The notes under the pieces are model-generated. The model saw only the letters and a list, made by a program, of their open reading frames with translations, was not told the DNA's origin and made no database searches. The translations under genes and the position numbers were made by a program. Positions 1 through 64,000 of a stretch of DNA of 64,000 nucleotides are shown piece after piece; position 1 is the stretch's first letter; each line of letters begins with the position of its first letter. The stretch lies in contig JADHSM010000001.1 of the NCBI GenBank assembly GCA_016776905.1, positions 112,691 to 176,690 on the forward strand, read 5' to 3'. The stretch comes from Planctomycetota bacterium. Lineage in GTDB: Bacteria; Planctomycetota; UBA8108; UBA1146.

Positions 1-1
1 C

Positions 2-316
2 ATCCCATTACAAGCCAGTACTCTCGTGGCAGCAGCAGGGGGGGGAGTGATCAGTGAGGCGAGGCGCGGTCAGCAACTGGTCGAAACTTTGGAAAAGTCG
101 CTAGATCAGCGTGAACGTAGATCAAACCGCTATTTTTCCTTTATTCTGGCTCTGAGAAGTCCAAGAGCGAGTGCTCCCCTGACAGTAAAGAGCAGAATAT
201 GGCAAACTTTGTCAGAGGAACTGAGACAAGAGATCGATGATGCTACTCGCAGCGTCCTCAGAGAAGATGCTCGATTGAATGATGTCGAAGCAGAGATTTC
301 TTTTCCGGGACTTTGA
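2..316 (+). CDS. Hypothetical protein, 5'-truncated by the window edge
   Basis: Frame is open from position 2 to the TGA at 314-316 and ends just before the add RBS. No recognisable motif. Confidence 0.5.
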   Translation: MPLQASTLVAAAGGGVISEARRGQQLVETLEKSLDQRERRSNRYFSFILALRSPRASAPLTVKSRIWQTLSEELRQEIDDATRSVLREDARLNDVEAEISFPGL

Positions 317-350
317 AATGATGAACTCGAACTCCAGCAGGAGGATTGAT

Positions 351-1412
351 ATGCGCGATAAGATTCAAAATATGCCTAAGGTACAGTTGCATGATCATCT
401 CGATGGTGGACTTCGCCCGGAAACAATCATCGAATTGGCGGACGAAAGAGGGATTGATATTCCTGCTTCAGACGCCGTTGAATTAGGGGAGTGGTTTTAC
501 CGAGGAGCCGCCCAAGGAGATCTTCCTAGATATTTGGAAGGTTTTGCAGTGACAACCGGTGTCATGCAAGACGTTTCCGCATTGAAGCGAATCGCAAAAG
601 AGCATGTGGAAGGCCTCGCTCGTGTCGGGGTTGTCTACGGTGAAATCCGATTTGCTCCAGTTCTTCATACCTTTGAGGGATTAACGATGGAGGAAGTTCT
701 TGAAGCTGTCCTCGATGGGATTTCCGAGGGGAGTCGTGAAACTGGAGTGATCGCTAGAATAATAGTCTGCTCTCTCCGTCATATGGATCCGAAGATTTCA
801 TTGGATTCAGCGAAAGTGGCTGTTCAATTTCGGGATAGGGGTGTCGTTGGATTCGATCTCGCTGGAGACGAGTCTGGGCATCCACCTGCAGATCATATCG
901 AAGCTTTTCAGTTTCTGAGAAAGAGCAATTTTAACATCACGATTCATGCGGGAGAGGCGTTTGGTCTTTCATCCATTTGGCAGGCCATCCAACATTGTGG
1001 CGCACATCGCATCGGCCACGCGACTCGCCTGGTAGAAGACGATACGGTTCCGGGGGATCACAGGGGAACTTTGGGGGAGTACATTCTTGACCATCGTATT
1101 CCACTCGAGATGTGCCTCTCCTCGAATTTGCACACAGGTGCAGTGACGGATCTCAAAAACCACCCCTTCCCTCGTTATTTGAAAGAGGGATATCGGGTCG
1201 CATTGAATGTCGACAACACGCTGATGTCGAAAACTGATTTGACCCGTGAGTGGGAACTGGCTCATGATCTGTTTTCTTTGGGCATTGACGATTTTGAGCG
1301 TATCGCCATCAATGCCGTCAAGGGTGCGTTTTGCGAGCATTCTCTCCGTAGGGAACTGATTCAGGACGTGATTGTTCCCGGATTTGCAAGAGTTCGGGGC
1401 GAGGCGAGTTGA
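351..1412 (+). CDS. add: Adenosine deaminase
   Basis: HDHLDGG, GFDLAGDE, TIHAGE, RIGH and NVDN amidohydrolase motifs. Start moved to ATG 351, which follows AGGAGG. Confidence 0.92.
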   Translation: MRDKIQNMPKVQLHDHLDGGLRPETIIELADERGIDIPASDAVELGEWFYRGAAQGDLPRYLEGFAVTTGVMQDVSALKRIAKEHVEGLARVGVVYGEIRFAPVLHTFEGLTMEEVLEAVLDGISEGSRETGVIARIIVCSLRHMDPKISLDSAKVAVQFRDRGVVGFDLAGDESGHPPADHIEAFQFLRKSNFNITIHAGEAFGLSSIWQAIQHCGAHRIGHATRLVEDDTVPGDHRGTLGEYILDHRIPLEMCLSSNLHTGAVTDLKNHPFPRYLKEGYRVALNVDNTLMSKTDLTREWELAHDLFSLGIDDFERIAINAVKGAFCEHSLRRELIQDVIVPGFARVRGEAS

Positions 1413-1723
1413 ACAGACTCCCGATATCGTAAATAATAACTTTCCCGAATGGGGCCGCCTGCATCTTTGGGGCTTTTAACCACAACAAGAAATTGTTGGG
1501 TTACAGTCTTCATTGAAAAAGTGATCAGTAGCAATATTGATCTCTGAACCCGCGTTTCTGCAAGTAGGTAGCATTCATTAATAGGAATCCTGAATCGAAC
1601 GAATTCCTGCGGGTGTGTTGTTGTGTGAATGACCGGGGTATCCCAACCCGTTGAGTTCACTCCCGAAAAAAAACATGGGCCATCTTAAAGATTGGCCAGT
1701 AAACCGAGCACAGGAGATTGCGC

Positions 1724-3727
1724 ATGTCCGATCTGATCGATCGTCTCAAACAGCGAAAAGTGACCAAGCGCTCTGCAAAAGTTTCCCTTGAGGGAAGAGT
1801 TTTGTATTTGGTCGATGATGCTGACGCTATTCAGCGTCAACTTCAAGGTGAAGATTTGAGTCCCCAGCATGGCTTGGACTACCGGGACAATATCTCCACA
1901 GACGAAATGACTCCGGCATATGTTTGTTACTACCACGACGAAACATTAGGTGAATTCCCTTATGTGGGATATTCCGCAGGGGGCGAGTTTCCCTTCACTA
2001 GAAATTCAGTGAAGGAAGGCGGATTCGCAGCCAGTGTCAGTGGTAAGCGTCGAGGAAAAGGTTCAAGCCGAGAAGCTTCTCCGTATGCAGAACTTTGTGC
2101 CGGGATTCATCTCGTCTTTGCAGAAAACATAGAACGTATTTATCAGCAAAATTGTCACAACCTCGGATTGCTGACGTGTACGGATTTGTCTGTTCTTGAC
2201 AGATTGCTAGAGGGCGAAGTCGTCAGTTTGGACGATTTCACTATCGGCAAAGATCCAGTGACGACTCAAATCATTGAGTGGGGTGGACTCTTCGAGTTCA
2301 ATTTGGCCAGAGTTCAAGGCCAAGTCGACTTGCCAGGGCCAAAGCTGTCCGATGGGCCGCAGACAATTACGCAAAAGATATTCGCTAGCCACCGGGTCAT
2401 TGATTCTTCGACCTATGAAGTAGGTGCGAAGAGTGCCGTTGTGGGGGATGCGGGTTTCTTTGCGACTGATTTGAGATTCAGTCACGAGTACGTCACTCCC
2501 ATGGCAGCGACGTTCTTTGAGGAGAAAGTTGGCAAGGGTGAGCCTCTGAATGATCCCGAGTCCATTATTTTGTTCCGAGATCATCTGACATTTCTTGAGC
2601 AAGCGATGACCCCTGAAAGAAAAAAGATGGGGCTCCTCAATACGGCACAACAGCTCAAGATTAAGCAAGAGCAGTTTGCTGAGACCTACGATCTCACTCT
2701 CCATGGAGAAACTGAGCACGGTGGGTCTGAAGCGATTTGCCATTCAAAGATGCTTCAGGACTATGCTTTGCCAGGGCACTTGATCATTGGAAGTGATTCC
2801 CACACACCGCACTCCGGAGCGATCGGTTGCGTGGCCTTTGGAGTCGGAACCACTGCCATCTTTAATTCCTGGATTACCAGAGACGTTTATTCGCTCGTGC
2901 CAGAGTCGGTGAGAGTCGAAGTCAAAGGAAAGCGTCCCGATGGTGTGACAGCGAAAGACATGATGTTGGCAATACTCAGAACGCCTTATGTGGCGGATGG
3001 TCATGCTATCGGAAAGATGGTGGAGTATTGCGGTGAAGCTGTTAAAGAACTCTCCATCGACGAGAGAGCGACGATGACAAACATGGCTGCAGAAGTCGGT
3101 GCGTTCAGTGGCATCGTCGTTCCCGATGAGAAGGCCGCAGAGTTCATGGTCAATGAACGGGGGATGGATCCGGCGAAAGCGAAGGCCTATTGTGAAGGGC
3201 TGGAGAGTGACCCCGGATCTGAATATTGCCATGAGATCATTATCGATGCTGAAGCCCTAGAACCCCTCGTGGCTCTCCCTGGTGATCCCGGGAATGGTCT
3301 TGAGATATCGAAACTTGAAGCTGATGTTCGTATCGATATCGCCTATGGGGGCTCCTGTACTGCAGGGAAAAAAGAAGACATGGATATGTACGCTGAAGTT
3401 CTCATAGCAGGACTTGAGCGCGGTGAACGAGTGGCTGAAGACGTGGAATTCTGGATTCAGTTCGGATCCCAAGAGGTGAAAGAATACTGCAGGGAAAAAG
3501 GATATCTGGAGGTCTTCGAAAAAGCGGGGGCACAGGTCATCGAGCCATCTTGCGGTGCATGTATTAATGCGGGACCTGGAATCAGTCGATCACCGGACCA
3601 AGTCAGTGTGAGCGCGATCAATCGTAACTTCCCAGGCAGATCTGGTCCTGGTCAAATGTATCTCGCAAGTCCACTGACGGTTGCTGCCAGCGCTTTGGCG
3701 GGAAAGATTGTTGCTTACGACGGTTAA
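1724..3727 (+). CDS. Aconitase-family dehydratase: N-terminal LeuD-like swivel domain fused to a LeuC-like [4Fe-4S] domain
   Basis: N-terminal DNISTDEMTP, GKGSSRE and IYQQNCHNLGL; C-terminal GSDSHT, ERATMTNM, GSCTAG, CGAC and NRNFPGR. AGGAG precedes ATG 1724. Confidence 0.87.
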   Translation: MSDLIDRLKQRKVTKRSAKVSLEGRVLYLVDDADAIQRQLQGEDLSPQHGLDYRDNISTDEMTPAYVCYYHDETLGEFPYVGYSAGGEFPFTRNSVKEGGFAASVSGKRRGKGSSREASPYAELCAGIHLVFAENIERIYQQNCHNLGLLTCTDLSVLDRLLEGEVVSLDDFTIGKDPVTTQIIEWGGLFEFNLARVQGQVDLPGPKLSDGPQTITQKIFASHRVIDSSTYEVGAKSAVVGDAGFFATDLRFSHEYVTPMAATFFEEKVGKGEPLNDPESIILFRDHLTFLEQAMTPERKKMGLLNTAQQLKIKQEQFAETYDLTLHGETEHGGSEAICHSKMLQDYALPGHLIIGSDSHTPHSGAIGCVAFGVGTTAIFNSWITRDVYSLVPESVRVEVKGKRPDGVTAKDMMLAILRTPYVADGHAIGKMVEYCGEAVKELSIDERATMTNMAAEVGAFSGIVVPDEKAAEFMVNERGMDPAKAKAYCEGLESDPGSEYCHEIIIDAEALEPLVALPGDPGNGLEISKLEADVRIDIAYGGSCTAGKKEDMDMYAEVLIAGLERGERVAEDVEFWIQFGSQEVKEYCREKGYLEVFEKAGAQVIEPSCGACINAGPGISRSPDQVSVSAINRNFPGRSGPGQMYLASPLTVAASALAGKIVAYDG

Positions 3728-4143
3728 TCTCTTGTGATTCCTGCGACCCGGGCCAATCGGGTACGCTCGGAAACAAGATCTCGGAGTGGTGAAACCAGAT
3801 CTAAGTAGGTCTGTCCTTCCACTCGAGTCGTTGGCAAGAAATGATCGCTATCTCCTGCGCTTTCTTCTGCACTGTTGCTTGTTGCTAGCCATTGACCGAC
3901 AACCGGGAAACACCGTGGATCAGGACAAGGGAAATCCTCGTCGAGAGGACTCCACCACAGTTCACCTCTCCGAAGAACCTCGGAAGTGATTTCAAGAGTC
4001 TTGGAATCCCATTCAAAATTTGAGGCATCATGCAAGAGACGTCGGATCAAGGGTTCTGATCTTTGAATGATTCGGGTTTCGATACTTCGAATCTGTTCGA
4101 GTGCCAGCATACGCTCGCGTAGCGGGGGGCTCTCATCTGCCAT
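3724..4143 (-). CDS. Hypothetical protein
   Basis: 139-aa ORF filling the gap between two + strand genes. AAAGGA RBS precedes the ATG. Confidence 0.6.
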   Translation of the reverse strand: MADESPPLRERMLALEQIRSIETRIIQRSEPLIRRLLHDASNFEWDSKTLEITSEVLRRGELWWSPLDEDFPCPDPRCFPVVGQWLATSNSAEESAGDSDHFLPTTRVEGQTYLDLVSPLRDLVSERTRLARVAGITRD

Positions 4144-4183
4144 GCCGTAGTCCTTTCCGCTTCGTTGGGAGAAGGGTGTTTTT

Positions 4184-5017
4184 ATGAATCAAGGACAATC
4201 CCAAATCCGACTTGGTACTTCTTCATGGTCAGAGAAGAGTTGGAGGGGTGTTTTTTATCCCGACAATCTTCAACCCGCTGACTTTATTCAACACTACTCT
4301 CGAGTATATGACACGGTAGAAATTGATTCGACTTTTTATGCCATCCCCCGGGAATCAACCGTGAAGGGGTGGCGTAGGAAGACTCCTGATCACTTTACCT
4401 TTTCAGCCAAGGTGCCCCGTATCGTGACTCATGACAAAGTTCTTATTGAGGCTGAAGAAGAGATGGAAATATTCGTGGAGACGATGCAATGGTTAGGAGA
4501 CAAACTTGGGCTTCTTCTTTTACAATTTCCATACTTCAATAAAAAAGCATTTAGTGACAAAAGGGAGTTCCTCGATCGACTGGCGAACTTTTTACCCCGA
4601 TTCTCAGGGGAAGTGAAGCTTGTAGTTGAGCTTCGTAATAAGAACTGGATTCAACCTGAGGTTTCACGACTGATCGAATCGATGGGAGCCTCGCTCGCTT
4701 GGGTTGATCAAGCATGGATGCCTGATCCTGAAGAGTGGCTGGAAAGATTAGGATCTCCGTCAGGGCAAATAGGCTATTTCAGATTCCTGGGTGACCACAA
4801 GGCACTGGATGCCATGACCGATACATGGGATCGACAGGTTTTGGATCCCCGTGAAAAACTAAAGAGATGGATTGAACCTATGAATAAATTTCTTCAAGCA
4901 GGAGGAGATGTCTATGGGTACTTCAATAATCACTATGCGGGTCATGCCCCTGCTACTCTGGAAGATTTCCGAGACCTTTGGGGGCAGGATCACTCGTCTT
5001 CGTCGTCAAGTGTGTAA
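4184..5017 (+). CDS. DUF72 (YecE-like) family protein
   Basis: GTSSWS, VEIDSTFYAIP, KVPRIVTH, LLLQFP, VELR and YFNNHYAGHAP motifs. Confidence 0.9.
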   Translation: MNQGQSQIRLGTSSWSEKSWRGVFYPDNLQPADFIQHYSRVYDTVEIDSTFYAIPRESTVKGWRRKTPDHFTFSAKVPRIVTHDKVLIEAEEEMEIFVETMQWLGDKLGLLLLQFPYFNKKAFSDKREFLDRLANFLPRFSGEVKLVVELRNKNWIQPEVSRLIESMGASLAWVDQAWMPDPEEWLERLGSPSGQIGYFRFLGDHKALDAMTDTWDRQVLDPREKLKRWIEPMNKFLQAGGDVYGYFNNHYAGHAPATLEDFRDLWGQDHSSSSSSV

Positions 5018-6468
5018 GTGGTTTCGAGCCCCGGCCATGAGCCTACACGGTAGACAAGCATGAGGTTTGTTTTCCCCATCTTGTAAGTAGGTGCACCCAT
5101 CAACAAAACCAGTTTGTCCCCGGGGTGAGCGAGTCCGTCTTTTTGAAGAGTTTTGTCGAGTACCTCGATCAGCTCGTCCGTCGACCTTACCGGGCGGATT
5201 TTGTAGGGACGAACTCCCCAAACGAGGCTGAGGCGATTACGGACAGCCGGATGGGTCGTGAACGCCATAATCGGACGTTCTGGGCGTCTTCTTGAGCAAA
5301 GAATGGCTGTAGATCCGGATTGAGTAAAGGCAACGAGTGCATGAGCTTCCACATGATGGGCCAATTGGCATGCTGCATCAGTGATCGCTTCAGGCGTGGA
5401 GTCGACGGATCGTTCTCTGCGTCTTCTTTGTGTCATGCGCCCGGAATTGTTCTCCGTATAAGAAATCACGTCTGACATCATTTGAACGGACTCAATCGGA
5501 TACTGTCCGATTGCGGTTTCTGAAGAGAGCATGACAGCATCTGTTCCGTCGAGAACGGCATTGGCGACATCACTGGCTTCGGCGCGGGTCGGACGAGGAT
5601 TGTGAGTCATGCTGTCGAGCATCTGGGTTGCGGTGATAGTGGGTTTCCCCAGTCTCAATCCTTCAGAGATGATCTGCTTTTGAATCAGGGGGACTTGTTG
5701 TGGGGGCATCTCGACTCCGAGATCCCCTCTCGCCACCATGACACCCCATGACTTATGCATGATTTCAGTCAGATTTGTAACAGCTGCGGGCTTCTCAATT
5801 TTTGAGATCACGGGAATACTCGAATTCTCGCTATCGAGAATATCGAGCAACTTTTGTATGTCTGCGGATTTCCGAACAAAGGAGAGAGCTAAAAAATCAA
5901 TACGCTTGGAAATGGCAAAAAGAGCATCTTCTTGATCTTTATCAGTGATTGCAGGAGCAGAGACTTTTGTTGAAGGAAGGTTGATGCCTTTGCGAGGATG
6001 AATCAACCCCGAGTTCAATGCTTTGGCTCTGACGAGGCCTTTGGAAACATGAGTCGTTTCCAACGCGATATTTCCATCGTCGATCAGTATCGGTTCTCCG
6101 ACTTGGATGTCTTGGTCAAGAAGATCATAGTCACTTCCGATCTCGCCCTTTTCTGGGGGGCGATTGACTGCGAAAGCAATTTCAGTCCCGACCTGAACAG
6201 AGTGGGGCTCACCAGAGAAATCGGACACTCTGATTTTCGGACCTTGTAGGTCGTATAAAATCCCGAGTGGCTTGCCTACGCGCTTGGCAACTTCACGAAC
6301 CATATCGATCGTTGCGCTGTCTCTCTCATGTGCTCCATGAGAGGCGTTGATCCGAATAACGTCGAGTCCGGACTCCACCATGCGGGCGAGAATTTCCGGA
6401 TCGGAAGATGCAGGACCCAGAGTGGCAACGATTTTTGTTTGGCGTAGTGGCTGGGCATTATTTGTCAT
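4990..6468 (-). CDS. pyk: Pyruvate kinase
   Basis: TKIVATLGPAS, DLQGPKIR, KIEK, MVARGDLGVE, ATQMLDSM, PTRAEASDVANA. Confidence 0.97.
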   Translation of the reverse strand: MTNNAQPLRQTKIVATLGPASSDPEILARMVESGLDVIRINASHGAHERDSATIDMVREVAKRVGKPLGILYDLQGPKIRVSDFSGEPHSVQVGTEIAFAVNRPPEKGEIGSDYDLLDQDIQVGEPILIDDGNIALETTHVSKGLVRAKALNSGLIHPRKGINLPSTKVSAPAITDKDQEDALFAISKRIDFLALSFVRKSADIQKLLDILDSENSSIPVISKIEKPAAVTNLTEIMHKSWGVMVARGDLGVEMPPQQVPLIQKQIISEGLRLGKPTITATQMLDSMTHNPRPTRAEASDVANAVLDGTDAVMLSSETAIGQYPIESVQMMSDVISYTENNSGRMTQRRRRERSVDSTPEAITDAACQLAHHVEAHALVAFTQSGSTAILCSRRRPERPIMAFTTHPAVRNRLSLVWGVRPYKIRPVRSTDELIEVLDKTLQKDGLAHPGDKLVLLMGAPTYKMGKTNLMLVYRVGSWPGLETTYTLDDEDE

Positions 6469-6518
6469 GTCTTGAGTGTCCTGAATCGTAGCCCGGGTGT
6501 AAAGGGAACCTCTGAGGT

Positions 6519-6558
6519 AAAGAAAAGAACCCGAGATCGTTACGATCTCCGGGTTCTT
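6519..6558 (-). terminator. Intrinsic terminator of the cohesin/dockerin gene
   Basis: Inverted repeat AAGAACCCGAGATCGT / ACGATCTCCGGGTTCTT (one bulge), followed by a T-rich tract on the minus strand, about 30 nt after the stop. Confidence 0.75.
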
Positions 6559-6585
6559 ACTGGGAAAGGACTCAAATGATCACTA

Positions 6586-7923
6586 TCAGGGGCATACGGG
6601 GAAGTTTGCACAATCAAGGGGGTCCGTGTCGGTGCCATCCAGTCCACAATTCGGATAGGGAGCCGCAGGATTTGAGCCACTGCTGAACAGATTGGAAAGC
6701 AGGAAGACCGGATCACTGATATCCAAACCTCCGTCGTCATTCAGGTCGCATGAGTCTGCGCAAAGTGGAGTACCGGTGCCTCCGAAAAGGAAACCCAATG
6801 CTGCCACGACATCTGCAATGTTGTTCGAGCCATCTGCGTTGCAATCACCCCGTACAAAAGTGGGACCTTCTTCACAGAGAAGAGCACAATTGAGTTGGTT
6901 GACAGTTCCTCCACAAATGTCGATGGCTTCGACTACGAAATCTAATTCGGTCGGAGAAAAAGGCATCGATCCGGTCGCACTGGTCGCTGTTCCCGGAAGG
7001 GTCGCTTGAAGTACTCCACCCGCAAAAACGTTGATAGCGGAGTAAGTTCCGGGTGCAGACCAAGAGAGAAGATATTCACATCCTGATCCTGGGACATTAG
7101 AGGTCAGACCACAGGCGAGGTTTTCGAGGGGAGGCGGCGGTGTAAACACCGGGCAACTCTCGATGGTGCAGGCCTCAGCCGAGGGAGTTCCATTGACGAC
7201 ACCACGAACACAAATGGTATCCGCGGCAACTGGAAGAGTCACAGTCGAGGAAGTAGCGCTGCCCGCCAAAGTCTGAACGAGGACTCCTGCAACTCTGATT
7301 TCTACCGAGTCATAGGCCGCACCATTGGTCCAAGAGATGTCTGCTAAACAAGTGCAGATATCTACCGCTCCAAGCGTGGGTATAGACGGGAAAGGAACCG
7401 AAATACTGACAGAGCCCGCTGTGCTCGCAGGAAAGACACTGACGCCTCCAACAGTGAAGACAATATTAGTAGGAGGGTTTCCAAGTGTCGTAACCGGGTT
7501 GATGGCGGTCGTTGTTCCTGGTGCCGCAGCGCCAGAGACAGCATATGTCATCACTGCGACTTCCTGATTGGTTCCCGCAGGAATCGAATCGAGAGCTCCT
7601 CCGAAGGTTGTGATGCATGCGAGAATGACTCCTGGGCCATTCACCGGAGCCAGTTCCTGGAAGAAATATTCTGCGCCTGTTCCGCCATTCAGTTGTGAAG
7701 TGACGGTTCCCTGAGTGATTTCAATGGGTGTTAAAACATTGGCATCATGAGTTGCTCCATATGAAAAGCCGAGAACAGCCGCTGAATTATCAATCGTGAT
7801 AGAAACGCTAGTATTACTTCCAGCAGCGGAAATGGACTGGCCGATGTTCAGTGAATCTTGAGCCTGTATCACAGTAGAGAGACCTACTAAGGCAAATACT
7901 GCCAGTATATTGAGCACTTTCAT
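6586..7923 (-). CDS. Secreted Cys-rich protein: signal peptide, cohesin-like domain, two FN3/Ig-like repeats, C-terminal dockerin-like domain
   Basis: Signal peptide MKVLNILAVFALVGLSTVIQA; twin Ca-binding loops FVRGDCNADGSNNIAD and CDLNDDGGLDISD. CAGGAG RBS precedes ATG 7923. Confidence 0.8.
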   Translation of the reverse strand: MKVLNILAVFALVGLSTVIQAQDSLNIGQSISAAGSNTSVSITIDNSAAVLGFSYGATHDANVLTPIEITQGTVTSQLNGGTGAEYFFQELAPVNGPGVILACITTFGGALDSIPAGTNQEVAVMTYAVSGAAAPGTTTAINPVTTLGNPPTNIVFTVGGVSVFPASTAGSVSISVPFPSIPTLGAVDICTCLADISWTNGAAYDSVEIRVAGVLVQTLAGSATSSTVTLPVAADTICVRGVVNGTPSAEACTIESCPVFTPPPPLENLACGLTSNVPGSGCEYLLSWSAPGTYSAINVFAGGVLQATLPGTATSATGSMPFSPTELDFVVEAIDICGGTVNQLNCALLCEEGPTFVRGDCNADGSNNIADVVAALGFLFGGTGTPLCADSCDLNDDGGLDISDPVFLLSNLFSSGSNPAAPYPNCGLDGTDTDPLDCANFPVCP

Positions 7924-8304
7924 GAAAACTCCTGACCTAAAAATTGGTCGACTAAGGCGGACTGATTGAACCATGAGGTGATCCCAGAACCTGGAACCAG
8001 AATCCCCATAGGTGATTTCAAGAGACGGGTAATGAAATACACCCTGAATAAATTGATATCTTCTCTATTTGACCCTCCGTAATGGGATGAGGCAAGTGCT
8101 AGCCATTTGTAGACTCGTAGGGCCTGAATAGGCTGTGGTTTCCACAGGAAATATGATCCAGAAGCGAGCTGGGAAGCTTCTGTATGACTTTCCGAACTCG
8201 CCATGAAGCGATACCATCACGAATGGTTGCCAACGTGAAGGTAGTGATAGAGTCAAAATCGGCTCTACCAGACATGGGGATCCTAAGTCAGAGGTGAACA
8301 GAAC

Positions 8305-9363
8305 ATGAGTGAACAAATGAAAGCACTGGTCAAAGAAGGCCCTCATCCCGGGCTTGTTCTTGTTGAAAGACCGATTCCGAAAATCGAATCTGATGAGATT
8401 CGTATTCGGGTCGAGGCGACCTCTGTATGCGGTACAGATCTTCACATTTACAATTGGGATAACTGGGCGCAATCCAAGGTGGCTCAACCCCTGATTGTCG
8501 GACACGAGTTTTGTGGCGAAGTGATCGAAGTGGGTTCCGCTGTGACACGTTTTTCTGTGGGCGAGAGGGTCGCAGCAGAATCTCATGTCTTCTGTGGGAC
8601 TTGCCGCTACTGCAGGGAGGGCCAAGCTCACATCTGCGAAAATGAGAAGATCATTGGTGTTCAGAGAGATGGTTGCTTTGCGGAACAGATCGTCATGCCT
8701 GAGAGATGTGTGTGGAAGACTCCCGAAGGTTTGCCTGTCGAGATCGCTACTCTTCAAGAGCCTCTGGGGAACTCTGTTCATGTAGCCATGTCAGGAAGTG
8801 TCGCTGGCAAAGATGTACTCGTCATGGGCTGTGGCCCGACCGGACTTTTCAGTATTGCCATCGCCAAAAAGTGTGGAGCACGATCCGTCATCGCTGTCGA
8901 CGTGCAGCCCTACCGTTTGGAGTTGGCGAAAGCACTCGGAGCTGACGGTGCATGGAATCCTGTCGAAGTCGATATCGTCTCGGAGTACATGGAAAAAACC
9001 GACGGCATGGGAGCAGACGTTGTCTTTGAAATGTCTGGAAACGGAAAAGCCATCGAGGACAGTCTTCGCTGTCTCAGTAGAGGTGGGGACTACCGATTCT
9101 TTGGTGTACCCTCCGATCGAGTGTCCGTAGACCTTGCCCGAGATGTGATTTTCAAGGGAGCTCGATTACAGGGCATCATCGGCAGAAAAGTGTGGGATAC
9201 GTGGAAAGATATGAGCCGACTCCTCGAAGAGGGGCTAGATCTCTCTCCCATCGTCACTCACAAGATCGATCTCGAAGATTACGAAACGGCATTTAAACTG
9301 ATTCAGGAAGGGCAATGTGGCAAAGTGATCATGTTTCCCAACGGGATTCCAGCCTCAAGCTGA
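8305..9363 (+). CDS. tdh: L-threonine 3-dehydrogenase
   Basis: CGTDLHIYNWD, GHEF, structural Zn motif CGTCRYC..C, GCGPTG; adjacent to kbl. Confidence 0.95.
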   Translation: MSEQMKALVKEGPHPGLVLVERPIPKIESDEIRIRVEATSVCGTDLHIYNWDNWAQSKVAQPLIVGHEFCGEVIEVGSAVTRFSVGERVAAESHVFCGTCRYCREGQAHICENEKIIGVQRDGCFAEQIVMPERCVWKTPEGLPVEIATLQEPLGNSVHVAMSGSVAGKDVLVMGCGPTGLFSIAIAKKCGARSVIAVDVQPYRLELAKALGADGAWNPVEVDIVSEYMEKTDGMGADVVFEMSGNGKAIEDSLRCLSRGGDYRFFGVPSDRVSVDLARDVIFKGARLQGIIGRKVWDTWKDMSRLLEEGLDLSPIVTHKIDLEDYETAFKLIQEGQCGKVIMFPNGIPASS

Positions 9364-9402
9364 GCATTTCGAAGATATTGACTGTCGATGGAGAGGGAAG
9401 TG

Positions 9403-10587
9403 ATGTTTTCCGCTAGAGATCGTTTCGCCGAAGAACTGAACGGGATCGAAGAAGCAGGGCTTTGGAAAAAAGAACGGGTGATCACTTCTCCGCAAGGCTC
9501 GAGTATTTCTACGTCAGATGGCGAAGCACTAAATTTCTGTGCCAACAATTATCTAGGCCTTTCCAGTCATCCTGAAATCGTACAAGCGGCAAGATCTGCA
9601 TTGGATTCGCATGGTTTCGGGATGAGTTCCGTCAGATTTATCTGTGGAACGCAAGATATTCATAAGCAACTCGAAGAACGCATCGCCAGTTTCCTTTCGA
9701 CAGAAGACACCATTCTCTATACGTCCTGCTTCGATGCCAATGCTGGATTGTTTGAAACGATCTTGGGTCCAGAAGATGCTGTGATTTCGGATGAGTTGAA
9801 CCACGCCTCCATTATTGACGGAGTGCGGTTGTGCAAAGCTCAGCGTCACAGGTACTCTCACTGTGACATGAAGGATCTTGAAAAATGCCTCCAGGAATCG
9901 GCGAGTTGTCGAACTCGTCTTGTCGTCACTGATGGAGCATTCAGCATGCATGGTGTGTTAGCTCCTTTGGATAAGATTGCTGAACTCTGTGATCGTCATG
10001 ATGCCATATTGGTCGTCGACGATAGTCATGCCACAGGCTTCATCGGAGAAACGGGTAGAGGTACTCCTGAGTATTTCGGAGTTCAGGATCGTGTTGATAT
10101 CATCACGAGTACTCTGGGCAAAGCGCTGGGAGGAGCGAGTGGGGGATTCACCACAGGACATCGTGAAATCATCGAGTTGCTTCGTCAAAAATCCCGTCCA
10201 TACCTGTTTTCAAATACATTGGCTCCGTCCATCGTATTGGCGGGCATCCGCGTTCTCGAATTGATCGATGCCGAACCAGAACGGGTTCAAAAAAGCAGGG
10301 AAAACACGAAGCACTTCAGAGAGGGTATGACCGCTGCGGGTTTTGATATCGCGCAAGGTGTTCATCCTATTGTTCCGATCATGATCGGGGACGAGCGAAG
10401 AACCATGGATATGGCGAGCGCCATGAATGAGAAGGGGATCTTCGTGGTTGGGTTTTCCTATCCAGTGGTGCCGAAGGGACAAGCTCGAATCCGTGTTCAG
10501 ATCTCGGCTGGACATTCCGTAGATCAAATTGACCACGCCATTGCGGTATTCAGTGAAGTAGGGCGTGAATTAGGTCTGGTAAGCTAG
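9403..10587 (+). CDS. kbl: Glycine C-acetyltransferase (2-amino-3-ketobutyrate CoA ligase)
   Basis: [46 protein letters not shown]. Alternative start at 9388. Confidence 0.95.
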
Positions 10588-10731
10588 GAAACCCCATGCA
10601 TGGGGGAACTCGGCAATTCAGATTTGGGCTGAATCTGTCTCTCTATACTGATTCCGGCCAGCATCGTCTCGCTTCCCCTTGCTCCAGAGCATGCTTCTCT
10701 CGATAGTGTAGAGAAGAATCTGGAGGAACAG

Positions 10732-12045
10732 ATGAAGGTTCAATGCCTGAAGGGTTTCCGGGATTATCTTCCCGGAGAAATGCTGCAAAAAGAACGTATG
10801 CTGGCTTCCGTCAGGGAAGTCTTCGAGCAGCATGGATATCCTCCCCTGATGACCCCTGCTCTCGAATACGCAGAGGTTCTTACGGGGAAATACGGCGACG
10901 AAGGGGAGATGCTCCTCTATCGATTCCGTGATAACGGTGATCGTGATGTGGCGTTGCGTTATGACTTGACCGTTCCCTTGGCCAGAGTTCTCGCCGAGCA
11001 TGGAAATATTGGCATGCCATTTCGTCGCTACCAAATCGCACCTGTCTGGAGAGCTGAAAAACCTGCACGAGGCCGTTTCCGTGAGTTCATGCAATGTGAC
11101 GTGGATCTCATCGGGGTCGATAGTGCCGCGGCAGATGCCGAGATGCTCGTCATTGGTGCTGCGGTCATGCAGAGGTTTGGCATCGAAAACTACAAGTTAA
11201 GGATCAATCATAGAGGCGTCTTATCAGCGCTCTGTCGCAAGGTGGGTCTGGAAGGATCTGCTGAAGGAGATTTCTTAAGGATTCTCGACAAACTCGACAA
11301 GATCGGCGAGGAAAAGTTTCGGCAAGAGGTCTCAGGGATTCCCGGATTGGATGCGAGCGGACTCGATAGTGTTCTTGCCGTCGTTCTCGATGCGTCTTCC
11401 GATCCCAGAGAAGTTCTTTCTCATATCGAAAAAAATCTGGGTAGTGATGACCTCGCCACTTCGGCAATTCAACGTATGACCGAAATTCTTGATATTGTTG
11501 AAGCGGCAGGAATAGGAAAGTACTGCCAGATCGATCCCGCGATTGCCCGTGGGTTGAGCTATTACACAGGTTTGGTTTACGAGACATTCCTCGACGATTT
11601 ACCCCAGGTGGGGTCTGTCATGAGTGGTGGAAGATACGACGATCTTGTTGGCATGTTCTCCGGGAAAGAATTACCCGCTATCGGTATTAGCCTCGGCATC
11701 GATCGTCTCTTTTATGCTTTGAGTGAGATGGGACTGATAGAAACGAGCAGTCAACCTGCTGAAGTTCTTGTCGTGCTCTTTTCTGAAGAATCCGCTCCTG
11801 CTAGTTTTTCCGCCGCTTCGGGACTTCGCCATGAAGGAATCAATACCATGGTCTACCCAAAGGCCGCCAAGGTTAAAAAACAACTTCAGTTTGCTCAGAA
11901 ATCCGGTATTCCCTATGTGGTCGTGATCGGAGACGAAGAGTTGAAGAAGGGTACTGTTCAATTCCGTGATATGGATGCGGGATCCCAAGATGAGATTTCT
12001 TTGTCGGACGCAGTGACTCGCATAAAAACTGGACAGACTTCCTGA
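10732..12045 (+). CDS. hisS: Histidine--tRNA ligase
   Basis: RYDLTVP, WRAEKP-GRFREF-QCD, ARGLSYYTG, GGRYD and a C-terminal anticodon-binding domain. Confidence 0.96.
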   Translation: MKVQCLKGFRDYLPGEMLQKERMLASVREVFEQHGYPPLMTPALEYAEVLTGKYGDEGEMLLYRFRDNGDRDVALRYDLTVPLARVLAEHGNIGMPFRRYQIAPVWRAEKPARGRFREFMQCDVDLIGVDSAAADAEMLVIGAAVMQRFGIENYKLRINHRGVLSALCRKVGLEGSAEGDFLRILDKLDKIGEEKFRQEVSGIPGLDASGLDSVLAVVLDASSDPREVLSHIEKNLGSDDLATSAIQRMTEILDIVEAAGIGKYCQIDPAIARGLSYYTGLVYETFLDDLPQVGSVMSGGRYDDLVGMFSGKELPAIGISLGIDRLFYALSEMGLIETSSQPAEVLVVLFSEESAPASFSAASGLRHEGINTMVYPKAAKVKKQLQFAQKSGIPYVVVIGDEELKKGTVQFRDMDAGSQDEISLSDAVTRIKTGQTS

Positions 12046-12890
12046 TGGCGACACCAAAGGTGCTGCCTCTCCAAGGAGAAGTTTCCGTCGATGCATCTCG
12101 AACGATTCGATATTCCCTGTTCGGTGCGGATTCAAATTCCCCGAACTCGCAATCCATCATTTTTATTCCTGGGTTTAAGGGGTTCAAAGATTGGGGCGGT
12201 TGGCCGTGGTTTTGTTCCCAACTGGCAGGATTCGGGCATCGGGTCTTGTCTATAAATCCCTCGATGTGTGGTGTCGGCCCAGCGCTGGATCAATTCGACG
12301 AGCCTGATAAGTTTGCGAAGCAGACTCTGTCCCACGATATACAGGACATGAACGTGATTCTTGATGCCGTGATCTCTGGTTTTTCGGGAAATGGTGGCTC
12401 CGTCCTCATCGGTCATTCCCGAGGAGGATTAGTCGCTGCTCTGACCGCTGGACAACGAAGTGATGTGACAGGAGTCGTCTCGATAGGAACTCCTCATGAT
12501 CTGGTTCGAATCAGTTCAGAAGAAATCCGAATGTGGAGAGAAGAGGGGAAGAGAGCTGTCGTGAATGCTCGTACAGGAGAAATCCTTTTCCAGGATCTCT
12601 CGGTGCTCGAGGACTATATTGAGAAAGAGGACTCGTACGATGCTGTGAGTGCTCTCGGGAGTGCTCAAGTACCGGCATTGGGGATTCATGGAACCTCTGA
12701 CCTTGCGGTTTCAGAAGACTCATTAGAAATTTTGCACTCAAAGGTGAGACCTGATCTCACAAAGAAGTATCTCCTCTCCGATGGAGGCCATACATTGGGA
12801 TTAAGTCATCCTTATGCGGGGCCACATGCCCACGCAGAGGAAGCATTGAGTGTGATGAGAACTTGGCTAGAAGAGGTACCCTCCAGATGA
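12045..12890 (+). CDS. Alpha/beta hydrolase
   Basis: GFKGFKDWG, nucleophile elbow GHSRGG, HGTSD and GGHT. Confidence 0.85.
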   Translation: MATPKVLPLQGEVSVDASRTIRYSLFGADSNSPNSQSIIFIPGFKGFKDWGGWPWFCSQLAGFGHRVLSINPSMCGVGPALDQFDEPDKFAKQTLSHDIQDMNVILDAVISGFSGNGGSVLIGHSRGGLVAALTAGQRSDVTGVVSIGTPHDLVRISSEEIRMWREEGKRAVVNARTGEILFQDLSVLEDYIEKEDSYDAVSALGSAQVPALGIHGTSDLAVSEDSLEILHSKVRPDLTKKYLLSDGGHTLGLSHPYAGPHAHAEEALSVMRTWLEEVPSR

Positions 12891-13978
12891 AAATATATCC
12901 TGCTTACGATCCTCCTGAATATCGCGACTGGGTTGCTGATCCCGATGTCATGGAGAAGTATTCCGCACGAATGAAGGAATCGGAACTTTCAAAAAGTCTC
13001 GACCAGTTGGGTGATTCTGGGCTTGAGAATATCTATAGGGGACTGATTCGTGCACGGATTCATGACGTCACTTTGAAACGCTGGGTTCGTACTGGAGTGA
13101 TCACAAAAGCATGGCTAGGGACCGGTGAAGAAGCCGTGACGGTCGGTGCGTGTCATGCACTCGGGGCTGGAGATGTGGTGGGCCCCATGATTCGTAATGC
13201 GGCAGCCACTTTTGAAAGAGGACTTCCAATGGGGGAGTCTTTTCGGTCATATCTCGCCACAGGAGATGGATTGACTCGGGGCAGAGATCTACATTTTGGA
13301 GACCTGAATCATGGTGTTGTGGCTCCTATTAGCCACGTAGGGGACCTTGTGCCAGTCTGCGCCGGTTTTGCACTCTCATTCCAATTACGTCAGGAAGCCA
13401 ATGTCGCCATCACTTGGGTGGGAGATGGCTCGACACGTACAGGTGCTGTTCATGAAGGTCTGTCCTTGGCCTCTGCTCGAAAGTTACCTCTGATCGTTGT
13501 CGTTCAGGATAATGCCGTTGCACTGGGGACTCGAAGAGATCCACGTCTGGATGAGAGTCTTCGAGGTATGGCGGACTCATACGGGTTGGTGGGATTGGAA
13601 TGTGACGGAAATCATGTCATCGATGTTCATGCCAGCGTTCGTAAGGCCCGCGAGATTTGCCTCAATGGGGATGGTCCTGTGATTATTTTGGCAAGGACCT
13701 TTCGCTTTGGTGGGCATGCCACTCATGATGAGGCAGAGGCACGTGCGATCTTCTCTGGAGAATTTTTCAATGAGTGGGCTCGCAAGGAACCGATCGGATG
13801 TTTTGAATCATGGTTGGCCGATCAGTCCGGTCTCGGACCCGATCCGGCAGCGACTTTGGCAAGGTGGGAACTGGAAGAAACGACTCAAGTGGAGTCGATC
13901 GCTGAAGGAGCACTGGCCAGCCGGGGAGATTCCCCTCCTGATCCCAGTCGCATGTTGGGCGATGTCTTCGCCGAATAA
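12887..13978 (+). CDS. TPP-dependent 2-oxoacid dehydrogenase E1 alpha subunit
   Basis: GEEA, TPP motif GDG...QDN, DGNHV and GHATHD. ATGA overlap with the upstream gene. Confidence 0.88.
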   Translation: MKIYPAYDPPEYRDWVADPDVMEKYSARMKESELSKSLDQLGDSGLENIYRGLIRARIHDVTLKRWVRTGVITKAWLGTGEEAVTVGACHALGAGDVVGPMIRNAAATFERGLPMGESFRSYLATGDGLTRGRDLHFGDLNHGVVAPISHVGDLVPVCAGFALSFQLRQEANVAITWVGDGSTRTGAVHEGLSLASARKLPLIVVVQDNAVALGTRRDPRLDESLRGMADSYGLVGLECDGNHVIDVHASVRKAREICLNGDGPVIILARTFRFGGHATHDEAEARAIFSGEFFNEWARKEPIGCFESWLADQSGLGPDPAATLARWELEETTQVESIAEGALASRGDSPPDPSRMLGDVFAE

Positions 13979-14023
13979 GAGTCGGGATATTACTGAGCGA
14001 GACTTACGAAGCTTTTGAGTTCC

Positions 14024-14401
14024 TCAAGAACCTTGGCAATCCTCAGTTTCACTCACTGCAGGTGCCGGCGAGTTTTCAATACTGAATGAAGTTCCGCAGC
14101 CGCAGGCTCCATTTGCATTGGGATTCTCGAAGACGAAACCTCGTCCCATCAGTGACTCTTTGAAATCGACAGTCGTCCCGTTTAAGAACAGCCATGATTT
14201 GGGATCCACGAACACTCGGGCACCCTCAACTTCGAATACCCGGTCTTTATCGGTGGCCTCGTCGACCACGTCCATTCCGTATGACATGCCCGCACAGCCT
14301 CCTCCTTGAACGTAGAGGCGCAGTCCTCCTGTATCTCCCACCTGTTTCTCATCGGTGAGACGAAGGATCTCCTTGCCTGCGGTTTCTGTGACGTGAATCA
14401 T
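14024..14401 (-). CDS. A-type Fe-S carrier (HesB/IscA/ErpA family)
   Basis: GGGCAGMSY, VDPKS, F.NPN..CGCGTSF. Confidence 0.93.
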   Translation of the reverse strand: MIHVTETAGKEILRLTDEKQVGDTGGLRLYVQGGGCAGMSYGMDVVDEATDKDRVFEVEGARVFVDPKSWLFLNGTTVDFKESLMGRGFVFENPNANGACGCGTSFSIENSPAPAVSETEDCQGS

Positions 14402-14517
14402 GCATTCCTCCAGTTCGAACGGGTTCTCCTATAGGATAACCTTGGACTAGGAGTCTGGCCACGTGAACGCAACGAATCAGGCCGGGTATCGGGCGATCTG
14501 GCTCAGAAGGGACCCCT

Positions 14518-15498
14518 ATGAAGGCACTCTTCGACTCAATATCTCGAGTGATCGTCGCTCTGGGAGCCTGGGGGCTTGTCAGAGTGCTCTCCATCCCCGG
14601 GACAGCGATGGCTCGGAAATGGGGTGTTGTCCTCGGAAATTTGGCCTATGTCTTGTGTAAAGCCGATCGTGATCGTGCATTTCGTCAGTTTGCCCAGCTC
14701 GATTCTTCACTGTCCTCTCGAACCCGAACTGTCATGGTGAAAAATAATTTTCGAAACTTGGGGAGCATGCTTCTCGAGACGATCAGTTTGGCTCATCGAA
14801 GTGATGGTGTTCCTGCTCTTGAAGAGGAGCAGGGTGGAGTCCGAATCGATGGATTGAAAGAATTCAGGGATCGGATTCATGAGTTGCGTCAGGAATCGGG
14901 AGTGGTGGCGATCTCCGCCCATTTGGGGGCATGGGAATTAGGTGGAGCAGCCTTGGGACAGATATTGTCTTCCGATGCGTTTGTTCTCGCCCGAAGGTAT
15001 GACGTGGATTCTCACCAAGGCTTGGTTTCAAAGATCAGGGCCAGATTGGGAACACCTCTTCTCTATCAGGATCAATCACTGATCAGAGCCCTGCGAGCCC
15101 TGAAAAATCGGCAAGTGATTGCCATGTTGGTCGATTTGGACATCCGTGCCATGGATGGTATTCAAGCTCCATTTTTGGGAACAGATGCTCATACGACGAC
15201 GGCTCCTGCCCGATTAGCTCTTAAAACGGGCTCACCCATGTTGCCCTACTTTGTTGTGAGAGTCGGGGATCATTATCAACTTCAAATGGGAGACCTGATC
15301 CCGGTTCCTGAGTACTCAGCGGAAGAGTCAGAAGACCAAATCCAAAATCTGACGTTTCAGATGAATGAGGCTATTTGTCGCGAGATTCGTCGTTACCCCG
15401 AACAATGGATATGGATGCATCCCCGTTGGCACTCTACTCCCGAGGTGATTGCGCAAAGAAAAGCCCGTCGGGCTTTAAAAAACGACCCCGCAGGATAG
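14518..15498 (+). CDS. Lipid A late acyltransferase (LpxL/HtrB family)
   Basis: SAHLGAWE, MLVD, PFLG and YPEQWIWMHPRW motifs. Confidence 0.87.
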   Translation: MKALFDSISRVIVALGAWGLVRVLSIPGTAMARKWGVVLGNLAYVLCKADRDRAFRQFAQLDSSLSSRTRTVMVKNNFRNLGSMLLETISLAHRSDGVPALEEEQGGVRIDGLKEFRDRIHELRQESGVVAISAHLGAWELGGAALGQILSSDAFVLARRYDVDSHQGLVSKIRARLGTPLLYQDQSLIRALRALKNRQVIAMLVDLDIRAMDGIQAPFLGTDAHTTTAPARLALKTGSPMLPYFVVRVGDHYQLQMGDLIPVPEYSAEESEDQIQNLTFQMNEAICREIRRYPEQWIWMHPRWHSTPEVIAQRKARRALKNDPAG

Positions 15499-15619
15499 AT
15501 AGGGCTCCAACGCAAGCCGCTCTGGCGAGTTGAGTCCTCACCTTGAGAATGCGGCCTAGAAGTTTTAAGATGTGCAGATCCCCGATCAGTCTCGTGGGAT
15601 CTCGAAAGAAGAGGCTCGC

Positions 15620-16531
15620 ATGTTTACCTCCAACAATTCTCTCGGCTTAACGTTGCGTTTTATTCCTGCCGGAGCAAAAGTTTGGCTCACTTCCATCATT
15701 GTTCTCATGTTCCTCGTCAGTCCCGGAATGGCTCAGAACAATCCTGAACTAGACTGGAAGAAACCTGAGGGCCAAGCGATCTTTGATGAAGGCAAAACTT
15801 TTTACGATTCTAAAGAATATAAGAACGCTATAGATAAGTTTAAAGCGGCCAGAAAAATAGCGAAGAACAGAGCCACTCGAATGCACATCGACAATTGGTT
15901 GCTGGCGACGGAAGGCTCCAATGAATTGGATGCTTTACGAAAGCAGGCCGAACAGGGAAAAGAATCTGCGGCTTATCGTATTGGAGCGAGAAATTATCCT
16001 CGCTTTGCCCAATCTCCAATCGGAAAGAACTACAAAAACTTTTTAACAGAGTTGGAGACGAAGCTTTTCGTTGTATTGGATGATTTTGAGAGAGTCTCGA
16101 AGAGATACTCTGAAAAATACGGCAAGAAATTCACGGACGAAGCTGAACGAGTTCAGCAAGGAAAGCGCGCTCTGGAATGGAGCGTCAGTTCCAAAGCGAA
16201 TGAACTGAAGATTAAGACTCTCCCTCGAAGTTTGGAGGGATTCAAATCTCTTGTGCTGTACATGGACCTTCCCAAAGGAGGAAGTCCCTATCAGTTAGTC
16301 TTTGTTGTTCCTGGGAAAAGTGAAGAAGGCCTCGCCAAGGTGACCTCTGTACAAAATGCTTATATGGCTCAAATGAAGGCTCATAGAGGTCTTAAAAGAA
16401 TCGAAATCCCGCTGAAAAACTTTAAAGGGCAGGGAGACGTGGAATGGAGTCGCGTGAAGGATTTCAGAATCCAATTCCTTGGCGGCAAGAAGTTTACAGC
16501 ATACGTCGATTTCGTCGCTTTGCAGAAGTAA
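15620..16531 (+). CDS. Exported protein with a TPR-like helical region and a probable carbohydrate-binding-like C-terminal domain
   Basis: Hydrophobic segment ending in PGMA-Q; FDEGK.FYD.KEY..AI..F; C-terminal IEIPLKNF..VEWSRV..YVDFV pattern. Confidence 0.6.
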   Translation: MFTSNNSLGLTLRFIPAGAKVWLTSIIVLMFLVSPGMAQNNPELDWKKPEGQAIFDEGKTFYDSKEYKNAIDKFKAARKIAKNRATRMHIDNWLLATEGSNELDALRKQAEQGKESAAYRIGARNYPRFAQSPIGKNYKNFLTELETKLFVVLDDFERVSKRYSEKYGKKFTDEAERVQQGKRALEWSVSSKANELKIKTLPRSLEGFKSLVLYMDLPKGGSPYQLVFVVPGKSEEGLAKVTSVQNAYMAQMKAHRGLKRIEIPLKNFKGQGDVEWSRVKDFRIQFLGGKKFTAYVDFVALQK

Positions 16532-17276
16532 GTCCAGAGTCGCCGAGAGGGGAGGAGCCTGCTCCTTCCCGCCATAGTTTTTCAAAGTTTTGTGACGCGA
16601 GCTCTGTCGCTTGGTTCAAAGAGTCTTGGAGTTCTAGAGTACGATTTGAATCGTCAGCTCTACGAGATCCCGGGAGAACCGGAGGGGCGACGACGATCAC
16701 CGCACGTGTTCCCGGGTACGGAAGAATCATTCGATCCCAAGTGCCTAAGCGGCAGTATTTTTCAGCAGCAAATCCAAGTGGAATCATGGGGACGCCCAGT
16801 CTTCGTGAAAGTGCTGCGGCTCCTTCCTTTGCTTCTTGAGGGGGGCCTTTCGGTCCGTCCACAGAGATCACCGGAGAAAGTCCCGTTTGAGCCAGTGTTT
16901 GCAGTCTCTGGAATCCTCTTAATCCTCCTCTGGAACTGGATCCGTGACACACCTGAACTCCTAGGTGTCGTAATGCCGATCCTAGTCTTGCACCGTCGTG
17001 GTGCTGACTGGTGAGGGCACAAAATCCATTTTGCTTCAGGGTGAAACTCAGGGGGAAGACCCACTCATGCCAAAAGGTGACGACAAGGTTACCGTGATTT
17101 TGTAAGCCTGAGATAGCGTGATCATATCCCGACCATCTGAGGTCGACCGAGGACATCAACGATTCGATGATTCTCGCGACAATCCTTCCCGAGAAGGGGT
17201 AAGGATTTTCAGATTCGTGTGAAGGGGTTTCAATCGTCATATCTGTAGCATCGCTTGCAATAGGGGGAGGGGTCAA
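16494..17276 (-). CDS. DUF374 lysophospholipid/lipid A acyltransferase family
   Basis: FWH, SQHHDG, GSSSRGG, DGPKGP and WDRMILPYP motifs. Confidence 0.85.
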   Translation of the reverse strand: MTPPPIASDATDMTIETPSHESENPYPFSGRIVARIIESLMSSVDLRWSGYDHAISGLQNHGNLVVTFWHEWVFPLSFTLKQNGFCALTSQHHDGARLGSALRHLGVQVCHGSSSRGGLRGFQRLQTLAQTGLSPVISVDGPKGPPQEAKEGAAALSRRLGVPMIPLGFAAEKYCRLGTWDRMILPYPGTRAVIVVAPPVLPGSRRADDSNRTLELQDSLNQATELASQNFEKLWREGAGSSPLGDSGLTSAKRRNRRML

Positions 17277-18349
17277 CCTGTAGATTCTTTTCCAGCGAGA
17301 GAATCACGGTTGATTTTTTCTAATACGTCGAAGACTCGATCGACGCTGATAGAAGCCATGCAATAGGAATGATCACACCTTCGCAATAAACAGGGGGAAC
17401 AAGGAATTTCTGCAGCTAGAGATATGGCACTTGGGCCATAAGGGCCATGCACTGAAGGATCCTTGGGCCCATAAAGACCGACTGAGGAGACTCCCAAAAT
17501 TGCGGAGAGATGAATGACACCTGTATCTGCTGCCACGACTGCTCGACATTCAGAAATCATTCGACCCAAGTCTGCGGTACTTTTTGTGGGCGGGGCTGCG
17601 ATGACCTCTGGCGGAGTGGCTTTCAGAAGCTGAGATACGGCCTTTGCATCTGAAGGCCCTCCTGAAATCCAGACGACGTGTCCCCGGTCTGAAAGACGAG
17701 TCGCCAATTGTATCCACTTAGAAATGGGCCACTCTTTGAATCGGCCAAATGCACTGACAAAGGGGTGGAGTAAAATTGGGGCGTTAAAGGCAGCGTTTCG
17801 ATTCGGAATATCTGAACCCATTTCGCCGACAGGGGTCTCTCCCGAATAACCGAGTTGTCGCACGAGGTGCATGGCTCTCTCTACACGATGTACTCGTCCC
17901 GCAGGACGAGAGGGTCGATAACCTGACCACCAGCGAGGAAGTTCACCTCCATCCTCTGGATGAAGTTGCAGTGTACGCCTATGCCGAGTGAGGGATCGAA
18001 TCCACGCGGATCGAAGATTGGATTGCCAGTCGATGATCAGGTCGTAGTAATCTTGGAATATCTCCTGTCTGAAATATTCCAGTTTTTCTCGAGCTTCACC
18101 CCGGGTTTCAGGAGATTTCCACCCATTTCGAATCTCCGACCTCGGGAAGCAAATCACTCGATCGAGCCGGGGGTGATTTGCCAAGAGGGGGTATGAGAGT
18201 GATTCTGTTACTGCATCGATACGGGCAGCAGGATACAGCCTTCCTAGCGCTTCCAGAGCGGGAAGGACCTGGATCACGTCTCCAAGGGCACTGAGCCGGA
18301 TGACGAGGATCCGCTGCGGTGATAGGGGTTCACTGGGAAGTCTTCTCAC
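17273..18349 (-). CDS. GT9 LPS heptosyltransferase (WaaC-like)
   Basis: ILVIRLSALGDV, DWQ, HP..KEWP, DTGVIHL, LYGP and C-terminal CSPC..C motifs. Confidence 0.88.
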   Translation of the reverse strand: MRRLPSEPLSPQRILVIRLSALGDVIQVLPALEALGRLYPAARIDAVTESLSYPLLANHPRLDRVICFPRSEIRNGWKSPETRGEAREKLEYFRQEIFQDYYDLIIDWQSNLRSAWIRSLTRHRRTLQLHPEDGGELPRWWSGYRPSRPAGRVHRVERAMHLVRQLGYSGETPVGEMGSDIPNRNAAFNAPILLHPFVSAFGRFKEWPISKWIQLATRLSDRGHVVWISGGPSDAKAVSQLLKATPPEVIAAPPTKSTADLGRMISECRAVVAADTGVIHLSAILGVSSVGLYGPKDPSVHGPYGPSAISLAAEIPCSPCLLRRCDHSYCMASISVDRVFDVLEKINRDSLAGKESTG

Positions 18350-18439
18350 GTGGGGTAGAATGACGGGTGTCAGGGGTAAAGGGAACCCGATTCCGCGGGG
18401 GAATTTTATCCATCATCTGAACTGTCGAGGAGGCGTCCT

Positions 18440-19564
18440 TTGAGTGTCTTGTTAGGGCTGGAACTTTCCGGAGATACCATCACGTTGATGGCGGTAGACC
18501 GGAAGGGAACGAGATTGTCAGTAGTTCAAGAGGCGGTTTCCGTTCCTTTTATAGAGGATTGGAAGGTGCATCCCGATGAAAGGGTGCGTTCGGTCCGAGC
18601 TCTACTCCAACATGCATTGGAAGAAGGCAAGATTCGTCCGGGGTCTATTGCTGCCATCGGTATAGCAAGTACTCCGGGACTTGTCTTGGTCGATGCGGAA
18701 ATGGAGCCTGTTCCTCCTCGGGCTATCGGTTGGAGTGAGGAGGAGCCACCCATTCCAGAGTTGCATGAAAGAATCCCTGCCACCCTCTCCAAATTTCCAG
18801 GGCTGACACGCAGCCTCGTCGCAGTGTTGGATATCAAGGATTGGTTGAGGTATCGCTGGACCGGTGCGTTGGCGACGTCCTCGCAGTTCGCTTGGGAGTC
18901 TGGACTGACTCCTGGGTCTCACTCTCCAGAACGTTGGGATCCAGCATGCGTCGATGCGGTGGGTTTGAATTCTGGCCAGTTGCCACCCGTGATGCCAGGA
19001 CACCAGCGCGTAGGGATATTGCAGGAAGAGATGGTTCGAGAGACAGGCCTTCCTCGGGGAACCTGGTTCATGGCCGGAACAGTTCCTCGTGCAGCTCGAC
19101 TCTGGATGGCGTGTGAACCCAAGAGTGGACAGCGCATCATTCTCCTTGAAAAAGATAATGTCACCGCGTGGCGAGTGACGGATGCTAAAGAAGTCTCACC
19201 CGACGACAGGAACGCGATTCCTGCACCCTTGGGTGATCACTGGTACGTTCAAGAAAAAGGTGAGATGGAGGATCCCCGACAAGGGGGATCCGTCGATGTG
19301 TCAGCCATTTACGATTCAGCAGGAGATGCGGGCTCTGGTGAATGGGCCGCCCCCGCTGAAGACATTCGTTTGTCTGCCGATTTTGGAAAACCCTCGAGAG
19401 GTCCAGCCTTGCTCGCAGGGGTGGGTCTGGGTTGGTATCGAGACATGAAGCCGTTTTGGCGCAAGCGTTGTGCTCTTCAAACTTTGGCGCAATGGATGGA
19501 ATCCGCCTCCTCGAAAACCTCGACTGAGGATCCCATGAGTCCAGGATCAGGAGCGCCCCAATGA
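18440..19564 (+). CDS. Degenerate FGGY carbohydrate-kinase-fold protein
   Basis: IAAIGIA, LVDA..PV..AI.W, KDWLRYRWTG, LPPV and GPALLAGVGLGWY match FGGY kinases, but the catalytic motifs are altered and the C-terminal domain is short. Confidence 0.7.
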   Translation: MSVLLGLELSGDTITLMAVDRKGTRLSVVQEAVSVPFIEDWKVHPDERVRSVRALLQHALEEGKIRPGSIAAIGIASTPGLVLVDAEMEPVPPRAIGWSEEEPPIPELHERIPATLSKFPGLTRSLVAVLDIKDWLRYRWTGALATSSQFAWESGLTPGSHSPERWDPACVDAVGLNSGQLPPVMPGHQRVGILQEEMVRETGLPRGTWFMAGTVPRAARLWMACEPKSGQRIILLEKDNVTAWRVTDAKEVSPDDRNAIPAPLGDHWYVQEKGEMEDPRQGGSVDVSAIYDSAGDAGSGEWAAPAEDIRLSADFGKPSRGPALLAGVGLGWYRDMKPFWRKRCALQTLAQWMESASSKTSTEDPMSPGSGAPQ

Positions 19565-20580
19565 AATCGGCTCTGACCCTCAAAGAACAATTGCAAGATA
19601 GGTTCAGGGGAGTCTTTTTGGGGGCCGCCGTAGGAAGTGCTTTGGGGTTCCCAAATGCAGGATCTTCAAGAACCTTCATGCGAGCACTGGGAAACGAAGC
19701 GATGGAGGGTTACCTCAGGCATCGCAGTGGATATTTCCCCGAAGGTCAGCACGGAGCTTCTGTTCAGTTGCTCTCGTTAGCTACGCGAGCCGTCACGCGA
19801 ACCGGTGAGATCAATAGTATGGAAATCGTCGATGAATGGGTTCCCCTTTGGAGGGAAAATCGAATCATCGAACGTCTCCCGGAAGTGGACAGTGCGATGT
19901 CGCGCTGGCTACGTCAGGGAAACACCGCACGTGGTTGTGCATGTGCACCCGGCGAAGACGGAGCTGCCGCTATTCTATGCGGCGTCTTATCCGGTCTCTG
20001 GAGTCATGACACTCCAGATCAAATCATGGAAAACACAGAAATTCTCACCAGCATCACGCACGAAGATTCCACAGTAAGAGCTGTGAATGCTGCGCTTGCC
20101 ACCATCATTGCTCATTGTTTGACTCACCATGACATCGTATTGGGAGTTGTGATCGATGCTGCCGCAGAGGCAGCCGGCAAAATAGACGGCACTGTTTCTG
20201 AAGCGTTGCAGAAAATCCCATCCATGTTGACTCGCAATGAAGATGAAGCCTTTCTAGAGTTGGCTCACTCTTCAGATGACAGTCATCAAGTCGAGAGGGT
20301 AGGGGTCGAAGATCGTTGCCTTCCTGTCTTTTTGATTGCTGTTCATTCGTGGCTGAGAGATCCGGTTAATCCCAACTCGGTGATTCGGTCATGTCTCCAA
20401 TCCGGTGGAGCTGTTCAATTGACAGCAGCCATAGGTGGCGCGTTGGTCGGGGCCTGTTGCGGAGAAGCAGGGCTTCCTGCCCGATTGGTCAATGGGCTTC
20501 TCGAGGTGGATGAACTCCGCAAGGATGCTGATCAGCTTTATGATCGTCAGCAGTTGGAACGTAGAAGAAGAAGCATTTAG
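19561..20580 (+). CDS. ADP-ribosylglycohydrolase-fold protein lacking metal ligands
   Basis: DRFRGVFLGAAVGSALG, ITH and TAAIGGALVGA..G...LP motifs. TDD and DTD are absent. Confidence 0.8.
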   Translation: MKSALTLKEQLQDRFRGVFLGAAVGSALGFPNAGSSRTFMRALGNEAMEGYLRHRSGYFPEGQHGASVQLLSLATRAVTRTGEINSMEIVDEWVPLWRENRIIERLPEVDSAMSRWLRQGNTARGCACAPGEDGAAAILCGVLSGLWSHDTPDQIMENTEILTSITHEDSTVRAVNAALATIIAHCLTHHDIVLGVVIDAAAEAAGKIDGTVSEALQKIPSMLTRNEDEAFLELAHSSDDSHQVERVGVEDRCLPVFLIAVHSWLRDPVNPNSVIRSCLQSGGAVQLTAAIGGALVGACCGEAGLPARLVNGLLEVDELRKDADQLYDRQQLERRRRSI

Positions 20581-20683
20581 GTTATTATTTAGAAGAGTGT
20601 GGGGTTGGCTGTCAGGCCAACAACCGGGTATTCTCGGAAGTCCCACAAGTCAACACGTCGCAGGCGTGCAAAAGGAGATCACA

Positions 20684-20914
20684 TTGGCTGAAGACATGAG
20701 ATTGTTCGGCGAAGTGGCCTTTGAACTACAATACATCACGACTTCCCAACTCTATGAAGGTCTGGCAATCCAGGCGCGCGATGAAGCCCGTGGCGCCGAT
20801 CATAGATTTTTGGGACAGATCTTGATGGATCTGGGGCATTTAAAAGAAAAACAGGTCCTCGAAGTCCTTCGTATTCTGCACGACAGGCCCCGGCAGGGTG
20901 TCGAGGAGAAGTAA
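20684..20914 (+). CDS. Small stand-alone MshEN-like protein (76 aa)
   Basis: AAGGAG precedes TTG 20684. Tandem motifs RLFGEVAFELQYITTSQLYEGLAIQ and RFLGQILMDLGHLKEKQVLEVL. Confidence 0.7.
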   Translation: MAEDMRLFGEVAFELQYITTSQLYEGLAIQARDEARGADHRFLGQILMDLGHLKEKQVLEVLRILHDRPRQGVEEK

Positions 20915-21950
20915 CCTGTCTTCTGAGAATCCCATTCCATCTCTCCCTTCTCCCATTCTGGCATGGCTCGAGAAAGCCTGGAGAGTGGGTGCCTCCCTCG
21001 GAGAGTGGCGTCATCAACGACAAGTTCTCCGTGGGATCTGGCCTCTCAAGCTCTCGGTTCCGGTGATCAGCATCGGTAATCTCACCGTCGGTGGTACAGG
21101 GAAAACTCCAACAACAGTGAGTCTTGCGCGTGCATGGCAGAAACGTGGTGGGCACCCTGGAATACTGAGTAGAGGTTACAAGGGGGGAGCGGATGGGAAT
21201 GATGAATACCACATGCTCAAAGAGCAGCTTCCGGACGTTCCTCATCTGCAAAATCCGCAACGTCACAAGGCCGGCGAACAATTGTTGAAGGCATACCCCG
21301 AGGTGGATCTTCTATTTTTAGATGATGGGTTTCAGCATCGACGCCTTTATCGAGACTTGGACGTGGTTCTTTGTGATGCCAAGGATCCCTTTGGCGGAGG
21401 TTATTGTCTTCCGAGGGGGCGGTTACGTGAACCTGTGACGGCTCTCGCGAGAGCGCAACATATTTTGCTCACTCGATCTGAGCGCTGTACTGAAATTGAA
21501 TTGAAAAATGTACGGGGCTTTTTTAGACAGATGTTTCCAACGATCCCTGTCAGTTTGGCCCGTACTGAAGTTGTTGGTTTGCAAAAGTTATCGGGAGAAA
21601 AACTCGATCAATATCCAGAGGGTCAGTTTCTCCCATTCAGTGCGATTGGCGATCCTTCAGGATTCCAGCATTCTCTGAAGAGTCATGGGATTCAAATCCA
21701 TCCGAGTATTTGTTTCAGAGATCATCACTCTTTTCGATCCACGGATCTGGCCACTCTGGAGAGAAAATCGACGGAGTTGGGGGCTGCGGGACTGATATGC
21801 ACCTTAAAGGATGCTGTCAAAATCAGGGAGATGACCCTGCCTGCGGGACTTCAAAATCGGGTTTATGTTCTCGAAATCCGTCAGAATATCGATTCAACGG
21901 AACTCCTTGAGGGATTCCGCCCAGGAACACCTCGGGGAGAGGTGAACTGA
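20898..21950 (+). CDS. lpxK: Tetraacyldisaccharide 4'-kinase
   Basis: VISIGNLTVGGTGKTP, LSRGY, LDDGFQH, LPRGRLREP, FRDHH, TLKDAVK. Confidence 0.95.
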   Translation: MSRRSNLSSENPIPSLPSPILAWLEKAWRVGASLGEWRHQRQVLRGIWPLKLSVPVISIGNLTVGGTGKTPTTVSLARAWQKRGGHPGILSRGYKGGADGNDEYHMLKEQLPDVPHLQNPQRHKAGEQLLKAYPEVDLLFLDDGFQHRRLYRDLDVVLCDAKDPFGGGYCLPRGRLREPVTALARAQHILLTRSERCTEIELKNVRGFFRQMFPTIPVSLARTEVVGLQKLSGEKLDQYPEGQFLPFSAIGDPSGFQHSLKSHGIQIHPSICFRDHHSFRSTDLATLERKSTELGAAGLICTLKDAVKIREMTLPAGLQNRVYVLEIRQNIDSTELLEGFRPGTPRGEVN

Positions 21951-21994
21951 ACCGGCCTCTCTGATAGCATCCCCGCTAGTGAAGAGGAGATCTC

Positions 21995-22939
21995 ATGAAC
22001 AATAAAGAGAAGTGGCAACCCCTCGATCTAGATGGAGTTCATTCCACTCCCATCGCTGATCGCAAGAACATCGTTCGAAGAGATCAGTTCAAGGATCTCT
22101 GCGATCCTTCGGCGTCCTTCTCGGAGTGGCTCTCATCCCTGCCGGACATTCTCGCTGCGGGCGAGCTGAGAGCCGCAGCTGAAGCCGTCGCTCTCTCACA
22201 TGAGGCGAAGGCACCCGTCATCGCTGCTCTCGGGGGGCATGTTGTCAAGGTCGGTATGGGACCGGTGATGATTGATTTGATGGAACGTGGTCTCATTCAG
22301 GCATTGGCCATGAACGGTGCCACGGCTATTCACGATCTTGAACTGGCTATGATTGGCGAAACTTCAGAGGATGTTGCGACGCATATTGCGGATGGTTCCT
22401 TTGGAATGTCGCGGGAAACCGCAGAGTCCTTTCGTCAAGGAGCTGAACGAGGTGCAAAAGGAATCGGACTGGGAGCGGGTCTAGGGAGCTGGATCCTCGA
22501 GGAAAAGATGCCTCATGCTGAAATCTCAATGCTGGCTTGTGCCAGGCGGTTGGGTATCCCAGCGACAGTGCATGTCGCTTTCGGAACTGACATCGTTCAT
22601 ATGCATCCGGGTGTCGCTGGAGGAGAGATGGGTGAGGCCACGTCCATCGACTTCCGACTTTTGGCTGCCGTTGTGCATGATTTGGAAAATGGGTGTTGGC
22701 TGAATATTGGTTCCGCTGTGGTGATGCCTGAGGTTTTTCTCAAGGTGGTCAACATTGCCCGAAATCTGGGGCAGAAACTTGAGGGTATCACTGCGATCAA
22801 TTTCGATATGATTCCTCATTACAGAACCAGTCGAAATGTCCTCCAAAGACCTGTGGAGAGAGGCATTTCTCTGATTGGACATCATGAGATTAATCTGCCC
22901 CTATTCAGAATGGCATTGCTTCAAAGAGTGGAGAAATAG
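21995..22939 (+). CDS. Conserved protein of probable deoxyhypusine-synthase-like fold
   Basis: GGHVVKVG, AMNGATAIHD, VHVAFGTDIVHMHP, GSAVVMPEVFLK and GHHE. Fold assignment is from memory of the family. Confidence 0.6.
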   Translation: MNNKEKWQPLDLDGVHSTPIADRKNIVRRDQFKDLCDPSASFSEWLSSLPDILAAGELRAAAEAVALSHEAKAPVIAALGGHVVKVGMGPVMIDLMERGLIQALAMNGATAIHDLELAMIGETSEDVATHIADGSFGMSRETAESFRQGAERGAKGIGLGAGLGSWILEEKMPHAEISMLACARRLGIPATVHVAFGTDIVHMHPGVAGGEMGEATSIDFRLLAAVVHDLENGCWLNIGSAVVMPEVFLKVVNIARNLGQKLEGITAINFDMIPHYRTSRNVLQRPVERGISLIGHHEINLPLFRMALLQRVEK

Positions 22940-24450
22940 TGATGATTCCTGAACTGGAAGATCTATCCCTAGACGAGCCGATTCTCATCATTGGCGATTT
23001 GATGCTGGATGAGTACTTCCTAGGAGATGTCGAACGGATTTCTCCTGAGGCTCCGGTGCCTGTTGTTCGAGCACAGCAACATGAACGTCGTGTAGGAGGA
23101 GCGGGAAGTGTCGTGGCCAATCTTTCTGCACTTGGAATTCCTACAAAAGTCTTAGGCCTTGTCGGAAGAGACGAAGCGGGAGATCACATCGTATCCGCAC
23201 TCTCTCAATTGGGGGCTGACGTCGAAGAAGTCGTGACTTCTGACCAAAGGCCGACCAGTTGTAAGACTCGGATTCTTGCCGGTGTCCAACAAGCGGGGAG
23301 AGGACAGCAGCAAATTCTCCGACTCGATCGTGAGGAAGTTCAAGAAATCTCTGTCGAAGAGACACTCGCTTGTCGATCTGCATTGAGTCGTATCTTTGCA
23401 GGACCACTCTCCATGATTCTTGTTTCAGATTATGAAAAAGGTCTGCTCTCCGAGGATCTGATTCAGTTCGTGATTACAGAAGCGAAGCAACGTGGGATTC
23501 CTGTTCTCGTCGATCCGGGGAGATCAGGGCAATGGAGCAAATTTACTGGGGCAACTCTGATTTGCCCGAATCGGTTCGAAACTTCAGCAGCCACCGGTAT
23601 GGAAGTGGGGGCTGAAGTTCCTGAGCATGCCCAGGCCGCAGAGTCTTTGATCGATCGTTTAAAACTAGAGCATTGTATTTTGACATTGGATAGAGACGGG
23701 ATAACGAGAGTCTCCAAAGGAGGCGAATTACGGCGTCACCCCACTCGTGTTCAGGCCGTGACCGATGTGGCTGGAGCAGGAGATATGGTTTTGTCTCTAC
23801 TCGGAGTGGCATTGGCTTCTGGCTGGTCGATGGATGAAGCGTGTCAACTCTCCAATCTGGGTGCGGGCCTAGAGATTCAAAAGGTGGGGGTCCAGCCCGT
23901 GGAGAGATGGGAATTGTCGGCTGCGAGAGATGCACACTGTGGGATTCAGCCAGATTCGGCTCGTTCAGCATCGGAAATGGTCCGGATCGTAGAGAATTAT
24001 CGAACAGCTGAGCAGAAGGTGGTTTTCACCAACGGTTGTTTTGATCTCCTCCATTCGGGTCATCTTCAGCTTTTAGAAGCAGCAAGGGCATTTGGCGATG
24101 CTCTAGTGATCGGTTTGAATTCTGACGCTTCAGTGACTCGTTTGAAGGGAGCGGAGAGACCTATTCTTCCCGCTTCTGAGCGAGCCCGGTTATTAGGGGC
24201 TCTGTCATGTGTAGATCACGTGGTGATCTTCGAGGAGGACACTCCTGAGCAGTTGATAGACGCTCTGCTTCCAGACGTCCTCGTCAAGGGAGCGGATTAT
24301 GCTATTGAAGAGGTCGTGGGCAGAGAAGCGGTTGAGGCTGCGGGTGGAAGGGTCGAAACAGTGACTCTCAGACCCGGTTTCTCGACCACGGGTTTGATCG
24401 AGCAAATCCGAAGTGGGACTCGATCTTGCCCCCAGACCCCTGAAGGCTAG
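22939..24450 (+). CDS. hldE: Bifunctional heptose 7-phosphate kinase / heptose 1-phosphate adenylyltransferase
   Basis: GDLMLDEY, RISPEAPVPV, SDYEKG, DVAGAGD; VFTNGCFDLLHSGH, GLNSDASV, LVKGADY, FSTT. Confidence 0.96.
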   Translation: MMIPELEDLSLDEPILIIGDLMLDEYFLGDVERISPEAPVPVVRAQQHERRVGGAGSVVANLSALGIPTKVLGLVGRDEAGDHIVSALSQLGADVEEVVTSDQRPTSCKTRILAGVQQAGRGQQQILRLDREEVQEISVEETLACRSALSRIFAGPLSMILVSDYEKGLLSEDLIQFVITEAKQRGIPVLVDPGRSGQWSKFTGATLICPNRFETSAATGMEVGAEVPEHAQAAESLIDRLKLEHCILTLDRDGITRVSKGGELRRHPTRVQAVTDVAGAGDMVLSLLGVALASGWSMDEACQLSNLGAGLEIQKVGVQPVERWELSAARDAHCGIQPDSARSASEMVRIVENYRTAEQKVVFTNGCFDLLHSGHLQLLEAARAFGDALVIGLNSDASVTRLKGAERPILPASERARLLGALSCVDHVVIFEEDTPEQLIDALLPDVLVKGADYAIEEVVGREAVEAAGGRVETVTLRPGFSTTGLIEQIRSGTRSCPQTPEG

Positions 24451-24571
24451 GATACGGGTTGTCCTGTCAAAGGTGTGTCCCACCTTTTCCTTGGATAGCC
24501 CAATGTCGTCAGGTGTTTTTCAATCCTGAGGACCAGTCCTCTACCCGAAGCCCAAACCACGGGGAGTATAC

Positions 24572-25939
24572 ATGACAGAAGAGACTCGGAACGAGACGAG
24601 GGATCGTTCCAGTGCAGCGACGATGTTTGGTCGAATTGCACTGAAGAATAAACTCGTCGATGAAGCTACCCTCAAACAAGTGATGTCCGAATTACCCGCA
24701 GGAGCGGATCTCGGGGCAGTGCTCGTCAAACAGGGTTTGATATCAGAGCAACATGCCGAAGCGATTCAGAAAAAGATTACTGCACACATGAAGAGTGCTC
24801 CCGCTGCTGGAAATGGCGCTTCTGCGTCAGCCGCGACGGGGGGGGGGACTACGGTTGCTGATGTCCAGCGAATGGATTTCAGCGACATGCATGGGAAACC
24901 CATCCGCGAATATCTGAAGCGGGTAAGGGAGTTTGGCTGTTCGGATTTCCATTTCCAGGTGGACTCTGCACCTCTCGTTCGTTTACACGGACAATTGATA
25001 AGACTCAAGCATCCGACGTTGACAGCAGAGAACACTGAAAATGCGATCCGAGAGCTTTTAGATGAAGAACAGTGGAAAGAACTCGAAGTACACCTCGATC
25101 TAGACTTCTGCCTCGAAACAGAAGATCACGGTCGTTACAGAGCGAATTGTTTCCAGCAACGAAAAGGAAAAGAAGCCATCTTTCGGCTGATTCCGATGAA
25201 GGTTCCCACTCTTGAGGAACTCAAGTTGCCTTCCGTACTCAAGGAATTTACGCAATACAATCAAGGCATCGTATTGGTGACAGGGCCTTCAGGGTGCGGT
25301 AAATCTGCGACATTGGCTGCTCTCGTGGGCATGGTCAATGATCAAAGAAACGATCATATCGTGACCGTTGAAGACCCCATCGAGTACATCTTTGAACCTT
25401 CTGGATCAAATATCAATCAAAGGCATGTTCGCCGTCATACCGATAGCTTTCACTCTGCATTGAGATCCGCCATGAGGGCGGACCCAGACGTGATCATGGT
25501 GGGAGAGATGCGGGACGTCGAGACGATCTCCATGGCCATCACTGCTGCTGAGACAGGTCACCTCGTTCTGGCCACACTACACACGACGAATGCGGTGAGA
25601 TCTCTGGATCGTTTGATCGATGTTTTCCCACCCCGGGAGCAAGAGCAAATCAGAGCGATGGTTTCGGAATCGATGCGCGGAGTGGTCTCGCAGCAGTTGT
25701 TACCCCGTAAAGATGGATCAGGTGTAGAGCCTGCTCTCGAAATCATGTTTGCCACTCCAGCAGTGGGCAATTTGATTAGAGAAAACAAAACCTTCCAACT
25801 GCCTTCGGTTCTTCAGACCGGAAGAAAGCAGGGCATGGTTACGATGGACGATTCTATTCGTGAATTGCTGAAGAAGGGTGTGATCACTCCGGAAGTGGCG
25901 CGTTACCACGCAGAAGACCCCTCAAGGATGAAGGGCTAG
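24572..25939 (+). CDS. pilT: Type IV pilus retraction ATPase with an N-terminal MshEN-like extension
   Basis: GPSGCGKS, EDPIE, DPDVIMVGEMRD, GHLVLATLHT and NLIRE motifs, plus about 100 extra N-terminal residues. Confidence 0.92.
   Translation: MTEETRNETRDRSSAATMFGRIALKNKLVDEATLKQVMSELPAGADLGAVLVKQGLISEQHAEAIQKKITAHMKSAPAAGNGASASAATGGGTTVADVQRMDFSDMHGKPIREYLKRVREFGCSDFHFQVDSAPLVRLHGQLIRLKHPTLTAENTENAIRELLDEEQWKELEVHLDLDFCLETEDHGRYRANCFQQRKGKEAIFRLIPMKVPTLEELKLPSVLKEFTQYNQGIVLVTGPSGCGKSATLAALVGMVNDQRNDHIVTVEDPIEYIFEPSGSNINQRHVRRHTDSFHSALRSAMRADPDVIMVGEMRDVETISMAITAAETGHLVLATLHTTNAVRSLDRLIDVFPPREQEQIRAMVSESMRGVVSQQLLPRKDGSGVEPALEIMFATPAVGNLIRENKTFQLPSVLQTGRKQGMVTMDDSIRELLKKGVITPEVARYHAEDPSRMKG
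24838..24847 (+). repeat. G10 homopolymer in the pilT interdomain linker
   Basis: acG GGG GGG GGG act, encoding Thr-Gly-Gly-Gly-Thr. Confidence 0.9.
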
Positions 25940-25946
25940 GAGAATC

Positions 25947-27011
25947 ATGAGTACCGAACATATCGATAAGTTACTGAGAATGATTAAGGATCTGAATGGG
26001 TCTGATTTGCACGTGAGTGCGGGTATGCCTCCAAAGATTAGAGTCCATGGTCATCTCCGATCTGTTTCAAAGGAGCCTTTGACTCCTCAGCAAACAGAGC
26101 AGTTGTTACTTCCAATACTCGATGAAAAACGTCGAGAGCTCCTGTTGGAAAAGAATGACCTCGATTGGGCATATGCCATGCCAGGTGTTGCTCGATTCAG
26201 GTGCAGTTTCTTCCGCCAACAGCATGGTCTTGCTGGCGTGTTTCGAATGATTCCGGAAGAAATCTTGCCTGTTTCCGCTTTGGGTGTCCCTCCTCATATT
26301 GAGAAGTTTTGTCACTTGAAGAATGGTCTCGTGCTTTGTACCGGCCCGACGGGAAGTGGAAAGTCCACGACCTTGGCGGCTCTTGTTGACTACATCAATC
26401 AGAATCAATCTCGTCATATTGTCACCATTGAAGAGCCGATTGAATTTGTCCATGCCAATAAGCAGTCTCAAATTACTCAAAGAGAAGTTGGCATCGATTC
26501 AGAGTCTTTTGCGAAAGCTCTTCGTTCAGTCGGTCGTCAAGACCCGGACGTGATTCTCGTCGGAGAATTGAGAGATCTGGAAACCATCGGATTAGCGATC
26601 ACTGCTGCCGAGATGGGGTATCTGGTTTTTGCTACCTTGCACACCAATAGTGCTGCAAAGACTGTCGACCGTATCATCGACGTATTCCCTGAAGAGCAGC
26701 AGAATCAGGTGAGAACGATGCTCTCTTGTTCTTTAAAAGGGATCATCGCGCAGTTATTGATTCCGAAGAAAGATGGAAAAGGTCGAGTCGTGGTCAACGA
26801 GCTCCTCTTCCATGATGGGGCATTACCCAACATCATTCGTGAAGGAGCAGTGCACAAAATCGTGTCACTGATCGAAGGAGGACGGGGTAAAGGGATGCAA
26901 TTGATGGACGATGCCATTCTTGCAAGACTTAAAGAGGGCTCCATCAGTGCTGAGGATGCATATCGCTGGGCCGCAGAGAAGAAAAAGTTCCAACACCTCC
27001 TGAAGGGTTGA
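25947..27011 (+). CDS. pilT: Type IV pilus retraction ATPase (canonical length)
   Basis: SDLH, GPTGSGKST, EEPIE, DPDVILVGELRD, ATLHT, NIIREG. Confidence 0.94.
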   Translation: MSTEHIDKLLRMIKDLNGSDLHVSAGMPPKIRVHGHLRSVSKEPLTPQQTEQLLLPILDEKRRELLLEKNDLDWAYAMPGVARFRCSFFRQQHGLAGVFRMIPEEILPVSALGVPPHIEKFCHLKNGLVLCTGPTGSGKSTTLAALVDYINQNQSRHIVTIEEPIEFVHANKQSQITQREVGIDSESFAKALRSVGRQDPDVILVGELRDLETIGLAITAAEMGYLVFATLHTNSAAKTVDRIIDVFPEEQQNQVRTMLSCSLKGIIAQLLIPKKDGKGRVVVNELLFHDGALPNIIREGAVHKIVSLIEGGRGKGMQLMDDAILARLKEGSISAEDAYRWAAEKKKFQHLLKG

Positions 27012-27015
27012 TCAG

Positions 27016-28056
27016 TTGAAAACTGATTTGAGAATTCTCGTCAGGATGCCCACGTGGGTAGGGGATGCCGTAATGGCCACCCCCGCTCTACGGGGAATCA
27101 GAAACAAATACCCAGATGCGCACGTCCAACTGATGGGGGGTGGGCATCTGCAGTCTCTCCTCGATGGGGCCGAGTTGTTTGACGAATGGATTCCTGTTGC
27201 CCAAGGTAAAAACAGGGTCCAGAGGAACATCCGTCTTATCCGGCAATCAAAAGCTGATATCGCCATTTTGCTACCCCATTCCTTTCGGACCGCGTTTGAA
27301 ACCTGGCGTGCTGGAATTCCTCGACGTATCGGTATGGATCGGCAGTGGCGGGGTTTATTCCTGACCGACCCTTTGTTGATGCCAAAACTGCTTCCCGGTC
27401 GTCGTGCATTTCCCATGCACTACGAATATCTTGAGGTGGTTTCTGCATTGGGTGTCATAGGAGATGGACGAGGATCTGTTTTGGCAGCGTCTGACCCCAC
27501 GAGGAAGCGTGCTGAAAAGCGACTCTTGGCATTGGAGTGTGACCCTGAGCGACCTTGGGTGGGCCTTCATCCGGGAGCGGCATTCGGGCCATCTAAAATC
27601 TGGCCCCTTGAGCGTTTGGCAGAGGTCGCGAGATCGCTTCGAGATGATGACGGGTGCGATATCTTTATCACCTGTGGTCCAGGGGAAGAGGGGCTCGCTA
27701 GAGAGTTGGAAGAACTGATGGGCGGACGTCAAATAAATTTGGCGGATGACCTGTGGCCTCTAGATGAACTCAAAGTATTGATGGAGAAGTTTTCACTTTT
27801 GATTACGGGGGATACGGGGCCGCGTCATATCGCCGCAGGAATGAACACCCCTCAAGTCGTCATCATGGGCCCCACAAGCCCCGACTATACCGATGCTTTC
27901 TTAGATACGACCACTGTCTTGAGGAAGCCTGTCGAATGCAGTCCATGTCAACAAAAGGTGTGCCCCTTGGGGCATCACCTTTGTATGACTGAAATCCAGC
28001 CGTCAGATGTCTTACTGGCGGCGAGGAGTTGGTTACAGGAAGAACTCTCTTCCTGA
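27016..28056 (+). CDS. waaF: LPS heptosyltransferase II
   Basis: PTWVGDAVMA, LPHSF, PGAAFGPSKIWP, DTGPRH, GPT and CSPC..CPLGHHLCM motifs. Confidence 0.9.
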   Translation: MKTDLRILVRMPTWVGDAVMATPALRGIRNKYPDAHVQLMGGGHLQSLLDGAELFDEWIPVAQGKNRVQRNIRLIRQSKADIAILLPHSFRTAFETWRAGIPRRIGMDRQWRGLFLTDPLLMPKLLPGRRAFPMHYEYLEVVSALGVIGDGRGSVLAASDPTRKRAEKRLLALECDPERPWVGLHPGAAFGPSKIWPLERLAEVARSLRDDDGCDIFITCGPGEEGLARELEELMGGRQINLADDLWPLDELKVLMEKFSLLITGDTGPRHIAAGMNTPQVVIMGPTSPDYTDAFLDTTTVLRKPVECSPCQQKVCPLGHHLCMTEIQPSDVLLAARSWLQEELSS

Positions 28057-28064
28057 AGGTCGCC

Positions 28065-29156
28065 TCAGTTCTGAACGAGAGCTTCTACCATTTTGTGGGC
28101 AATAGAAGTCATGGTGCTGGCGAGCGCTCCATCTGGTTGACTGATCATCACTGGCGTTCCTGAATCTCCTTGGATAGCTGTGCTGGGTTCCAATGGGATT
28201 TTTCCGAGGAAGGGCACGCCGTAACGATTAGAAATCTCCTCACCTCCTGCGCCGGGGAAGATTTCGGTCACATGACCACACTCAGAGCACTGGAAATGGC
28301 TCATGTTTTCGACCACTCCCAAAATGGGAACGCTAGTTCTCTGGAACATCTGGATTCCTCGTTGGACGTCGAGAAGTGCGACATCCTGTGGGGTCGTCAC
28401 GATCACCCCTCCTGCGAGGGAGAGTGATTGAACCAGTGTCAACTGAGCATCTCCAGTTCCAGGTGGGAGATCTAGAATCAGAAAATCTAACTCACCCCAT
28501 TCGACCTGAAACAGGAACTGTCTCAGTAATCCGGTGACCATCGGACCTCTCCAAATGACGGGAGAGTCTTCTTCCAGAAGGTAACCAATCGACATGGTTT
28601 TCAGACCATGAGATTCAATCGGCAGAATAGTCTCATGTTCTGTTGCGTTCGGTCTGTCAGCTTCTGTTCCCAGCATTTTAGGTGCAGAAGGTCCGTAGAC
28701 ATCTGCATCGAGGAGACCGACTCGTTTTCCGAGTTTTTGAAGTGCAACGGCTAGATTCACAGCGACTGTCGATTTACCGACTCCACCTTTGCCACTGGCA
28801 ACGGCAATGACGTGTGTGACTCCTGGAATATCCTGAGCGCCTACTGTGTTAGGGCCTGGCCCTTGCGCACCCTCGGGAGCCGGGCTGGACTCTTCCGTCT
28901 CCGGTTTTTTATGAAGGAGAGTGACTTTCTTGACACTTTCGATTTTGGAAATCTCTTCTTCGATACGTTCCTGTATGGATCCTTGCTGACTGGTCAGCTC
29001 GGGAGGGAATTCGATCACGAGTGTGATTTCTCCCTCATGAGCAATCACTCGTTGTATCAGTCCCGCTTGAACTATGTTTCCGGGTGTGCCCGGAAGAGGA
29101 ATCTCCGAGAGGGTCGTTTGAATCTGTTCGAGGACTTTAGCCTTGTCGAAAACCAT
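28065..29156 (-). CDS. Mrp/ApbC Fe-S cluster carrier ATPase
   Basis: ASGKGGVGKST, DADVYGPS, WRGPM, DLPPGTGD, VENMS and CSECG motifs. AGGAG precedes ATG 29156. Confidence 0.93.
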   Translation of the reverse strand: MVFDKAKVLEQIQTTLSEIPLPGTPGNIVQAGLIQRVIAHEGEITLVIEFPPELTSQQGSIQERIEEEISKIESVKKVTLLHKKPETEESSPAPEGAQGPGPNTVGAQDIPGVTHVIAVASGKGGVGKSTVAVNLAVALQKLGKRVGLLDADVYGPSAPKMLGTEADRPNATEHETILPIESHGLKTMSIGYLLEEDSPVIWRGPMVTGLLRQFLFQVEWGELDFLILDLPPGTGDAQLTLVQSLSLAGGVIVTTPQDVALLDVQRGIQMFQRTSVPILGVVENMSHFQCSECGHVTEIFPGAGGEEISNRYGVPFLGKIPLEPSTAIQGDSGTPVMISQPDGALASTMTSIAHKMVEALVQN

Positions 29157-29495
29157 CTGTATCTCCTGATCTGACTCGTGTGTCATTTGTTTCATGGATG
29201 GAGGTTTCGGGTTTGAACGGTACATCGCCTTCTTCCTGCATGACCGCAGAAAGGATCCCAGCAACCTCACGTCACTATCAGAATGGAACAAATGATGGGA
29301 AGACAGCGATTTTTGCCTGATAGAAGTCAGGTTAGACGCTTTTCCGGTAAAGGTGTCCTGTGATCGATAGTGTGGATTCCTTCATTTCGTGACCCATCTG
29401 TCCTCAGAGAGGACTGATTGAGGTTTTACCACTCACGTTGGTTAAGATTCATGGAGTCGAGAGAAGAGCCACTATTCAGCTTTTAAGGGGTTTGT

Positions 29496-29879
29496 ATGTC
29501 AAATTTTAGTTTCATAAATGCAGAAGATCTCGACTCTGTATTGAGTGATAAATCAGGCCTTCAATTAGTCCATTTTGGCAGTTCTCTCGTGACTTCTTGT
29601 AATTTCATGAGAAGAAGCTTGTCGATCATTTCTTCCGAATTTGCTGAGTCGTTGCCGATGATTGAAGTTGAGTTACAACTGACCCAGATTGAAGTGGTTC
29701 AGAAGTATCAAGTTCGATCCTTGCCCACCATCTTGATTTTTCACGAGAATCAAATTAAAGAGCGTCTCGAAAGAATCCTGCTCCCAGCAGAATTGAGGCA
29801 GTTTCTTCAAGATACCGTTTCATTCCATGCGGTTGCCGAGATCACTCCAAAGCCAGAAGACAAAGACACCTTGAATTAA
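29496..29879 (+). CDS. Thioredoxin-fold protein without a CXXC motif
   Basis: LVHFGSSLVTSC at the active-site position and KYQVRSLPTILIF at the cis-Pro loop. Confidence 0.7.
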   Translation: MSNFSFINAEDLDSVLSDKSGLQLVHFGSSLVTSCNFMRRSLSIISSEFAESLPMIEVELQLTQIEVVQKYQVRSLPTILIFHENQIKERLERILLPAELRQFLQDTVSFHAVAEITPKPEDKDTLN

Positions 29880-29957
29880 CAGTGCCTATCTCAGTGCCTA
29901 TCTCAGTGCCTATTTCAGTGCCTATTTCAGTGCCTATTTCAGTGCCTATTTCAGTGC
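29880..29957. repeat. 12-bp tandem repeat CAGTGCCTAT(C/T)T, 6.5 copies
   Basis: 2x CAGTGCCTATCT, 4x CAGTGCCTATTT and a partial CAGTGC, starting right after the TAA at 29879. Confidence 0.97.
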
Positions 29958-29966
29958 TTTAGAGAC

Positions 29967-30113
29967 TCATTCCGCCAATTCTTCATCTGCTAGAATTGAA
30001 GCGCGGCACGCGGATGACTCCTCGCTGATCTCCATCCGCATCTCCAGAATCTTTCCCGAGTGGGGAAGTCTGGGTTTTGGGAACTCCCGTTCCTGTTTCT
30101 CCGTTACATCCAT
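29967..30113 (-). CDS. Putative 48-aa small protein (below the ORF-track cutoff)
   Basis: Manual translation MDVTEKQEREFPKPRLPHSGKILEMRMEISEESSACRASILADEELAE*. No clear RBS. Confidence 0.35.
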   Translation of the reverse strand: MDVTEKQEREFPKPRLPHSGKILEMRMEISEESSACRASILADEELAE

Positions 30114-30229
30114 TGTGTCGATGAAGGCTTCATTCACTTTCGGTATCTAAGAAGCTGTTGAAATGGTTTCTTGAAGTCGAAGTGAGTGTTGTATTGACAA
30201 TGTGAAGAATACATGAAGCACCGAGGGGA

Positions 30230-30258
30230 TTGACAAAAGCCAGTCTCCTTGCTACTTT
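30230..30258 (+). promoter_or_regulatory. Sigma70-type promoter with an extended -10
   Basis: TTGACA (30230-35), 17-nt spacer ending in TGc, then TACTTT (30253-58). Confidence 0.7.
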
Positions 30259-30263
30259 AATGT

Positions 30264-30325
30264 CCCACCTTTCAGAGCCCATGAGGCACTCCTGGTATCC
30301 TCTACCAGCAGTGCCTCTTTTTTTT
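30264..30325 (+). ncRNA. Candidate small RNA of about 60 nt
   Basis: Bounded by the promoter above and the terminator below. No downstream + strand gene. Confidence 0.55.
30283..30325 (+). terminator. Intrinsic terminator
   Basis: GAGGCACT-C-CTGGTA tcctc TACCAG-C-AGTGCCTC followed by T8. Confidence 0.88.
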
Positions 30326-30572
30326 AAAACAAACTCCTCTTTTTAAAACAAACCCCTCAGCCAAGGATTCCGTTTTATTCCGTTTGAATCCACACTCTGA
30401 TCCTCAGACGCTCAAATTTCAGAGATTCAGTTAAATATCGATTCAAGGGAGATAAATCGACCTTGAAGAACTCAAGAATCGAATTTTGAAAAGTTAGATT
30501 TTTGCGGGGAGTGAAGTCTCTCACGAGGACTTCTTGTCGATATCTCGGCTGGACTTCAGATCAGAAAACCGA

Positions 30573-31778
30573 TCAGAGCTGAGAGCCCCATGATTTTGCT
30601 TTTGAGATGAGTGCGTCGAATTGATCGCCGAGTGCATGGGTACGACTGTCCATTGGACTTTTAAAGAAGAGACCACAATGAGATTGCAGACCCGATTCGC
30701 CCCGGCGACGTGAAGTTTCAAGTAATCGGGCTAAATCTATCACCAGTGGGGCAGCAAGAATGGCGTCGCAACCCTGCCATGTGAATTGCATGGTCATGCG
30801 GTGGTCGAGGAATCCTGAGAAGTGAATCAGATCCCAAGCTGTTTTGTTGTCACCTAAGCTGGGAACGTAGTCGATGGATACTTGACTATGAACACCCTCA
30901 CCCAGGATCTCATGAATCAATTCTCCCTTAGAAGTAATTTTACTGGAGCGATTGTCCTCGTGTGAGAGAACTTCGCCATCGCGATCACCAAGCATGTTGT
31001 AACTTTGCCACGTTAAAACATTCAGTGCTCGTTGGGCAAACATCGGTGCCAGTGCAGATTTGACGAGAGTCTCTCCCGTTTTTCCATCGCACCCGCAATA
31101 AGCACATTGATGGGATTCCAACATTTCACGGGTGGCAGGAATGAGCGCTGCAGGTGACGGAGTAAAGTTCACAAAGGAAGCGCCGACCTGAGCAGATGCC
31201 ATGGCGTAAATTGTGCTCGATCTAAAGGCCTCTCTCACTCCGCTTTCAGCGGCTTCCAGTAAAGCTGTTGCCGAATCGTGTGAAGGGTGGTGTGGCAGAG
31301 GAGCTTCCGTCGAAGAGAGAACGACGACGACGAGGCCATTGAGTTGGTTTGATGCACGAAAATGGGTGAGGTCTGAGACGACCTTTGTGAGAGCCGCTCC
31401 TGGATCCATGTCTTCCACGCCGGGGAGGCGCTGATCCAATGATTGAATGGCTTCGCCTGCGTTGACGAGGATTCCGGGTTTGATTTCGGTGTCGACCTTA
31501 TCGAGCTCCTCGGAGAGAGCGCGAATCAAATCACCCGGAATACTGTTGCTGTCTTTTTCGATGGCTCGGGCACTCTCCTGAAGAGATCCCGTCCTGATCT
31601 CGTGGCCTCCAATGACGAACTCTTGAAGTTCGGGGAGTTCACAATTCTTAAAGACAGGGTGTTCAGTGATGAGTCCCGTGTGGGTTCTGAGTCCTCGACT
31701 GAGGGCAGCGAGACCTGTGATCACGGTGGTGGATACACCACCCCGTGCACCGACGAGCCATAATCCTGTTTTGCCCAT
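30573..31778 (-). CDS. ino1: Myo-inositol-1-phosphate synthase
   Basis: WLVGARGGVSTT, GGHEI, STE, FVNFTPS, DGKTGET, NMLGDRDG, DNKTAWD, DAILAAPLVIDL, FFKSP. Confidence 0.92.
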   Translation of the reverse strand: MGKTGLWLVGARGGVSTTVITGLAALSRGLRTHTGLITEHPVFKNCELPELQEFVIGGHEIRTGSLQESARAIEKDSNSIPGDLIRALSEELDKVDTEIKPGILVNAGEAIQSLDQRLPGVEDMDPGAALTKVVSDLTHFRASNQLNGLVVVVLSSTEAPLPHHPSHDSATALLEAAESGVREAFRSSTIYAMASAQVGASFVNFTPSPAALIPATREMLESHQCAYCGCDGKTGETLVKSALAPMFAQRALNVLTWQSYNMLGDRDGEVLSHEDNRSSKITSKGELIHEILGEGVHSQVSIDYVPSLGDNKTAWDLIHFSGFLDHRMTMQFTWQGCDAILAAPLVIDLARLLETSRRRGESGLQSHCGLFFKSPMDSRTHALGDQFDALISKAKSWGSQL

Positions 31779-31835
31779 CGGTTGGCCTCTCGAAGACGTA
31801 AATCCGAGACAAGTAATTTAAGGGAAGTGGGGGAA

Positions 31836-31851
31836 GCCTGCCGAAGCAGGC
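31836..31851 (-). terminator. cUUCGg hairpin after rpsU (terminator-like)
   Basis: Minus strand GCCTGC-TTCG-GCAGGC followed by a pyrimidine tract. Confidence 0.5.
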
Positions 31852-31868
31852 CCATCACATTGAGTTGC

Positions 31869-32096
31869 CTAGCGGCGACGGTGCTTCCTGCGAGTTTCTT
31901 TGATGGAGACCTTGCGATCTTTCTTACGCATCAGTTTTTCAAACTCACGTTGTTTACGTCGCTTTGCTTCAGAGGGCTTCTCGTAGAAACTTCTCTTTTT
32001 GATCTCCTTGAGGAGACCTTCTTTAGCGACCGTTCTCTTGAAGCGTTGCAGCAATTTTTCGGAGGTTTCCCCGCTGCGCATTGTTACTCGGATCAA
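31869..32096 (-). CDS. rpsU: 30S ribosomal protein bS21
   Basis: E..EK.L.RFKR...KEGLLKEIKKRSFYEKPSE. GAGGA RBS precedes TTG 32096. Confidence 0.92.
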   Translation of the reverse strand: MIRVTMRSGETSEKLLQRFKRTVAKEGLLKEIKKRSFYEKPSEAKRRKQREFEKLMRKKDRKVSIKETRRKHRRR

Positions 32097-32441
32097 GTCA
32101 GTCCTCTTTCTCTCACCCAAGGGCGAGATGCCGAAATCAATTTCAGCGTTCAAGATTTAATGAACCCGGGTGAATCCCCTAGAATTCACCGCAATGTAAA
32201 AGCCTTGTGAATCGGTCTGGATCGCCTATTGGGACCCCGATAGATCAGGCACGAACCTGAATTGTAGAGGATGCCTATTTGTGAGGCAAGAGAAGCAAGA
32301 GAATGCCTTTCCTATTCTGACTCTGGACATGAGAAGCGGAAGGCGGCAGGATCTGGCATTCACGGCTAATCAGGTCGCTGAGGGTGCAGGGAGTCATTCA
32401 TGGGCAGTTCAGGATCCTCAAAAGCAGAAGAGAGTCTCGCT

Positions 32442-34142
32442 ATGCCTGAGGGCGACAAAAGACCTCTCAGGCTCCAGAGACGCATCCTTCTTGCTTTTTT
32501 TGGGGGAGTTTTTGTCCCGATGGGATTTGATCCTTGGGGTTTGATCTTCCTGATGCCGGTGGGATTCCTGTTCTTGGCGATGGCGACGGATGGTCTCAAT
32601 TGGAAGCAAGCCTTACTCGTGGGTTGGGCCTTTGGCCTTGGAATCGAAGGTGCGTCGTTTCCTTGGCTGGCACAAACAGTGAACACCTATGTGGGTATTT
32701 ACGTTCTCGGTGAACCCCACTCATGGAAATCCTGGATCGCGGGGATTGGCGTCTTCATGCTGTGGTGGCCGCTCTCTTCTTTGGGCTGGGCACTGTGTTC
32801 GCTGCTCCTCAGTATGGCTCCTTGCTCGTCTGGATCTCGTCAGAGGATCTGGAAGTGTTTTGGAATCATGATTTTTGTGGCTTTATACGAGCAGTATTGG
32901 CCCCGAATTTTTCCGTGGTCCATCGGGTCTAGTCTCGCAACTTCAGAGCCTTCCGTGGGCTGGATGCTTCTTCGACAATGGGGTGCAGAGGGGGTGAGTC
33001 TTCTCATCGCCGCTTCCGGTTTCATGGCGGCTCACACGATTCTATGGGTACTGAGTGGGTGGTCTGAGGGGCGAAAAATCCAGACTTCGAGTCGTCTCTT
33101 GCTGCTGGTGCCAGCGCTCTTGTTGGCCTTTCTCCCTTATTTTTCTCTCTCTTCTGTGAGTGTCGAGTCGTCGGCGGCAACAAAAACGAGGGTTTTCTCT
33201 GTCGTTCAACCAGCATTCAGGTTGGAAGATCGTCATGGCCAAAATTATTTAACACAGTGGCAAAAACTCAGGGAGCTGGTTCAGGTGGCTTCCACCGACC
33301 TAGGGCCTGACGGATTGGTGATCTTGCCAGAGGGGATTCTCCCGGGATCACATTCCCAAGTCTCTTTGAGAGCATGGGCGACAGATTGGCTCAAGGTACC
33401 GTTGCTGACAGGGATGAGTTATGAGGTCCCTGAATCTGGTCGGTATGCCAATGCCGTCGCTCTGTTGACACCAGGAATCGAGACGCGGCCTCGAGGATCT
33501 TTAACGGTTCGTGTAGGGCTGAAAAAGGATCTGGTGCCATTCGGGGAAAGAATTCCGCTGGAGGGGTGGCTCAAATCGATGGGGATCCCACTTCCCATTC
33601 CGACATTCGTTGCCGGGACGGAGCCTGTTATCTTTCCGCTCGGAGGTGATTCCATGCCTCAGACGCTGGGTGTTTCCATCTGTTACGAAGGCATTCTTGA
33701 ATCCACCGCTTCCGGCCTGATAGACGGGGGAAGCCAAATTCATGTGAACGTGACGGAGGACCTCTGGTATGGCGATTACATCGAACCGAATCAGCATCTG
33801 CAATTGCAAAGATCACGATCGATTGAATCGGGATTACCTCTGGTTCGGTGCACAAATGCCGGATACAGCGTCATCTTTGATCCGCAGATGATGGACGCTC
33901 CGACACTAGAATCCACGCGTCGGTGGTTCCCGGAGACAGGATGGTCTCCCTGGAGTCGATATGACGGCAAGGGGGAAGTTCGTCTGACCGAGACGATCGG
34001 ACAGCAGGGCATCCTTCAGGCTCGATTGGGAGACGGAGGAGAGCTCCTTCAGGGTCCGCTTCTGAAGATCCCGCTGGGTGGGGCACCGTTATTGACTCTC
34101 ATCTGGGTGATCCAGGCTTGGATTCAGAGGAAAAAGCCCTGA
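32442..34142 (+). CDS. lnt: Apolipoprotein N-acyltransferase
   Basis: Multi-TM N-terminal half; nitrilase triad motifs ILPEG, KKDLVPFGE and ICYE; N-A-G-Y-S motif. Confidence 0.88.
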   Translation: MPEGDKRPLRLQRRILLAFFGGVFVPMGFDPWGLIFLMPVGFLFLAMATDGLNWKQALLVGWAFGLGIEGASFPWLAQTVNTYVGIYVLGEPHSWKSWIAGIGVFMLWWPLSSLGWALCSLLLSMAPCSSGSRQRIWKCFGIMIFVALYEQYWPRIFPWSIGSSLATSEPSVGWMLLRQWGAEGVSLLIAASGFMAAHTILWVLSGWSEGRKIQTSSRLLLLVPALLLAFLPYFSLSSVSVESSAATKTRVFSVVQPAFRLEDRHGQNYLTQWQKLRELVQVASTDLGPDGLVILPEGILPGSHSQVSLRAWATDWLKVPLLTGMSYEVPESGRYANAVALLTPGIETRPRGSLTVRVGLKKDLVPFGERIPLEGWLKSMGIPLPIPTFVAGTEPVIFPLGGDSMPQTLGVSICYEGILESTASGLIDGGSQIHVNVTEDLWYGDYIEPNQHLQLQRSRSIESGLPLVRCTNAGYSVIFDPQMMDAPTLESTRRWFPETGWSPWSRYDGKGEVRLTETIGQQGILQARLGDGGELLQGPLLKIPLGGAPLLTLIWVIQAWIQRKKP

Positions 34143-34160
34143 ATCGGATGGCAACCCGGG

Positions 34161-34188
34161 TTGACTAGCAGAAACAATGCCGTATCAT
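34161..34188 (+). promoter_or_regulatory. Possible sigma70-type promoter of rpoN
   Basis: TTGACT-16 nt-TATCAT, overlapped by the palindrome CAACCCGGGTTG (34152-34163). Confidence 0.4.
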
Positions 34189-34504
34189 CGAGAATTGTTG
34201 TAGATCACCATCAATAAACAACTTGTGATTCTTAAATAGGGCACAAATACGCTCAAATGTGGTCTCTAGCAAGTTTCAGGCCGTTTTTGTGGATATTTCT
34301 GGATCCGAAGTCGTGACATCTGCGTTTTCCCGATACCGGGACAAAATTTTCAACAGAATCACTGTTGTCATAATTGCCGTTGAAACGCTTCGGCGCTGGA
34401 CCGGCCCTCATCATTCACGGTGGCTGAATAGAGCCGGAGCCACTCCGAAATGCTCTTGAGCGTTTCTGAAGAATCTGGCCCATTTCAAGGAAAGGATCGA
34501 CGTC

Positions 34505-36052
34505 ATGAGACTGGATACCGGTCTTTTTCAACAGCAAACACAAAAGCAGATCCTTTCACCGCAAATGATCCAGTCGATGGAGATTTTGGTCCTCAATCAA
34601 CAACAGTTGGATGAGAGAATCTCCGAGGAATTGGAATCGAACGTCGCCCTCGAAAGAGAAGAGGGAAAGGATGCCGGTGAAGAACGCAGTGAAGGCTCCG
34701 GCGATACGGACTCTGGAAGCGCTGTCGATACCAAAGATAAAGATATCGACCTCTTTTCAGATCGTGAAGATCGACCCGAACCTGAAGAACTGCGAGATTT
34801 GGGAGAGAGATACGAGCAGCTTCACGAACTTCAACAGGCCGATTTTTGGGCTGAATCTGCTCCTCGAAAAAAGTCCTCGGTGGCCGGGGGCGAAGAGGAA
34901 TTCGAGTGGGTCAATCAAGTTGAAGGTCGGGCCGAATCACTCGCGGATCATCTCCTCTCTCAATTACGAATGGAGCCGATCCTCACGGAGAGGCAGAAAG
35001 CCATTTGTGAAGAAATCATCTTCAATCTGGATGAACGAGGTTGGCAACTGCACTCTCTCGATTCGATCGGGTCGAGTTTGGCCAAGGGAGCACTCTTACC
35101 GGAAAGTGATCCTCGTTTGAGCGAGACACCTCCAGCCACTTCTGAATTGGAAGATTCACTGAGGATTGTTCAAGGATTGGATCCTGCAGGAGTCGCCGCG
35201 GAAAACCTCGTCGATTGCCTATGCCTGCAACTTCATAGAGATCCTGGTGAAAATCAATTCGAGGAACTGCTGGTTCGACATCATCTCGAAGATATGGCTA
35301 AAAATCGTCTTCCACACATTGCGAAATCTACCGGTAGAACGATTGAGGAAATCAAAGATGCGCTGGAAGTGATCCGCTCTTTGGAGCCGAATCCCGGTCG
35401 ATTCTTCATACAGGTCGCAAACCCTCGCATCGTTCCGGATATTATTATCGAGCGTGATGTGGATGGAGTTTTCCATGCCGAAATGGATGGGCAGTCGACT
35501 CCCCGGTTACGAATTTCTCCGCATTATCGCGAACTGCTTCAAGGTGCAAAGAAAGACCCCGAGTTGAAGAAGTATCTCAAAAAGCATATTGAGAATGCCG
35601 AATGGTTGATGGGGGCTGTTCAACAGAGAAATTCCACTCTTCACCGAGTCGCGGAAGAGATTCTGAAACGTCAGCAGCCATTTTTCAGCGAAGGGGACCG
35701 TTTTCTCGCTCCCATGCGAATGCAAGAAGTCGCGGATGCTATTGGCATCAACGTTTCCACGGTGAGTCGGGCTATTTCAGGGAAGTGGTTTCAGGCGCCA
35801 GGAATGATTCGTGAACTGCGTAGTCTCTTCAGCGGAGGGACTGTGCGGGATGACGGTGCAGAGGAATCCAGAGGTGGAGTGATCGCACGAATCCAGGAAA
35901 TGATCGAAAAAGAGGATTCTAAAAAGCCTCTCAGCGATGCTCAAATCGTCAAAGAACTCGAGAAAGCCGGTGTTCGTATTTCGCGCCGGACAGTGACCAA
36001 ATACCGAGAAGCAGAGGATATTCCCTCCTCCCGAGAACGCCGCCAATATTAA
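34505..36052 (+). CDS. rpoN: RNA polymerase sigma-54 factor
   Basis: Gln/Leu-rich region I, LDPAGV, STVSRA HTH, PLSD and RpoN box SRRTVTKYRE. Confidence 0.96.
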   Translation: MRLDTGLFQQQTQKQILSPQMIQSMEILVLNQQQLDERISEELESNVALEREEGKDAGEERSEGSGDTDSGSAVDTKDKDIDLFSDREDRPEPEELRDLGERYEQLHELQQADFWAESAPRKKSSVAGGEEEFEWVNQVEGRAESLADHLLSQLRMEPILTERQKAICEEIIFNLDERGWQLHSLDSIGSSLAKGALLPESDPRLSETPPATSELEDSLRIVQGLDPAGVAAENLVDCLCLQLHRDPGENQFEELLVRHHLEDMAKNRLPHIAKSTGRTIEEIKDALEVIRSLEPNPGRFFIQVANPRIVPDIIIERDVDGVFHAEMDGQSTPRLRISPHYRELLQGAKKDPELKKYLKKHIENAEWLMGAVQQRNSTLHRVAEEILKRQQPFFSEGDRFLAPMRMQEVADAIGINVSTVSRAISGKWFQAPGMIRELRSLFSGGTVRDDGAEESRGGVIARIQEMIEKEDSKKPLSDAQIVKELEKAGVRISRRTVTKYREAEDIPSSRERRQY

Positions 36053-36284
36053 AAATCAAACGGGAAGCCCGCATTCCGGTTGGGCGAGATTAAATTCTGC
36101 GTTTCAGGCCCCAAATCCAACAATTTGAGACGCCTTTTTGCCCATGCTTACCCTGAGGAAGTCGACAATAAGGCACTCTTTGTATATTGCCACAGATGCA
36201 GTGATTTCCTGTTATGCTACCGGGATCCCAAATTTCCTCCCATGACGGGAGTTTAGACTTCATTTCCTGGAGACAACCCGACCG

Positions 36285-37232
36285 ATGATTGAGATCGAGA
36301 ACCTTTCTCTCTCCTTTGGAGATCGTCGAGCACTCGACGATGTTTCTTTTCATGTTCCCAAGGGAGCTGTGACAGGATTCATCGGAGAAAATGGTGCTGG
36401 CAAGACGAGTACATTCAGAGTTCTTACGACCTGGTTACTTCCTGATCCTGAAACCGTAAGTGTCAGAGTGGGGGGCATCGATCTTCTCAAAGATCCTCAT
36501 GCCGCTTGTTCTCGGGTGGGAGTCCTTCCCGAACAATTGGCACTGCCGGGTGAGCTTCGAGTCGATGAATATTTGAAATTCCGTTCTCGCCTGAAAGGTG
36601 TCTCTGGAAATCGTATTCATGATGAAGTCGTTAGGGTTCTCAATGCGGTCAATGCTCCTGAGATGATTCGCCGTCGATTGGATACCTTGTCACAGGGATA
36701 TCGTCAGAGAATAGGACTCGCGGATGCGCTATTGGGTGATCCTCCGGTTTTGCTTTTGGATGAGCCGACCCGTGGGCTAGACCCCCGACAAATCACTCAG
36801 TTCAGAGAATTGATCGATGGGTTGAGAGGCAATCACACACTACTTCTGTCGAGTCATGTTCTCGGAGAAGTGGAGCAAGTCTGTGATCGCATCTGTGTCA
36901 TCAGTGAAGGCCAGATTCGTCTCGAAGAAGACCGGGAAACATGGACGCAGAGACTGGATCAGCTCGGTCGATTGCACCTAGAACTGGATTGCCCAGACAC
37001 CAAGGCCAAATCACAGGTGACTCAATGGCTTAAAGAACAGCCGGAAGTCTCTGCTGTTGAAAATGAGGGTTCGGTCTGGAGTATTCAGGCGGATAGAACC
37101 TTGAGAACCCGGATCGGGAAAAAGGCACTGGACGAGAAGTGGATTATTCAGGAACTTCGAAGTGAACCCGCGACCCTGGAATCCCTATTCCTTCAGTGGA
37201 CAGGTCCGGAGAATAAAAAGGCACAATCATGA
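36285..37232 (+). CDS. ABC transporter ATP-binding protein (GldA-like)
   Basis: GENGAGKTS, LSQGYRQR, LLDEPT, SSHVL. Confidence 0.93.
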   Translation: MIEIENLSLSFGDRRALDDVSFHVPKGAVTGFIGENGAGKTSTFRVLTTWLLPDPETVSVRVGGIDLLKDPHAACSRVGVLPEQLALPGELRVDEYLKFRSRLKGVSGNRIHDEVVRVLNAVNAPEMIRRRLDTLSQGYRQRIGLADALLGDPPVLLLDEPTRGLDPRQITQFRELIDGLRGNHTLLLSSHVLGEVEQVCDRICVISEGQIRLEEDRETWTQRLDQLGRLHLELDCPDTKAKSQVTQWLKEQPEVSAVENEGSVWSIQADRTLRTRIGKKALDEKWIIQELRSEPATLESLFLQWTGPENKKAQS

Positions 37233-37960
37233 AGCGTGCCTATTTCCTTTTCCGTAAAGAACTGACCTCGATTTTTGTTTCACCTGTGGCGTGGATCATC
37301 ATGGTGCTCTTCACTCTCGTCATGGGAGCGAACTTGTACCTCTCGATGATTGCTGTCTCAGGAGACTTGAAGCAATTGGTCGCTGCGGGCTACGGCGGTT
37401 TGGTTTCATGGTTCATGTTGCTGGTGATACCACCCCTGATCACCATGAAGAGCTTGGCGGATGAGAATCGTCAAGGCGCGCTTGAGGTGTTGATGGTGAC
37501 GGGGATTTCCGATGCGAGTGTGGTGGCTGCAAAGTGGGCTGCCGCTTGGATTTTTTATGTCATTCTCTGGTGTTGTTTGCTTCCTCTATGGGGAATCTTG
37601 GGAATGGTGGGTGTCCTCGACACCGGAGTCTTGTTCGTGACCCATATGGGATTGTTCGTCGTGGGAGCGGCTTACTGTGCCAATGGGATTCTTGCTTCTG
37701 CACTCACGTCTCATCCTCTCGCCTCTGCGGGATTAGCATTCATGTTCAATGTGGGTCTCTTCATGATCCATTGGCTGAGGTTTTTCTTCCGACCGGGAGA
37801 CTTGGAATTGCTCTGGGTGGAATATCTCAGTGCGGTTCATCACATCGGTGATGAACTGACGCAGGGAATATTGGATATCAGAGTTTTTGTTTGGTGGGGT
37901 AGTTTCACTCTATTAACGCTCTTCCTCTCTGCACGGGTATTAGAGAGGAGACGCTGGTGA
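37229..37960 (+). CDS. ABC-2 type permease (GldF-like)
   Basis: KEL...F.SPVAW and P.ITMK..A.E...G.LE.L motifs; six TM segments. Confidence 0.88.
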   Translation: MKRAYFLFRKELTSIFVSPVAWIIMVLFTLVMGANLYLSMIAVSGDLKQLVAAGYGGLVSWFMLLVIPPLITMKSLADENRQGALEVLMVTGISDASVVAAKWAAAWIFYVILWCCLLPLWGILGMVGVLDTGVLFVTHMGLFVVGAAYCANGILASALTSHPLASAGLAFMFNVGLFMIHWLRFFFRPGDLELLWVEYLSAVHHIGDELTQGILDIRVFVWWGSFTLLTLFLSARVLERRRW

Positions 37961-39420
37961 CTTCAGAATTGACTCAACGAAGAAAAAAAGCTCGAAAACA
38001 CGTCGTCGCTCAGATTCTTTTGGCGTGCTGGTGTCTCTATGTTGTCAATGTTTGGGCGTTCCACACTTCCGTTCGAAGTGATTGGAGTTCCGATGGTGCA
38101 TTGACAGTTACAGAACAAGACAAGGAACTCGTGAGGAGTTTACCTGGTTCTGTTGAAGTGGTTGTTCCGCTCAATTTTGGACCCTCTATCGAAGATCAAT
38201 TGAGAACCAGAGTTCTATTGAAAGCGATCCGCTGGCTGGAAGAGCTGAGTGCTATTGCTCCAAACCGGTTGCAGCGACCCTTGACGATCGCCGTCAACAG
38301 AGAAGGCGATAAATGGGAGATTGAGAGACAAGAGTACAGTCCAGTTCTGGAAGTGGGAGATGTCGATCAGATCCATTTTTTCCATGATGGAAGAAGGCTT
38401 TCCCTCTCGGCAGAAGAACTGGCAGATTTTAAGTTTCCTAATGTCTTAGAACCTGAAAGTACTGCTGAAATTCTTGTCGATCGAAGTCGAGAGGTTGTTG
38501 AGGCTGCCTTGAGACAAGTGGTTAAGAAGGACTGGACTCGCGTACTCGTGAGTCAGGGACGCGGAGAACCTCCTCTGGATTCACGCCAAAGAAACTCACT
38601 TCGATTACTGAAAAAAGATCTTGAGATTCGGGGATCGATCGTTGATCCGATACGACTTTCCATCGAAGAGTCTGTGCCCAAAGAGTGCGATTTATTGATC
38701 ATTGTCGCAGGAGGAGAAGGTGCCTTCGTCCCATTCCGATCTTCGGTGGAGAGAGGGATTGAGCGCCAACTTGAAGCAGGAGGGGGTGTCGTGATCTTGC
38801 TACCTCCCGTGGGTGTTTGTGGACTTGAGGGTTTGATGGCCCGGCATGGAATCTCTGTAGAGGCAGGGCTCATTGCCGAAAACTTCCCTGTAAAGCAGGG
38901 AGTTGTTCGACCTCAGTTTTTAGGAGTCGGACGTCACCTCGATCCTTCACACCCCATTACTGCTCCTCTCAATCAGGAAAATTTCACGGCAGGGTTTTCT
39001 ACCGCAAGGTCCTTGTTGGTTGAGAAAGAGACAACAGGGTTGCTCTACACAGGCCCAGGAGCCTGGCTCGAAAGAGATCTTGGGGCACCTCGACGGGATC
39101 TCGATGAGATTCCTTCCCCAAAGGTTTTGGCAGCAGCGACTGAAGTGGGTGAGGGCAAGCTTGTCGTCATTTCCAGTTATTCAGCAGTCTTGCCAGATTT
39201 TTGGAAAGGAGACGTTCGTCGTTTCCTTCTTGCATGTTTTGATTGGGCTTCAGGAGAAGACATTCTTCCTCCAGGGTCGGGTCGAGAGCCGATTTCTCAT
39301 CAGATCGAATTGACTGCCGCGTTCAGGAATTCATTTTTCTGGACCAGTTTTCTCGTCTTGCCGTTCAGTGCATTGGCGGGAGGCCTGTTGGTCGCAGGGC
39401 TGAGAAGGAGAGGAGCATGA
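37957..39420 (+). CDS. GldG-like ABC auxiliary component
   Basis: N- and C-terminal TM segments; D.S, QGRGE, HPIT.PL and AWLE motifs; operon position. Confidence 0.75.
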   Translation: MTSELTQRRKKARKHVVAQILLACWCLYVVNVWAFHTSVRSDWSSDGALTVTEQDKELVRSLPGSVEVVVPLNFGPSIEDQLRTRVLLKAIRWLEELSAIAPNRLQRPLTIAVNREGDKWEIERQEYSPVLEVGDVDQIHFFHDGRRLSLSAEELADFKFPNVLEPESTAEILVDRSREVVEAALRQVVKKDWTRVLVSQGRGEPPLDSRQRNSLRLLKKDLEIRGSIVDPIRLSIEESVPKECDLLIIVAGGEGAFVPFRSSVERGIERQLEAGGGVVILLPPVGVCGLEGLMARHGISVEAGLIAENFPVKQGVVRPQFLGVGRHLDPSHPITAPLNQENFTAGFSTARSLLVEKETTGLLYTGPGAWLERDLGAPRRDLDEIPSPKVLAAATEVGEGKLVVISSYSAVLPDFWKGDVRRFLLACFDWASGEDILPPGSGREPISHQIELTAAFRNSFFWTSFLVLPFSALAGGLLVAGLRRRGA

Positions 39421-41210
39421 ATCCACGTACTACGATGATCCTCGCTCTTCTGGCTCTGATTCTGACCACCCTCGCTTTTCGATCGGTCAGAGATTCTCGC
39501 CCAAGCTTCGTTGTTGGAGTTCAGAGACCTCTGAATTTCGCCATTCCTGCAGTGAAGTCTCTTCTCATCGAAAGAGGCGATTCGGAACGGATTGAGATGC
39601 GTTCCTCAGATTCTGAAGGAACGGCATATTGGCAGATCACTCAACCTGTGAGCGATCCAGGTCGCTATGCTCCAATAGAAGATTTGTTGGTCATGCTGCG
39701 TGACGTGGAGTCCTTTGGTGAAGGGCCCGCCGATCTGACTTCAGTGGGATTAGATGCACCTGAAATTTCGGTGACGATTCAAACGGGTTCCAAAAAACAT
39801 ACTCTTCAAATGGGGGCGGATCATGCTTCATTTTCAAGGGTGCATGCCACCATCGATGGCAATTCGGTACTGATCGACCGTGGAATCCGAAACGCTTTAA
39901 GAGATTTTAAACTTTCCGAGATCAGGGAAGATGCGGTCGTGGGTTTGAATCCGGATACGATTATCAAGTGCGTATTGGAGCGACTCGATAAGAAGACTCT
40001 CGAACTGAAACGAGAGGGAGCCTACTGGAAGATGTTGTCTCCTAGAATTTCAGATGCGAATGACACAAGAATAAGTGACTGGCTCGGAAAGTTGAGCCAA
40101 TGGGCAGTGATCGATTTCATCGATGACCCCAGCACTCTTGGAGGTTCTCTCGACAACCCCCGCGCTCAATTAACACTCGAGACTCGTTCAGGTTCTACTA
40201 AGACGATCTCGGTAGGGGCGGTGTACGCCGTAGATGGTCAGGCTTCTGCCGTCGAGGTTCAAACCTCGGACAGAGATGGCGTCTTGATCGTGGCAGGATC
40301 GACTGCTGAGCAGTTGGTGACTTTGAATTCCAACAGTTTGATCAGTCCATACCTCATTCGATTTGACGGACAAACGGTGGAACGTGTGGAATTGAAATCG
40401 GGTCAGTATGGACCTGTGTCCTCTGAGAAAAATCCCACAGGGGGTTGGACCCTCAATTGGGCAGGTGACGGAAACATTCACGCAGCAGATCCCTCTGTCG
40501 TTGGCGATTGGATCAACGCATTGCTTTCTCTACGAGCAGAAACATGGCAGGAAGTGGATACCGGTTCTCTACAAAAGTGGGGGTTTGACAGACCCCTCCT
40601 AGAACTGAGACTGTCGACAGGAATCGACGAGAAAGAAAGATTGCTGATCGGATCAGAGGTCCCGGATCAGGAAGGTGTTCATTACGTATGGAATCCTCGG
40701 GGCCAAGCCTGTGCCATAACACCTGTGCCTTTCCTCGAGGAGATGAGGTCCGCTCCCTTTAGTTTGAGATCGAGACAATTGAGTCGTATTCCCGGCGAGT
40801 TGTTACGTTTCAGGATCACGGTGGCTGGGGGTGTTTCCTTAGATTTGGTACGCCCTCACCAGAATTGGCGGGTGGTATCGAGTGCCGAGTCTTCTGTGAA
40901 GCCAGAGGATTTTCCACAATTGGAGATCTCCGCCATCAGTCAACGAATGGGCAGCTTGCAGGTGGCTCGTTGGTTGGACCCTGGAGACGTTGCTCCTGAT
41001 GAATCCGATTATGAAATCCGTCTCGATTGGCTGCCAGAATCGGGATCGGATCCCGTCAGGACATGCTTCTTGGGTGGACGGACTTCTGAGGGTTGGATCC
41101 GCTGCCGTATGGGGCAGGGGGAGTGGGGGTTTGGATTGGCTCCTGTCTCGGGAATCGACCTTGAGGCATTGACTCTTCAGGTCTATCGTCAACTGACAGA
41201 TCAGCAGTAA
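39417..41210 (+). CDS. DUF4340 repeat protein
   Basis: N-terminal anchor and 3-4 repeats of W....P / GLD.P...L.G. ATGA coupling at 39417. Confidence 0.72.
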   Translation: MNPRTTMILALLALILTTLAFRSVRDSRPSFVVGVQRPLNFAIPAVKSLLIERGDSERIEMRSSDSEGTAYWQITQPVSDPGRYAPIEDLLVMLRDVESFGEGPADLTSVGLDAPEISVTIQTGSKKHTLQMGADHASFSRVHATIDGNSVLIDRGIRNALRDFKLSEIREDAVVGLNPDTIIKCVLERLDKKTLELKREGAYWKMLSPRISDANDTRISDWLGKLSQWAVIDFIDDPSTLGGSLDNPRAQLTLETRSGSTKTISVGAVYAVDGQASAVEVQTSDRDGVLIVAGSTAEQLVTLNSNSLISPYLIRFDGQTVERVELKSGQYGPVSSEKNPTGGWTLNWAGDGNIHAADPSVVGDWINALLSLRAETWQEVDTGSLQKWGFDRPLLELRLSTGIDEKERLLIGSEVPDQEGVHYVWNPRGQACAITPVPFLEEMRSAPFSLRSRQLSRIPGELLRFRITVAGGVSLDLVRPHQNWRVVSSAESSVKPEDFPQLEISAISQRMGSLQVARWLDPGDVAPDESDYEIRLDWLPESGSDPVRTCFLGGRTSEGWIRCRMGQGEWGFGLAPVSGIDLEALTLQVYRQLTDQQ

Positions 41211-41220
41211 AGGAGATACA

Positions 41221-42591
41221 TTGAGATCCTGGAGTCGCCTGCTTTTATTGCTGTTGTTCCTGATCCCGGTCATCTCCATCTGGTGGTATTCCCCTACAGA
41301 TTTGCCTTTCGAAGTGCTGCCTTCCCCGTCTGTGAAGGAATCGGATCCCGTTTTTAATGAAGGTCTTCAGCCGGTCACCCCCGAATCGACTCAAATAGAA
41401 AGACTTTCGAATCCTGAGCCAGAAGTCCCCCAAGGGGAAAAGGAACCCGATCAACCGGTCGAACCGAAGGAAGATTTTGAAATATGGATGAGGGCCCTAG
41501 ATGATCAGGGCACTCCACTCGAAGGAGACATTTCGCTCCCACTCCTATTGGATGGGAATCCCGTCACCATTTCTGCGGGTGGTGGCCAAAGAATCTCCGG
41601 ACGAGAATTAAGAACCTCATACCCTGGAACGGAATCGGTTCTGATTCCTCTGGGTGGAGGAAAATGGACTCTGGATGCGACTCAGCAGGTGAAAACCTTT
41701 GGAGGATTGATCGAAAGTCCCTGGGCTATACTGGGTCGACCCGAGCCAGCTGATCAGCGACCCACCCTCATCGTTTTTGGACGTACACCTTTACCTCCGG
41801 GAAGCCGACTGAGAGCGCAATTGATCGGTGAAGATCGTGTGCTCGATGGTGGAATATTAAAAACTCAGGCGGAGTCAAATATCTGGGTGCTCTCACTGAA
41901 TCCTCGCCAATGGTTTGCGGGACGCCTTTCTCTCCAAATGGCTTGGTCCTGGGAGGCTTCTTCACAGTTTGACCAGGATCGAGTTCTTGAAATTCGAGGA
42001 GGCCAGTCTGAATTGCGAGAGAGCGATTGGGAGTGGAGCGGCTCTGTCATGGTCGACACCGCAAAAGTATTGGCTCAGCAGACTCGTGAGATCAAAGAAT
42101 GGTATCGGGGAGCTCTCGAGGAGGTCGAGGCATCTCGTGATCTTCTTTTAGTGGCGGGGGCAAAGGCGAGAGGCAAGAGAGCCAAACTTGTCAAAGATGA
42201 CGAAAGAATGGGGAAAATGTTACTGCATCCCCTGGCTCCTGAATTGGAAAACTTAGGCCGTAAGAATTCCTTCGATTTCAAAAAGTGGCGTCGTCTGATG
42301 GACGAAGAATTTCCGGCACACTGGAGAGTGTGGTTGGAAAAAGGGGCTATTCCTTATCCGGACAGATATCCGGGCCCAGCAAGGAATGTTCAACTGATGT
42401 TTCATATGCTGAACAAATACAGTCGCCTAGAGAGTACGTTGATCTACTCTTCTTTGGGCAGAGATCGTCATATCAACGATTTTGTCGCTGATTTCGATTG
42501 GGATCCCGTCACGGAACGAACCCAGACTCTTGGAAAACTGCGAAACTTTATAGACTCGATTGACGAAAAAATTCAGCCCTGGAATCCGTAA
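41221..42591 (+). CDS. Hypothetical membrane-anchored protein
   Basis: AAGGAG then TTG start; N-terminal TM segment and Pro/Glu-rich linker. Confidence 0.7.
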   Translation: MRSWSRLLLLLLFLIPVISIWWYSPTDLPFEVLPSPSVKESDPVFNEGLQPVTPESTQIERLSNPEPEVPQGEKEPDQPVEPKEDFEIWMRALDDQGTPLEGDISLPLLLDGNPVTISAGGGQRISGRELRTSYPGTESVLIPLGGGKWTLDATQQVKTFGGLIESPWAILGRPEPADQRPTLIVFGRTPLPPGSRLRAQLIGEDRVLDGGILKTQAESNIWVLSLNPRQWFAGRLSLQMAWSWEASSQFDQDRVLEIRGGQSELRESDWEWSGSVMVDTAKVLAQQTREIKEWYRGALEEVEASRDLLLVAGAKARGKRAKLVKDDERMGKMLLHPLAPELENLGRKNSFDFKKWRRLMDEEFPAHWRVWLEKGAIPYPDRYPGPARNVQLMFHMLNKYSRLESTLIYSSLGRDRHINDFVADFDWDPVTERTQTLGKLRNFIDSIDEKIQPWNP

Positions 42592-42595
42592 GTGA

Positions 42596-43465
42596 TCAAT
42601 CCTGTGGGGGGCTCTTTGGATCTTTAGGAGAGTCCTTCTCCTTCTTCTCTTGCTCTTGCTCTTGCTCTTGCTCTGAAGAATCTTCTTTATCGGAATCCTG
42701 CGGTTGTTTCTGCGGTTCAGCCTTTGGTTGAGGCTTTGAATGAACCCTTTGAATCTCCAATTCGCCCTGACGATATCGTTCCACTTCACCCTTGGGGCCC
42801 GTCCAAATTCTGGCTTCGAAGTCTGGTGAAACGACATGCCATCGGGTGAAGGGTTTCCCGTTCACTTGTTCAGAGCGCTCTTTACTTATTTTTAAAGTGG
42901 TCGTCCGATATTCAGAGGGGATCAGGGCCGAAAAAGTTCTTCGATCTGTTCGCGCCAGCTGGTCACCAATCAGAAGCCAATGTTCAAATGCTTGATTCCC
43001 TAGAAGAACGGTTCCATCAGGGAAGTCGAGCATTCTGTCCACTTGGCCACCTGAGCGAGGTTCCCGAACCACGACACGCACCTGATTTTTCTGAATTTCT
43101 GCAGCGACGATCAAGTCGCTAATACCTCCGGCAACGGCTTCGACCATCAACTGTCTTCGGTAACTGATGGGGGATCTGGCATCTCCTGAGAAAGTTGTCG
43201 TCTGACTCTGATCGATGGCACGTCCCGCACGGTTCCAGGACAATCGGGCACTGATGACCCAATCCTGTCTATCTCCCTCCGAATTTGAGGAAATTTGTAC
43301 ACGGGATTCACCCACAGGATTTCCCGCGTGGACCCAGCGCCAGACTAATGGTTGGTCTGTCACATATGGGAGGGCAGGAATGGGTATTTCGTTACCGGGC
43401 GTGACCGGAGAAGGGTCATCCGCCATAAAGAAAAGAGCGATGATTGTTAAGGAGGTTGAAAACAA
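42596..43465 (-). CDS. Hypothetical exported beta-rich protein with a charged low-complexity tail
   Basis: 289-aa ORF with hydrophobic N-terminus. The EQEQEQEQE tail is encoded by a CTCTTG repeat at 42647-42674. Confidence 0.7.
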   Translation of the reverse strand: MFSTSLTIIALFFMADDPSPVTPGNEIPIPALPYVTDQPLVWRWVHAGNPVGESRVQISSNSEGDRQDWVISARLSWNRAGRAIDQSQTTTFSGDARSPISYRRQLMVEAVAGGISDLIVAAEIQKNQVRVVVREPRSGGQVDRMLDFPDGTVLLGNQAFEHWLLIGDQLARTDRRTFSALIPSEYRTTTLKISKERSEQVNGKPFTRWHVVSPDFEARIWTGPKGEVERYRQGELEIQRVHSKPQPKAEPQKQPQDSDKEDSSEQEQEQEQEKKEKDSPKDPKSPPQD

Positions 43466-43745
43466 CTTTCAATTCCCTTTCATGTCACAAGGTCAAACTT
43501 GTCAAAGAGGACCCGTGCAATTTTGATGCGGTTTGTGGTACGATTACATCTTGGTTGGAGTGAGGACATCTAGCAAGTCACGATGCAACTTTATTCATGG
43601 GTTGTGAATGCTTGAGTATCCAACTTTTTTTGAGATGAAGAAGCCCCCGGGGGGGGGCGTCTCAGTTCAGGATTTCGGGTTATCCCGATACCTGATTCAC
43701 GGGAGTGTCATGACCTCGTAGATAGCGGGGTTATGCGGGAAAGGA

Positions 43746-44765
43746 ATGCTCATGCGCAAGGATTTGTCCTTGATTCGCCGCTTGGAGAAAATCGAGAAGG
43801 AACTGGGATATTGCCAGATCAAACTCGAGAAAGAACATCGCCTTGCTACGCGTGTTCACTTTCTCCGCGCACACAGGGATCAGATGCGTGAAGCTCTTAC
43901 TAGTTACCCTGAGACCGATTCTAACTCGCACAATTCTCTGGGTGGTATTGCCTTCCTTGAGATATCCCGGCGTATGATGGAAGATGAATCATCCTTCTCT
44001 TATGAGGATATTCGACTTTCATTTATTGCTTTGGGAATGCGACCGGAGATTAGCCAGGAACTGGAACTTCTTGATACTGACATCTCGGACACCACCGAGA
44101 AATTGTCAACGTTCCGAGTTTTCCATGACAAGGTTGCAGGCTTGCAGTCGGAGAGAACCCAAGCGTTGAGCAGCTTTATCCTTGAAGAGGGTGAACCTGT
44201 TCTCGAGATTTCAGAAAACTTCGAAGAGACTGAATCACGTTGGAATGTTTTAACCGAAGACTTAACGAACCTCGACGATGCACTCTTCTGTGTTCAGCGA
44301 GCCAATGACTATCTGTCCTCAGCAAGAAACTTTGTTCTGCAGGCCAGAAGCCATTACTCGGTTCAGCAGTGGCTCGAATCGGGATACTTGGTTGATCTTT
44401 TCAAGCACTCATTGATCGGCAGGATCAAGGAGATGCTGGAGGGTGCTGAACGTAATTTGAAAACTGCTCTGGGTGAATTGATCTGTCTCAATGATGAAGA
44501 TTACGACCTGTTTGAGTTCTCAGATTTCGCACCGATTCTTCTGCCCTTCTACAAGCAACTTTTCGGTGACGTTTTCAAGCAGACCAAGTTCCAAGATGTA
44601 TTGTCATTGGTAGAAGAGCGTCTGGATCGCTCCGAGAGACTGCACAAGCGTCTCGAAGAAGCTCGTGAAAACGTTTTTAACAATCAAATGGAGCAAGAAA
44701 GTGCTCGTGAGAATCTGTTCCATCAGATCGGTGAAGAGAGACGTAAATTACGCCTCAGTAGCTGA
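43746..44765 (+). CDS. Hypothetical coiled-coil protein
   Basis: 339-aa E/L/R-rich helical ORF with an AAAGGA RBS. Confidence 0.75.
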   Translation: MLMRKDLSLIRRLEKIEKELGYCQIKLEKEHRLATRVHFLRAHRDQMREALTSYPETDSNSHNSLGGIAFLEISRRMMEDESSFSYEDIRLSFIALGMRPEISQELELLDTDISDTTEKLSTFRVFHDKVAGLQSERTQALSSFILEEGEPVLEISENFEETESRWNVLTEDLTNLDDALFCVQRANDYLSSARNFVLQARSHYSVQQWLESGYLVDLFKHSLIGRIKEMLEGAERNLKTALGELICLNDEDYDLFEFSDFAPILLPFYKQLFGDVFKQTKFQDVLSLVEERLDRSERLHKRLEEARENVFNNQMEQESARENLFHQIGEERRKLRLSS

Positions 44766-44773
44766 AGTCATCA

Positions 44774-45829
44774 TCAGGTGACTGTCCTGTGATGGGGCGG
44801 AGTACCTAGGAGCTGGATGAGACGATCCCTAGCGATCGTCTCATCCAGTGCCAATTTACCGGTGATCAATGCTCGACCATCTCCGAAGCAGGTGATCATT
44901 CCATCTTCTCCTGCCCAGCGGACCGAAAGAGGAGATTCCTTTAAAGCGGTCTCTTCAGAATTCTTTTTCAGCCGCTTTTTAATCTCATCGATTCCGACTT
45001 CGAGCCAGGCCTCTAGAGAACCACTGCCACAAAGTTTTCTCATGGGATAGAGATTTTGATCTAGAGTTGATGTCCAACCCTCCAGCGATGAACACAAGGG
45101 GCAGTCTGGATCGGGATATAGATCCACGAGGACTTCTCCCTCTGATATCGATCCTCGAATAATCTTACGTGAGGCGATCGTTTCATTGGCGGATGTCGTG
45201 GAAGAAGATCTGAGTAATTCCGTCAGTAATCTCATGACAGCAGCGGAGGCGGCCATGCAACTCGCGAGGAGTACGCCCTCTGTTTCACAGGTTCCGAGAT
45301 CGGCTTTGGAAGCCTCTGGAGAAACCCAGCAGTGGTAACAGGGTGAACCCGGAGGAGCAAAACTAGCGGCCACCCAACGATCAGCGATGGCTCCGGAGTG
45401 GATCCAGCCGATTCCGGTTTCAAGGGAGATTTGTTGAATCAAACTCCGAACCCCGATGTGGTCTGTCGCATCGAGAACCAGGTCATGCTTGGGGATCCAT
45501 TTGCGAGCATTCAGGGGTGTCAACATTTCCTGAACGCCGATGAGTTCTGTTCTCCCACCGATTTCTTGAAGTGAATCGATCGCTGCAGTCGTTTTGGGAA
45601 GCCCCGACAGGGCATCTTGTTCTGTGTATAGGACTTGACGGTGCAAATCCGAATCTCTGACTCGGTCCCCATCGATGAGAGTGAGGCGACCGATTCCACT
45701 TCGAACGAGAGCCTGTGCCAGCGGGCAACCCACGCCGCCGATTCCGACGAGCAAGATGGAAGTGTCGGCCCACTTCTGGTCCAAATCATGTCCACCTTGG
45801 ACGCGCTTTTGTCGATCATATCGATCCAT
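44774..45829 (-). CDS. ThiF/MoeB family adenylyltransferase
   Basis: RYDRQ, GIGGVG, D.DRV..SDLHRQ, DATD, PCYHC and CPLC motifs; C-terminal LCG..F.DGRALI domain. Confidence 0.9.
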   Translation of the reverse strand: MDRYDRQKRVQGGHDLDQKWADTSILLVGIGGVGCPLAQALVRSGIGRLTLIDGDRVRDSDLHRQVLYTEQDALSGLPKTTAAIDSLQEIGGRTELIGVQEMLTPLNARKWIPKHDLVLDATDHIGVRSLIQQISLETGIGWIHSGAIADRWVAASFAPPGSPCYHCWVSPEASKADLGTCETEGVLLASCMAASAAVMRLLTELLRSSSTTSANETIASRKIIRGSISEGEVLVDLYPDPDCPLCSSLEGWTSTLDQNLYPMRKLCGSGSLEAWLEVGIDEIKKRLKKNSEETALKESPLSVRWAGEDGMITCFGDGRALITGKLALDETIARDRLIQLLGTPPHHRTVT

Positions 45830-46077
45830 GGGACACCTATTTCTCATTGAGAGAGCCTGAATGGCAAGATTAGCCGAGGCAGATGGGGGACACCAGCACT
45901 CCCGATTCCAAGGAACATCTCATTCGGATTCTTCGGATTCGCCGGTTGCACCGGGACCATGCGGGGTTTGTACTGATTGCTTGATTCGAGTGAAGTTCGA
46001 CTCCGGAGTGGCATTTTGATCATTCAGATGTGGCATCGCCGGATACTGGAATTCAGCAGCGGGGAAGAAGTTTGATC

Positions 46078-46761
46078 ATGAATAGCGATTTCTTTTCTGT
46101 TGTCAGTGGGGCTTTCTCGCCTGCGATTCTCATCTCCTGCCTTATTTCTTACATTGTGGGATCGATTCCATTCACCTATCTCCTCGCTCGCAGTAAAGGC
46201 GTCAATCTTTTGGAGGTTGGGAGTGGGAATCCCGGAGCGACGAATCTTTCGAGAAATTTAGGCAAAAAAATCGGATTTGTCGGACTTGTACTCGATATTG
46301 CCAAAGGGGTGATACCTCTTCTTGTGACAAGGCAGTACTTGATGGGCGCTGAGCTTCCCGTCATGGGAGCGATGCTGGTGGGGGCTTCTGCTGTCGTCGG
46401 TCATTGCTTTTCTCCATTTCTATCCTGGAAAGGTGGAAAAGGAGTGGCGACGACTGTCGGTGTCATTCTGGCCTTCGAACCATGGCTCGCTCTCTTGATG
46501 TTAGCGATCTGGGGTGTGGGGCTGAGCCTTATTCGAAGTGTCGGTATCGCCTCTGTTTTCGCGGCAATTGTGGGAGTGGGATTAGGATTAACCCTCTATC
46601 TCGAACCGAGTGTGTTTCAGCCCATATTGATCAATAGTGGTGAACCTGAACAACAGCGAACCTTGGGTCTTATCCTTATTTTCATTTGTTCCCTCATCGT
46701 GCTGAGACACCGATCAAACATTCGTGAATACCGAGAGTCGCACAAAGGAGCCCTTCAATGA
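46078..46761 (+). CDS. plsY: Glycerol-3-phosphate 1-O-acyltransferase
   Basis: GSIP, GSGNPGATN, DIAKG, GH..KGGKGVAT and RHRSNI motifs. Confidence 0.95.
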   Translation: MNSDFFSVVSGAFSPAILISCLISYIVGSIPFTYLLARSKGVNLLEVGSGNPGATNLSRNLGKKIGFVGLVLDIAKGVIPLLVTRQYLMGAELPVMGAMLVGASAVVGHCFSPFLSWKGGKGVATTVGVILAFEPWLALLMLAIWGVGLSLIRSVGIASVFAAIVGVGLGLTLYLEPSVFQPILINSGEPEQQRTLGLILIFICSLIVLRHRSNIREYRESHKGALQ

Positions 46762-47738
46762 GAGTTCTCATAGCAGGTTCGGGAACATGGGGGACTGCAC
46801 TGGCGCATGTCTTTCGTAGAGCAGGTCTCGATGTCACGATCCAGTGCCGTCGGTCCGAACGGGCAGAAGAATTGCGCTCTGGAGTGCATTCATTTCTTCC
46901 TGATCTACCCCAGGAAGAAGGCTATCAGGTCTGTCTTGCTGGTGAGGATGCTCCTCCTTTAGTGGATTTGGTGATCAGCGCGATTCCGACTCAAAAGATC
47001 AGAGAGTACCTCGAAGGACCCGGTGCGGATCTACCGAGAGACGTTCCCTGGATCTCCGCCTCGAAGGGGCTGGAATGTGAAACTCAAGCCGTTCCGACCC
47101 AGATTCTCCAAGAGTGCGGTGTCTCCTTCCCGCCAGCAGTTCTTTCTGGACCGAGCCATGCCGAGGAAGTTTTGAGAAATCTCCCTACTGCTGTGGTTCT
47201 GGCACATCCGGACGAAGAGTTTCTCTTGAGGGTTCAGAAGTCCCTCAGAACTCCGGAGTTCAGGGTTTACTGGAGCCAGGATCGGGTCGGAGTGGAGTGG
47301 GCCGGAGTCCTGAAAAATGTGATTGCTTTGGGGTGTGGTATTGCGGCCGGACACGGATTCGGTGACAACACAATAGCTGCGATGGTCACTCGAGGGAGTG
47401 CCGAGATTTCACGAATGGGTTGCCGGCTTGGCGGGCAGCGTGAAACCTTCTCGGGGCTTTCCGGAATCGGTGATCTCGTCGTGACATGTTTCAGTGCCCA
47501 TTCTCGAAATCGAGCCGTCGGAGAAGCGATGGGTGCGGGCAATAATGTGAAGGATGTTCTGGCTGAGATGGAGCAAGTGGCAGAAGGCGTACACACATGT
47601 GGGGCCGCCTACGAGTTGAGTCAATCGCTGGATGTGGAAATGCCGATCACTGAAGCCGTCGCCAAAGTTTTAAGTGGCGATTATTCAGTGGAAGAATGTG
47701 TTAACGAATTACTTTTGAGAGTACCTGACCAAGAATGA
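46758..47738 (+). CDS. gpsA: NAD(P)H-dependent glycerol-3-phosphate dehydrogenase
   Basis: GSGTWGTALA, SKGLE, LSGPSHAEE, KNVIA, GLSGIGDLVVTC, SRNR, VAEGV. Confidence 0.96.
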   Translation: MRVLIAGSGTWGTALAHVFRRAGLDVTIQCRRSERAEELRSGVHSFLPDLPQEEGYQVCLAGEDAPPLVDLVISAIPTQKIREYLEGPGADLPRDVPWISASKGLECETQAVPTQILQECGVSFPPAVLSGPSHAEEVLRNLPTAVVLAHPDEEFLLRVQKSLRTPEFRVYWSQDRVGVEWAGVLKNVIALGCGIAAGHGFGDNTIAAMVTRGSAEISRMGCRLGGQRETFSGLSGIGDLVVTCFSAHSRNRAVGEAMGAGNNVKDVLAEMEQVAEGVHTCGAAYELSQSLDVEMPITEAVAKVLSGDYSVEECVNELLLRVPDQE

Positions 47739-48052
47739 AGGGGACCGCAATGTACTGGGTCGTAGCCGTCATATCTGTCAGGGCACTGGATGTTCTTCGA
47801 GAGCGTTTTGCGACAGAAGGCATCGTGCGGTTTACCGCTGCAGAGGTTGAGGTTTTTGAACCGGATTCCGATGCAGTAACAGGGAAGCATGCGATGCGTA
47901 TTGAGGTAGCAGTGAATGAAGAGTTTCTTGAACCGACATTAAAGGTTTTAGAGAAACTGGGATCCGAAGGACACGATGTTTCAGTGCATGTTGGATCTAT
48001 TGCTGATGCGCGAAGAATAAGGACAGGAGAATCCGGGCCGGAAGCGATTTAG
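47735..48052 (+). CDS. Divergent P-II family protein
   Basis: VAVI...LD.LRE.F...GI..FT..EV, IEVAV and C-terminal RIRTGE..EAI; lies directly before glnA. Alternative start at 47750. Confidence 0.82.
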   Translation: MKGTAMYWVVAVISVRALDVLRERFATEGIVRFTAAEVEVFEPDSDAVTGKHAMRIEVAVNEEFLEPTLKVLEKLGSEGHDVSVHVGSIADARRIRTGESGPEAI

Positions 48053-48115
48053 GTCTTTGATAGATGGACCCCGCTCAACGGTCGTGTGATTTGTGATTTG
48101 TGATTTTGAAATTTG

Positions 48116-48197
48116 ATTTTGTTCCTTTGGGGTCTGTTGCCCATATCAAAAAGGACAGAAGTATATCGGCTCTGGGGGGGCCAAGGCGAAGGGAGTG
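48116..48197 (+). promoter_or_regulatory. Structured glnA leader, possibly riboswitch-like
   Basis: Stem TCCTTT/AAAGGA, then GAAGTA, hairpin GGCTC/GGGCC and CGAAGGGAG overlapping the RBS. Confidence 0.3.
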
Positions 48198-48200
48198 GCA

Positions 48201-49613
48201 GTGACGGTTAATGAAATTCTGGAACTCGTCCGGAACAAGGGGATTGAAGCGGTGGATTTCCGCTTCATGGATTTCCCTGGATTATGGCAACATTTCACGA
48301 TTCCAGCTAACGGGCTGGATGAGGACACATTCACCGACGGGTTGGGCTTCGACGGCTCAAGTATGCGGGGTTGGAAGGGGATTGAGGAAAGCGACATGCT
48401 GGTCGTTCCTGATCCCTCTACGGCATGGATTGATCCATTTCCGAAGATGAAGACCCTTGTGCTTGTCTGTGACATCAAGGATCCGATTACCCACGAATCT
48501 TACGCCCGAGATCCCCGAAACATTGCACGCAAGGCGGAAGCCTACCTGCAAAACTCAGGGCTTGGTGATCAGGCATTCTTTGGACCTGAGGCGGAGTTCT
48601 TCATTTTTGATGACATCCGTTTTGATCAAAATGAACACTGTGGTTTCTACTATCTCGACAGTGTTGAGGGACGTTGGAACAGTGGTCGAGATGAAGGACC
48701 CAATCTGGGTTACAAGCCTCGCTACAAAGAAGGTTACTTCCCCGTTCCGCCGACTGATAAGCACAACGACTTGCGCAATGAAATGATGAAAAATCTCATG
48801 GATTGCGGACTCGAAATCGAATGTCAGCATCACGAAGTGGCCACCGCTGGACAAGCAGAGATCGACATCAAGTACAACACGTTGCTGAAGGCTGCGGATG
48901 ACTTGATGGCATACAAGTACATTGTCAAAAACACTGCGCACCAAAATGGTAAAACTGTCACATTTATGCCCAAGCCGGTTTGGAATGACAACGGTAGTGG
49001 TATGCACATGCACCTATCTATTTGGAAGAATGGTGCGAATCAGTTTGCCGGTGACCGCTATGCCGGTATGAGCGAGATGGCTCTTCATGCCATCGGTGGA
49101 ATCCTTCAACATGCTCCCGCATTGGTGGCATTGACGAATCCCACAACCAACTCATACAAGCGACTTGTTCCGGGTTTTGAAGCTCCAACAAGGTTGGCAT
49201 ACTCTTCAAGAAATCGTTCTGCAGCGGTAAGAATTCCAGTGGGGACTTCGAATCCTAAGGCTCGCCGATTCGAGTTTCGTTGTCCGGATCCTTCTTGTAA
49301 TCCGTATTTGGCCTTCTCAGCACTGTTGATGGCTGCGATGGATGGAATCAAGAACAAGATCGATCCAGGTCTACCCTTCGATAAAGATCTGTACGATCTT
49401 CCGGCAGAACAACTCGCCGAAGTTCCAAGCACTCCGGCTTCTCTCGAAGAGGCCCTTGATTGTCTAGAGAAGGATCATGAGTTCCTGTTGGCAGGAGACG
49501 TCTTCTCTGCAGATGCCGTGTCCTCGTGGATCAGATACAAGCGGGAACGGGAAGTGGATCAGTTACGTCTGCGTCCACACCCCTATGAGTTTGCACTCTA
49601 CTACGACATCTAG
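48201..49613 (+). CDS. glnA: Glutamine synthetase type I
   Basis: [42 protein letters not shown] and adenylylation loop DKDLYDL. Start GTG 48201 after AAGGGAG (ORF track gives 48195). Confidence 0.98.
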
Positions 49614-49626
49614 CCTACCGGGTCAG

Positions 49627-49658
49627 CCGGCGGACAGGCATGATCGCCTGTCCGCCGG
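49627..49658 (+). terminator. 13-bp perfect hairpin after glnA, without a U-tract
   Basis: CCGGCGGACAGGC atgatc GCCTGTCCGCCGG. Confidence 0.6.
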
Positions 49659-49683
49659 TCATGGCCTTCCTGCTCCAGAGCAA

Positions 49684-50481
49684 TTGGAATCCCTCAAGCA
49701 TTGGTTACGGGAGCACTCCCCCGTGGCTGTTGCCCTCTCCGGTGGGGTTGATTCTGCTCTATTGGCATCTCTTGCATTTGAAGTTTTAGGGCAGGACGCT
49801 GTTTCTGTCACTGGTATTTCTCCCAGTCTTTCTTCCCAGGAACTGGAGGCCGCAAGAGAGTTATCCGCCAGTGTCGGGATTCGTCATCTCGAAGTTGAAA
49901 CTCTAGAATTGTCTCTTCCTGGGTATCAGGAGAATTCCGGTAACCGGTGTTATTTTTGTAAGTCAGAACTCTATGGGGTGATTCTTGATAGTCCTGAACT
50001 GAAAGAGTTCACCGTCATCGATGGAACACAGGCTTCCGATGACGTCACCGATCGACCGGGTGCTGCGGCGGCTCTCGAACGCGGAGTTCTCAGCCCCTTG
50101 AGAATGTTTGGTTTTCAAAAGACGCATATCAGAAGTCTCGCCAAACAGAGGGGGCTTTCGAGTCATGATCGTCCGGCTCGTCCCTGTCTTGCGAGTCGCA
50201 TTCCTGTCGGAACTCGAGTGAATGAAAAGCTTCTTCGGCGGATCGAAACTTTAGAGGCGGTGCTCTCAGGAGAAGGTTTTTCTGTTTATAGGGCTCGCTG
50301 TGAAGAAGATCGTCTGGTGGTGGAGATCGCTGCTGCGGAACTGACTGAGCGGAAGAACGAAGATTGGCGTGCACGACTGGATGCTGTTGCGCGCCGACTC
50401 GGGTTCTCGGAAAGATGGCTCGACCTTCGGGGTTACGGAGGCACTGGAGAGCCCATCCTCGAAGCGTTGGTCAGGGGATGA
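49684..50481 (+). CDS. larE: LarE-like ATP-dependent sulfur transferase (PP-loop)
   Basis: SGGVDS, RCYFCK, DRPG, SPL, PCLASRIP and LDLRGY motifs. Start is uncertain; first in-frame TTG after the hairpin was used. Confidence 0.85.
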   Translation: MESLKHWLREHSPVAVALSGGVDSALLASLAFEVLGQDAVSVTGISPSLSSQELEAARELSASVGIRHLEVETLELSLPGYQENSGNRCYFCKSELYGVILDSPELKEFTVIDGTQASDDVTDRPGAAAALERGVLSPLRMFGFQKTHIRSLAKQRGLSSHDRPARPCLASRIPVGTRVNEKLLRRIETLEAVLSGEGFSVYRARCEEDRLVVEIAAAELTERKNEDWRARLDAVARRLGFSERWLDLRGYGGTGEPILEALVRG

Positions 50482-50485
50482 ACTT

Positions 50486-51961
50486 TTGGCGGAACTGTTT
50501 CAATTTGTATTGATGCTTCTTCTCTGTCTGGCGGGTCTTCCCCGATTCATTCTTTGGATCGAATCCCATAGGCTTGGAGAAAGAGTCTTACGAGCTTCAG
50601 AAGATCCAGCCTCACAGGGGCTCCTTCAAGATGCTGTTCCCACGGTACTGATACAAATCCCTGTCTATAACGATGCCGAAGCTCTGCGGAGCCAACTTTC
50701 AAATCTCACTCAAATCGATTGGCCCAGGGCATCTCTCGAGATTCAGATTCTGGATGATTCGAATGATGGGTCTGGAGGTTTGATTCAGGGCTGGGTTTCT
50801 GAGTTGCGATCCGAAGGTGTTCCTGTGACTTGTTTGCAAAGAACTCATAGAAAAGGTTTCAAAGCGGGCGCTCTCGCTTCAGGGCTTCGCCAAAGTCATG
50901 CTCCATTCATAGCGATTTTTGATGCCGATTTTCAAATTCCAGCCGATTTTCTTCGACGTACTATTCCTGCTTTCGAGGACTCATCGACGGGGTTGGTTCA
51001 GTGTCGATGGGGCTTTTCCAATCGGGAAGAAAATATGTTAACTCGAGTTCAGGCTCGATTACTCGATGCCCACTTTCATATCGAACACAGGGCCAGAAGT
51101 CGTGCTGGACGCTTCTTTAATTTTAATGGTACTGCTGGGGTTTGGAGACGCGCCGCAATAACAGAGGCTGGTGGCTGGAGCGACGATACGGTTGTTGAGG
51201 ATACCGATTTATCCCTTCGGGCATGGAGGTGTGGTTGGAAATTTGTATATCGAGATGACGTAATTTGTGAGGGGCATTTACCCACGAATTTCCGCGCTTT
51301 CAGAACCCAGCAGAGAAGATGGACTGCAGGAGCAATGCAACTTTTTCAAAAAGAGAAGTCCAGAGCTCGCCATTCTTCTTTGTGGGTGGATTTGGATATC
51401 CAATCGAGGTTCCTCACTCCATTGGCTTGTTTTGCATTGGTATTGCTGACGATGTGTGCACCGCTGAGGAGGATCTATCCCGAACTCTTGGGATCCGATC
51501 CTCGCTGGTGGCCTTTGGTTTCTACTCCAATAGTTGAGATTCCGTTTCTGTTTTTCGCAGTGCTTTTTGTAGTGTTCTATTACGGATCTACGGGGGGGCG
51601 CTGGCAGCAACGTGTCGTGGAATCGTTTTTCATCCTGATACTGGGGACTGGGATGGCTTTCTATACGTGTGGGTCACTTCTGGAGGGATTACTCGGACGA
51701 GTTTCGACCTTTGAAAGAACCCCCAAATCAGCGGTTTCTTCAGGCGGTAGATCTCCAACGGGTTGGGAGTATCTTTATTTCCTAGTGACAACAGGGCTGT
51801 TTCTCAGTGCTCTCCAAGAAGGATTCATCTCTGTACTGCCTCTTTTGGGGATGACTATGGTGGGTTTGCTCTGGAGTTTTTTAAGCTTTAAATCGAAGAT
51901 CTCAGCCTCAACAACGGGGGAGAGAGGTCTTCCTCTTGCTGGAACCGACCTCATTTCGTAG
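50486..51961 (+). CDS. Processive GT2 glycosyltransferase (cellulose synthase-like)
   Basis: QIPVYN, LDDS, GFKAGAL, FDADF, FNGTAGVWR, VEDTDLS and QQRRW motifs; C-terminal TM segments. Confidence 0.9.
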   Translation: MAELFQFVLMLLLCLAGLPRFILWIESHRLGERVLRASEDPASQGLLQDAVPTVLIQIPVYNDAEALRSQLSNLTQIDWPRASLEIQILDDSNDGSGGLIQGWVSELRSEGVPVTCLQRTHRKGFKAGALASGLRQSHAPFIAIFDADFQIPADFLRRTIPAFEDSSTGLVQCRWGFSNREENMLTRVQARLLDAHFHIEHRARSRAGRFFNFNGTAGVWRRAAITEAGGWSDDTVVEDTDLSLRAWRCGWKFVYRDDVICEGHLPTNFRAFRTQQRRWTAGAMQLFQKEKSRARHSSLWVDLDIQSRFLTPLACFALVLLTMCAPLRRIYPELLGSDPRWWPLVSTPIVEIPFLFFAVLFVVFYYGSTGGRWQQRVVESFFILILGTGMAFYTCGSLLEGLLGRVSTFERTPKSAVSSGGRSPTGWEYLYFLVTTGLFLSALQEGFISVLPLLGMTMVGLLWSFLSFKSKISASTTGERGLPLAGTDLIS

Positions 51962-52012
51962 GTTAAACAGACCCGGCATGAAGTTCGGGCCTTCTCCTGA
52001 ACCGGAGGTTTC

Positions 52013-52711
52013 TTGATCGCCAAGATCGTCACTATCGATGGACCCGCAGGTTGTGGCAAAAGTACTGTATCCCGGAAAATCGCCGCCCGACTTGGAGGGC
52101 GAATGTTTTCGAGTGGTCGAATTTATCGAACCCTGACCTGGTTGGCTCTCGAAGATAAAATCGATCTTTCCTGCTTCGAGGACGTCGCACAATTACCGTT
52201 GGATCATGTCTTGTCGATCGTCGCGCCGGATGCGCAATTCAATGTTCTTGTCGATGGCAAGAATCCGGGAGACGTTTTAGATTCAACGAGAGTGACGAAA
52301 GAAATTCATTACATCTCGGGGAATGCCCAATTACGTCAACTCGTCTTGCCTCTTCAAAGAAGTATTCCTTCCGACCTTCCTGTTGTTGCTGAAGGACGAG
52401 ATATGGGAACAGTGGTCTTCCCTGATGCTCCAGTAAAGATATTTCTGACAGCGACATCTGAGCAGAGAGCGATTCGTCGGCATGAAGAATTAAAGAAGCG
52501 TCTCGGTGAAGAGGTGACCTTTGAAGAGGTACTGAGACAAGTGATTGAGAGAGATGATCGAGACAGTGAGAGAGACATCTCCCCGATGCGACCCGCTGAG
52601 GGTTCCTGCACAATTGATTCCACTGAATGCACCATCGAAATGGTGGTGGATTCCATTCTTGAGAGGATTCCTCCAGAGTGGATCCCGGAGACAAACCCAT
52701 CTACCGACTGA
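52013..52711 (+). CDS. cmk: Cytidylate kinase
   Basis: IDGPAGCGKST, EGRDMGTVVFPDA, RDDRD..R..SP. Confidence 0.95.
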   Translation: MIAKIVTIDGPAGCGKSTVSRKIAARLGGRMFSSGRIYRTLTWLALEDKIDLSCFEDVAQLPLDHVLSIVAPDAQFNVLVDGKNPGDVLDSTRVTKEIHYISGNAQLRQLVLPLQRSIPSDLPVVAEGRDMGTVVFPDAPVKIFLTATSEQRAIRRHEELKKRLGEEVTFEEVLRQVIERDDRDSERDISPMRPAEGSCTIDSTECTIEMVVDSILERIPPEWIPETNPSTD

Positions 52712-53304
52712 TACGCGGCACAGCGTGGTTCTTTTGCAAGATCCTGTTTCGCCATCGAGTTCGTGGACATGAAAATATTCCCAAAGAAGGCCCCTTTTTG
52801 TTGGCGGTCAATCATTCCAGCAATCTGGATCCGATCCTTGCCGGGACTTCTGTCAAAAGGCCTCTGGCATATATGGCCAGAAGTACACTTTTCAGTCCTG
52901 CTCCCATGGGCTGGATTCTGAGAAATGTGAACGCTCTTCCCCTTGAAAGAGAAGGGCTCGGTATCGCCGGATTCCGAGCGATCCTGGACCATTTAGAGGC
53001 GGGCGGGGGGGCATTGATCTTCCCGGAGGGAACGCGGAGTGCCGATGGAAGACTGAAGCGCTTCAAAGGCGGAATCGTCCGTTTGGCGAATCTTGCGCAG
53101 GTTCCAGTGGTTCCAGCGTACATTTCCGGTGCTGCTCGGGCCATGAGGCGGGGGAATCGGCTTCCTAGGCCCCTGAATACCGAAATCACATTCGGAGAAT
53201 GCATCGACAAGGAGGTCTTCTCAGAGGAAGATAACGGGTTGGAAGTGCTGCGGAAGGCCATCGAGGACCTTGTTCAGGATGATCACCGCTTACCTCCAAT
53301 TTAG
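52678..53304 (+). CDS. plsC: 1-acyl-sn-glycerol-3-phosphate acyltransferase
   Basis: NHSSNLDP and IFPEGTRS motifs; cmk-plsC-rpsA synteny. Confidence 0.88.
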   Translation: MDPGDKPIYRLIRGTAWFFCKILFRHRVRGHENIPKEGPFLLAVNHSSNLDPILAGTSVKRPLAYMARSTLFSPAPMGWILRNVNALPLEREGLGIAGFRAILDHLEAGGGALIFPEGTRSADGRLKRFKGGIVRLANLAQVPVVPAYISGAARAMRRGNRLPRPLNTEITFGECIDKEVFSEEDNGLEVLRKAIEDLVQDDHRLPPI

Positions 53305-53429
53305 TCTGTATCGATCACGAAGGTCGTGGTCTCAGACAACAAACCAGGATACGCCAGCCTGTAGTTTAGGGATCCGAAGGTCGGATCCTCTCAGGGGCGG
53401 TCCGTGACCCACTGAAGGGGCCTTTTTCC

Positions 53430-55334
53430 ATGGCCAAACCAGAACTGCTCAAGCAGTTTGATCTCCGGGGCGAATCCCTGGATGACAAAGTCAACGATTA
53501 CCTGCAGGGCGATTCCATCGATAGGGTGGATGAGATTCTCAGGGATTCTGTGATCGATTTCGAAGAAGAAAAGATTATTCAGGGCAAGGTTGTCAGCACT
53601 TCCGATGACTGGGTCATCGTGGATGTCGGATACAAAGCCGAGGGTGAAGTTCCGAGAAGCCATTTCGAGGGTGCCGAGATCATTGTCGGTGACACTGTCG
53701 ATGTGCTGATCGAGGAAGTCGATGAAGAAGACGGCCGGATTATGCTTTCGAAGCGTAAGGCTGATCGTATCAAAGGCTGGGAAAAAGTTGTTGAGACTCA
53801 CAACGAAGGTGACGTGGTCACCGGACGTGTTCTCCGCAAAATCAAAGGCGGACTGCTCATCGATATCGGTGTTCCCGTATTCCTGCCAGCCTCTCAAATC
53901 GCGATCCGCAGGGTCGGCGATGTTTCCGAATTTGTGGGCAAGGATCTTGAGTGCAAGATCATTAAGATCGACGAGCCACGAATGAATATCGTGGTCAGCC
54001 GTCGCAAGCTTCTTGAAGAGCGTCGCGATGAGTTGAAGTCCAACCTGATGACCGAAATCGAGTTGGATCAGGTCCGCAAAGGTACCGTCAAGAACATCAC
54101 CGATTTCGGCGCATTCGTCGACCTTGGTGGAATCGACGGTCTACTGCACATCACAGACATGTCCTGGGGTCGTATCAATCACCCCAATGAAATCTTGACC
54201 GTTGAGCAAGAAATCGACGTCAAGGTGCTCAAGATCGACAAGGACCGTGAGCGGATTTCCTTGGGTCTCAAGCAAACTCAACCGAGTCCGTGGGATGACA
54301 TTGAAGAGCGCTTCCCCATCGGTTCGAAGATTTCTGGAAAAGTTGTCAATGTGCTCTCCTACGGAGCCTTCATTGAACTTGAAGAGGGGATCGAGGGTCT
54401 TGTCCACGTGTCAGAGATGTCCTGGACGAGAAGAATCTCTAACCCCCGCGAAGTGGTTGAAGAAAACCAAGAAGTCGACGTTGTCGTTCTTGAAATCAAG
54501 AAAGACAAACAGGAGATCAGCCTCGGCATGAAGCAGGTTGAGGTCAATCCATGGGAAGTCGTCGCGCAGAAGTACCCTGTCGGTCACTACATCAGCGGCA
54601 AGGTGCGTAACCTGACGAACTATGGAGCCTTCGTTGAGCTTGAGGATGGAATCGATGGTCTTTTGCATGTCAGCGACATGTCTTGGACTCGCAAGATTAT
54701 CCACCCCTCCGAGAAGTTGGACAAAGGACAAGAAGTCCATGCCGTCGTGCTCGAGGTCGATCAGGAGCGCAAGCGCATTGCTCTCGGTCTCAAGCAGATG
54801 GAAGAAGACCCCTGGGTACGCGAGATTCCCGATACCTATGCCATTGGAACCGTTGTTCGCGGAACCGTTACGAAGACCACCAACTTTGGTGCATTCGTTC
54901 AGATGGAAGAGGACCTCGAAGGATTGCTCCACATCTCGGAACTGTCTGGCGACAAAGTCGACAGCCCAGAGCAGGTGGTCACCATTGGTGAAACCGTCGA
55001 CGTGAAAGTGATTCGAGTCGATGATGAGAGCCGTAAGATCGGTTTGAGTCTGAAAGAAGTGACAGAAGAGGAGAGTGCCCAGTTGGCCGCCCTTTATGAG
55101 CAGGCTGCAGAAGGTGAATTTCCGACGACCGTTGGATCTGTTCCGGAGAATCTTCCCGACGAAGTGCCGGATATCGAAGATCCTGAGGATGTCGTTCCTG
55201 TTCCTGAGGCTGGAGACATTGAAGAGAATGCCAGTATTGAAGAGCCGACAGCTGATGCACCCACTGAAGAGGCTTCCTCTGAAGAGGTTGCAGGAGAAAC
55301 GAGTGACGATGATGAGACCGAGAATCGGGAATAA
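53430..55334 (+). CDS. rpsA: 30S ribosomal protein bS1
   Basis: Six S1 repeats (FGAFV..DGLLH) and an acidic C-terminal tail. Confidence 0.98.
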   Translation: MAKPELLKQFDLRGESLDDKVNDYLQGDSIDRVDEILRDSVIDFEEEKIIQGKVVSTSDDWVIVDVGYKAEGEVPRSHFEGAEIIVGDTVDVLIEEVDEEDGRIMLSKRKADRIKGWEKVVETHNEGDVVTGRVLRKIKGGLLIDIGVPVFLPASQIAIRRVGDVSEFVGKDLECKIIKIDEPRMNIVVSRRKLLEERRDELKSNLMTEIELDQVRKGTVKNITDFGAFVDLGGIDGLLHITDMSWGRINHPNEILTVEQEIDVKVLKIDKDRERISLGLKQTQPSPWDDIEERFPIGSKISGKVVNVLSYGAFIELEEGIEGLVHVSEMSWTRRISNPREVVEENQEVDVVVLEIKKDKQEISLGMKQVEVNPWEVVAQKYPVGHYISGKVRNLTNYGAFVELEDGIDGLLHVSDMSWTRKIIHPSEKLDKGQEVHAVVLEVDQERKRIALGLKQMEEDPWVREIPDTYAIGTVVRGTVTKTTNFGAFVQMEEDLEGLLHISELSGDKVDSPEQVVTIGETVDVKVIRVDDESRKIGLSLKEVTEEESAQLAALYEQAAEGEFPTTVGSVPENLPDEVPDIEDPEDVVPVPEAGDIEENASIEEPTADAPTEEASSEEVAGETSDDDETENRE

Positions 55335-55367
55335 TCCTGTTCCGGTATTCCGGATTGGTACGAGTTG

Positions 55368-55399
55368 CGAGGAGGATCGGGATGACCCGGTCCTCCTCG
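55368..55399 (+). terminator. 14-bp hairpin after rpsA, without a U-tract
   Basis: CGAGGAGGATCGGG atga CCCGGTCCTCCTCG. Confidence 0.6.
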
Positions 55400-56502
55400 T
55401 GATCATCCCGATTCTATGGCTCTCATTGCTGGTATTTTTTGCTCACCCAGTTCTGGCGACCGAGCTGGGGTCGGATCCACAAATCTCAAATGGGGAATCC
55501 GGATCTTCTTCCTCGAAGATCGATGACAAAGAGGTGGTTCAAACCTTTTTAGAGGGCCGCTACAAGCAAGCCCTCGAAGCCTACAAAGCCGGAAATTTTG
55601 AAAAGGCCTGGAAAATGTCCGAGGCCATTCTCATTCTTGCTCCGGATAACTTGTTCATTTTTGATCGTGTGAATGCTCTTCGTAGAAGAGCTCAGGGACG
55701 GCATCTCAGTCAGAGTTCCGTCGCAGTTCGTTTTTCTGTCGAAGAAGACGAAGACGATATTGAAGGTGGGAATTCCAGTCGGGATGACAGTCTCGATGAG
55801 AAAAAGTCTCCCTTTCCCAAACCATTCCTGACAGGAGTGGTTCTTCTCGAGAATCTTTCCGACGAAGCGATTCAGTTTGGCGATGGTCGAGCTGAGGAAG
55901 ATATTCTGGGCCAGGTGGTCTGGAGAGTCCGAGAAGTGTACCTAGACGGTACCGAGAGGGTGTGGTCCGACACTCGAGTCTTGAGAATCGAAGGAGGCTT
56001 CAGGGTAGATCCTGGAGCGAGCAGGGGGATCCCTGTGCAACTTCCGATTCCGGTGTCCAGATATCGGCCTTTGATTCAGGAGTGGATCGTTGCCGGAAAT
56101 ACTCGCCCCTTGAAGTTGAAAACTCCAGAGGGTGAAGTCACGAGAGGGCTTCCTTGGATTGAGGAGAGAGGTCGGTTTCTCGACCCAGATATGAATGAAC
56201 TCTCTACAAATCCACGGGAAGGGATGCGCCTGGCGCTGGTCAAGGGCGATGTCCCTGGGTTGGTCCTGGCTCGGCATCTCTGGCTGGATCGAAGACATGA
56301 GCGAAAAGCTTCTCCTGATCTTACCGATCCTCTCATCGAAGAGGTGATTTCGTCGTTGGGGAGCCACGAGGGCAAAATGGATTATCTTCTCGTGGGTGTT
56401 CTCGAAGAAATCACGGGATTGATCATGGAGAGATCGGCCCGGATATGGAAGATATGGGGACTGTCTCGTCAGGTGCGACGAGATGGGGGAGATGGGAGAT
56501 AG
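55399..56502 (+). CDS. Hypothetical exported protein
   Basis: Signal-peptide-like VIIPILWLSLLVFFAHPVLA and a TPR-like helix pair. The start at GTG 55399 is inferred. Confidence 0.65.
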   Translation: MIIPILWLSLLVFFAHPVLATELGSDPQISNGESGSSSSKIDDKEVVQTFLEGRYKQALEAYKAGNFEKAWKMSEAILILAPDNLFIFDRVNALRRRAQGRHLSQSSVAVRFSVEEDEDDIEGGNSSRDDSLDEKKSPFPKPFLTGVVLLENLSDEAIQFGDGRAEEDILGQVVWRVREVYLDGTERVWSDTRVLRIEGGFRVDPGASRGIPVQLPIPVSRYRPLIQEWIVAGNTRPLKLKTPEGEVTRGLPWIEERGRFLDPDMNELSTNPREGMRLALVKGDVPGLVLARHLWLDRRHERKASPDLTDPLIEEVISSLGSHEGKMDYLLVGVLEEITGLIMERSARIWKIWGLSRQVRRDGGDGR

Positions 56503-56505
56503 GCT

Positions 56506-57714
56506 TTGGCTTTCGTTGAGGATGATGCATTCAAGGAAGTGACCCGCGGTGCTGTCACTGTCGACACTTTGGAAGAACTACAGAAAAAGTGGGCGATTTC
56601 CCAATCGAAATCAAAGCCACTCCGAGTGAAGCTAGGTGTGGATCCTACAAACCCACAACTTCACATCGGTCATGCCGTTCCGCTGCGCAAGCTTCGCCAG
56701 TTCCAGGATGCTGGACATTTGGCGGTCCTCATCATCGGTGATTATACCGCTTGTGTCGGAGACCCTTCGGGCAGGGATAAGACCCGTCCGACTCTGACCC
56801 ATGATCAGGTTCGCGAGAACGCTGAAAGTTATCTAGAGCAAGCGTGGAAAATTCTCGATCAAGAGAAAACTGAACTCCGTTGGAACGGTGACTGGTTCCG
56901 AGAGATGTCATTTTTAGATGTGATCGCTCTCTGTGGCAGGACGACTGTGGCACGCCAATTAGAGCGCGACGATTTCCAAAAGAGATTCAGTGGCGGCCTT
57001 CCCATCAATCTACACGAGTTTATTTATCCCCTCATGCAGGCTTGGGATTCCGTTCAAGTTCAAGCCGATGTCGAATTGGGGGGGACCGATCAGACCTTTA
57101 ACCTATTGCTGGGAAGAGATCTGATGCGTCAAGAAGGATTAGATGCACAAGTCTGCATGACCTTGCCTCTACTTGTGGGAACAGATGGCAGCCGCAAGAT
57201 GTCAAAGACATACGGTAATTCGATCGGTATATCCGACTCTCCTGAGGATATCTTCGGTAAAACGATGTCTATTCCAGATGAGGCGATGAGGGATTACTTC
57301 ACATTGGGAACCGATCTCTCTTTGTCTGAAATAGAAGATCGCCTCGCCTCTTCTCCGAGAGAGTGCAAAGGGTTTTTGGCGAAGACTATGGTTCGTCTTT
57401 ATCACGGTGAAACAGCCGCGGAGGCTGCCGAACAGAACTTCGTCAATATATTCGCTAAGGGAGGACTTCCCGATGATATTGAAGAATTTTCAGTCGGCGG
57501 AGATCTCATCGAGGATGGCAAGGTCTGGATCGTAAAACTGGTGGTCGAAGCGGGAATGGCTCCTAGCAACAACGAAGCTCGCAGAAATGTTCAGGCGGGT
57601 GGAGTTCGTATCGACGATGTCAAAGTACCAGATGCGGATGACAAGATTGAGATCAAGGATGGAATGATCTTGAGAGTTGGAAAGCGCAAGTTCAGAAAGA
57701 TCCGTCTGGGTTAG
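56506..57714 (+). CDS. tyrS: Tyrosine--tRNA ligase
   Basis: G.DPT..LHIGH, GDPSG, YPLMQ..D, GGTDQ, KMSKT and a C-terminal S4 domain. Confidence 0.97.
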   Translation: MAFVEDDAFKEVTRGAVTVDTLEELQKKWAISQSKSKPLRVKLGVDPTNPQLHIGHAVPLRKLRQFQDAGHLAVLIIGDYTACVGDPSGRDKTRPTLTHDQVRENAESYLEQAWKILDQEKTELRWNGDWFREMSFLDVIALCGRTTVARQLERDDFQKRFSGGLPINLHEFIYPLMQAWDSVQVQADVELGGTDQTFNLLLGRDLMRQEGLDAQVCMTLPLLVGTDGSRKMSKTYGNSIGISDSPEDIFGKTMSIPDEAMRDYFTLGTDLSLSEIEDRLASSPRECKGFLAKTMVRLYHGETAAEAAEQNFVNIFAKGGLPDDIEEFSVGGDLIEDGKVWIVKLVVEAGMAPSNNEARRNVQAGGVRIDDVKVPDADDKIEIKDGMILRVGKRKFRKIRLG

Positions 57715-58340
57715 CCGAGCTCGTTGTGAAGTTGACCTCTCACCAAGGCATCCACGGCAGCAGGTAGGGCTTTCATCTCTGCATCAAAGACACGTGCTGC
57801 CAGTGCTCGAACGTCATCGTCGGGATGCACCGTTACTTTCTCTTGTAAGATGATCGGGCCACGGTCGTATTGGTCGTCGACAAAGTGGACTGTGCAGCCT
57901 GAGACAAGATCTCCCGCCTCCAATACCTTTTTATGGACTCTATCTCCGTAACAGCCTTTTCCTCCGTGTCGGGGGAGGAGAGAGGGATGGATATTGATGA
58001 CGCGGTGCTGCCAGTTTTTCGGAATAGCGAGTTTTCGAAGCCAGCCACCCAAGATGGCAAACTGGCAACCCGCTGCATCGAGAGAGTTGAAGATCTCCCT
58101 CGATTCCTCGACGGTGCTACAGGGGTGTACTTCCCAAGGGATTCCTGCTTCTTCAGCTCGCTCGAGGCCACCGATCCCAGCTTTACTGGCGATCACGAGG
58201 TCGATTTTGGCAGGTATATTTTGTTCTTCGATTTGAGCCCATAAATTGACGAGGGTTCTTCCCCCTCCTGAAAGAAGAAACCCGACGGATACCTTTTCGG
58301 TACCCGTCGGGTTTTCGGCTCGTTCAGAATCTGAATTCAT
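57711..58340 (-). CDS. purN: Phosphoribosylglycinamide formyltransferase
   Basis: LSGGGR.L, INIHPSLLP, SGCTVHFV, D.GPII.Q. Confidence 0.93.
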   Translation of the reverse strand: MNSDSERAENPTGTEKVSVGFLLSGGGRTLVNLWAQIEEQNIPAKIDLVIASKAGIGGLERAEEAGIPWEVHPCSTVEESREIFNSLDAAGCQFAILGGWLRKLAIPKNWQHRVINIHPSLLPRHGGKGCYGDRVHKKVLEAGDLVSGCTVHFVDDQYDRGPIILQEKVTVHPDDDVRALAARVFDAEMKALPAAVDALVRGQLHNELG

Positions 58341-58347
58341 CTTCGAT

Positions 58348-58932
58348 TTACAGGTCGTTGAGGCTGGTCAGGATTTGCCCGATCAAGCCGTACTCACATG
58401 CTTCCTCAGGAGACATCCAGTAGTCCTTGTTGGTGTCCTTCTCAACCTGTTCCACATCTCGTCCTGTTTCACTGGCAATCAACTCATTACATCTGCGGCG
58501 CAGTTTGAGAATCTCGTCTGCAGTGATTTCAATCTCGGATGCTTTACCACGAACTCCACTGGAGGGCTGGTGGATCATGATCCGTGAGTTCGGAAGCGAG
58601 AAGCGTCGCTCATTGGGAGTCGCCAATAGAATGACTGTACCTGCAGAGGCATTCAGTCCATTTGTGATGCAGAGTACTGGACTGCGAATGAACTTGATCG
58701 CGTCATAGATGGCGAATCCGTCATCCGCTGATCCCCCAGGGGTGTTGATGAAGAGACGAATCGGATCATCGTTCTGGGAATCGAGCCACAGCAATGCTGG
58801 AACGATTTTGCGAGTCAACTTCGGAGATACTTCCTCAGAGATGAAGAGCGTTCTTTGCTTCTCCATCAAATCCTTGAGGTAGTTGCCGGACGCTCCGCCT
58901 TTGTCCTCTTCCTTGTCAGAATTCTCGGACAT
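58348..58932 (-). CDS. clpP: ATP-dependent Clp protease proteolytic subunit
   Basis: FINTPGG, ASAG (Ser), IMIHQP (His), KDYWMSPEEA (Asp). Start trimmed to ATG 58932. Confidence 0.93.
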   Translation of the reverse strand: MSENSDKEEDKGGASGNYLKDLMEKQRTLFISEEVSPKLTRKIVPALLWLDSQNDDPIRLFINTPGGSADDGFAIYDAIKFIRSPVLCITNGLNASAGTVILLATPNERRFSLPNSRIMIHQPSSGVRGKASEIEITADEILKLRRRCNELIASETGRDVEQVEKDTNKDYWMSPEEACEYGLIGQILTSLNDL

Positions 58933-58961
58933 GTAGTTTGACGTGTAATCGATGGAATCAA

Positions 58962-59861
58962 TCATCCTTGGTGGCCCCTTTCTGGGCATTCGGTGGCATG
59001 AACTCCTTGTTGTAGAAACTGGACAACCAGTTTCGTGAGGTGGGGTTCGGCCCCTGCTGCTACTGACAAGATCTCTTCTACGGAAACTTTCTTCAAGTGA
59101 TCCGGGTCGCAAAGATCGGTGATCACCGATATTGCTGAGGCCCGAATGCCCTCATGTGCACAAATTATGACTTCTGGAACAGTCGACATTCCTACCACAT
59201 CAGCCCCTAAACCCCTCAGCATGCGATATTCCGCCCGAGTTTCGAGATTGGGGCCGGGGACGGCCACGTAGACTCCGCGGGATGCACGAATTGTAGATTT
59301 CTGAGCAATTTGTAAGAATCGATCCACGGAATCGAGGCAATATGGCTCACTCATGTCCGGAAATCGAGGGCCCCAGTCGTCATGATTCATGCCCGTCAGC
59401 GGGTTGGATCCCATCAAATGAATGTGGTCATCCAGTATCAGCAAATCACCTTTTTCCATTTCAGGTGAGAGCCCTCCGCAGCAATTGGAGATAATTGCCG
59501 ATTGAACCCCAAGCCGTGCAGCGACTCGCATCGGCATGACGACTTCCTCCATGGAGTAACCCTCGTAGAGATGGAATCGCCCTTGGAAAGTTAGGACGCG
59601 AGTATTTCCAATCGTTCCGAAGTGGAGTTTTCCTTCGTGGCCAGGGGCCGTGGATTGGGGGAATCCTGGAATCGATGCGTATGAAATACTCGTTCTATCT
59701 GAGATTTCTTCGACCAGTCCGCCCAGTCCAGTACCTAGAATGATCACCACTTCCGGAGGAGCTCCGGGGTTGGCGTCTACCAGTGCACTGGCAGCATCTT
59801 CGATGCGCTGGCGTTGTGCATGACCCTTTTCCTGGATCGTTGGCATGTCAAGTTTCTCCAT
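58962..59861 (-). CDS. Purine-nucleoside phosphorylase (trimeric PunA/XapA type)
   Basis: ILGTGLG, GH.G.L, QGRFHLYEG, GPRFPDMS, GP..ET.AE, VGMSTVPE. Confidence 0.94.
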   Translation of the reverse strand: MEKLDMPTIQEKGHAQRQRIEDAASALVDANPGAPPEVVIILGTGLGGLVEEISDRTSISYASIPGFPQSTAPGHEGKLHFGTIGNTRVLTFQGRFHLYEGYSMEEVVMPMRVAARLGVQSAIISNCCGGLSPEMEKGDLLILDDHIHLMGSNPLTGMNHDDWGPRFPDMSEPYCLDSVDRFLQIAQKSTIRASRGVYVAVPGPNLETRAEYRMLRGLGADVVGMSTVPEVIICAHEGIRASAISVITDLCDPDHLKKVSVEEILSVAAGAEPHLTKLVVQFLQQGVHATECPERGHQG

Positions 59862-60188
59862 TCACTCCAGATGAGAGCGCAATGCTTCCTCAACTTCATT
59901 ACTCGTGATTTTCATCAGCAAGAAGGTTTTTCTTCTACTTTGCTCACCCCGAAGAAGCCTGATTCGGCTCTTTGGTATTCCGAGGGTACCTGAAAGTACC
60001 TCACAGATGGTGCGATTTGCCTTTCCCTTCTCAGGAGCGGTGGTCACCTTGACCACCAGAGCTCCTTGGCGAATCTCTCCGGTAGAGTTTCTGGAGGCCC
60101 CGGGAATCGCTCGGACCGAGAGTTCTATACCCTCGGGAGTGGACTTGAGCTCCGGGAATTCCACGGGTTTCTCAGCATCATCACTCAT
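59862..60188 (-). CDS. DUF167 (YggU) family protein
   Basis: V...PGA, V...PEKGKAN, GE.SR.K. Confidence 0.88.
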   Translation of the reverse strand: MSDDAEKPVEFPELKSTPEGIELSVRAIPGASRNSTGEIRQGALVVKVTTAPEKGKANRTICEVLSGTLGIPKSRIRLLRGEQSRRKTFLLMKITSNEVEEALRSHLE

Positions 60189-62758
60189 GGATTCGTGGAC
60201 TCTTCAGAGGGATTTTCTGAAGACTGGAGATCATTCAGGAGATCCTGAAGCGTCTCAAAGTCCATTTCTTGCCAGATTCTCTCTGCAGCCTCTTTCCGGT
60301 TATTCCATTCGAGGAGAAGACCCAGATAGCCCATCCAGTCTTTTTCAAGATCGGCCTCGAGCAATAGATCGAGACGTGAGCCAGGGAGTATCTCCTTCCA
60401 AAGGAGGTAACGCCCGAGTCCTCCGGGAGTATCCCGATAAATGATTCTGTCATTCTGAAGGGTGACTTCGGTCGCCTTGAAGGAGCCCGAATTCGTGGAG
60501 ACTTGTCGATTTCTTCGCGTGGGAAGGCTTTGTTGAACGAGGCTTGCCAATTGTCGATCAAACTGAGTAAACATCTCGAGGTGCTGATCGATTCTGCGTC
60601 GATCAGGTGAGGAATAACTTTCTTCGAGGAGAGCAGAACGGAGATCCCGTGCGGCTTTTTGACCACTGAAGGATTGGTTCCAAATTCCCCAACTCCGAGT
60701 GAGCGCTGGACTGATGGAAGTTTTCTCGGGAGTCTTCGAGGCGCTATTAGAGTTCTCTATTTCTCCACGCAATTGTAATGAAAAAGATTCGGTCTCAGGT
60801 ATGAGAGCTCTCGTCGACATCTGATTGAGAATGCCCTCGGCTTCAGCAAGTCTTCCCTCCTCGATGAAAGATCGAGCTTCGATCATCGCAGACTGCCACA
60901 TGGAGATCGCACTGGTGGTTAACTCCATGAGAAACTGATCTCTCTGATCCCACGCTCGAGTTCCACGGTGAACTTCAGAGAGCTGAAGGACTTCCGCGCG
61001 AGCTCTCCCGGGTTGATCCGATCGAAGCCAGCCTTCCGCTCTAGAGCGAACCAGATTCCAGTCCCTTTCGGCAGCCTGTTGCTTTTTGTCCGCGATGGCT
61101 TCTTCCGACTTGAGTTCGGAAATCAGCTCCGAAGCCTTATTGGCGGCTCGAGTGTTGGGATACTTTGAGATCAAATTCTCGAGAGTCGAAATACGAGCAC
61201 TGAATGATGAAGGGTTTTCTTCATTGGATAAGGCCTCTGCAAGCAGCGAGCGTGCGCTGTTTTCCTGATCCAACTCCGCAAGTTTTGAATATTCAGATTC
61301 AAGGTTCGACTCGAGATTCCGCAGTTTTTCTTTTGCGACAAGAAGTTGCTCAGAGGAGAGAAGTTCGGAATTGTCGACAAGGAATTCAACCTCAGTACTG
61401 AGTTGCAGGAGTTGTTCTTCAGCAGCACCTAATCGACCACTATTGATCAGTAACTCTGTTTTTTGTTGGGCCTCGGGTAAGTCTAGGAGTACTTTTTCGA
61501 CCTGGATTTCAATGGGGGACTTCATAGGTGTCTCATTGAAAAATTTTGTGGAGGAATATCCAGAAACAAACACAAAAAGAATGACGAGGAAAATCCCACT
61601 TTTAGAGCGGGCGGTCGGAGCTTTTTGTTGATTTTCATGAATAAGAACATCGATGACTTCACCCAGATATTTTGCATTTCCGGGGCGTCCTTCCGGCGAG
61701 GGGGACATCATTTTCGCCAGAAGATCTTTCACCTCATTCGGAATAGTATTCTCGGGTGCGACTTCGTCAATGTCGGGAGCGTGGGTCGCATCCATATGTT
61801 TGAGAATGACGTCACGGGCACCCTTGCCTTTGTAGGGGGTTTTCCCCGCGAGGCAATGGAACAGAGTTGCACCGAGAGAATAGATGTCCGCACGTTGATC
61901 AATGGCATCACCACGGGCCTGTTCGGGGGCGATGTAGTGCGGAGATCCACTGACGCCCTCTTTTTGTGAAACCAGTCCAGAAGCATCGGTTTTTCTGGCG
62001 ATTCCAAGGTCGCCGATCTTGATGATTCCGTGATTGTTGACGAGTAGGTTTCCCGGCTTGATGTCCCTGTGGACGATGCCTTGCTTCTCCGCAAACTCTA
62101 GGCCTTTGGCGGCTTGCCTGACGATGTCGAGAGCCTCCAGCATGGGAAGAGCTCCGGATTCGTCGATACGTTTTTCAATACTGCCTTCACTCACAAGTTC
62201 CATGGTGAAGTAATGGAGGTCTTCTTGTTTTCCGACGTCATAGACTTGAACAATATGCGGATGACTTAATTTTCCAGCGGCTCTGGCTTCCCGAATAAAC
62301 ATATCGATGAAGGCTTGATCACTGGTGTACTTGTGAGAGAGAATTTTAAGGGCTACTGGGCGATCGAGTGAAATCTGGCGAGCTTGGTATACGGTTCCCA
62401 TCCCTCCTCTACCGATACGCTTCTCAACTTTACAGCCACCGATCACTTTCCCAATCAGGGGATCGTCTTCATGGAGAAAGGTGAGGCGAGTTACGCCGAT
62501 ATCAATATGATCATTATGTTTCAGGGCAACGATCTCTGAGACGAGCTCGCCATTGACTTGGATTCCGTTGGTACTTTCTAAATCTCGAATCCACCAAAGT
62601 GAGTCTCTAAACTCGATTTGGCAATGACGTCGACTCGATTCGTCGTCACGTAAATGGATTTGAGCATCCGGATCGCGTCCGACGAGTAATACGCCTTGAT
62701 CCTTGATAGACCATGACCGACCTCGGTCAGGACCTTTTTCAGCGACGAGCTTCGGCAT
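60185..62758 (-). CDS. FHA-domain Ser/Thr protein kinase with a TM segment and a large helical C-terminal region
   Basis: FHA motifs GR, SRRH and STNG; kinase motifs GRGGMG, VALK, HRDIKPGN, DLG and APEQ; TM segment GIFLVILFVFV. Confidence 0.92.
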   Translation of the reverse strand: MPKLVAEKGPDRGRSWSIKDQGVLLVGRDPDAQIHLRDDESSRRHCQIEFRDSLWWIRDLESTNGIQVNGELVSEIVALKHNDHIDIGVTRLTFLHEDDPLIGKVIGGCKVEKRIGRGGMGTVYQARQISLDRPVALKILSHKYTSDQAFIDMFIREARAAGKLSHPHIVQVYDVGKQEDLHYFTMELVSEGSIEKRIDESGALPMLEALDIVRQAAKGLEFAEKQGIVHRDIKPGNLLVNNHGIIKIGDLGIARKTDASGLVSQKEGVSGSPHYIAPEQARGDAIDQRADIYSLGATLFHCLAGKTPYKGKGARDVILKHMDATHAPDIDEVAPENTIPNEVKDLLAKMMSPSPEGRPGNAKYLGEVIDVLIHENQQKAPTARSKSGIFLVILFVFVSGYSSTKFFNETPMKSPIEIQVEKVLLDLPEAQQKTELLINSGRLGAAEEQLLQLSTEVEFLVDNSELLSSEQLLVAKEKLRNLESNLESEYSKLAELDQENSARSLLAEALSNEENPSSFSARISTLENLISKYPNTRAANKASELISELKSEEAIADKKQQAAERDWNLVRSRAEGWLRSDQPGRARAEVLQLSEVHRGTRAWDQRDQFLMELTTSAISMWQSAMIEARSFIEEGRLAEAEGILNQMSTRALIPETESFSLQLRGEIENSNSASKTPEKTSISPALTRSWGIWNQSFSGQKAARDLRSALLEESYSSPDRRRIDQHLEMFTQFDRQLASLVQQSLPTRRNRQVSTNSGSFKATEVTLQNDRIIYRDTPGGLGRYLLWKEILPGSRLDLLLEADLEKDWMGYLGLLLEWNNRKEAAERIWQEMDFETLQDLLNDLQSSENPSEESTNP

Positions 62759-63546
62759 TACCCACCTTTCTCGTCAGTCAGGAGAGTTCTTCCTAGGCGA
62801 AGGATGGTCGCTCCTTCCGCTACGGCGACTCGCCAGTCATTCGACATGCCCATCGAGAGGGTCTTAAAAGAATTTGCCGAATCCTCTTCGAGTCGATCAC
62901 TGATTTCATCTCGCAGTTGTCGTAACGCCCTAAAAATGGGACGACATTCCTCAGCAGGCAGTTGAGGTGCCATCGTCATGAGGCCCTCGAAACGCAATGA
63001 ATCGAACTGCGAGATCCACTCGGGAATCAAGTTCAATGCAGTGAGGGGGTCCAACCCTGATTTTTGATGTTCACCAGCGATATTGATTTGGACCAGTACC
63101 GACAAGGAGCGGCCGAGATTGTCCTCGACCCAATGATTGAGAGTTTGTGCGAGTTTTAACGAATCTAGGCTATGGAGAAGTTCGATGCGAGGAGCGACGA
63201 GAGAGATTTTGTTTCTTTGGAGTTTTCCAATGAAGTGCCAACCACCCGGATCCTGTCCTGGATCTGTTTTATCTTCGAGTTCCTGAGCTCGGTTTTCACC
63301 CAACGGACCTTGGTCAGCTTCGAGAAGTCTACGAGTGTCCTGACCTGACAAGTACTTGGTCACTGGAAGGATGAGCGGAGATAAGGATTCATCTCGCTCT
63401 TCAGTTTCGGATCGGTCTCTACGCGTGGATGAGACTTTACGCGTGGATGAGACTTTACGGATGGATGCGATTTCATCCGCTTCTCGCTGAATCAGATCTC
63501 TTTGTTTGACAAAGAAGTCCAGATCCAGTTCGAGACGGGTTCTCAT
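62758..63546 (-). CDS. yggS: PLP homeostasis protein (YggS/PLPBP family)
   Basis: VTK, GENRAQE, WHFIG.LQ.NK, KSG, GLMTM, LSMGMSND, GAT..R.G. Confidence 0.93.
   Translation of the reverse strand: MRTRLELDLDFFVKQRDLIQREADEIASIRKVSSTRKVSSTRRDRSETEERDESLSPLILPVTKYLSGQDTRRLLEADQGPLGENRAQELEDKTDPGQDPGGWHFIGKLQRNKISLVAPRIELLHSLDSLKLAQTLNHWVEDNLGRSLSVLVQINIAGEHQKSGLDPLTALNLIPEWISQFDSLRFEGLMTMAPQLPAEECRPIFRALRQLRDEISDRLEEDSANSFKTLSMGMSNDWRVAVAEGATILRLGRTLLTDEKGG
63421..63459. repeat. In-frame 18-bp direct duplication in yggS
   Basis: ACGCGTGGATGAGACTTT twice, encoding RKVSST-RKVSST. Confidence 0.92.
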
Positions 63547-64000
63547 GCATTCTCCAAAGCCTGCGTCAGATTCAATCGAATGGATTCTCTACCAAACAGC
63601 CCTCTGATTTCATTGATGAATTCTTCAGACGCATCGATTTTGAATCGGTCTTCACAGAAAATCCGCCAGTTTTTCCCGTCGACGTGATCGAAGAGAAGTG
63701 TCAACGAAATCTTACCGGGAAACCTTTCGAGTATCTCTTTGGTTTTGAAGAGTTGTCCCTCCGTCACATCTTTTGGAAAGACAATGCCGACATGTTCGGC
63801 TAATTCAGAGACCGCATTTGAGAGACTGTAACACCGTTTGACCTTTATCTGATCCTGGGAGCGTGAGCCTTCTTCGTCAGAGGCCATTTCAGCTTGGCCT
63901 TGGATGATGAGTGTGTTGTCGACTTCAAGATCACCGGTGCAGTCCGCGTACACTTTGGGAAAGAAGACCGCATCGATAGAACCACTGCGATCTTCAAGGG
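63543..64000 (-). CDS. dnaE: DNA polymerase III alpha subunit, 3' end (partial)
   Basis: OB-fold segment LEDRSGSIDAVFFPKVY and a C-terminal L.EIL..FPG...L.L pattern. ORF runs off the window. Confidence 0.8.
   Translation of the reverse strand, partial: LEDRSGSIDAVFFPKVYADCTGDLEVDNTLIIQGQAEMASDEEGSRSQDQIKVKRCYSLSNAVSELAEHVGIVFPKDVTEGQLFKTKEILERFPGKISLTLLFDHVDGKNWRIFCEDRFKIDASEEFINEIRGLFGRESIRLNLTQALENA

Follow-up and report, generated by a model that had tools for sequence, protein, structure and literature searches.

The locus analysed here raises the question of why a set of genes for LPS inner-core synthesis also includes genes for two PilT-family ATPases, a mini-protein resembling MshEN and two degenerate enzymes. 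It lies in a marine planctomycete, within a 64,000-nucleotide stretch of DNA (the window, analysed over its whole length), and consists of nine co-directional, plus-strand genes (g1 to g9) at positions 18440-28056, with successive intergenic distances of -4, 103, -17, 44, -1, 121, 7 and 4 nt. Families were assigned from Pfam and NCBIfam profile matches, with bit scores compared to cut-offs. All nine genes listed in an earlier, sequence-only reading exist, with family matches that agree; eight lie where that reading had placed them, and the mini-MshEN gene was corrected to 20684-20914 (76 aa). The run is divergent from waaC and DUF374 genes, as that reading had said, and g7 and g8 were the only matches to T2SSE, T2SSF and N_methyl in the window, in agreement with its report that pilB, pilC and pilin genes are absent nearby. 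Co-directionality by itself is nothing special; the plus strand holds about 39 of the window's 56 large ORFs and has other runs of 8 and 11 genes. Conservation of gene order is the non-chance evidence.

The LPS genes of the run begin with lpxK (g4, 20898-21950), encoding the lipid A 4'-kinase (Pfam LpxK, 233.7 bits; TIGR00682, 178 bits, cut-off 91.95). The g6 gene product (22939-24450) has the PfkB (115 bits) plus cytidylyltransferase-like (CTP_transf_like, 66.2 bits) architecture of HldE, the bifunctional heptose kinase/adenylyltransferase; it exceeded the cut-off of TIGR02199 (196.4 vs. 181.5) and scored 423 against the full-length HldE model of NCBIfam, under the cut-off of 521. The g5 gene product (21995-22939) is a GSU2086-family protein (NCBIfam NF052581, 360.8 bits, cut-off 250) whose likeness to deoxyhypusine synthase (DHS) is weak (23 bits); it is a remote DHS/LOR-SDH-like Rossmann fold and partner of hldE. 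A GSU2086-family gene also adjoins hldE in genome G065, and a Geobacter study places GSU2086 between hldE (GSU2085) and gmhA (GSU2087), with similar Tn-seq defects (PMC5585712). In contrast to that operon, gmhA and gmhB are located elsewhere in the present genome (contig C22). The last gene of the run, waaF (g9, 27016-28056), encodes heptosyltransferase II (TIGR02195, 159.4 bits, cut-off 134.6) and begins 4 nt past the end of g8. Upstream of the run lie a plus-strand, lpxL-type lipid A acyltransferase gene (14518-15498; Pfam Lip_A_acyltrans, 128.9 bits), which is retained in most order-level loci; a conserved plus-strand ORF of 319 aa (orf319, 15572-16531), whose orthologues (31-66% identical) occupy the same place in relatives and for which Pfam and NCBIfam searches gave no family match; and, on the minus strand, a DUF374 gene (16494-17276; Pfam DUF374, 58.1 bits) and a WaaC-like GT9 heptosyltransferase gene (17273-18349; Pfam Glyco_transf_9, 106.3 bits). 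The best match of the latter was heptosyltransferase I, under its cut-off (TIGR02193, 137.8 bits vs. 185.3; NCBIfam), and the two minus-strand genes adjoin each other in other families too (L129, L130 and L132). Clustering of lpxK, hldE, the GSU2086-family gene, waaF and the waaC-like gene resembles LPS inner-core and heptose operons (waa/rfa, hldE-gmhA), which are not known to include the other five genes seen here.

Both g7 (24572-25939) and g8 (25947-27011) encode PilT-family ATPases with pilT_fam (TIGR01420) scores of 430 and 435 bits, respectively (cut-off 319). Both contain Walker A and Walker B motifs. Their ATPase cores are nearest to bona fide PilT (PDB 3jvu, 318 bits, vs. 245 for PilU), and g8 is better conserved than any other gene of the cluster (70-95% identical inside the order, 58-66% in other families). 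The pilT_fam match of g7 covers residues 111-450 and is preceded by an N-extension, in which an MshEN-like module of four helices (about 100 residues) is joined to a flexible linker. Tandem retraction ATPase operons (pilT-pilU) are known from the type IVa pili of Pseudomonas and Neisseria and likewise have two adjacent PilT/PilU-family genes. The g7-g8 pair differs from them in the N-extension, in being preceded by hldE or lpxK and followed by waaF, and in the presence of a separate PilT in a pilB-pilC cluster. Elsewhere, the genome contains a full pilD-pilT-pilB-pilC-pilSR cluster, whose PilT scored above g7 and g8 (479.5 bits), and a separate type II secretion cluster.

The coordinates of g3 were set by a TTG start codon that follows AAGGAG by 6 nt and by a length (76 aa) that agrees with those of its relatives (72-88 aa); a 159-aa ORF at 20435-20914 was rejected on these grounds. 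The g3 gene product had no Pfam MshEN match at E < 0.01 and scored under the cut-off of NF053729 (28.9 vs. 38 bits; NCBIfam). Its AF2 model (pLDDT 87.6), when searched against the PDB with Foldseek, had c-di-GMP-bound MshE or PilF GSPII-B domains as all ten best matches, and it superimposed on the four-helix N-subdomain of 5htl_B with an rmsd of 0.9 Å over 59 columns (29% identity). A profile comparison with hhalign identified the N-extension of g7 as a homologue of g3 (93.8%, E 1.7e-7), so both MshEN-like modules of the sequence-only reading were recovered. In g3, motif I has an invariant Gln, and neither the two motif glycines nor the hydrophobic positions vary; position 1 carries a hydrophobic residue, a feature shared with PilF GSPII-B. 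The fold and c-di-GMP motif thus resemble MshEN and PilF GSPII-B (PDB 5htl, 8pdk; PMC11731258), but g3 stands alone, without the C-terminal subdomain or an attached ATPase, and has an inter-motif spacer of 11 residues rather than 5. The N-extension of g7 is a more degenerate homologue that is missing key motif positions, which weakens the interpretation given in that reading. The genome carries two GGDEF genes; if the cluster responds to a small molecule (c-di-GMP), the modelled g3 is the best candidate for the receptor.

The two remaining genes had been described as dead enzymes. The g1 gene product (18440-19564; 374 aa) shares the two-domain ASKHA fold of the FGGY carbohydrate kinases XylB, LsrK and GlpK: its AF2 model (pLDDT 93) has xylulokinase, LsrK and glycerol kinase as best PDB folds (Foldseek E about 1e-16), and its profile aligns to xylulokinase residues 3-237. 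In contrast to these kinases (about 480-500 aa), it is trimmed, matches Pfam FGGY_N only at residues 121-213 (46.7 bits), has no Pfam FGGY_C match and lacks catalytic-loop residues. The Asp-x-Gly-Thr-type N-terminal loop is missing from all 33 FGGY-like sequences, and the GGGD Asp, whose position is taken by V215 in the alignment to xylulokinase, is replaced in the window's subclade. Judged by these residues, g1 does not encode a canonical kinase here, and its description as dead holds in this genome. The g2 gene product (19561-20580) matches Pfam ADP_ribosyl_GH over its full length (91.4 bits), and its orthologue profile finds MJ1187, DraG and ARH3 structures (E 5e-27 to 1e-14). All three metal-binding motifs of the ARH/DraG family are replaced (GDALG by GSALG, SDDT by GASV and GGDVDT by GGAVQL); inactive members of the family, such as ARH2 and J1 crystallins, are known. 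Loss of all three is confined to the window's subclade; other lineages are partly eroded by different substitutions, and 4 of 10 outer order-level loci retain full catalytic motifs. Catalytic death thus applies to this genome and not to those loci, and the ARH-like protein is, by its motifs, a pseudo-enzyme in some lineages only. Of 10 pairs tried for dN/dS, the 7 unsaturated ones gave 0.12-0.27 for g1 and 0.03-0.18 for g2, which indicates purifying selection; lpxK (0.10-0.25) and hldE (0.03-0.22) fall in the same range.

Gene order was conserved far beyond close relatives. Full-length g1 relatives were found at only 32 loci, all in one order; the order g1-g9 was intact at 22 of these and 9 were cut by contig ends. 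These loci overlap the genomes compared here and are kin rather than independent samples; because genomes of one lineage share ancestry, the counts overstate independence. Forty-eight of 59 genomes of the class contain both lpxK and a g8 orthologue; in 41 of these the two genes are on the same strand of one contig, separated by 1.5-5 kb, in the other seven they are on different contigs, and in G027 and G039 at least they are truly separated. In other families, the block was kept as ARH, (g3), lpxK, (hldE), g7, g8, waaF, and the flanking lpxL, orf319, DUF374, waaC and apbC genes are not beside it. Outside the class, G065, G069 and G141 have lpxK/hldE, g7, g8 and waaF without ARH, g3 or g1. Since order is conserved this far, the association of LPS and PilT genes is not chance shuffling. 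The largest gap of the run, the hldE-g7 spacer (24451-24571, plus strand), spans 112-582 nt (median 144, 26 loci) and has a hairpin after the hldE stop codon (fold z -2.2). It separates g1-g6 from the PilT-PilT-WaaF genes, and in G027 the run is split there (locus L067), with g7-g8-waaF together on another contig; the two modules can therefore work apart. There are probably two or three transcription units (g1-g2, g3-g6 and g7-g9), and g1/g2, g5/g6, g7/g8 and g8/g9, which overlap or lie 4-7 nt apart, are probably translationally coupled. The only sequencing runs in which the locus was found consist of contigs whose kind is uncertain, and they gave no transcript evidence.

A functional link between LPS and PilT genes is suggested only by synteny. 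One rival explanation, possible though rather unlikely, is neutral hitch-hiking. Under it, g7 and g8 would be retraction ATPases of the usual PilT/PilU type with no functional tie to LPS; they would have come to lie between hldE and waaF by historical accident and stayed there since breaking tightly packed, constitutively expressed operons is costly. It fits the long plus-strand runs of the window, the separated modules of G027 and G039, the spacer of at least 112 nt ahead of g7, and the LPS-free PilT tandems that are common in the phylum (9 without the N-extension and 3-4 with it; the N-extended tandems of G048, G128 and G135 have about 8 kb around them free of LPS genes). It fits poorly with a block that stays collinear where its flanks are rearranged, with the linkage in three genomes outside the class, and with a g8-waaF gap whose median over 23 loci is 4 nt.

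We give little credence to the model of the sequence-only reading, in which the FGGY-like and ARH-like folds would recognise heptose phosphate or ADP-heptose and tune PilT retraction to envelope state through the MshEN-like modules. In its favor, purifying selection acts on both proteins despite their missing catalytic residues, known proteins of the ARH fold bind ADP-sugars, and a long branch of 1.3 leading to the degenerate ARH-like subclade suggests a change of role. However, g1 occurs in a single order and g2 in a single class, the g2 site is intact in some loci, and the LPS-PilT link exists in genomes without either gene or g3; the pseudo-enzymes are therefore later additions and not its basis. 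Equally improbable, in our view, is that the N-extended pair travels with lpxK, hldE and waaF because it serves not as a pilus motor but as an ATPase module for LPS/outer-membrane assembly or another planctomycetal surface structure. The pair is additional to the canonical pilB-linked PilT, its genes lie 4-7 nt from waaF and from each other, and LPS linkage was seen only in N-extended tandems (0 of 9 without the extension). Against this are the PilT-like cores and the absence from the cluster of any platform or partner gene dedicated to that function, and we know of no PilT-family protein that acts on LPS.

The explanation that we favor, with about an even chance of being right, is that the run forms a conserved supra-operon for the cell envelope, assembled layer by layer in one Planctomycetota lineage, for co-production of LPS core and PilT. 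The full pil cluster elsewhere, the N-extended tandems without LPS genes, the module split with its long spacer and the seven class genomes in which lpxK and g8 are on different contigs count against it. A literature search found no publication on an LPS-core and PilT arrangement, and we know of none in described waa or hld operons. The old core, shared by several classes, would be lpxK and hldE, often with lpxL and the GSU2086-family gene, followed by the N-extended PilT, the second PilT and waaF. The window's class would have added the ARH-fold and MshEN-type proteins upstream of lpxK, and its order would have gained the trimmed protein of FGGY fold, along with the GSU2086-family gene at its current position. 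Here, the ARH-like and FGGY-like proteins may be non-catalytic binding or scaffold proteins, and g3 may provide a c-di-GMP input. LPS inner-core synthesis would then be co-expressed with an accessory pair of PilT-type motors, and in this way the cell may produce its capacity for pilus or fibre retraction together with that for outer-membrane core assembly.

Nine open reading frames, all on the plus strand, fill positions 18440-28056 of the window, whose host genome (2.9 Mb, 94% complete) has marine MAGs labelled Planctomycetota or Planctomycetia as its closest public relatives. The close-packed, co-directional run described in the sequence-only reading was present, with gaps from g1 to g9 of -4, 103, -17, 44, -1, 121, 7 and 4 nt when a TTG start at 20684 is used for g3. 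A GT9 heptosyltransferase gene (17273-18349, minus strand) and a DUF374 gene (16494-17276, minus strand) are divergent from the run, and an lpxL-type gene (14518-15498) and orf319 (15572-16531), both on the plus strand, lie farther upstream. Co-directionality of nine genes is not improbable in itself, since about 39 of the 56 large open reading frames in the window are on the plus strand and plus-strand runs of 8 and 11 genes occur elsewhere in it. A known defence system was rejected because PADLOC returned only weak P-loop matches in the run, to g7 and g8. The orf319 product (319 aa) had no Pfam or NCBIfam match; its orthologues stand beside DUF374 at the same place in order-level relatives (31-66% identity), and it is weakly recognisable (23% identity) adjoining DUF374-waaC at a locus of another family (L129). 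On the other side, a minus-strand gene (28065-29291) encodes an ApbC/Mrp-type Fe-S carrier whose N terminus is extended by about 50 residues; the gene is convergent on waaF with a gap of 8 nt and is kept there throughout the order, not in other families.

Four genes of the run belong to lipid A or heptose metabolism or to a family associated with it. The g4 product (20898-21950) is LpxK (TIGR00682, 178 bits against a cut-off of 91.95) and the g9 product (27016-28056) is the heptosyltransferase II WaaF (TIGR02195, 159.4 against 134.6). The g6 product (22939-24450) combines PfkB kinase and adenylyltransferase Pfam domains in one protein, as HldE requires; among NCBIfam models it scored above the cut-off for TIGR02199 (196.4 vs. 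181.5) and below it for TIGR02198 (290 vs. 345) and the full-length NF008454 (423 vs. 521). The product of the divergent gene called waaC in the earlier reading matches Pfam GT9 but reached only 137.8 bits on TIGR02193 (cut-off 185.3), and so is best described as a GT9 enzyme that matches type I better than other types. Likewise, the supposed DHS-like protein encoded by g5 (21995-22939) had only a faint likeness to deoxyhypusine synthase and is a member of the GSU2086 family (NF052581, 360.8 bits; cut-off 250), a cut-off exceeded in 36 of 41 related genomes. According to PMC5585712, GSU2086 lies between hldE and gmhA in Geobacter sulfurreducens and all three genes have similar Tn-seq defects. 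Substitution of the GSU2086-family protein for GmhA was rejected, as SIS (gmhA-like, 105.8 bits) and HAD (gmhB-like, 103 bits) genes occur together on contig C22. In one genome the GSU2086-family gene was found in two adjacent pieces (G011:C38:110983-111868, profile positions 1-136 and 157-298), which may reflect a frameshift or a split gene.

The g7 (24572-25939) and g8 (25947-27011) products are PilT/PilU-family ATPases (TIGR01420, 430.1 and 435.4 bits; cut-off 319.1), and both carry G-P-[ST]-G-x-G-K-S and D-P-D-V-I-x-V-G-E as Walker A and B motifs. The genome encodes nine T2SSE-family ATPases, and a PilT linked to pilB scored higher on the PilT family model (479.5) than either g7 or g8. As the earlier reading had noticed, pilB, pilC and pilin genes are missing from the neighbourhood: a pilD, OmpA-family, pilT, pilB, pilC and pilS-pilR-like cluster, a type II secretion cluster, an additional pilB-pilB-pilC group, one PilT-like gene in the vicinity of a secretin gene and pilO, another (the fifth) truncated where contig C13 ends, and 17 prepilin-type N-termini are all outside the window. 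In one family, the g8-like PilT genes at two loci (L171, G093:C57; L175, G061:C456) lie in open frames of about 800-824 aa, which suggests fusion of PilT with another domain; a g7-like or waaF neighbour was not detected within 1.5 kb of either.

Association of LPS and PilT genes was conserved well beyond the window genome. When one genome per species was scanned by pattern, full-length g1 relatives turned up at 32 loci only (L041-L072), the other retained matches being weak or partial, to ordinary FGGY kinases and the like. The order g1 to g9 was recovered by tblastn with the window proteins at 22 of these loci; nine were cut by a contig end, and one (L067, genome G027) has g1-g6 only. Twenty stretches around GSU2086-family genes gave the same picture, although these loci come from overlapping, mutually related genomes and are not independent samples. 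In G027, g7, g8 and waaF are together on a second contig, the break falling at the hldE-g7 spacer. At every locus this spacer is the widest gap, measuring 112-582 nt with a median of 144 (n = 26), and, together with the break in G027, indicates that the run comprises at least two modules; g1/g2, g5/g6, g7/g8 and g8/g9 overlap or are 4-8 nt apart.

The window's class was represented by 59 genomes in seven families. Both lpxK and a g8 orthologue were found in 48 of the 59, and in 41 of these 48 they are on one contig and strand, 1.5-5 kb apart. They are on different contigs in the other seven, of which at least two (G027 and G039) have them truly apart; separation in G034 and G166 is consistent with contig breaks. 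Four genomes from other families of the class show what is retained. G036 has an ARH-like (ADP-ribosylhydrolase-like) gene on the minus strand followed by g3, lpxK, hldE, g7, g8 and waaF; G034 has the same ARH arrangement with g3, lpxK and hldE before the contig ends; G031 has ARH, lpxK, g7, g8 and waaF; and G032 has ARH and, after an interruption, lpxK, hldE, g7, g8 and waaF. None of lpxL, orf319, DUF374, waaC or apbC is beside the block in these four genomes; the block persists in a changed setting.

Outside the class the LPS-PilT link was found in three genomes, all without an ARH-like, g3 or g1 gene. One (G065) has lpxK, two lpxL genes, a GSU2086-family gene, hldE, g7, g8 and waaF in succession; the second (G069) has lpxK, lpxL and a GSU2086-family gene, then, with interruptions, g7-g8 and waaF; the third (G141) has hldE, g7-g8 and waaF, also interrupted. 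The waaF homologue 3' of the PilT pair in G141 (L221, C88, 3828-5039) appeared as two tblastn pieces and may be a disrupted gene. Linkage to LPS genes is not a property of every N-extended PilT tandem, since in G048, G128 and G135 no LPS gene was found within about 8 kb of such a tandem; none of nine PilT tandems without the extension had an LPS gene nearby. Among the best 30 heptosyltransferase II loci in a 121-genome sample of the phylum, the PilT pair is upstream in two and hldE is a neighbour in four others. The synteny check proposed with the sequence-only reading thus came out in favour of conservation beyond close relatives, across the g1 loci, the class and the genomes outside it. The distribution shows a layered history: a core, then class additions, then order additions.

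Among the class and order additions, g3 (20684-20914) is shorter than the open reading frame called mechanically: a TTG at 20684, 6 nt 3' of AAGGAG, gives a product of 76 aa, in agreement with the length of its relatives. The model (pLDDT 87.6) has four helices, and the ten best PDB matches in Foldseek were all c-di-GMP-bound MshE or PilF GSPII-B structures (probability 0.97-1.0), although so small a protein gave E values no better than 0.02-0.7. The best match, 5htl_B, superposed with an rmsd of 0.9 Å over 59 columns at 29% identity. The structural model thus shows g3 with a predicted MshEN-type fold, and the g7 N-extension is homologous to g3 (hhalign 93.8%, E 1.7e-7). The earlier description of both as MshEN-like is supported by the predicted fold of g3 and by this homology, but not by profile thresholds: PF05157 (MshEN) gave no match at E < 0.01 in g3 (searched as a 159-aa open reading frame) or g7, and both fell below the NF053729 cut-off of 38 (28.9 and 23 bits). 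PilB and GspE paralogues of the same genome scored 55-70 bits on PF05157.

The MshEN domain is a four-helix bundle of two 24-residue motifs. According to PMC11731258 the motif is (R/K/L)LGxx(LVI)(LVI)xxG(LVI)(LVI)...L...L..Q, present twice with a 5-residue spacer; the four-helix subdomain binds by itself, and the last Gln of motif II is missing from PilF GSPII-B. In the g3 product both motif Gly residues, the motif I Gln and most of the hydrophobic positions are retained. Position 1 is hydrophobic (L/M or F), and the spacer has 11 residues rather than 5. Outer lineages alone have a Gly at motif I position 10. The g7 extension is more degenerate than g3: position 1 of its motif II is acidic, and at one site Ala stands where the motif has Leu. 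The best g3 homologue in G034 (L202, C154:7193-7411) has one in-frame TGA within the match. The g3 family comprises 374 protein clusters at E <= 0.001, and the best 120 of these are mostly 72-88 aa, the named ones being Planctomycetota "hypothetical proteins". The window genome has two GGDEF genes. These data point to a widespread family of minimal stand-alone MshEN four-helix proteins, which may be smaller than any other c-di-GMP receptor of this type.

The g1 product (18440-19564) was modelled by AF2 (pLDDT 93, pTM 0.90) with the two-domain FGGY/ASKHA fold, its best PDB folds being xylulokinase, LsrK and glycerol kinase (E about 1e-16, TM by query 0.6-0.7). At 374 aa it is shorter than FGGY carbohydrate kinases with full N and C domains (about 480-500 aa); Pfam recognised only residues 121-213 (46.7 bits, FGGY_N profile positions 145-235) and gave no FGGY_C match. 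From the model we consider, with high confidence, that g1 has an FGGY-kinase fold with a trimmed second domain. In FGGY kinases the catalytic or phosphate-binding residues are those of an N-terminal loop, D-x-G-T-[ST], and the Asp in a GGGD segment; the aligned sites in the window protein read L-E-L-S-G-D-T and G-T-V-P. The phosphate loop is missing from all 33 g1 sequences. The residue aligned with the Asp of xylulokinase G-G-G-D is acidic (D or E) at 9 of the 10 outer loci. The subclade of the window has V, T, E or S there, and neither the window protein nor that of any of the 22 other loci in the subclade has Asp.

The g2 product (19561-20580) matches the ADP-ribosylglycohydrolase family over its full length (PF03747, 91.4 bits; gathering score 26.2; residues 17-308 on profile positions 1-287), and a profile of its orthologues retrieved MJ1187, DraG and ARH3 structures. 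Motif positions were taken from alignments to MJ1187 and DraG, and GDAxG, [ST]DD[ST] and GGDxD[ST] are presumed to form the ARH di-metal site. The canonical forms at the three sites are G-D-A-L-G, [ST]-D-D-[ST] and G-G-D-x-D-[ST], whereas the window protein has GSALG, GASV and GGAVQL; it and each of the 21 subclade orthologues that were scored fit the patterns G-[SN]-A-L-G, G-A-x-V and G-G-[ASC]-x-x-[LM]. At the 10 outer loci of the order the first-motif Asp was present in all nine readable cases, while six of the ten have S-D-D-T and five have G-G-D-V-D-T. The four homologues from other families are each degenerate in their own way. At one locus (L065) the g2 orthologue has unrelated residues across the third motif region and a very long branch in the tree, possibly because of a frameshift or assembly error. 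Unconstrained parsimony required two changes between canonical and degenerate states; at least six separate losses are counted on a quick tree only under the assumption that a metal site, once lost, never returns, a soft count because of the tree's long branches.

Both proteins are under purifying selection. In the seven pairs, out of ten, whose dS was unsaturated, dN/dS was 0.12-0.27 for g1 and 0.03-0.18 for g2, compared with 0.10-0.25 for lpxK and 0.03-0.22 for hldE in the same pairs. In the window genome, g1 and g2 are functional proteins that have most likely ceased to be these enzymes. The term "dead enzymes" used earlier fits that genome, where the motifs of both are lost, but not the 4 of 34 scored g2 orthologues with a fully canonical ARH site. 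Complex prediction for g1 and g2 from separate alignments gave no call either way (score 0.00). The ARH fold here is a natural case of drift from enzyme to pseudo-enzyme, with the metal site eroded in several lineages under selection.

Among the sequencing runs listed as holding the locus, none is recorded as RNA. Five of them (X1-X5) consist of Logan contigs labelled "RNA? (probably DNA)", and one X5 contig spans the hldE-g7 spacer (24221-24630); the contigs cross convergent genes and so are uninformative on transcripts. An Rfam scan of 16000-30000 at E <= 1 gave no matches, and hence no known riboswitch in that interval, and a promoter and terminator pattern scan did no better on the plus strand than on shuffles. 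Directly 3' of the hldE stop (24451-24571), a stem-loop AAAGGUG...CACCUUU is followed by a U-rich tract (fold z -2.2, not a decisive value), and relatives have other hairpins or T-runs at the same place. The element may be an attenuator or terminator before g7.

The preferred explanation for retention of the block is that LPS inner-core synthesis and the accessory PilT pair must be produced, or must work, jointly. Within such an arrangement g3 may bring in c-di-GMP, and g1 and g2 may have turned from ligand conversion to ligand binding. The sequence-only reading had gone further, with catalytically dead FGGY and ARH folds sensing heptose-phosphate or ADP-heptose and coupling envelope state to pilus retraction. 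As the origin of the linkage this model fails, because the linkage is older than both pseudo-enzymes. A bolder proposal, which we regard as improbable, is that the N-extended PilT/PilT pair, with g3 as c-di-GMP input and the decayed ARH fold as an ADP-sugar-binding adaptor, would form an unrecognised cytoplasmic ATPase module. In Planctomycetota this module would operate on LPS inner-core assembly or gate it, either instead of pilus retraction or in addition to it. If true, a PilT-family motor would have a new function.

Our literature search, with supplementary files outside its scope, found no publication on this gene arrangement. The nature of the planctomycetal envelope has long been disputed and, to our knowledge, the LPS genetics of the phylum has barely been studied. 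The association of lipid A and heptose genes with a dedicated PilT-type pair across several classes provides a testable handle on how outer-membrane building relates to surface-fibre dynamics in these bacteria.
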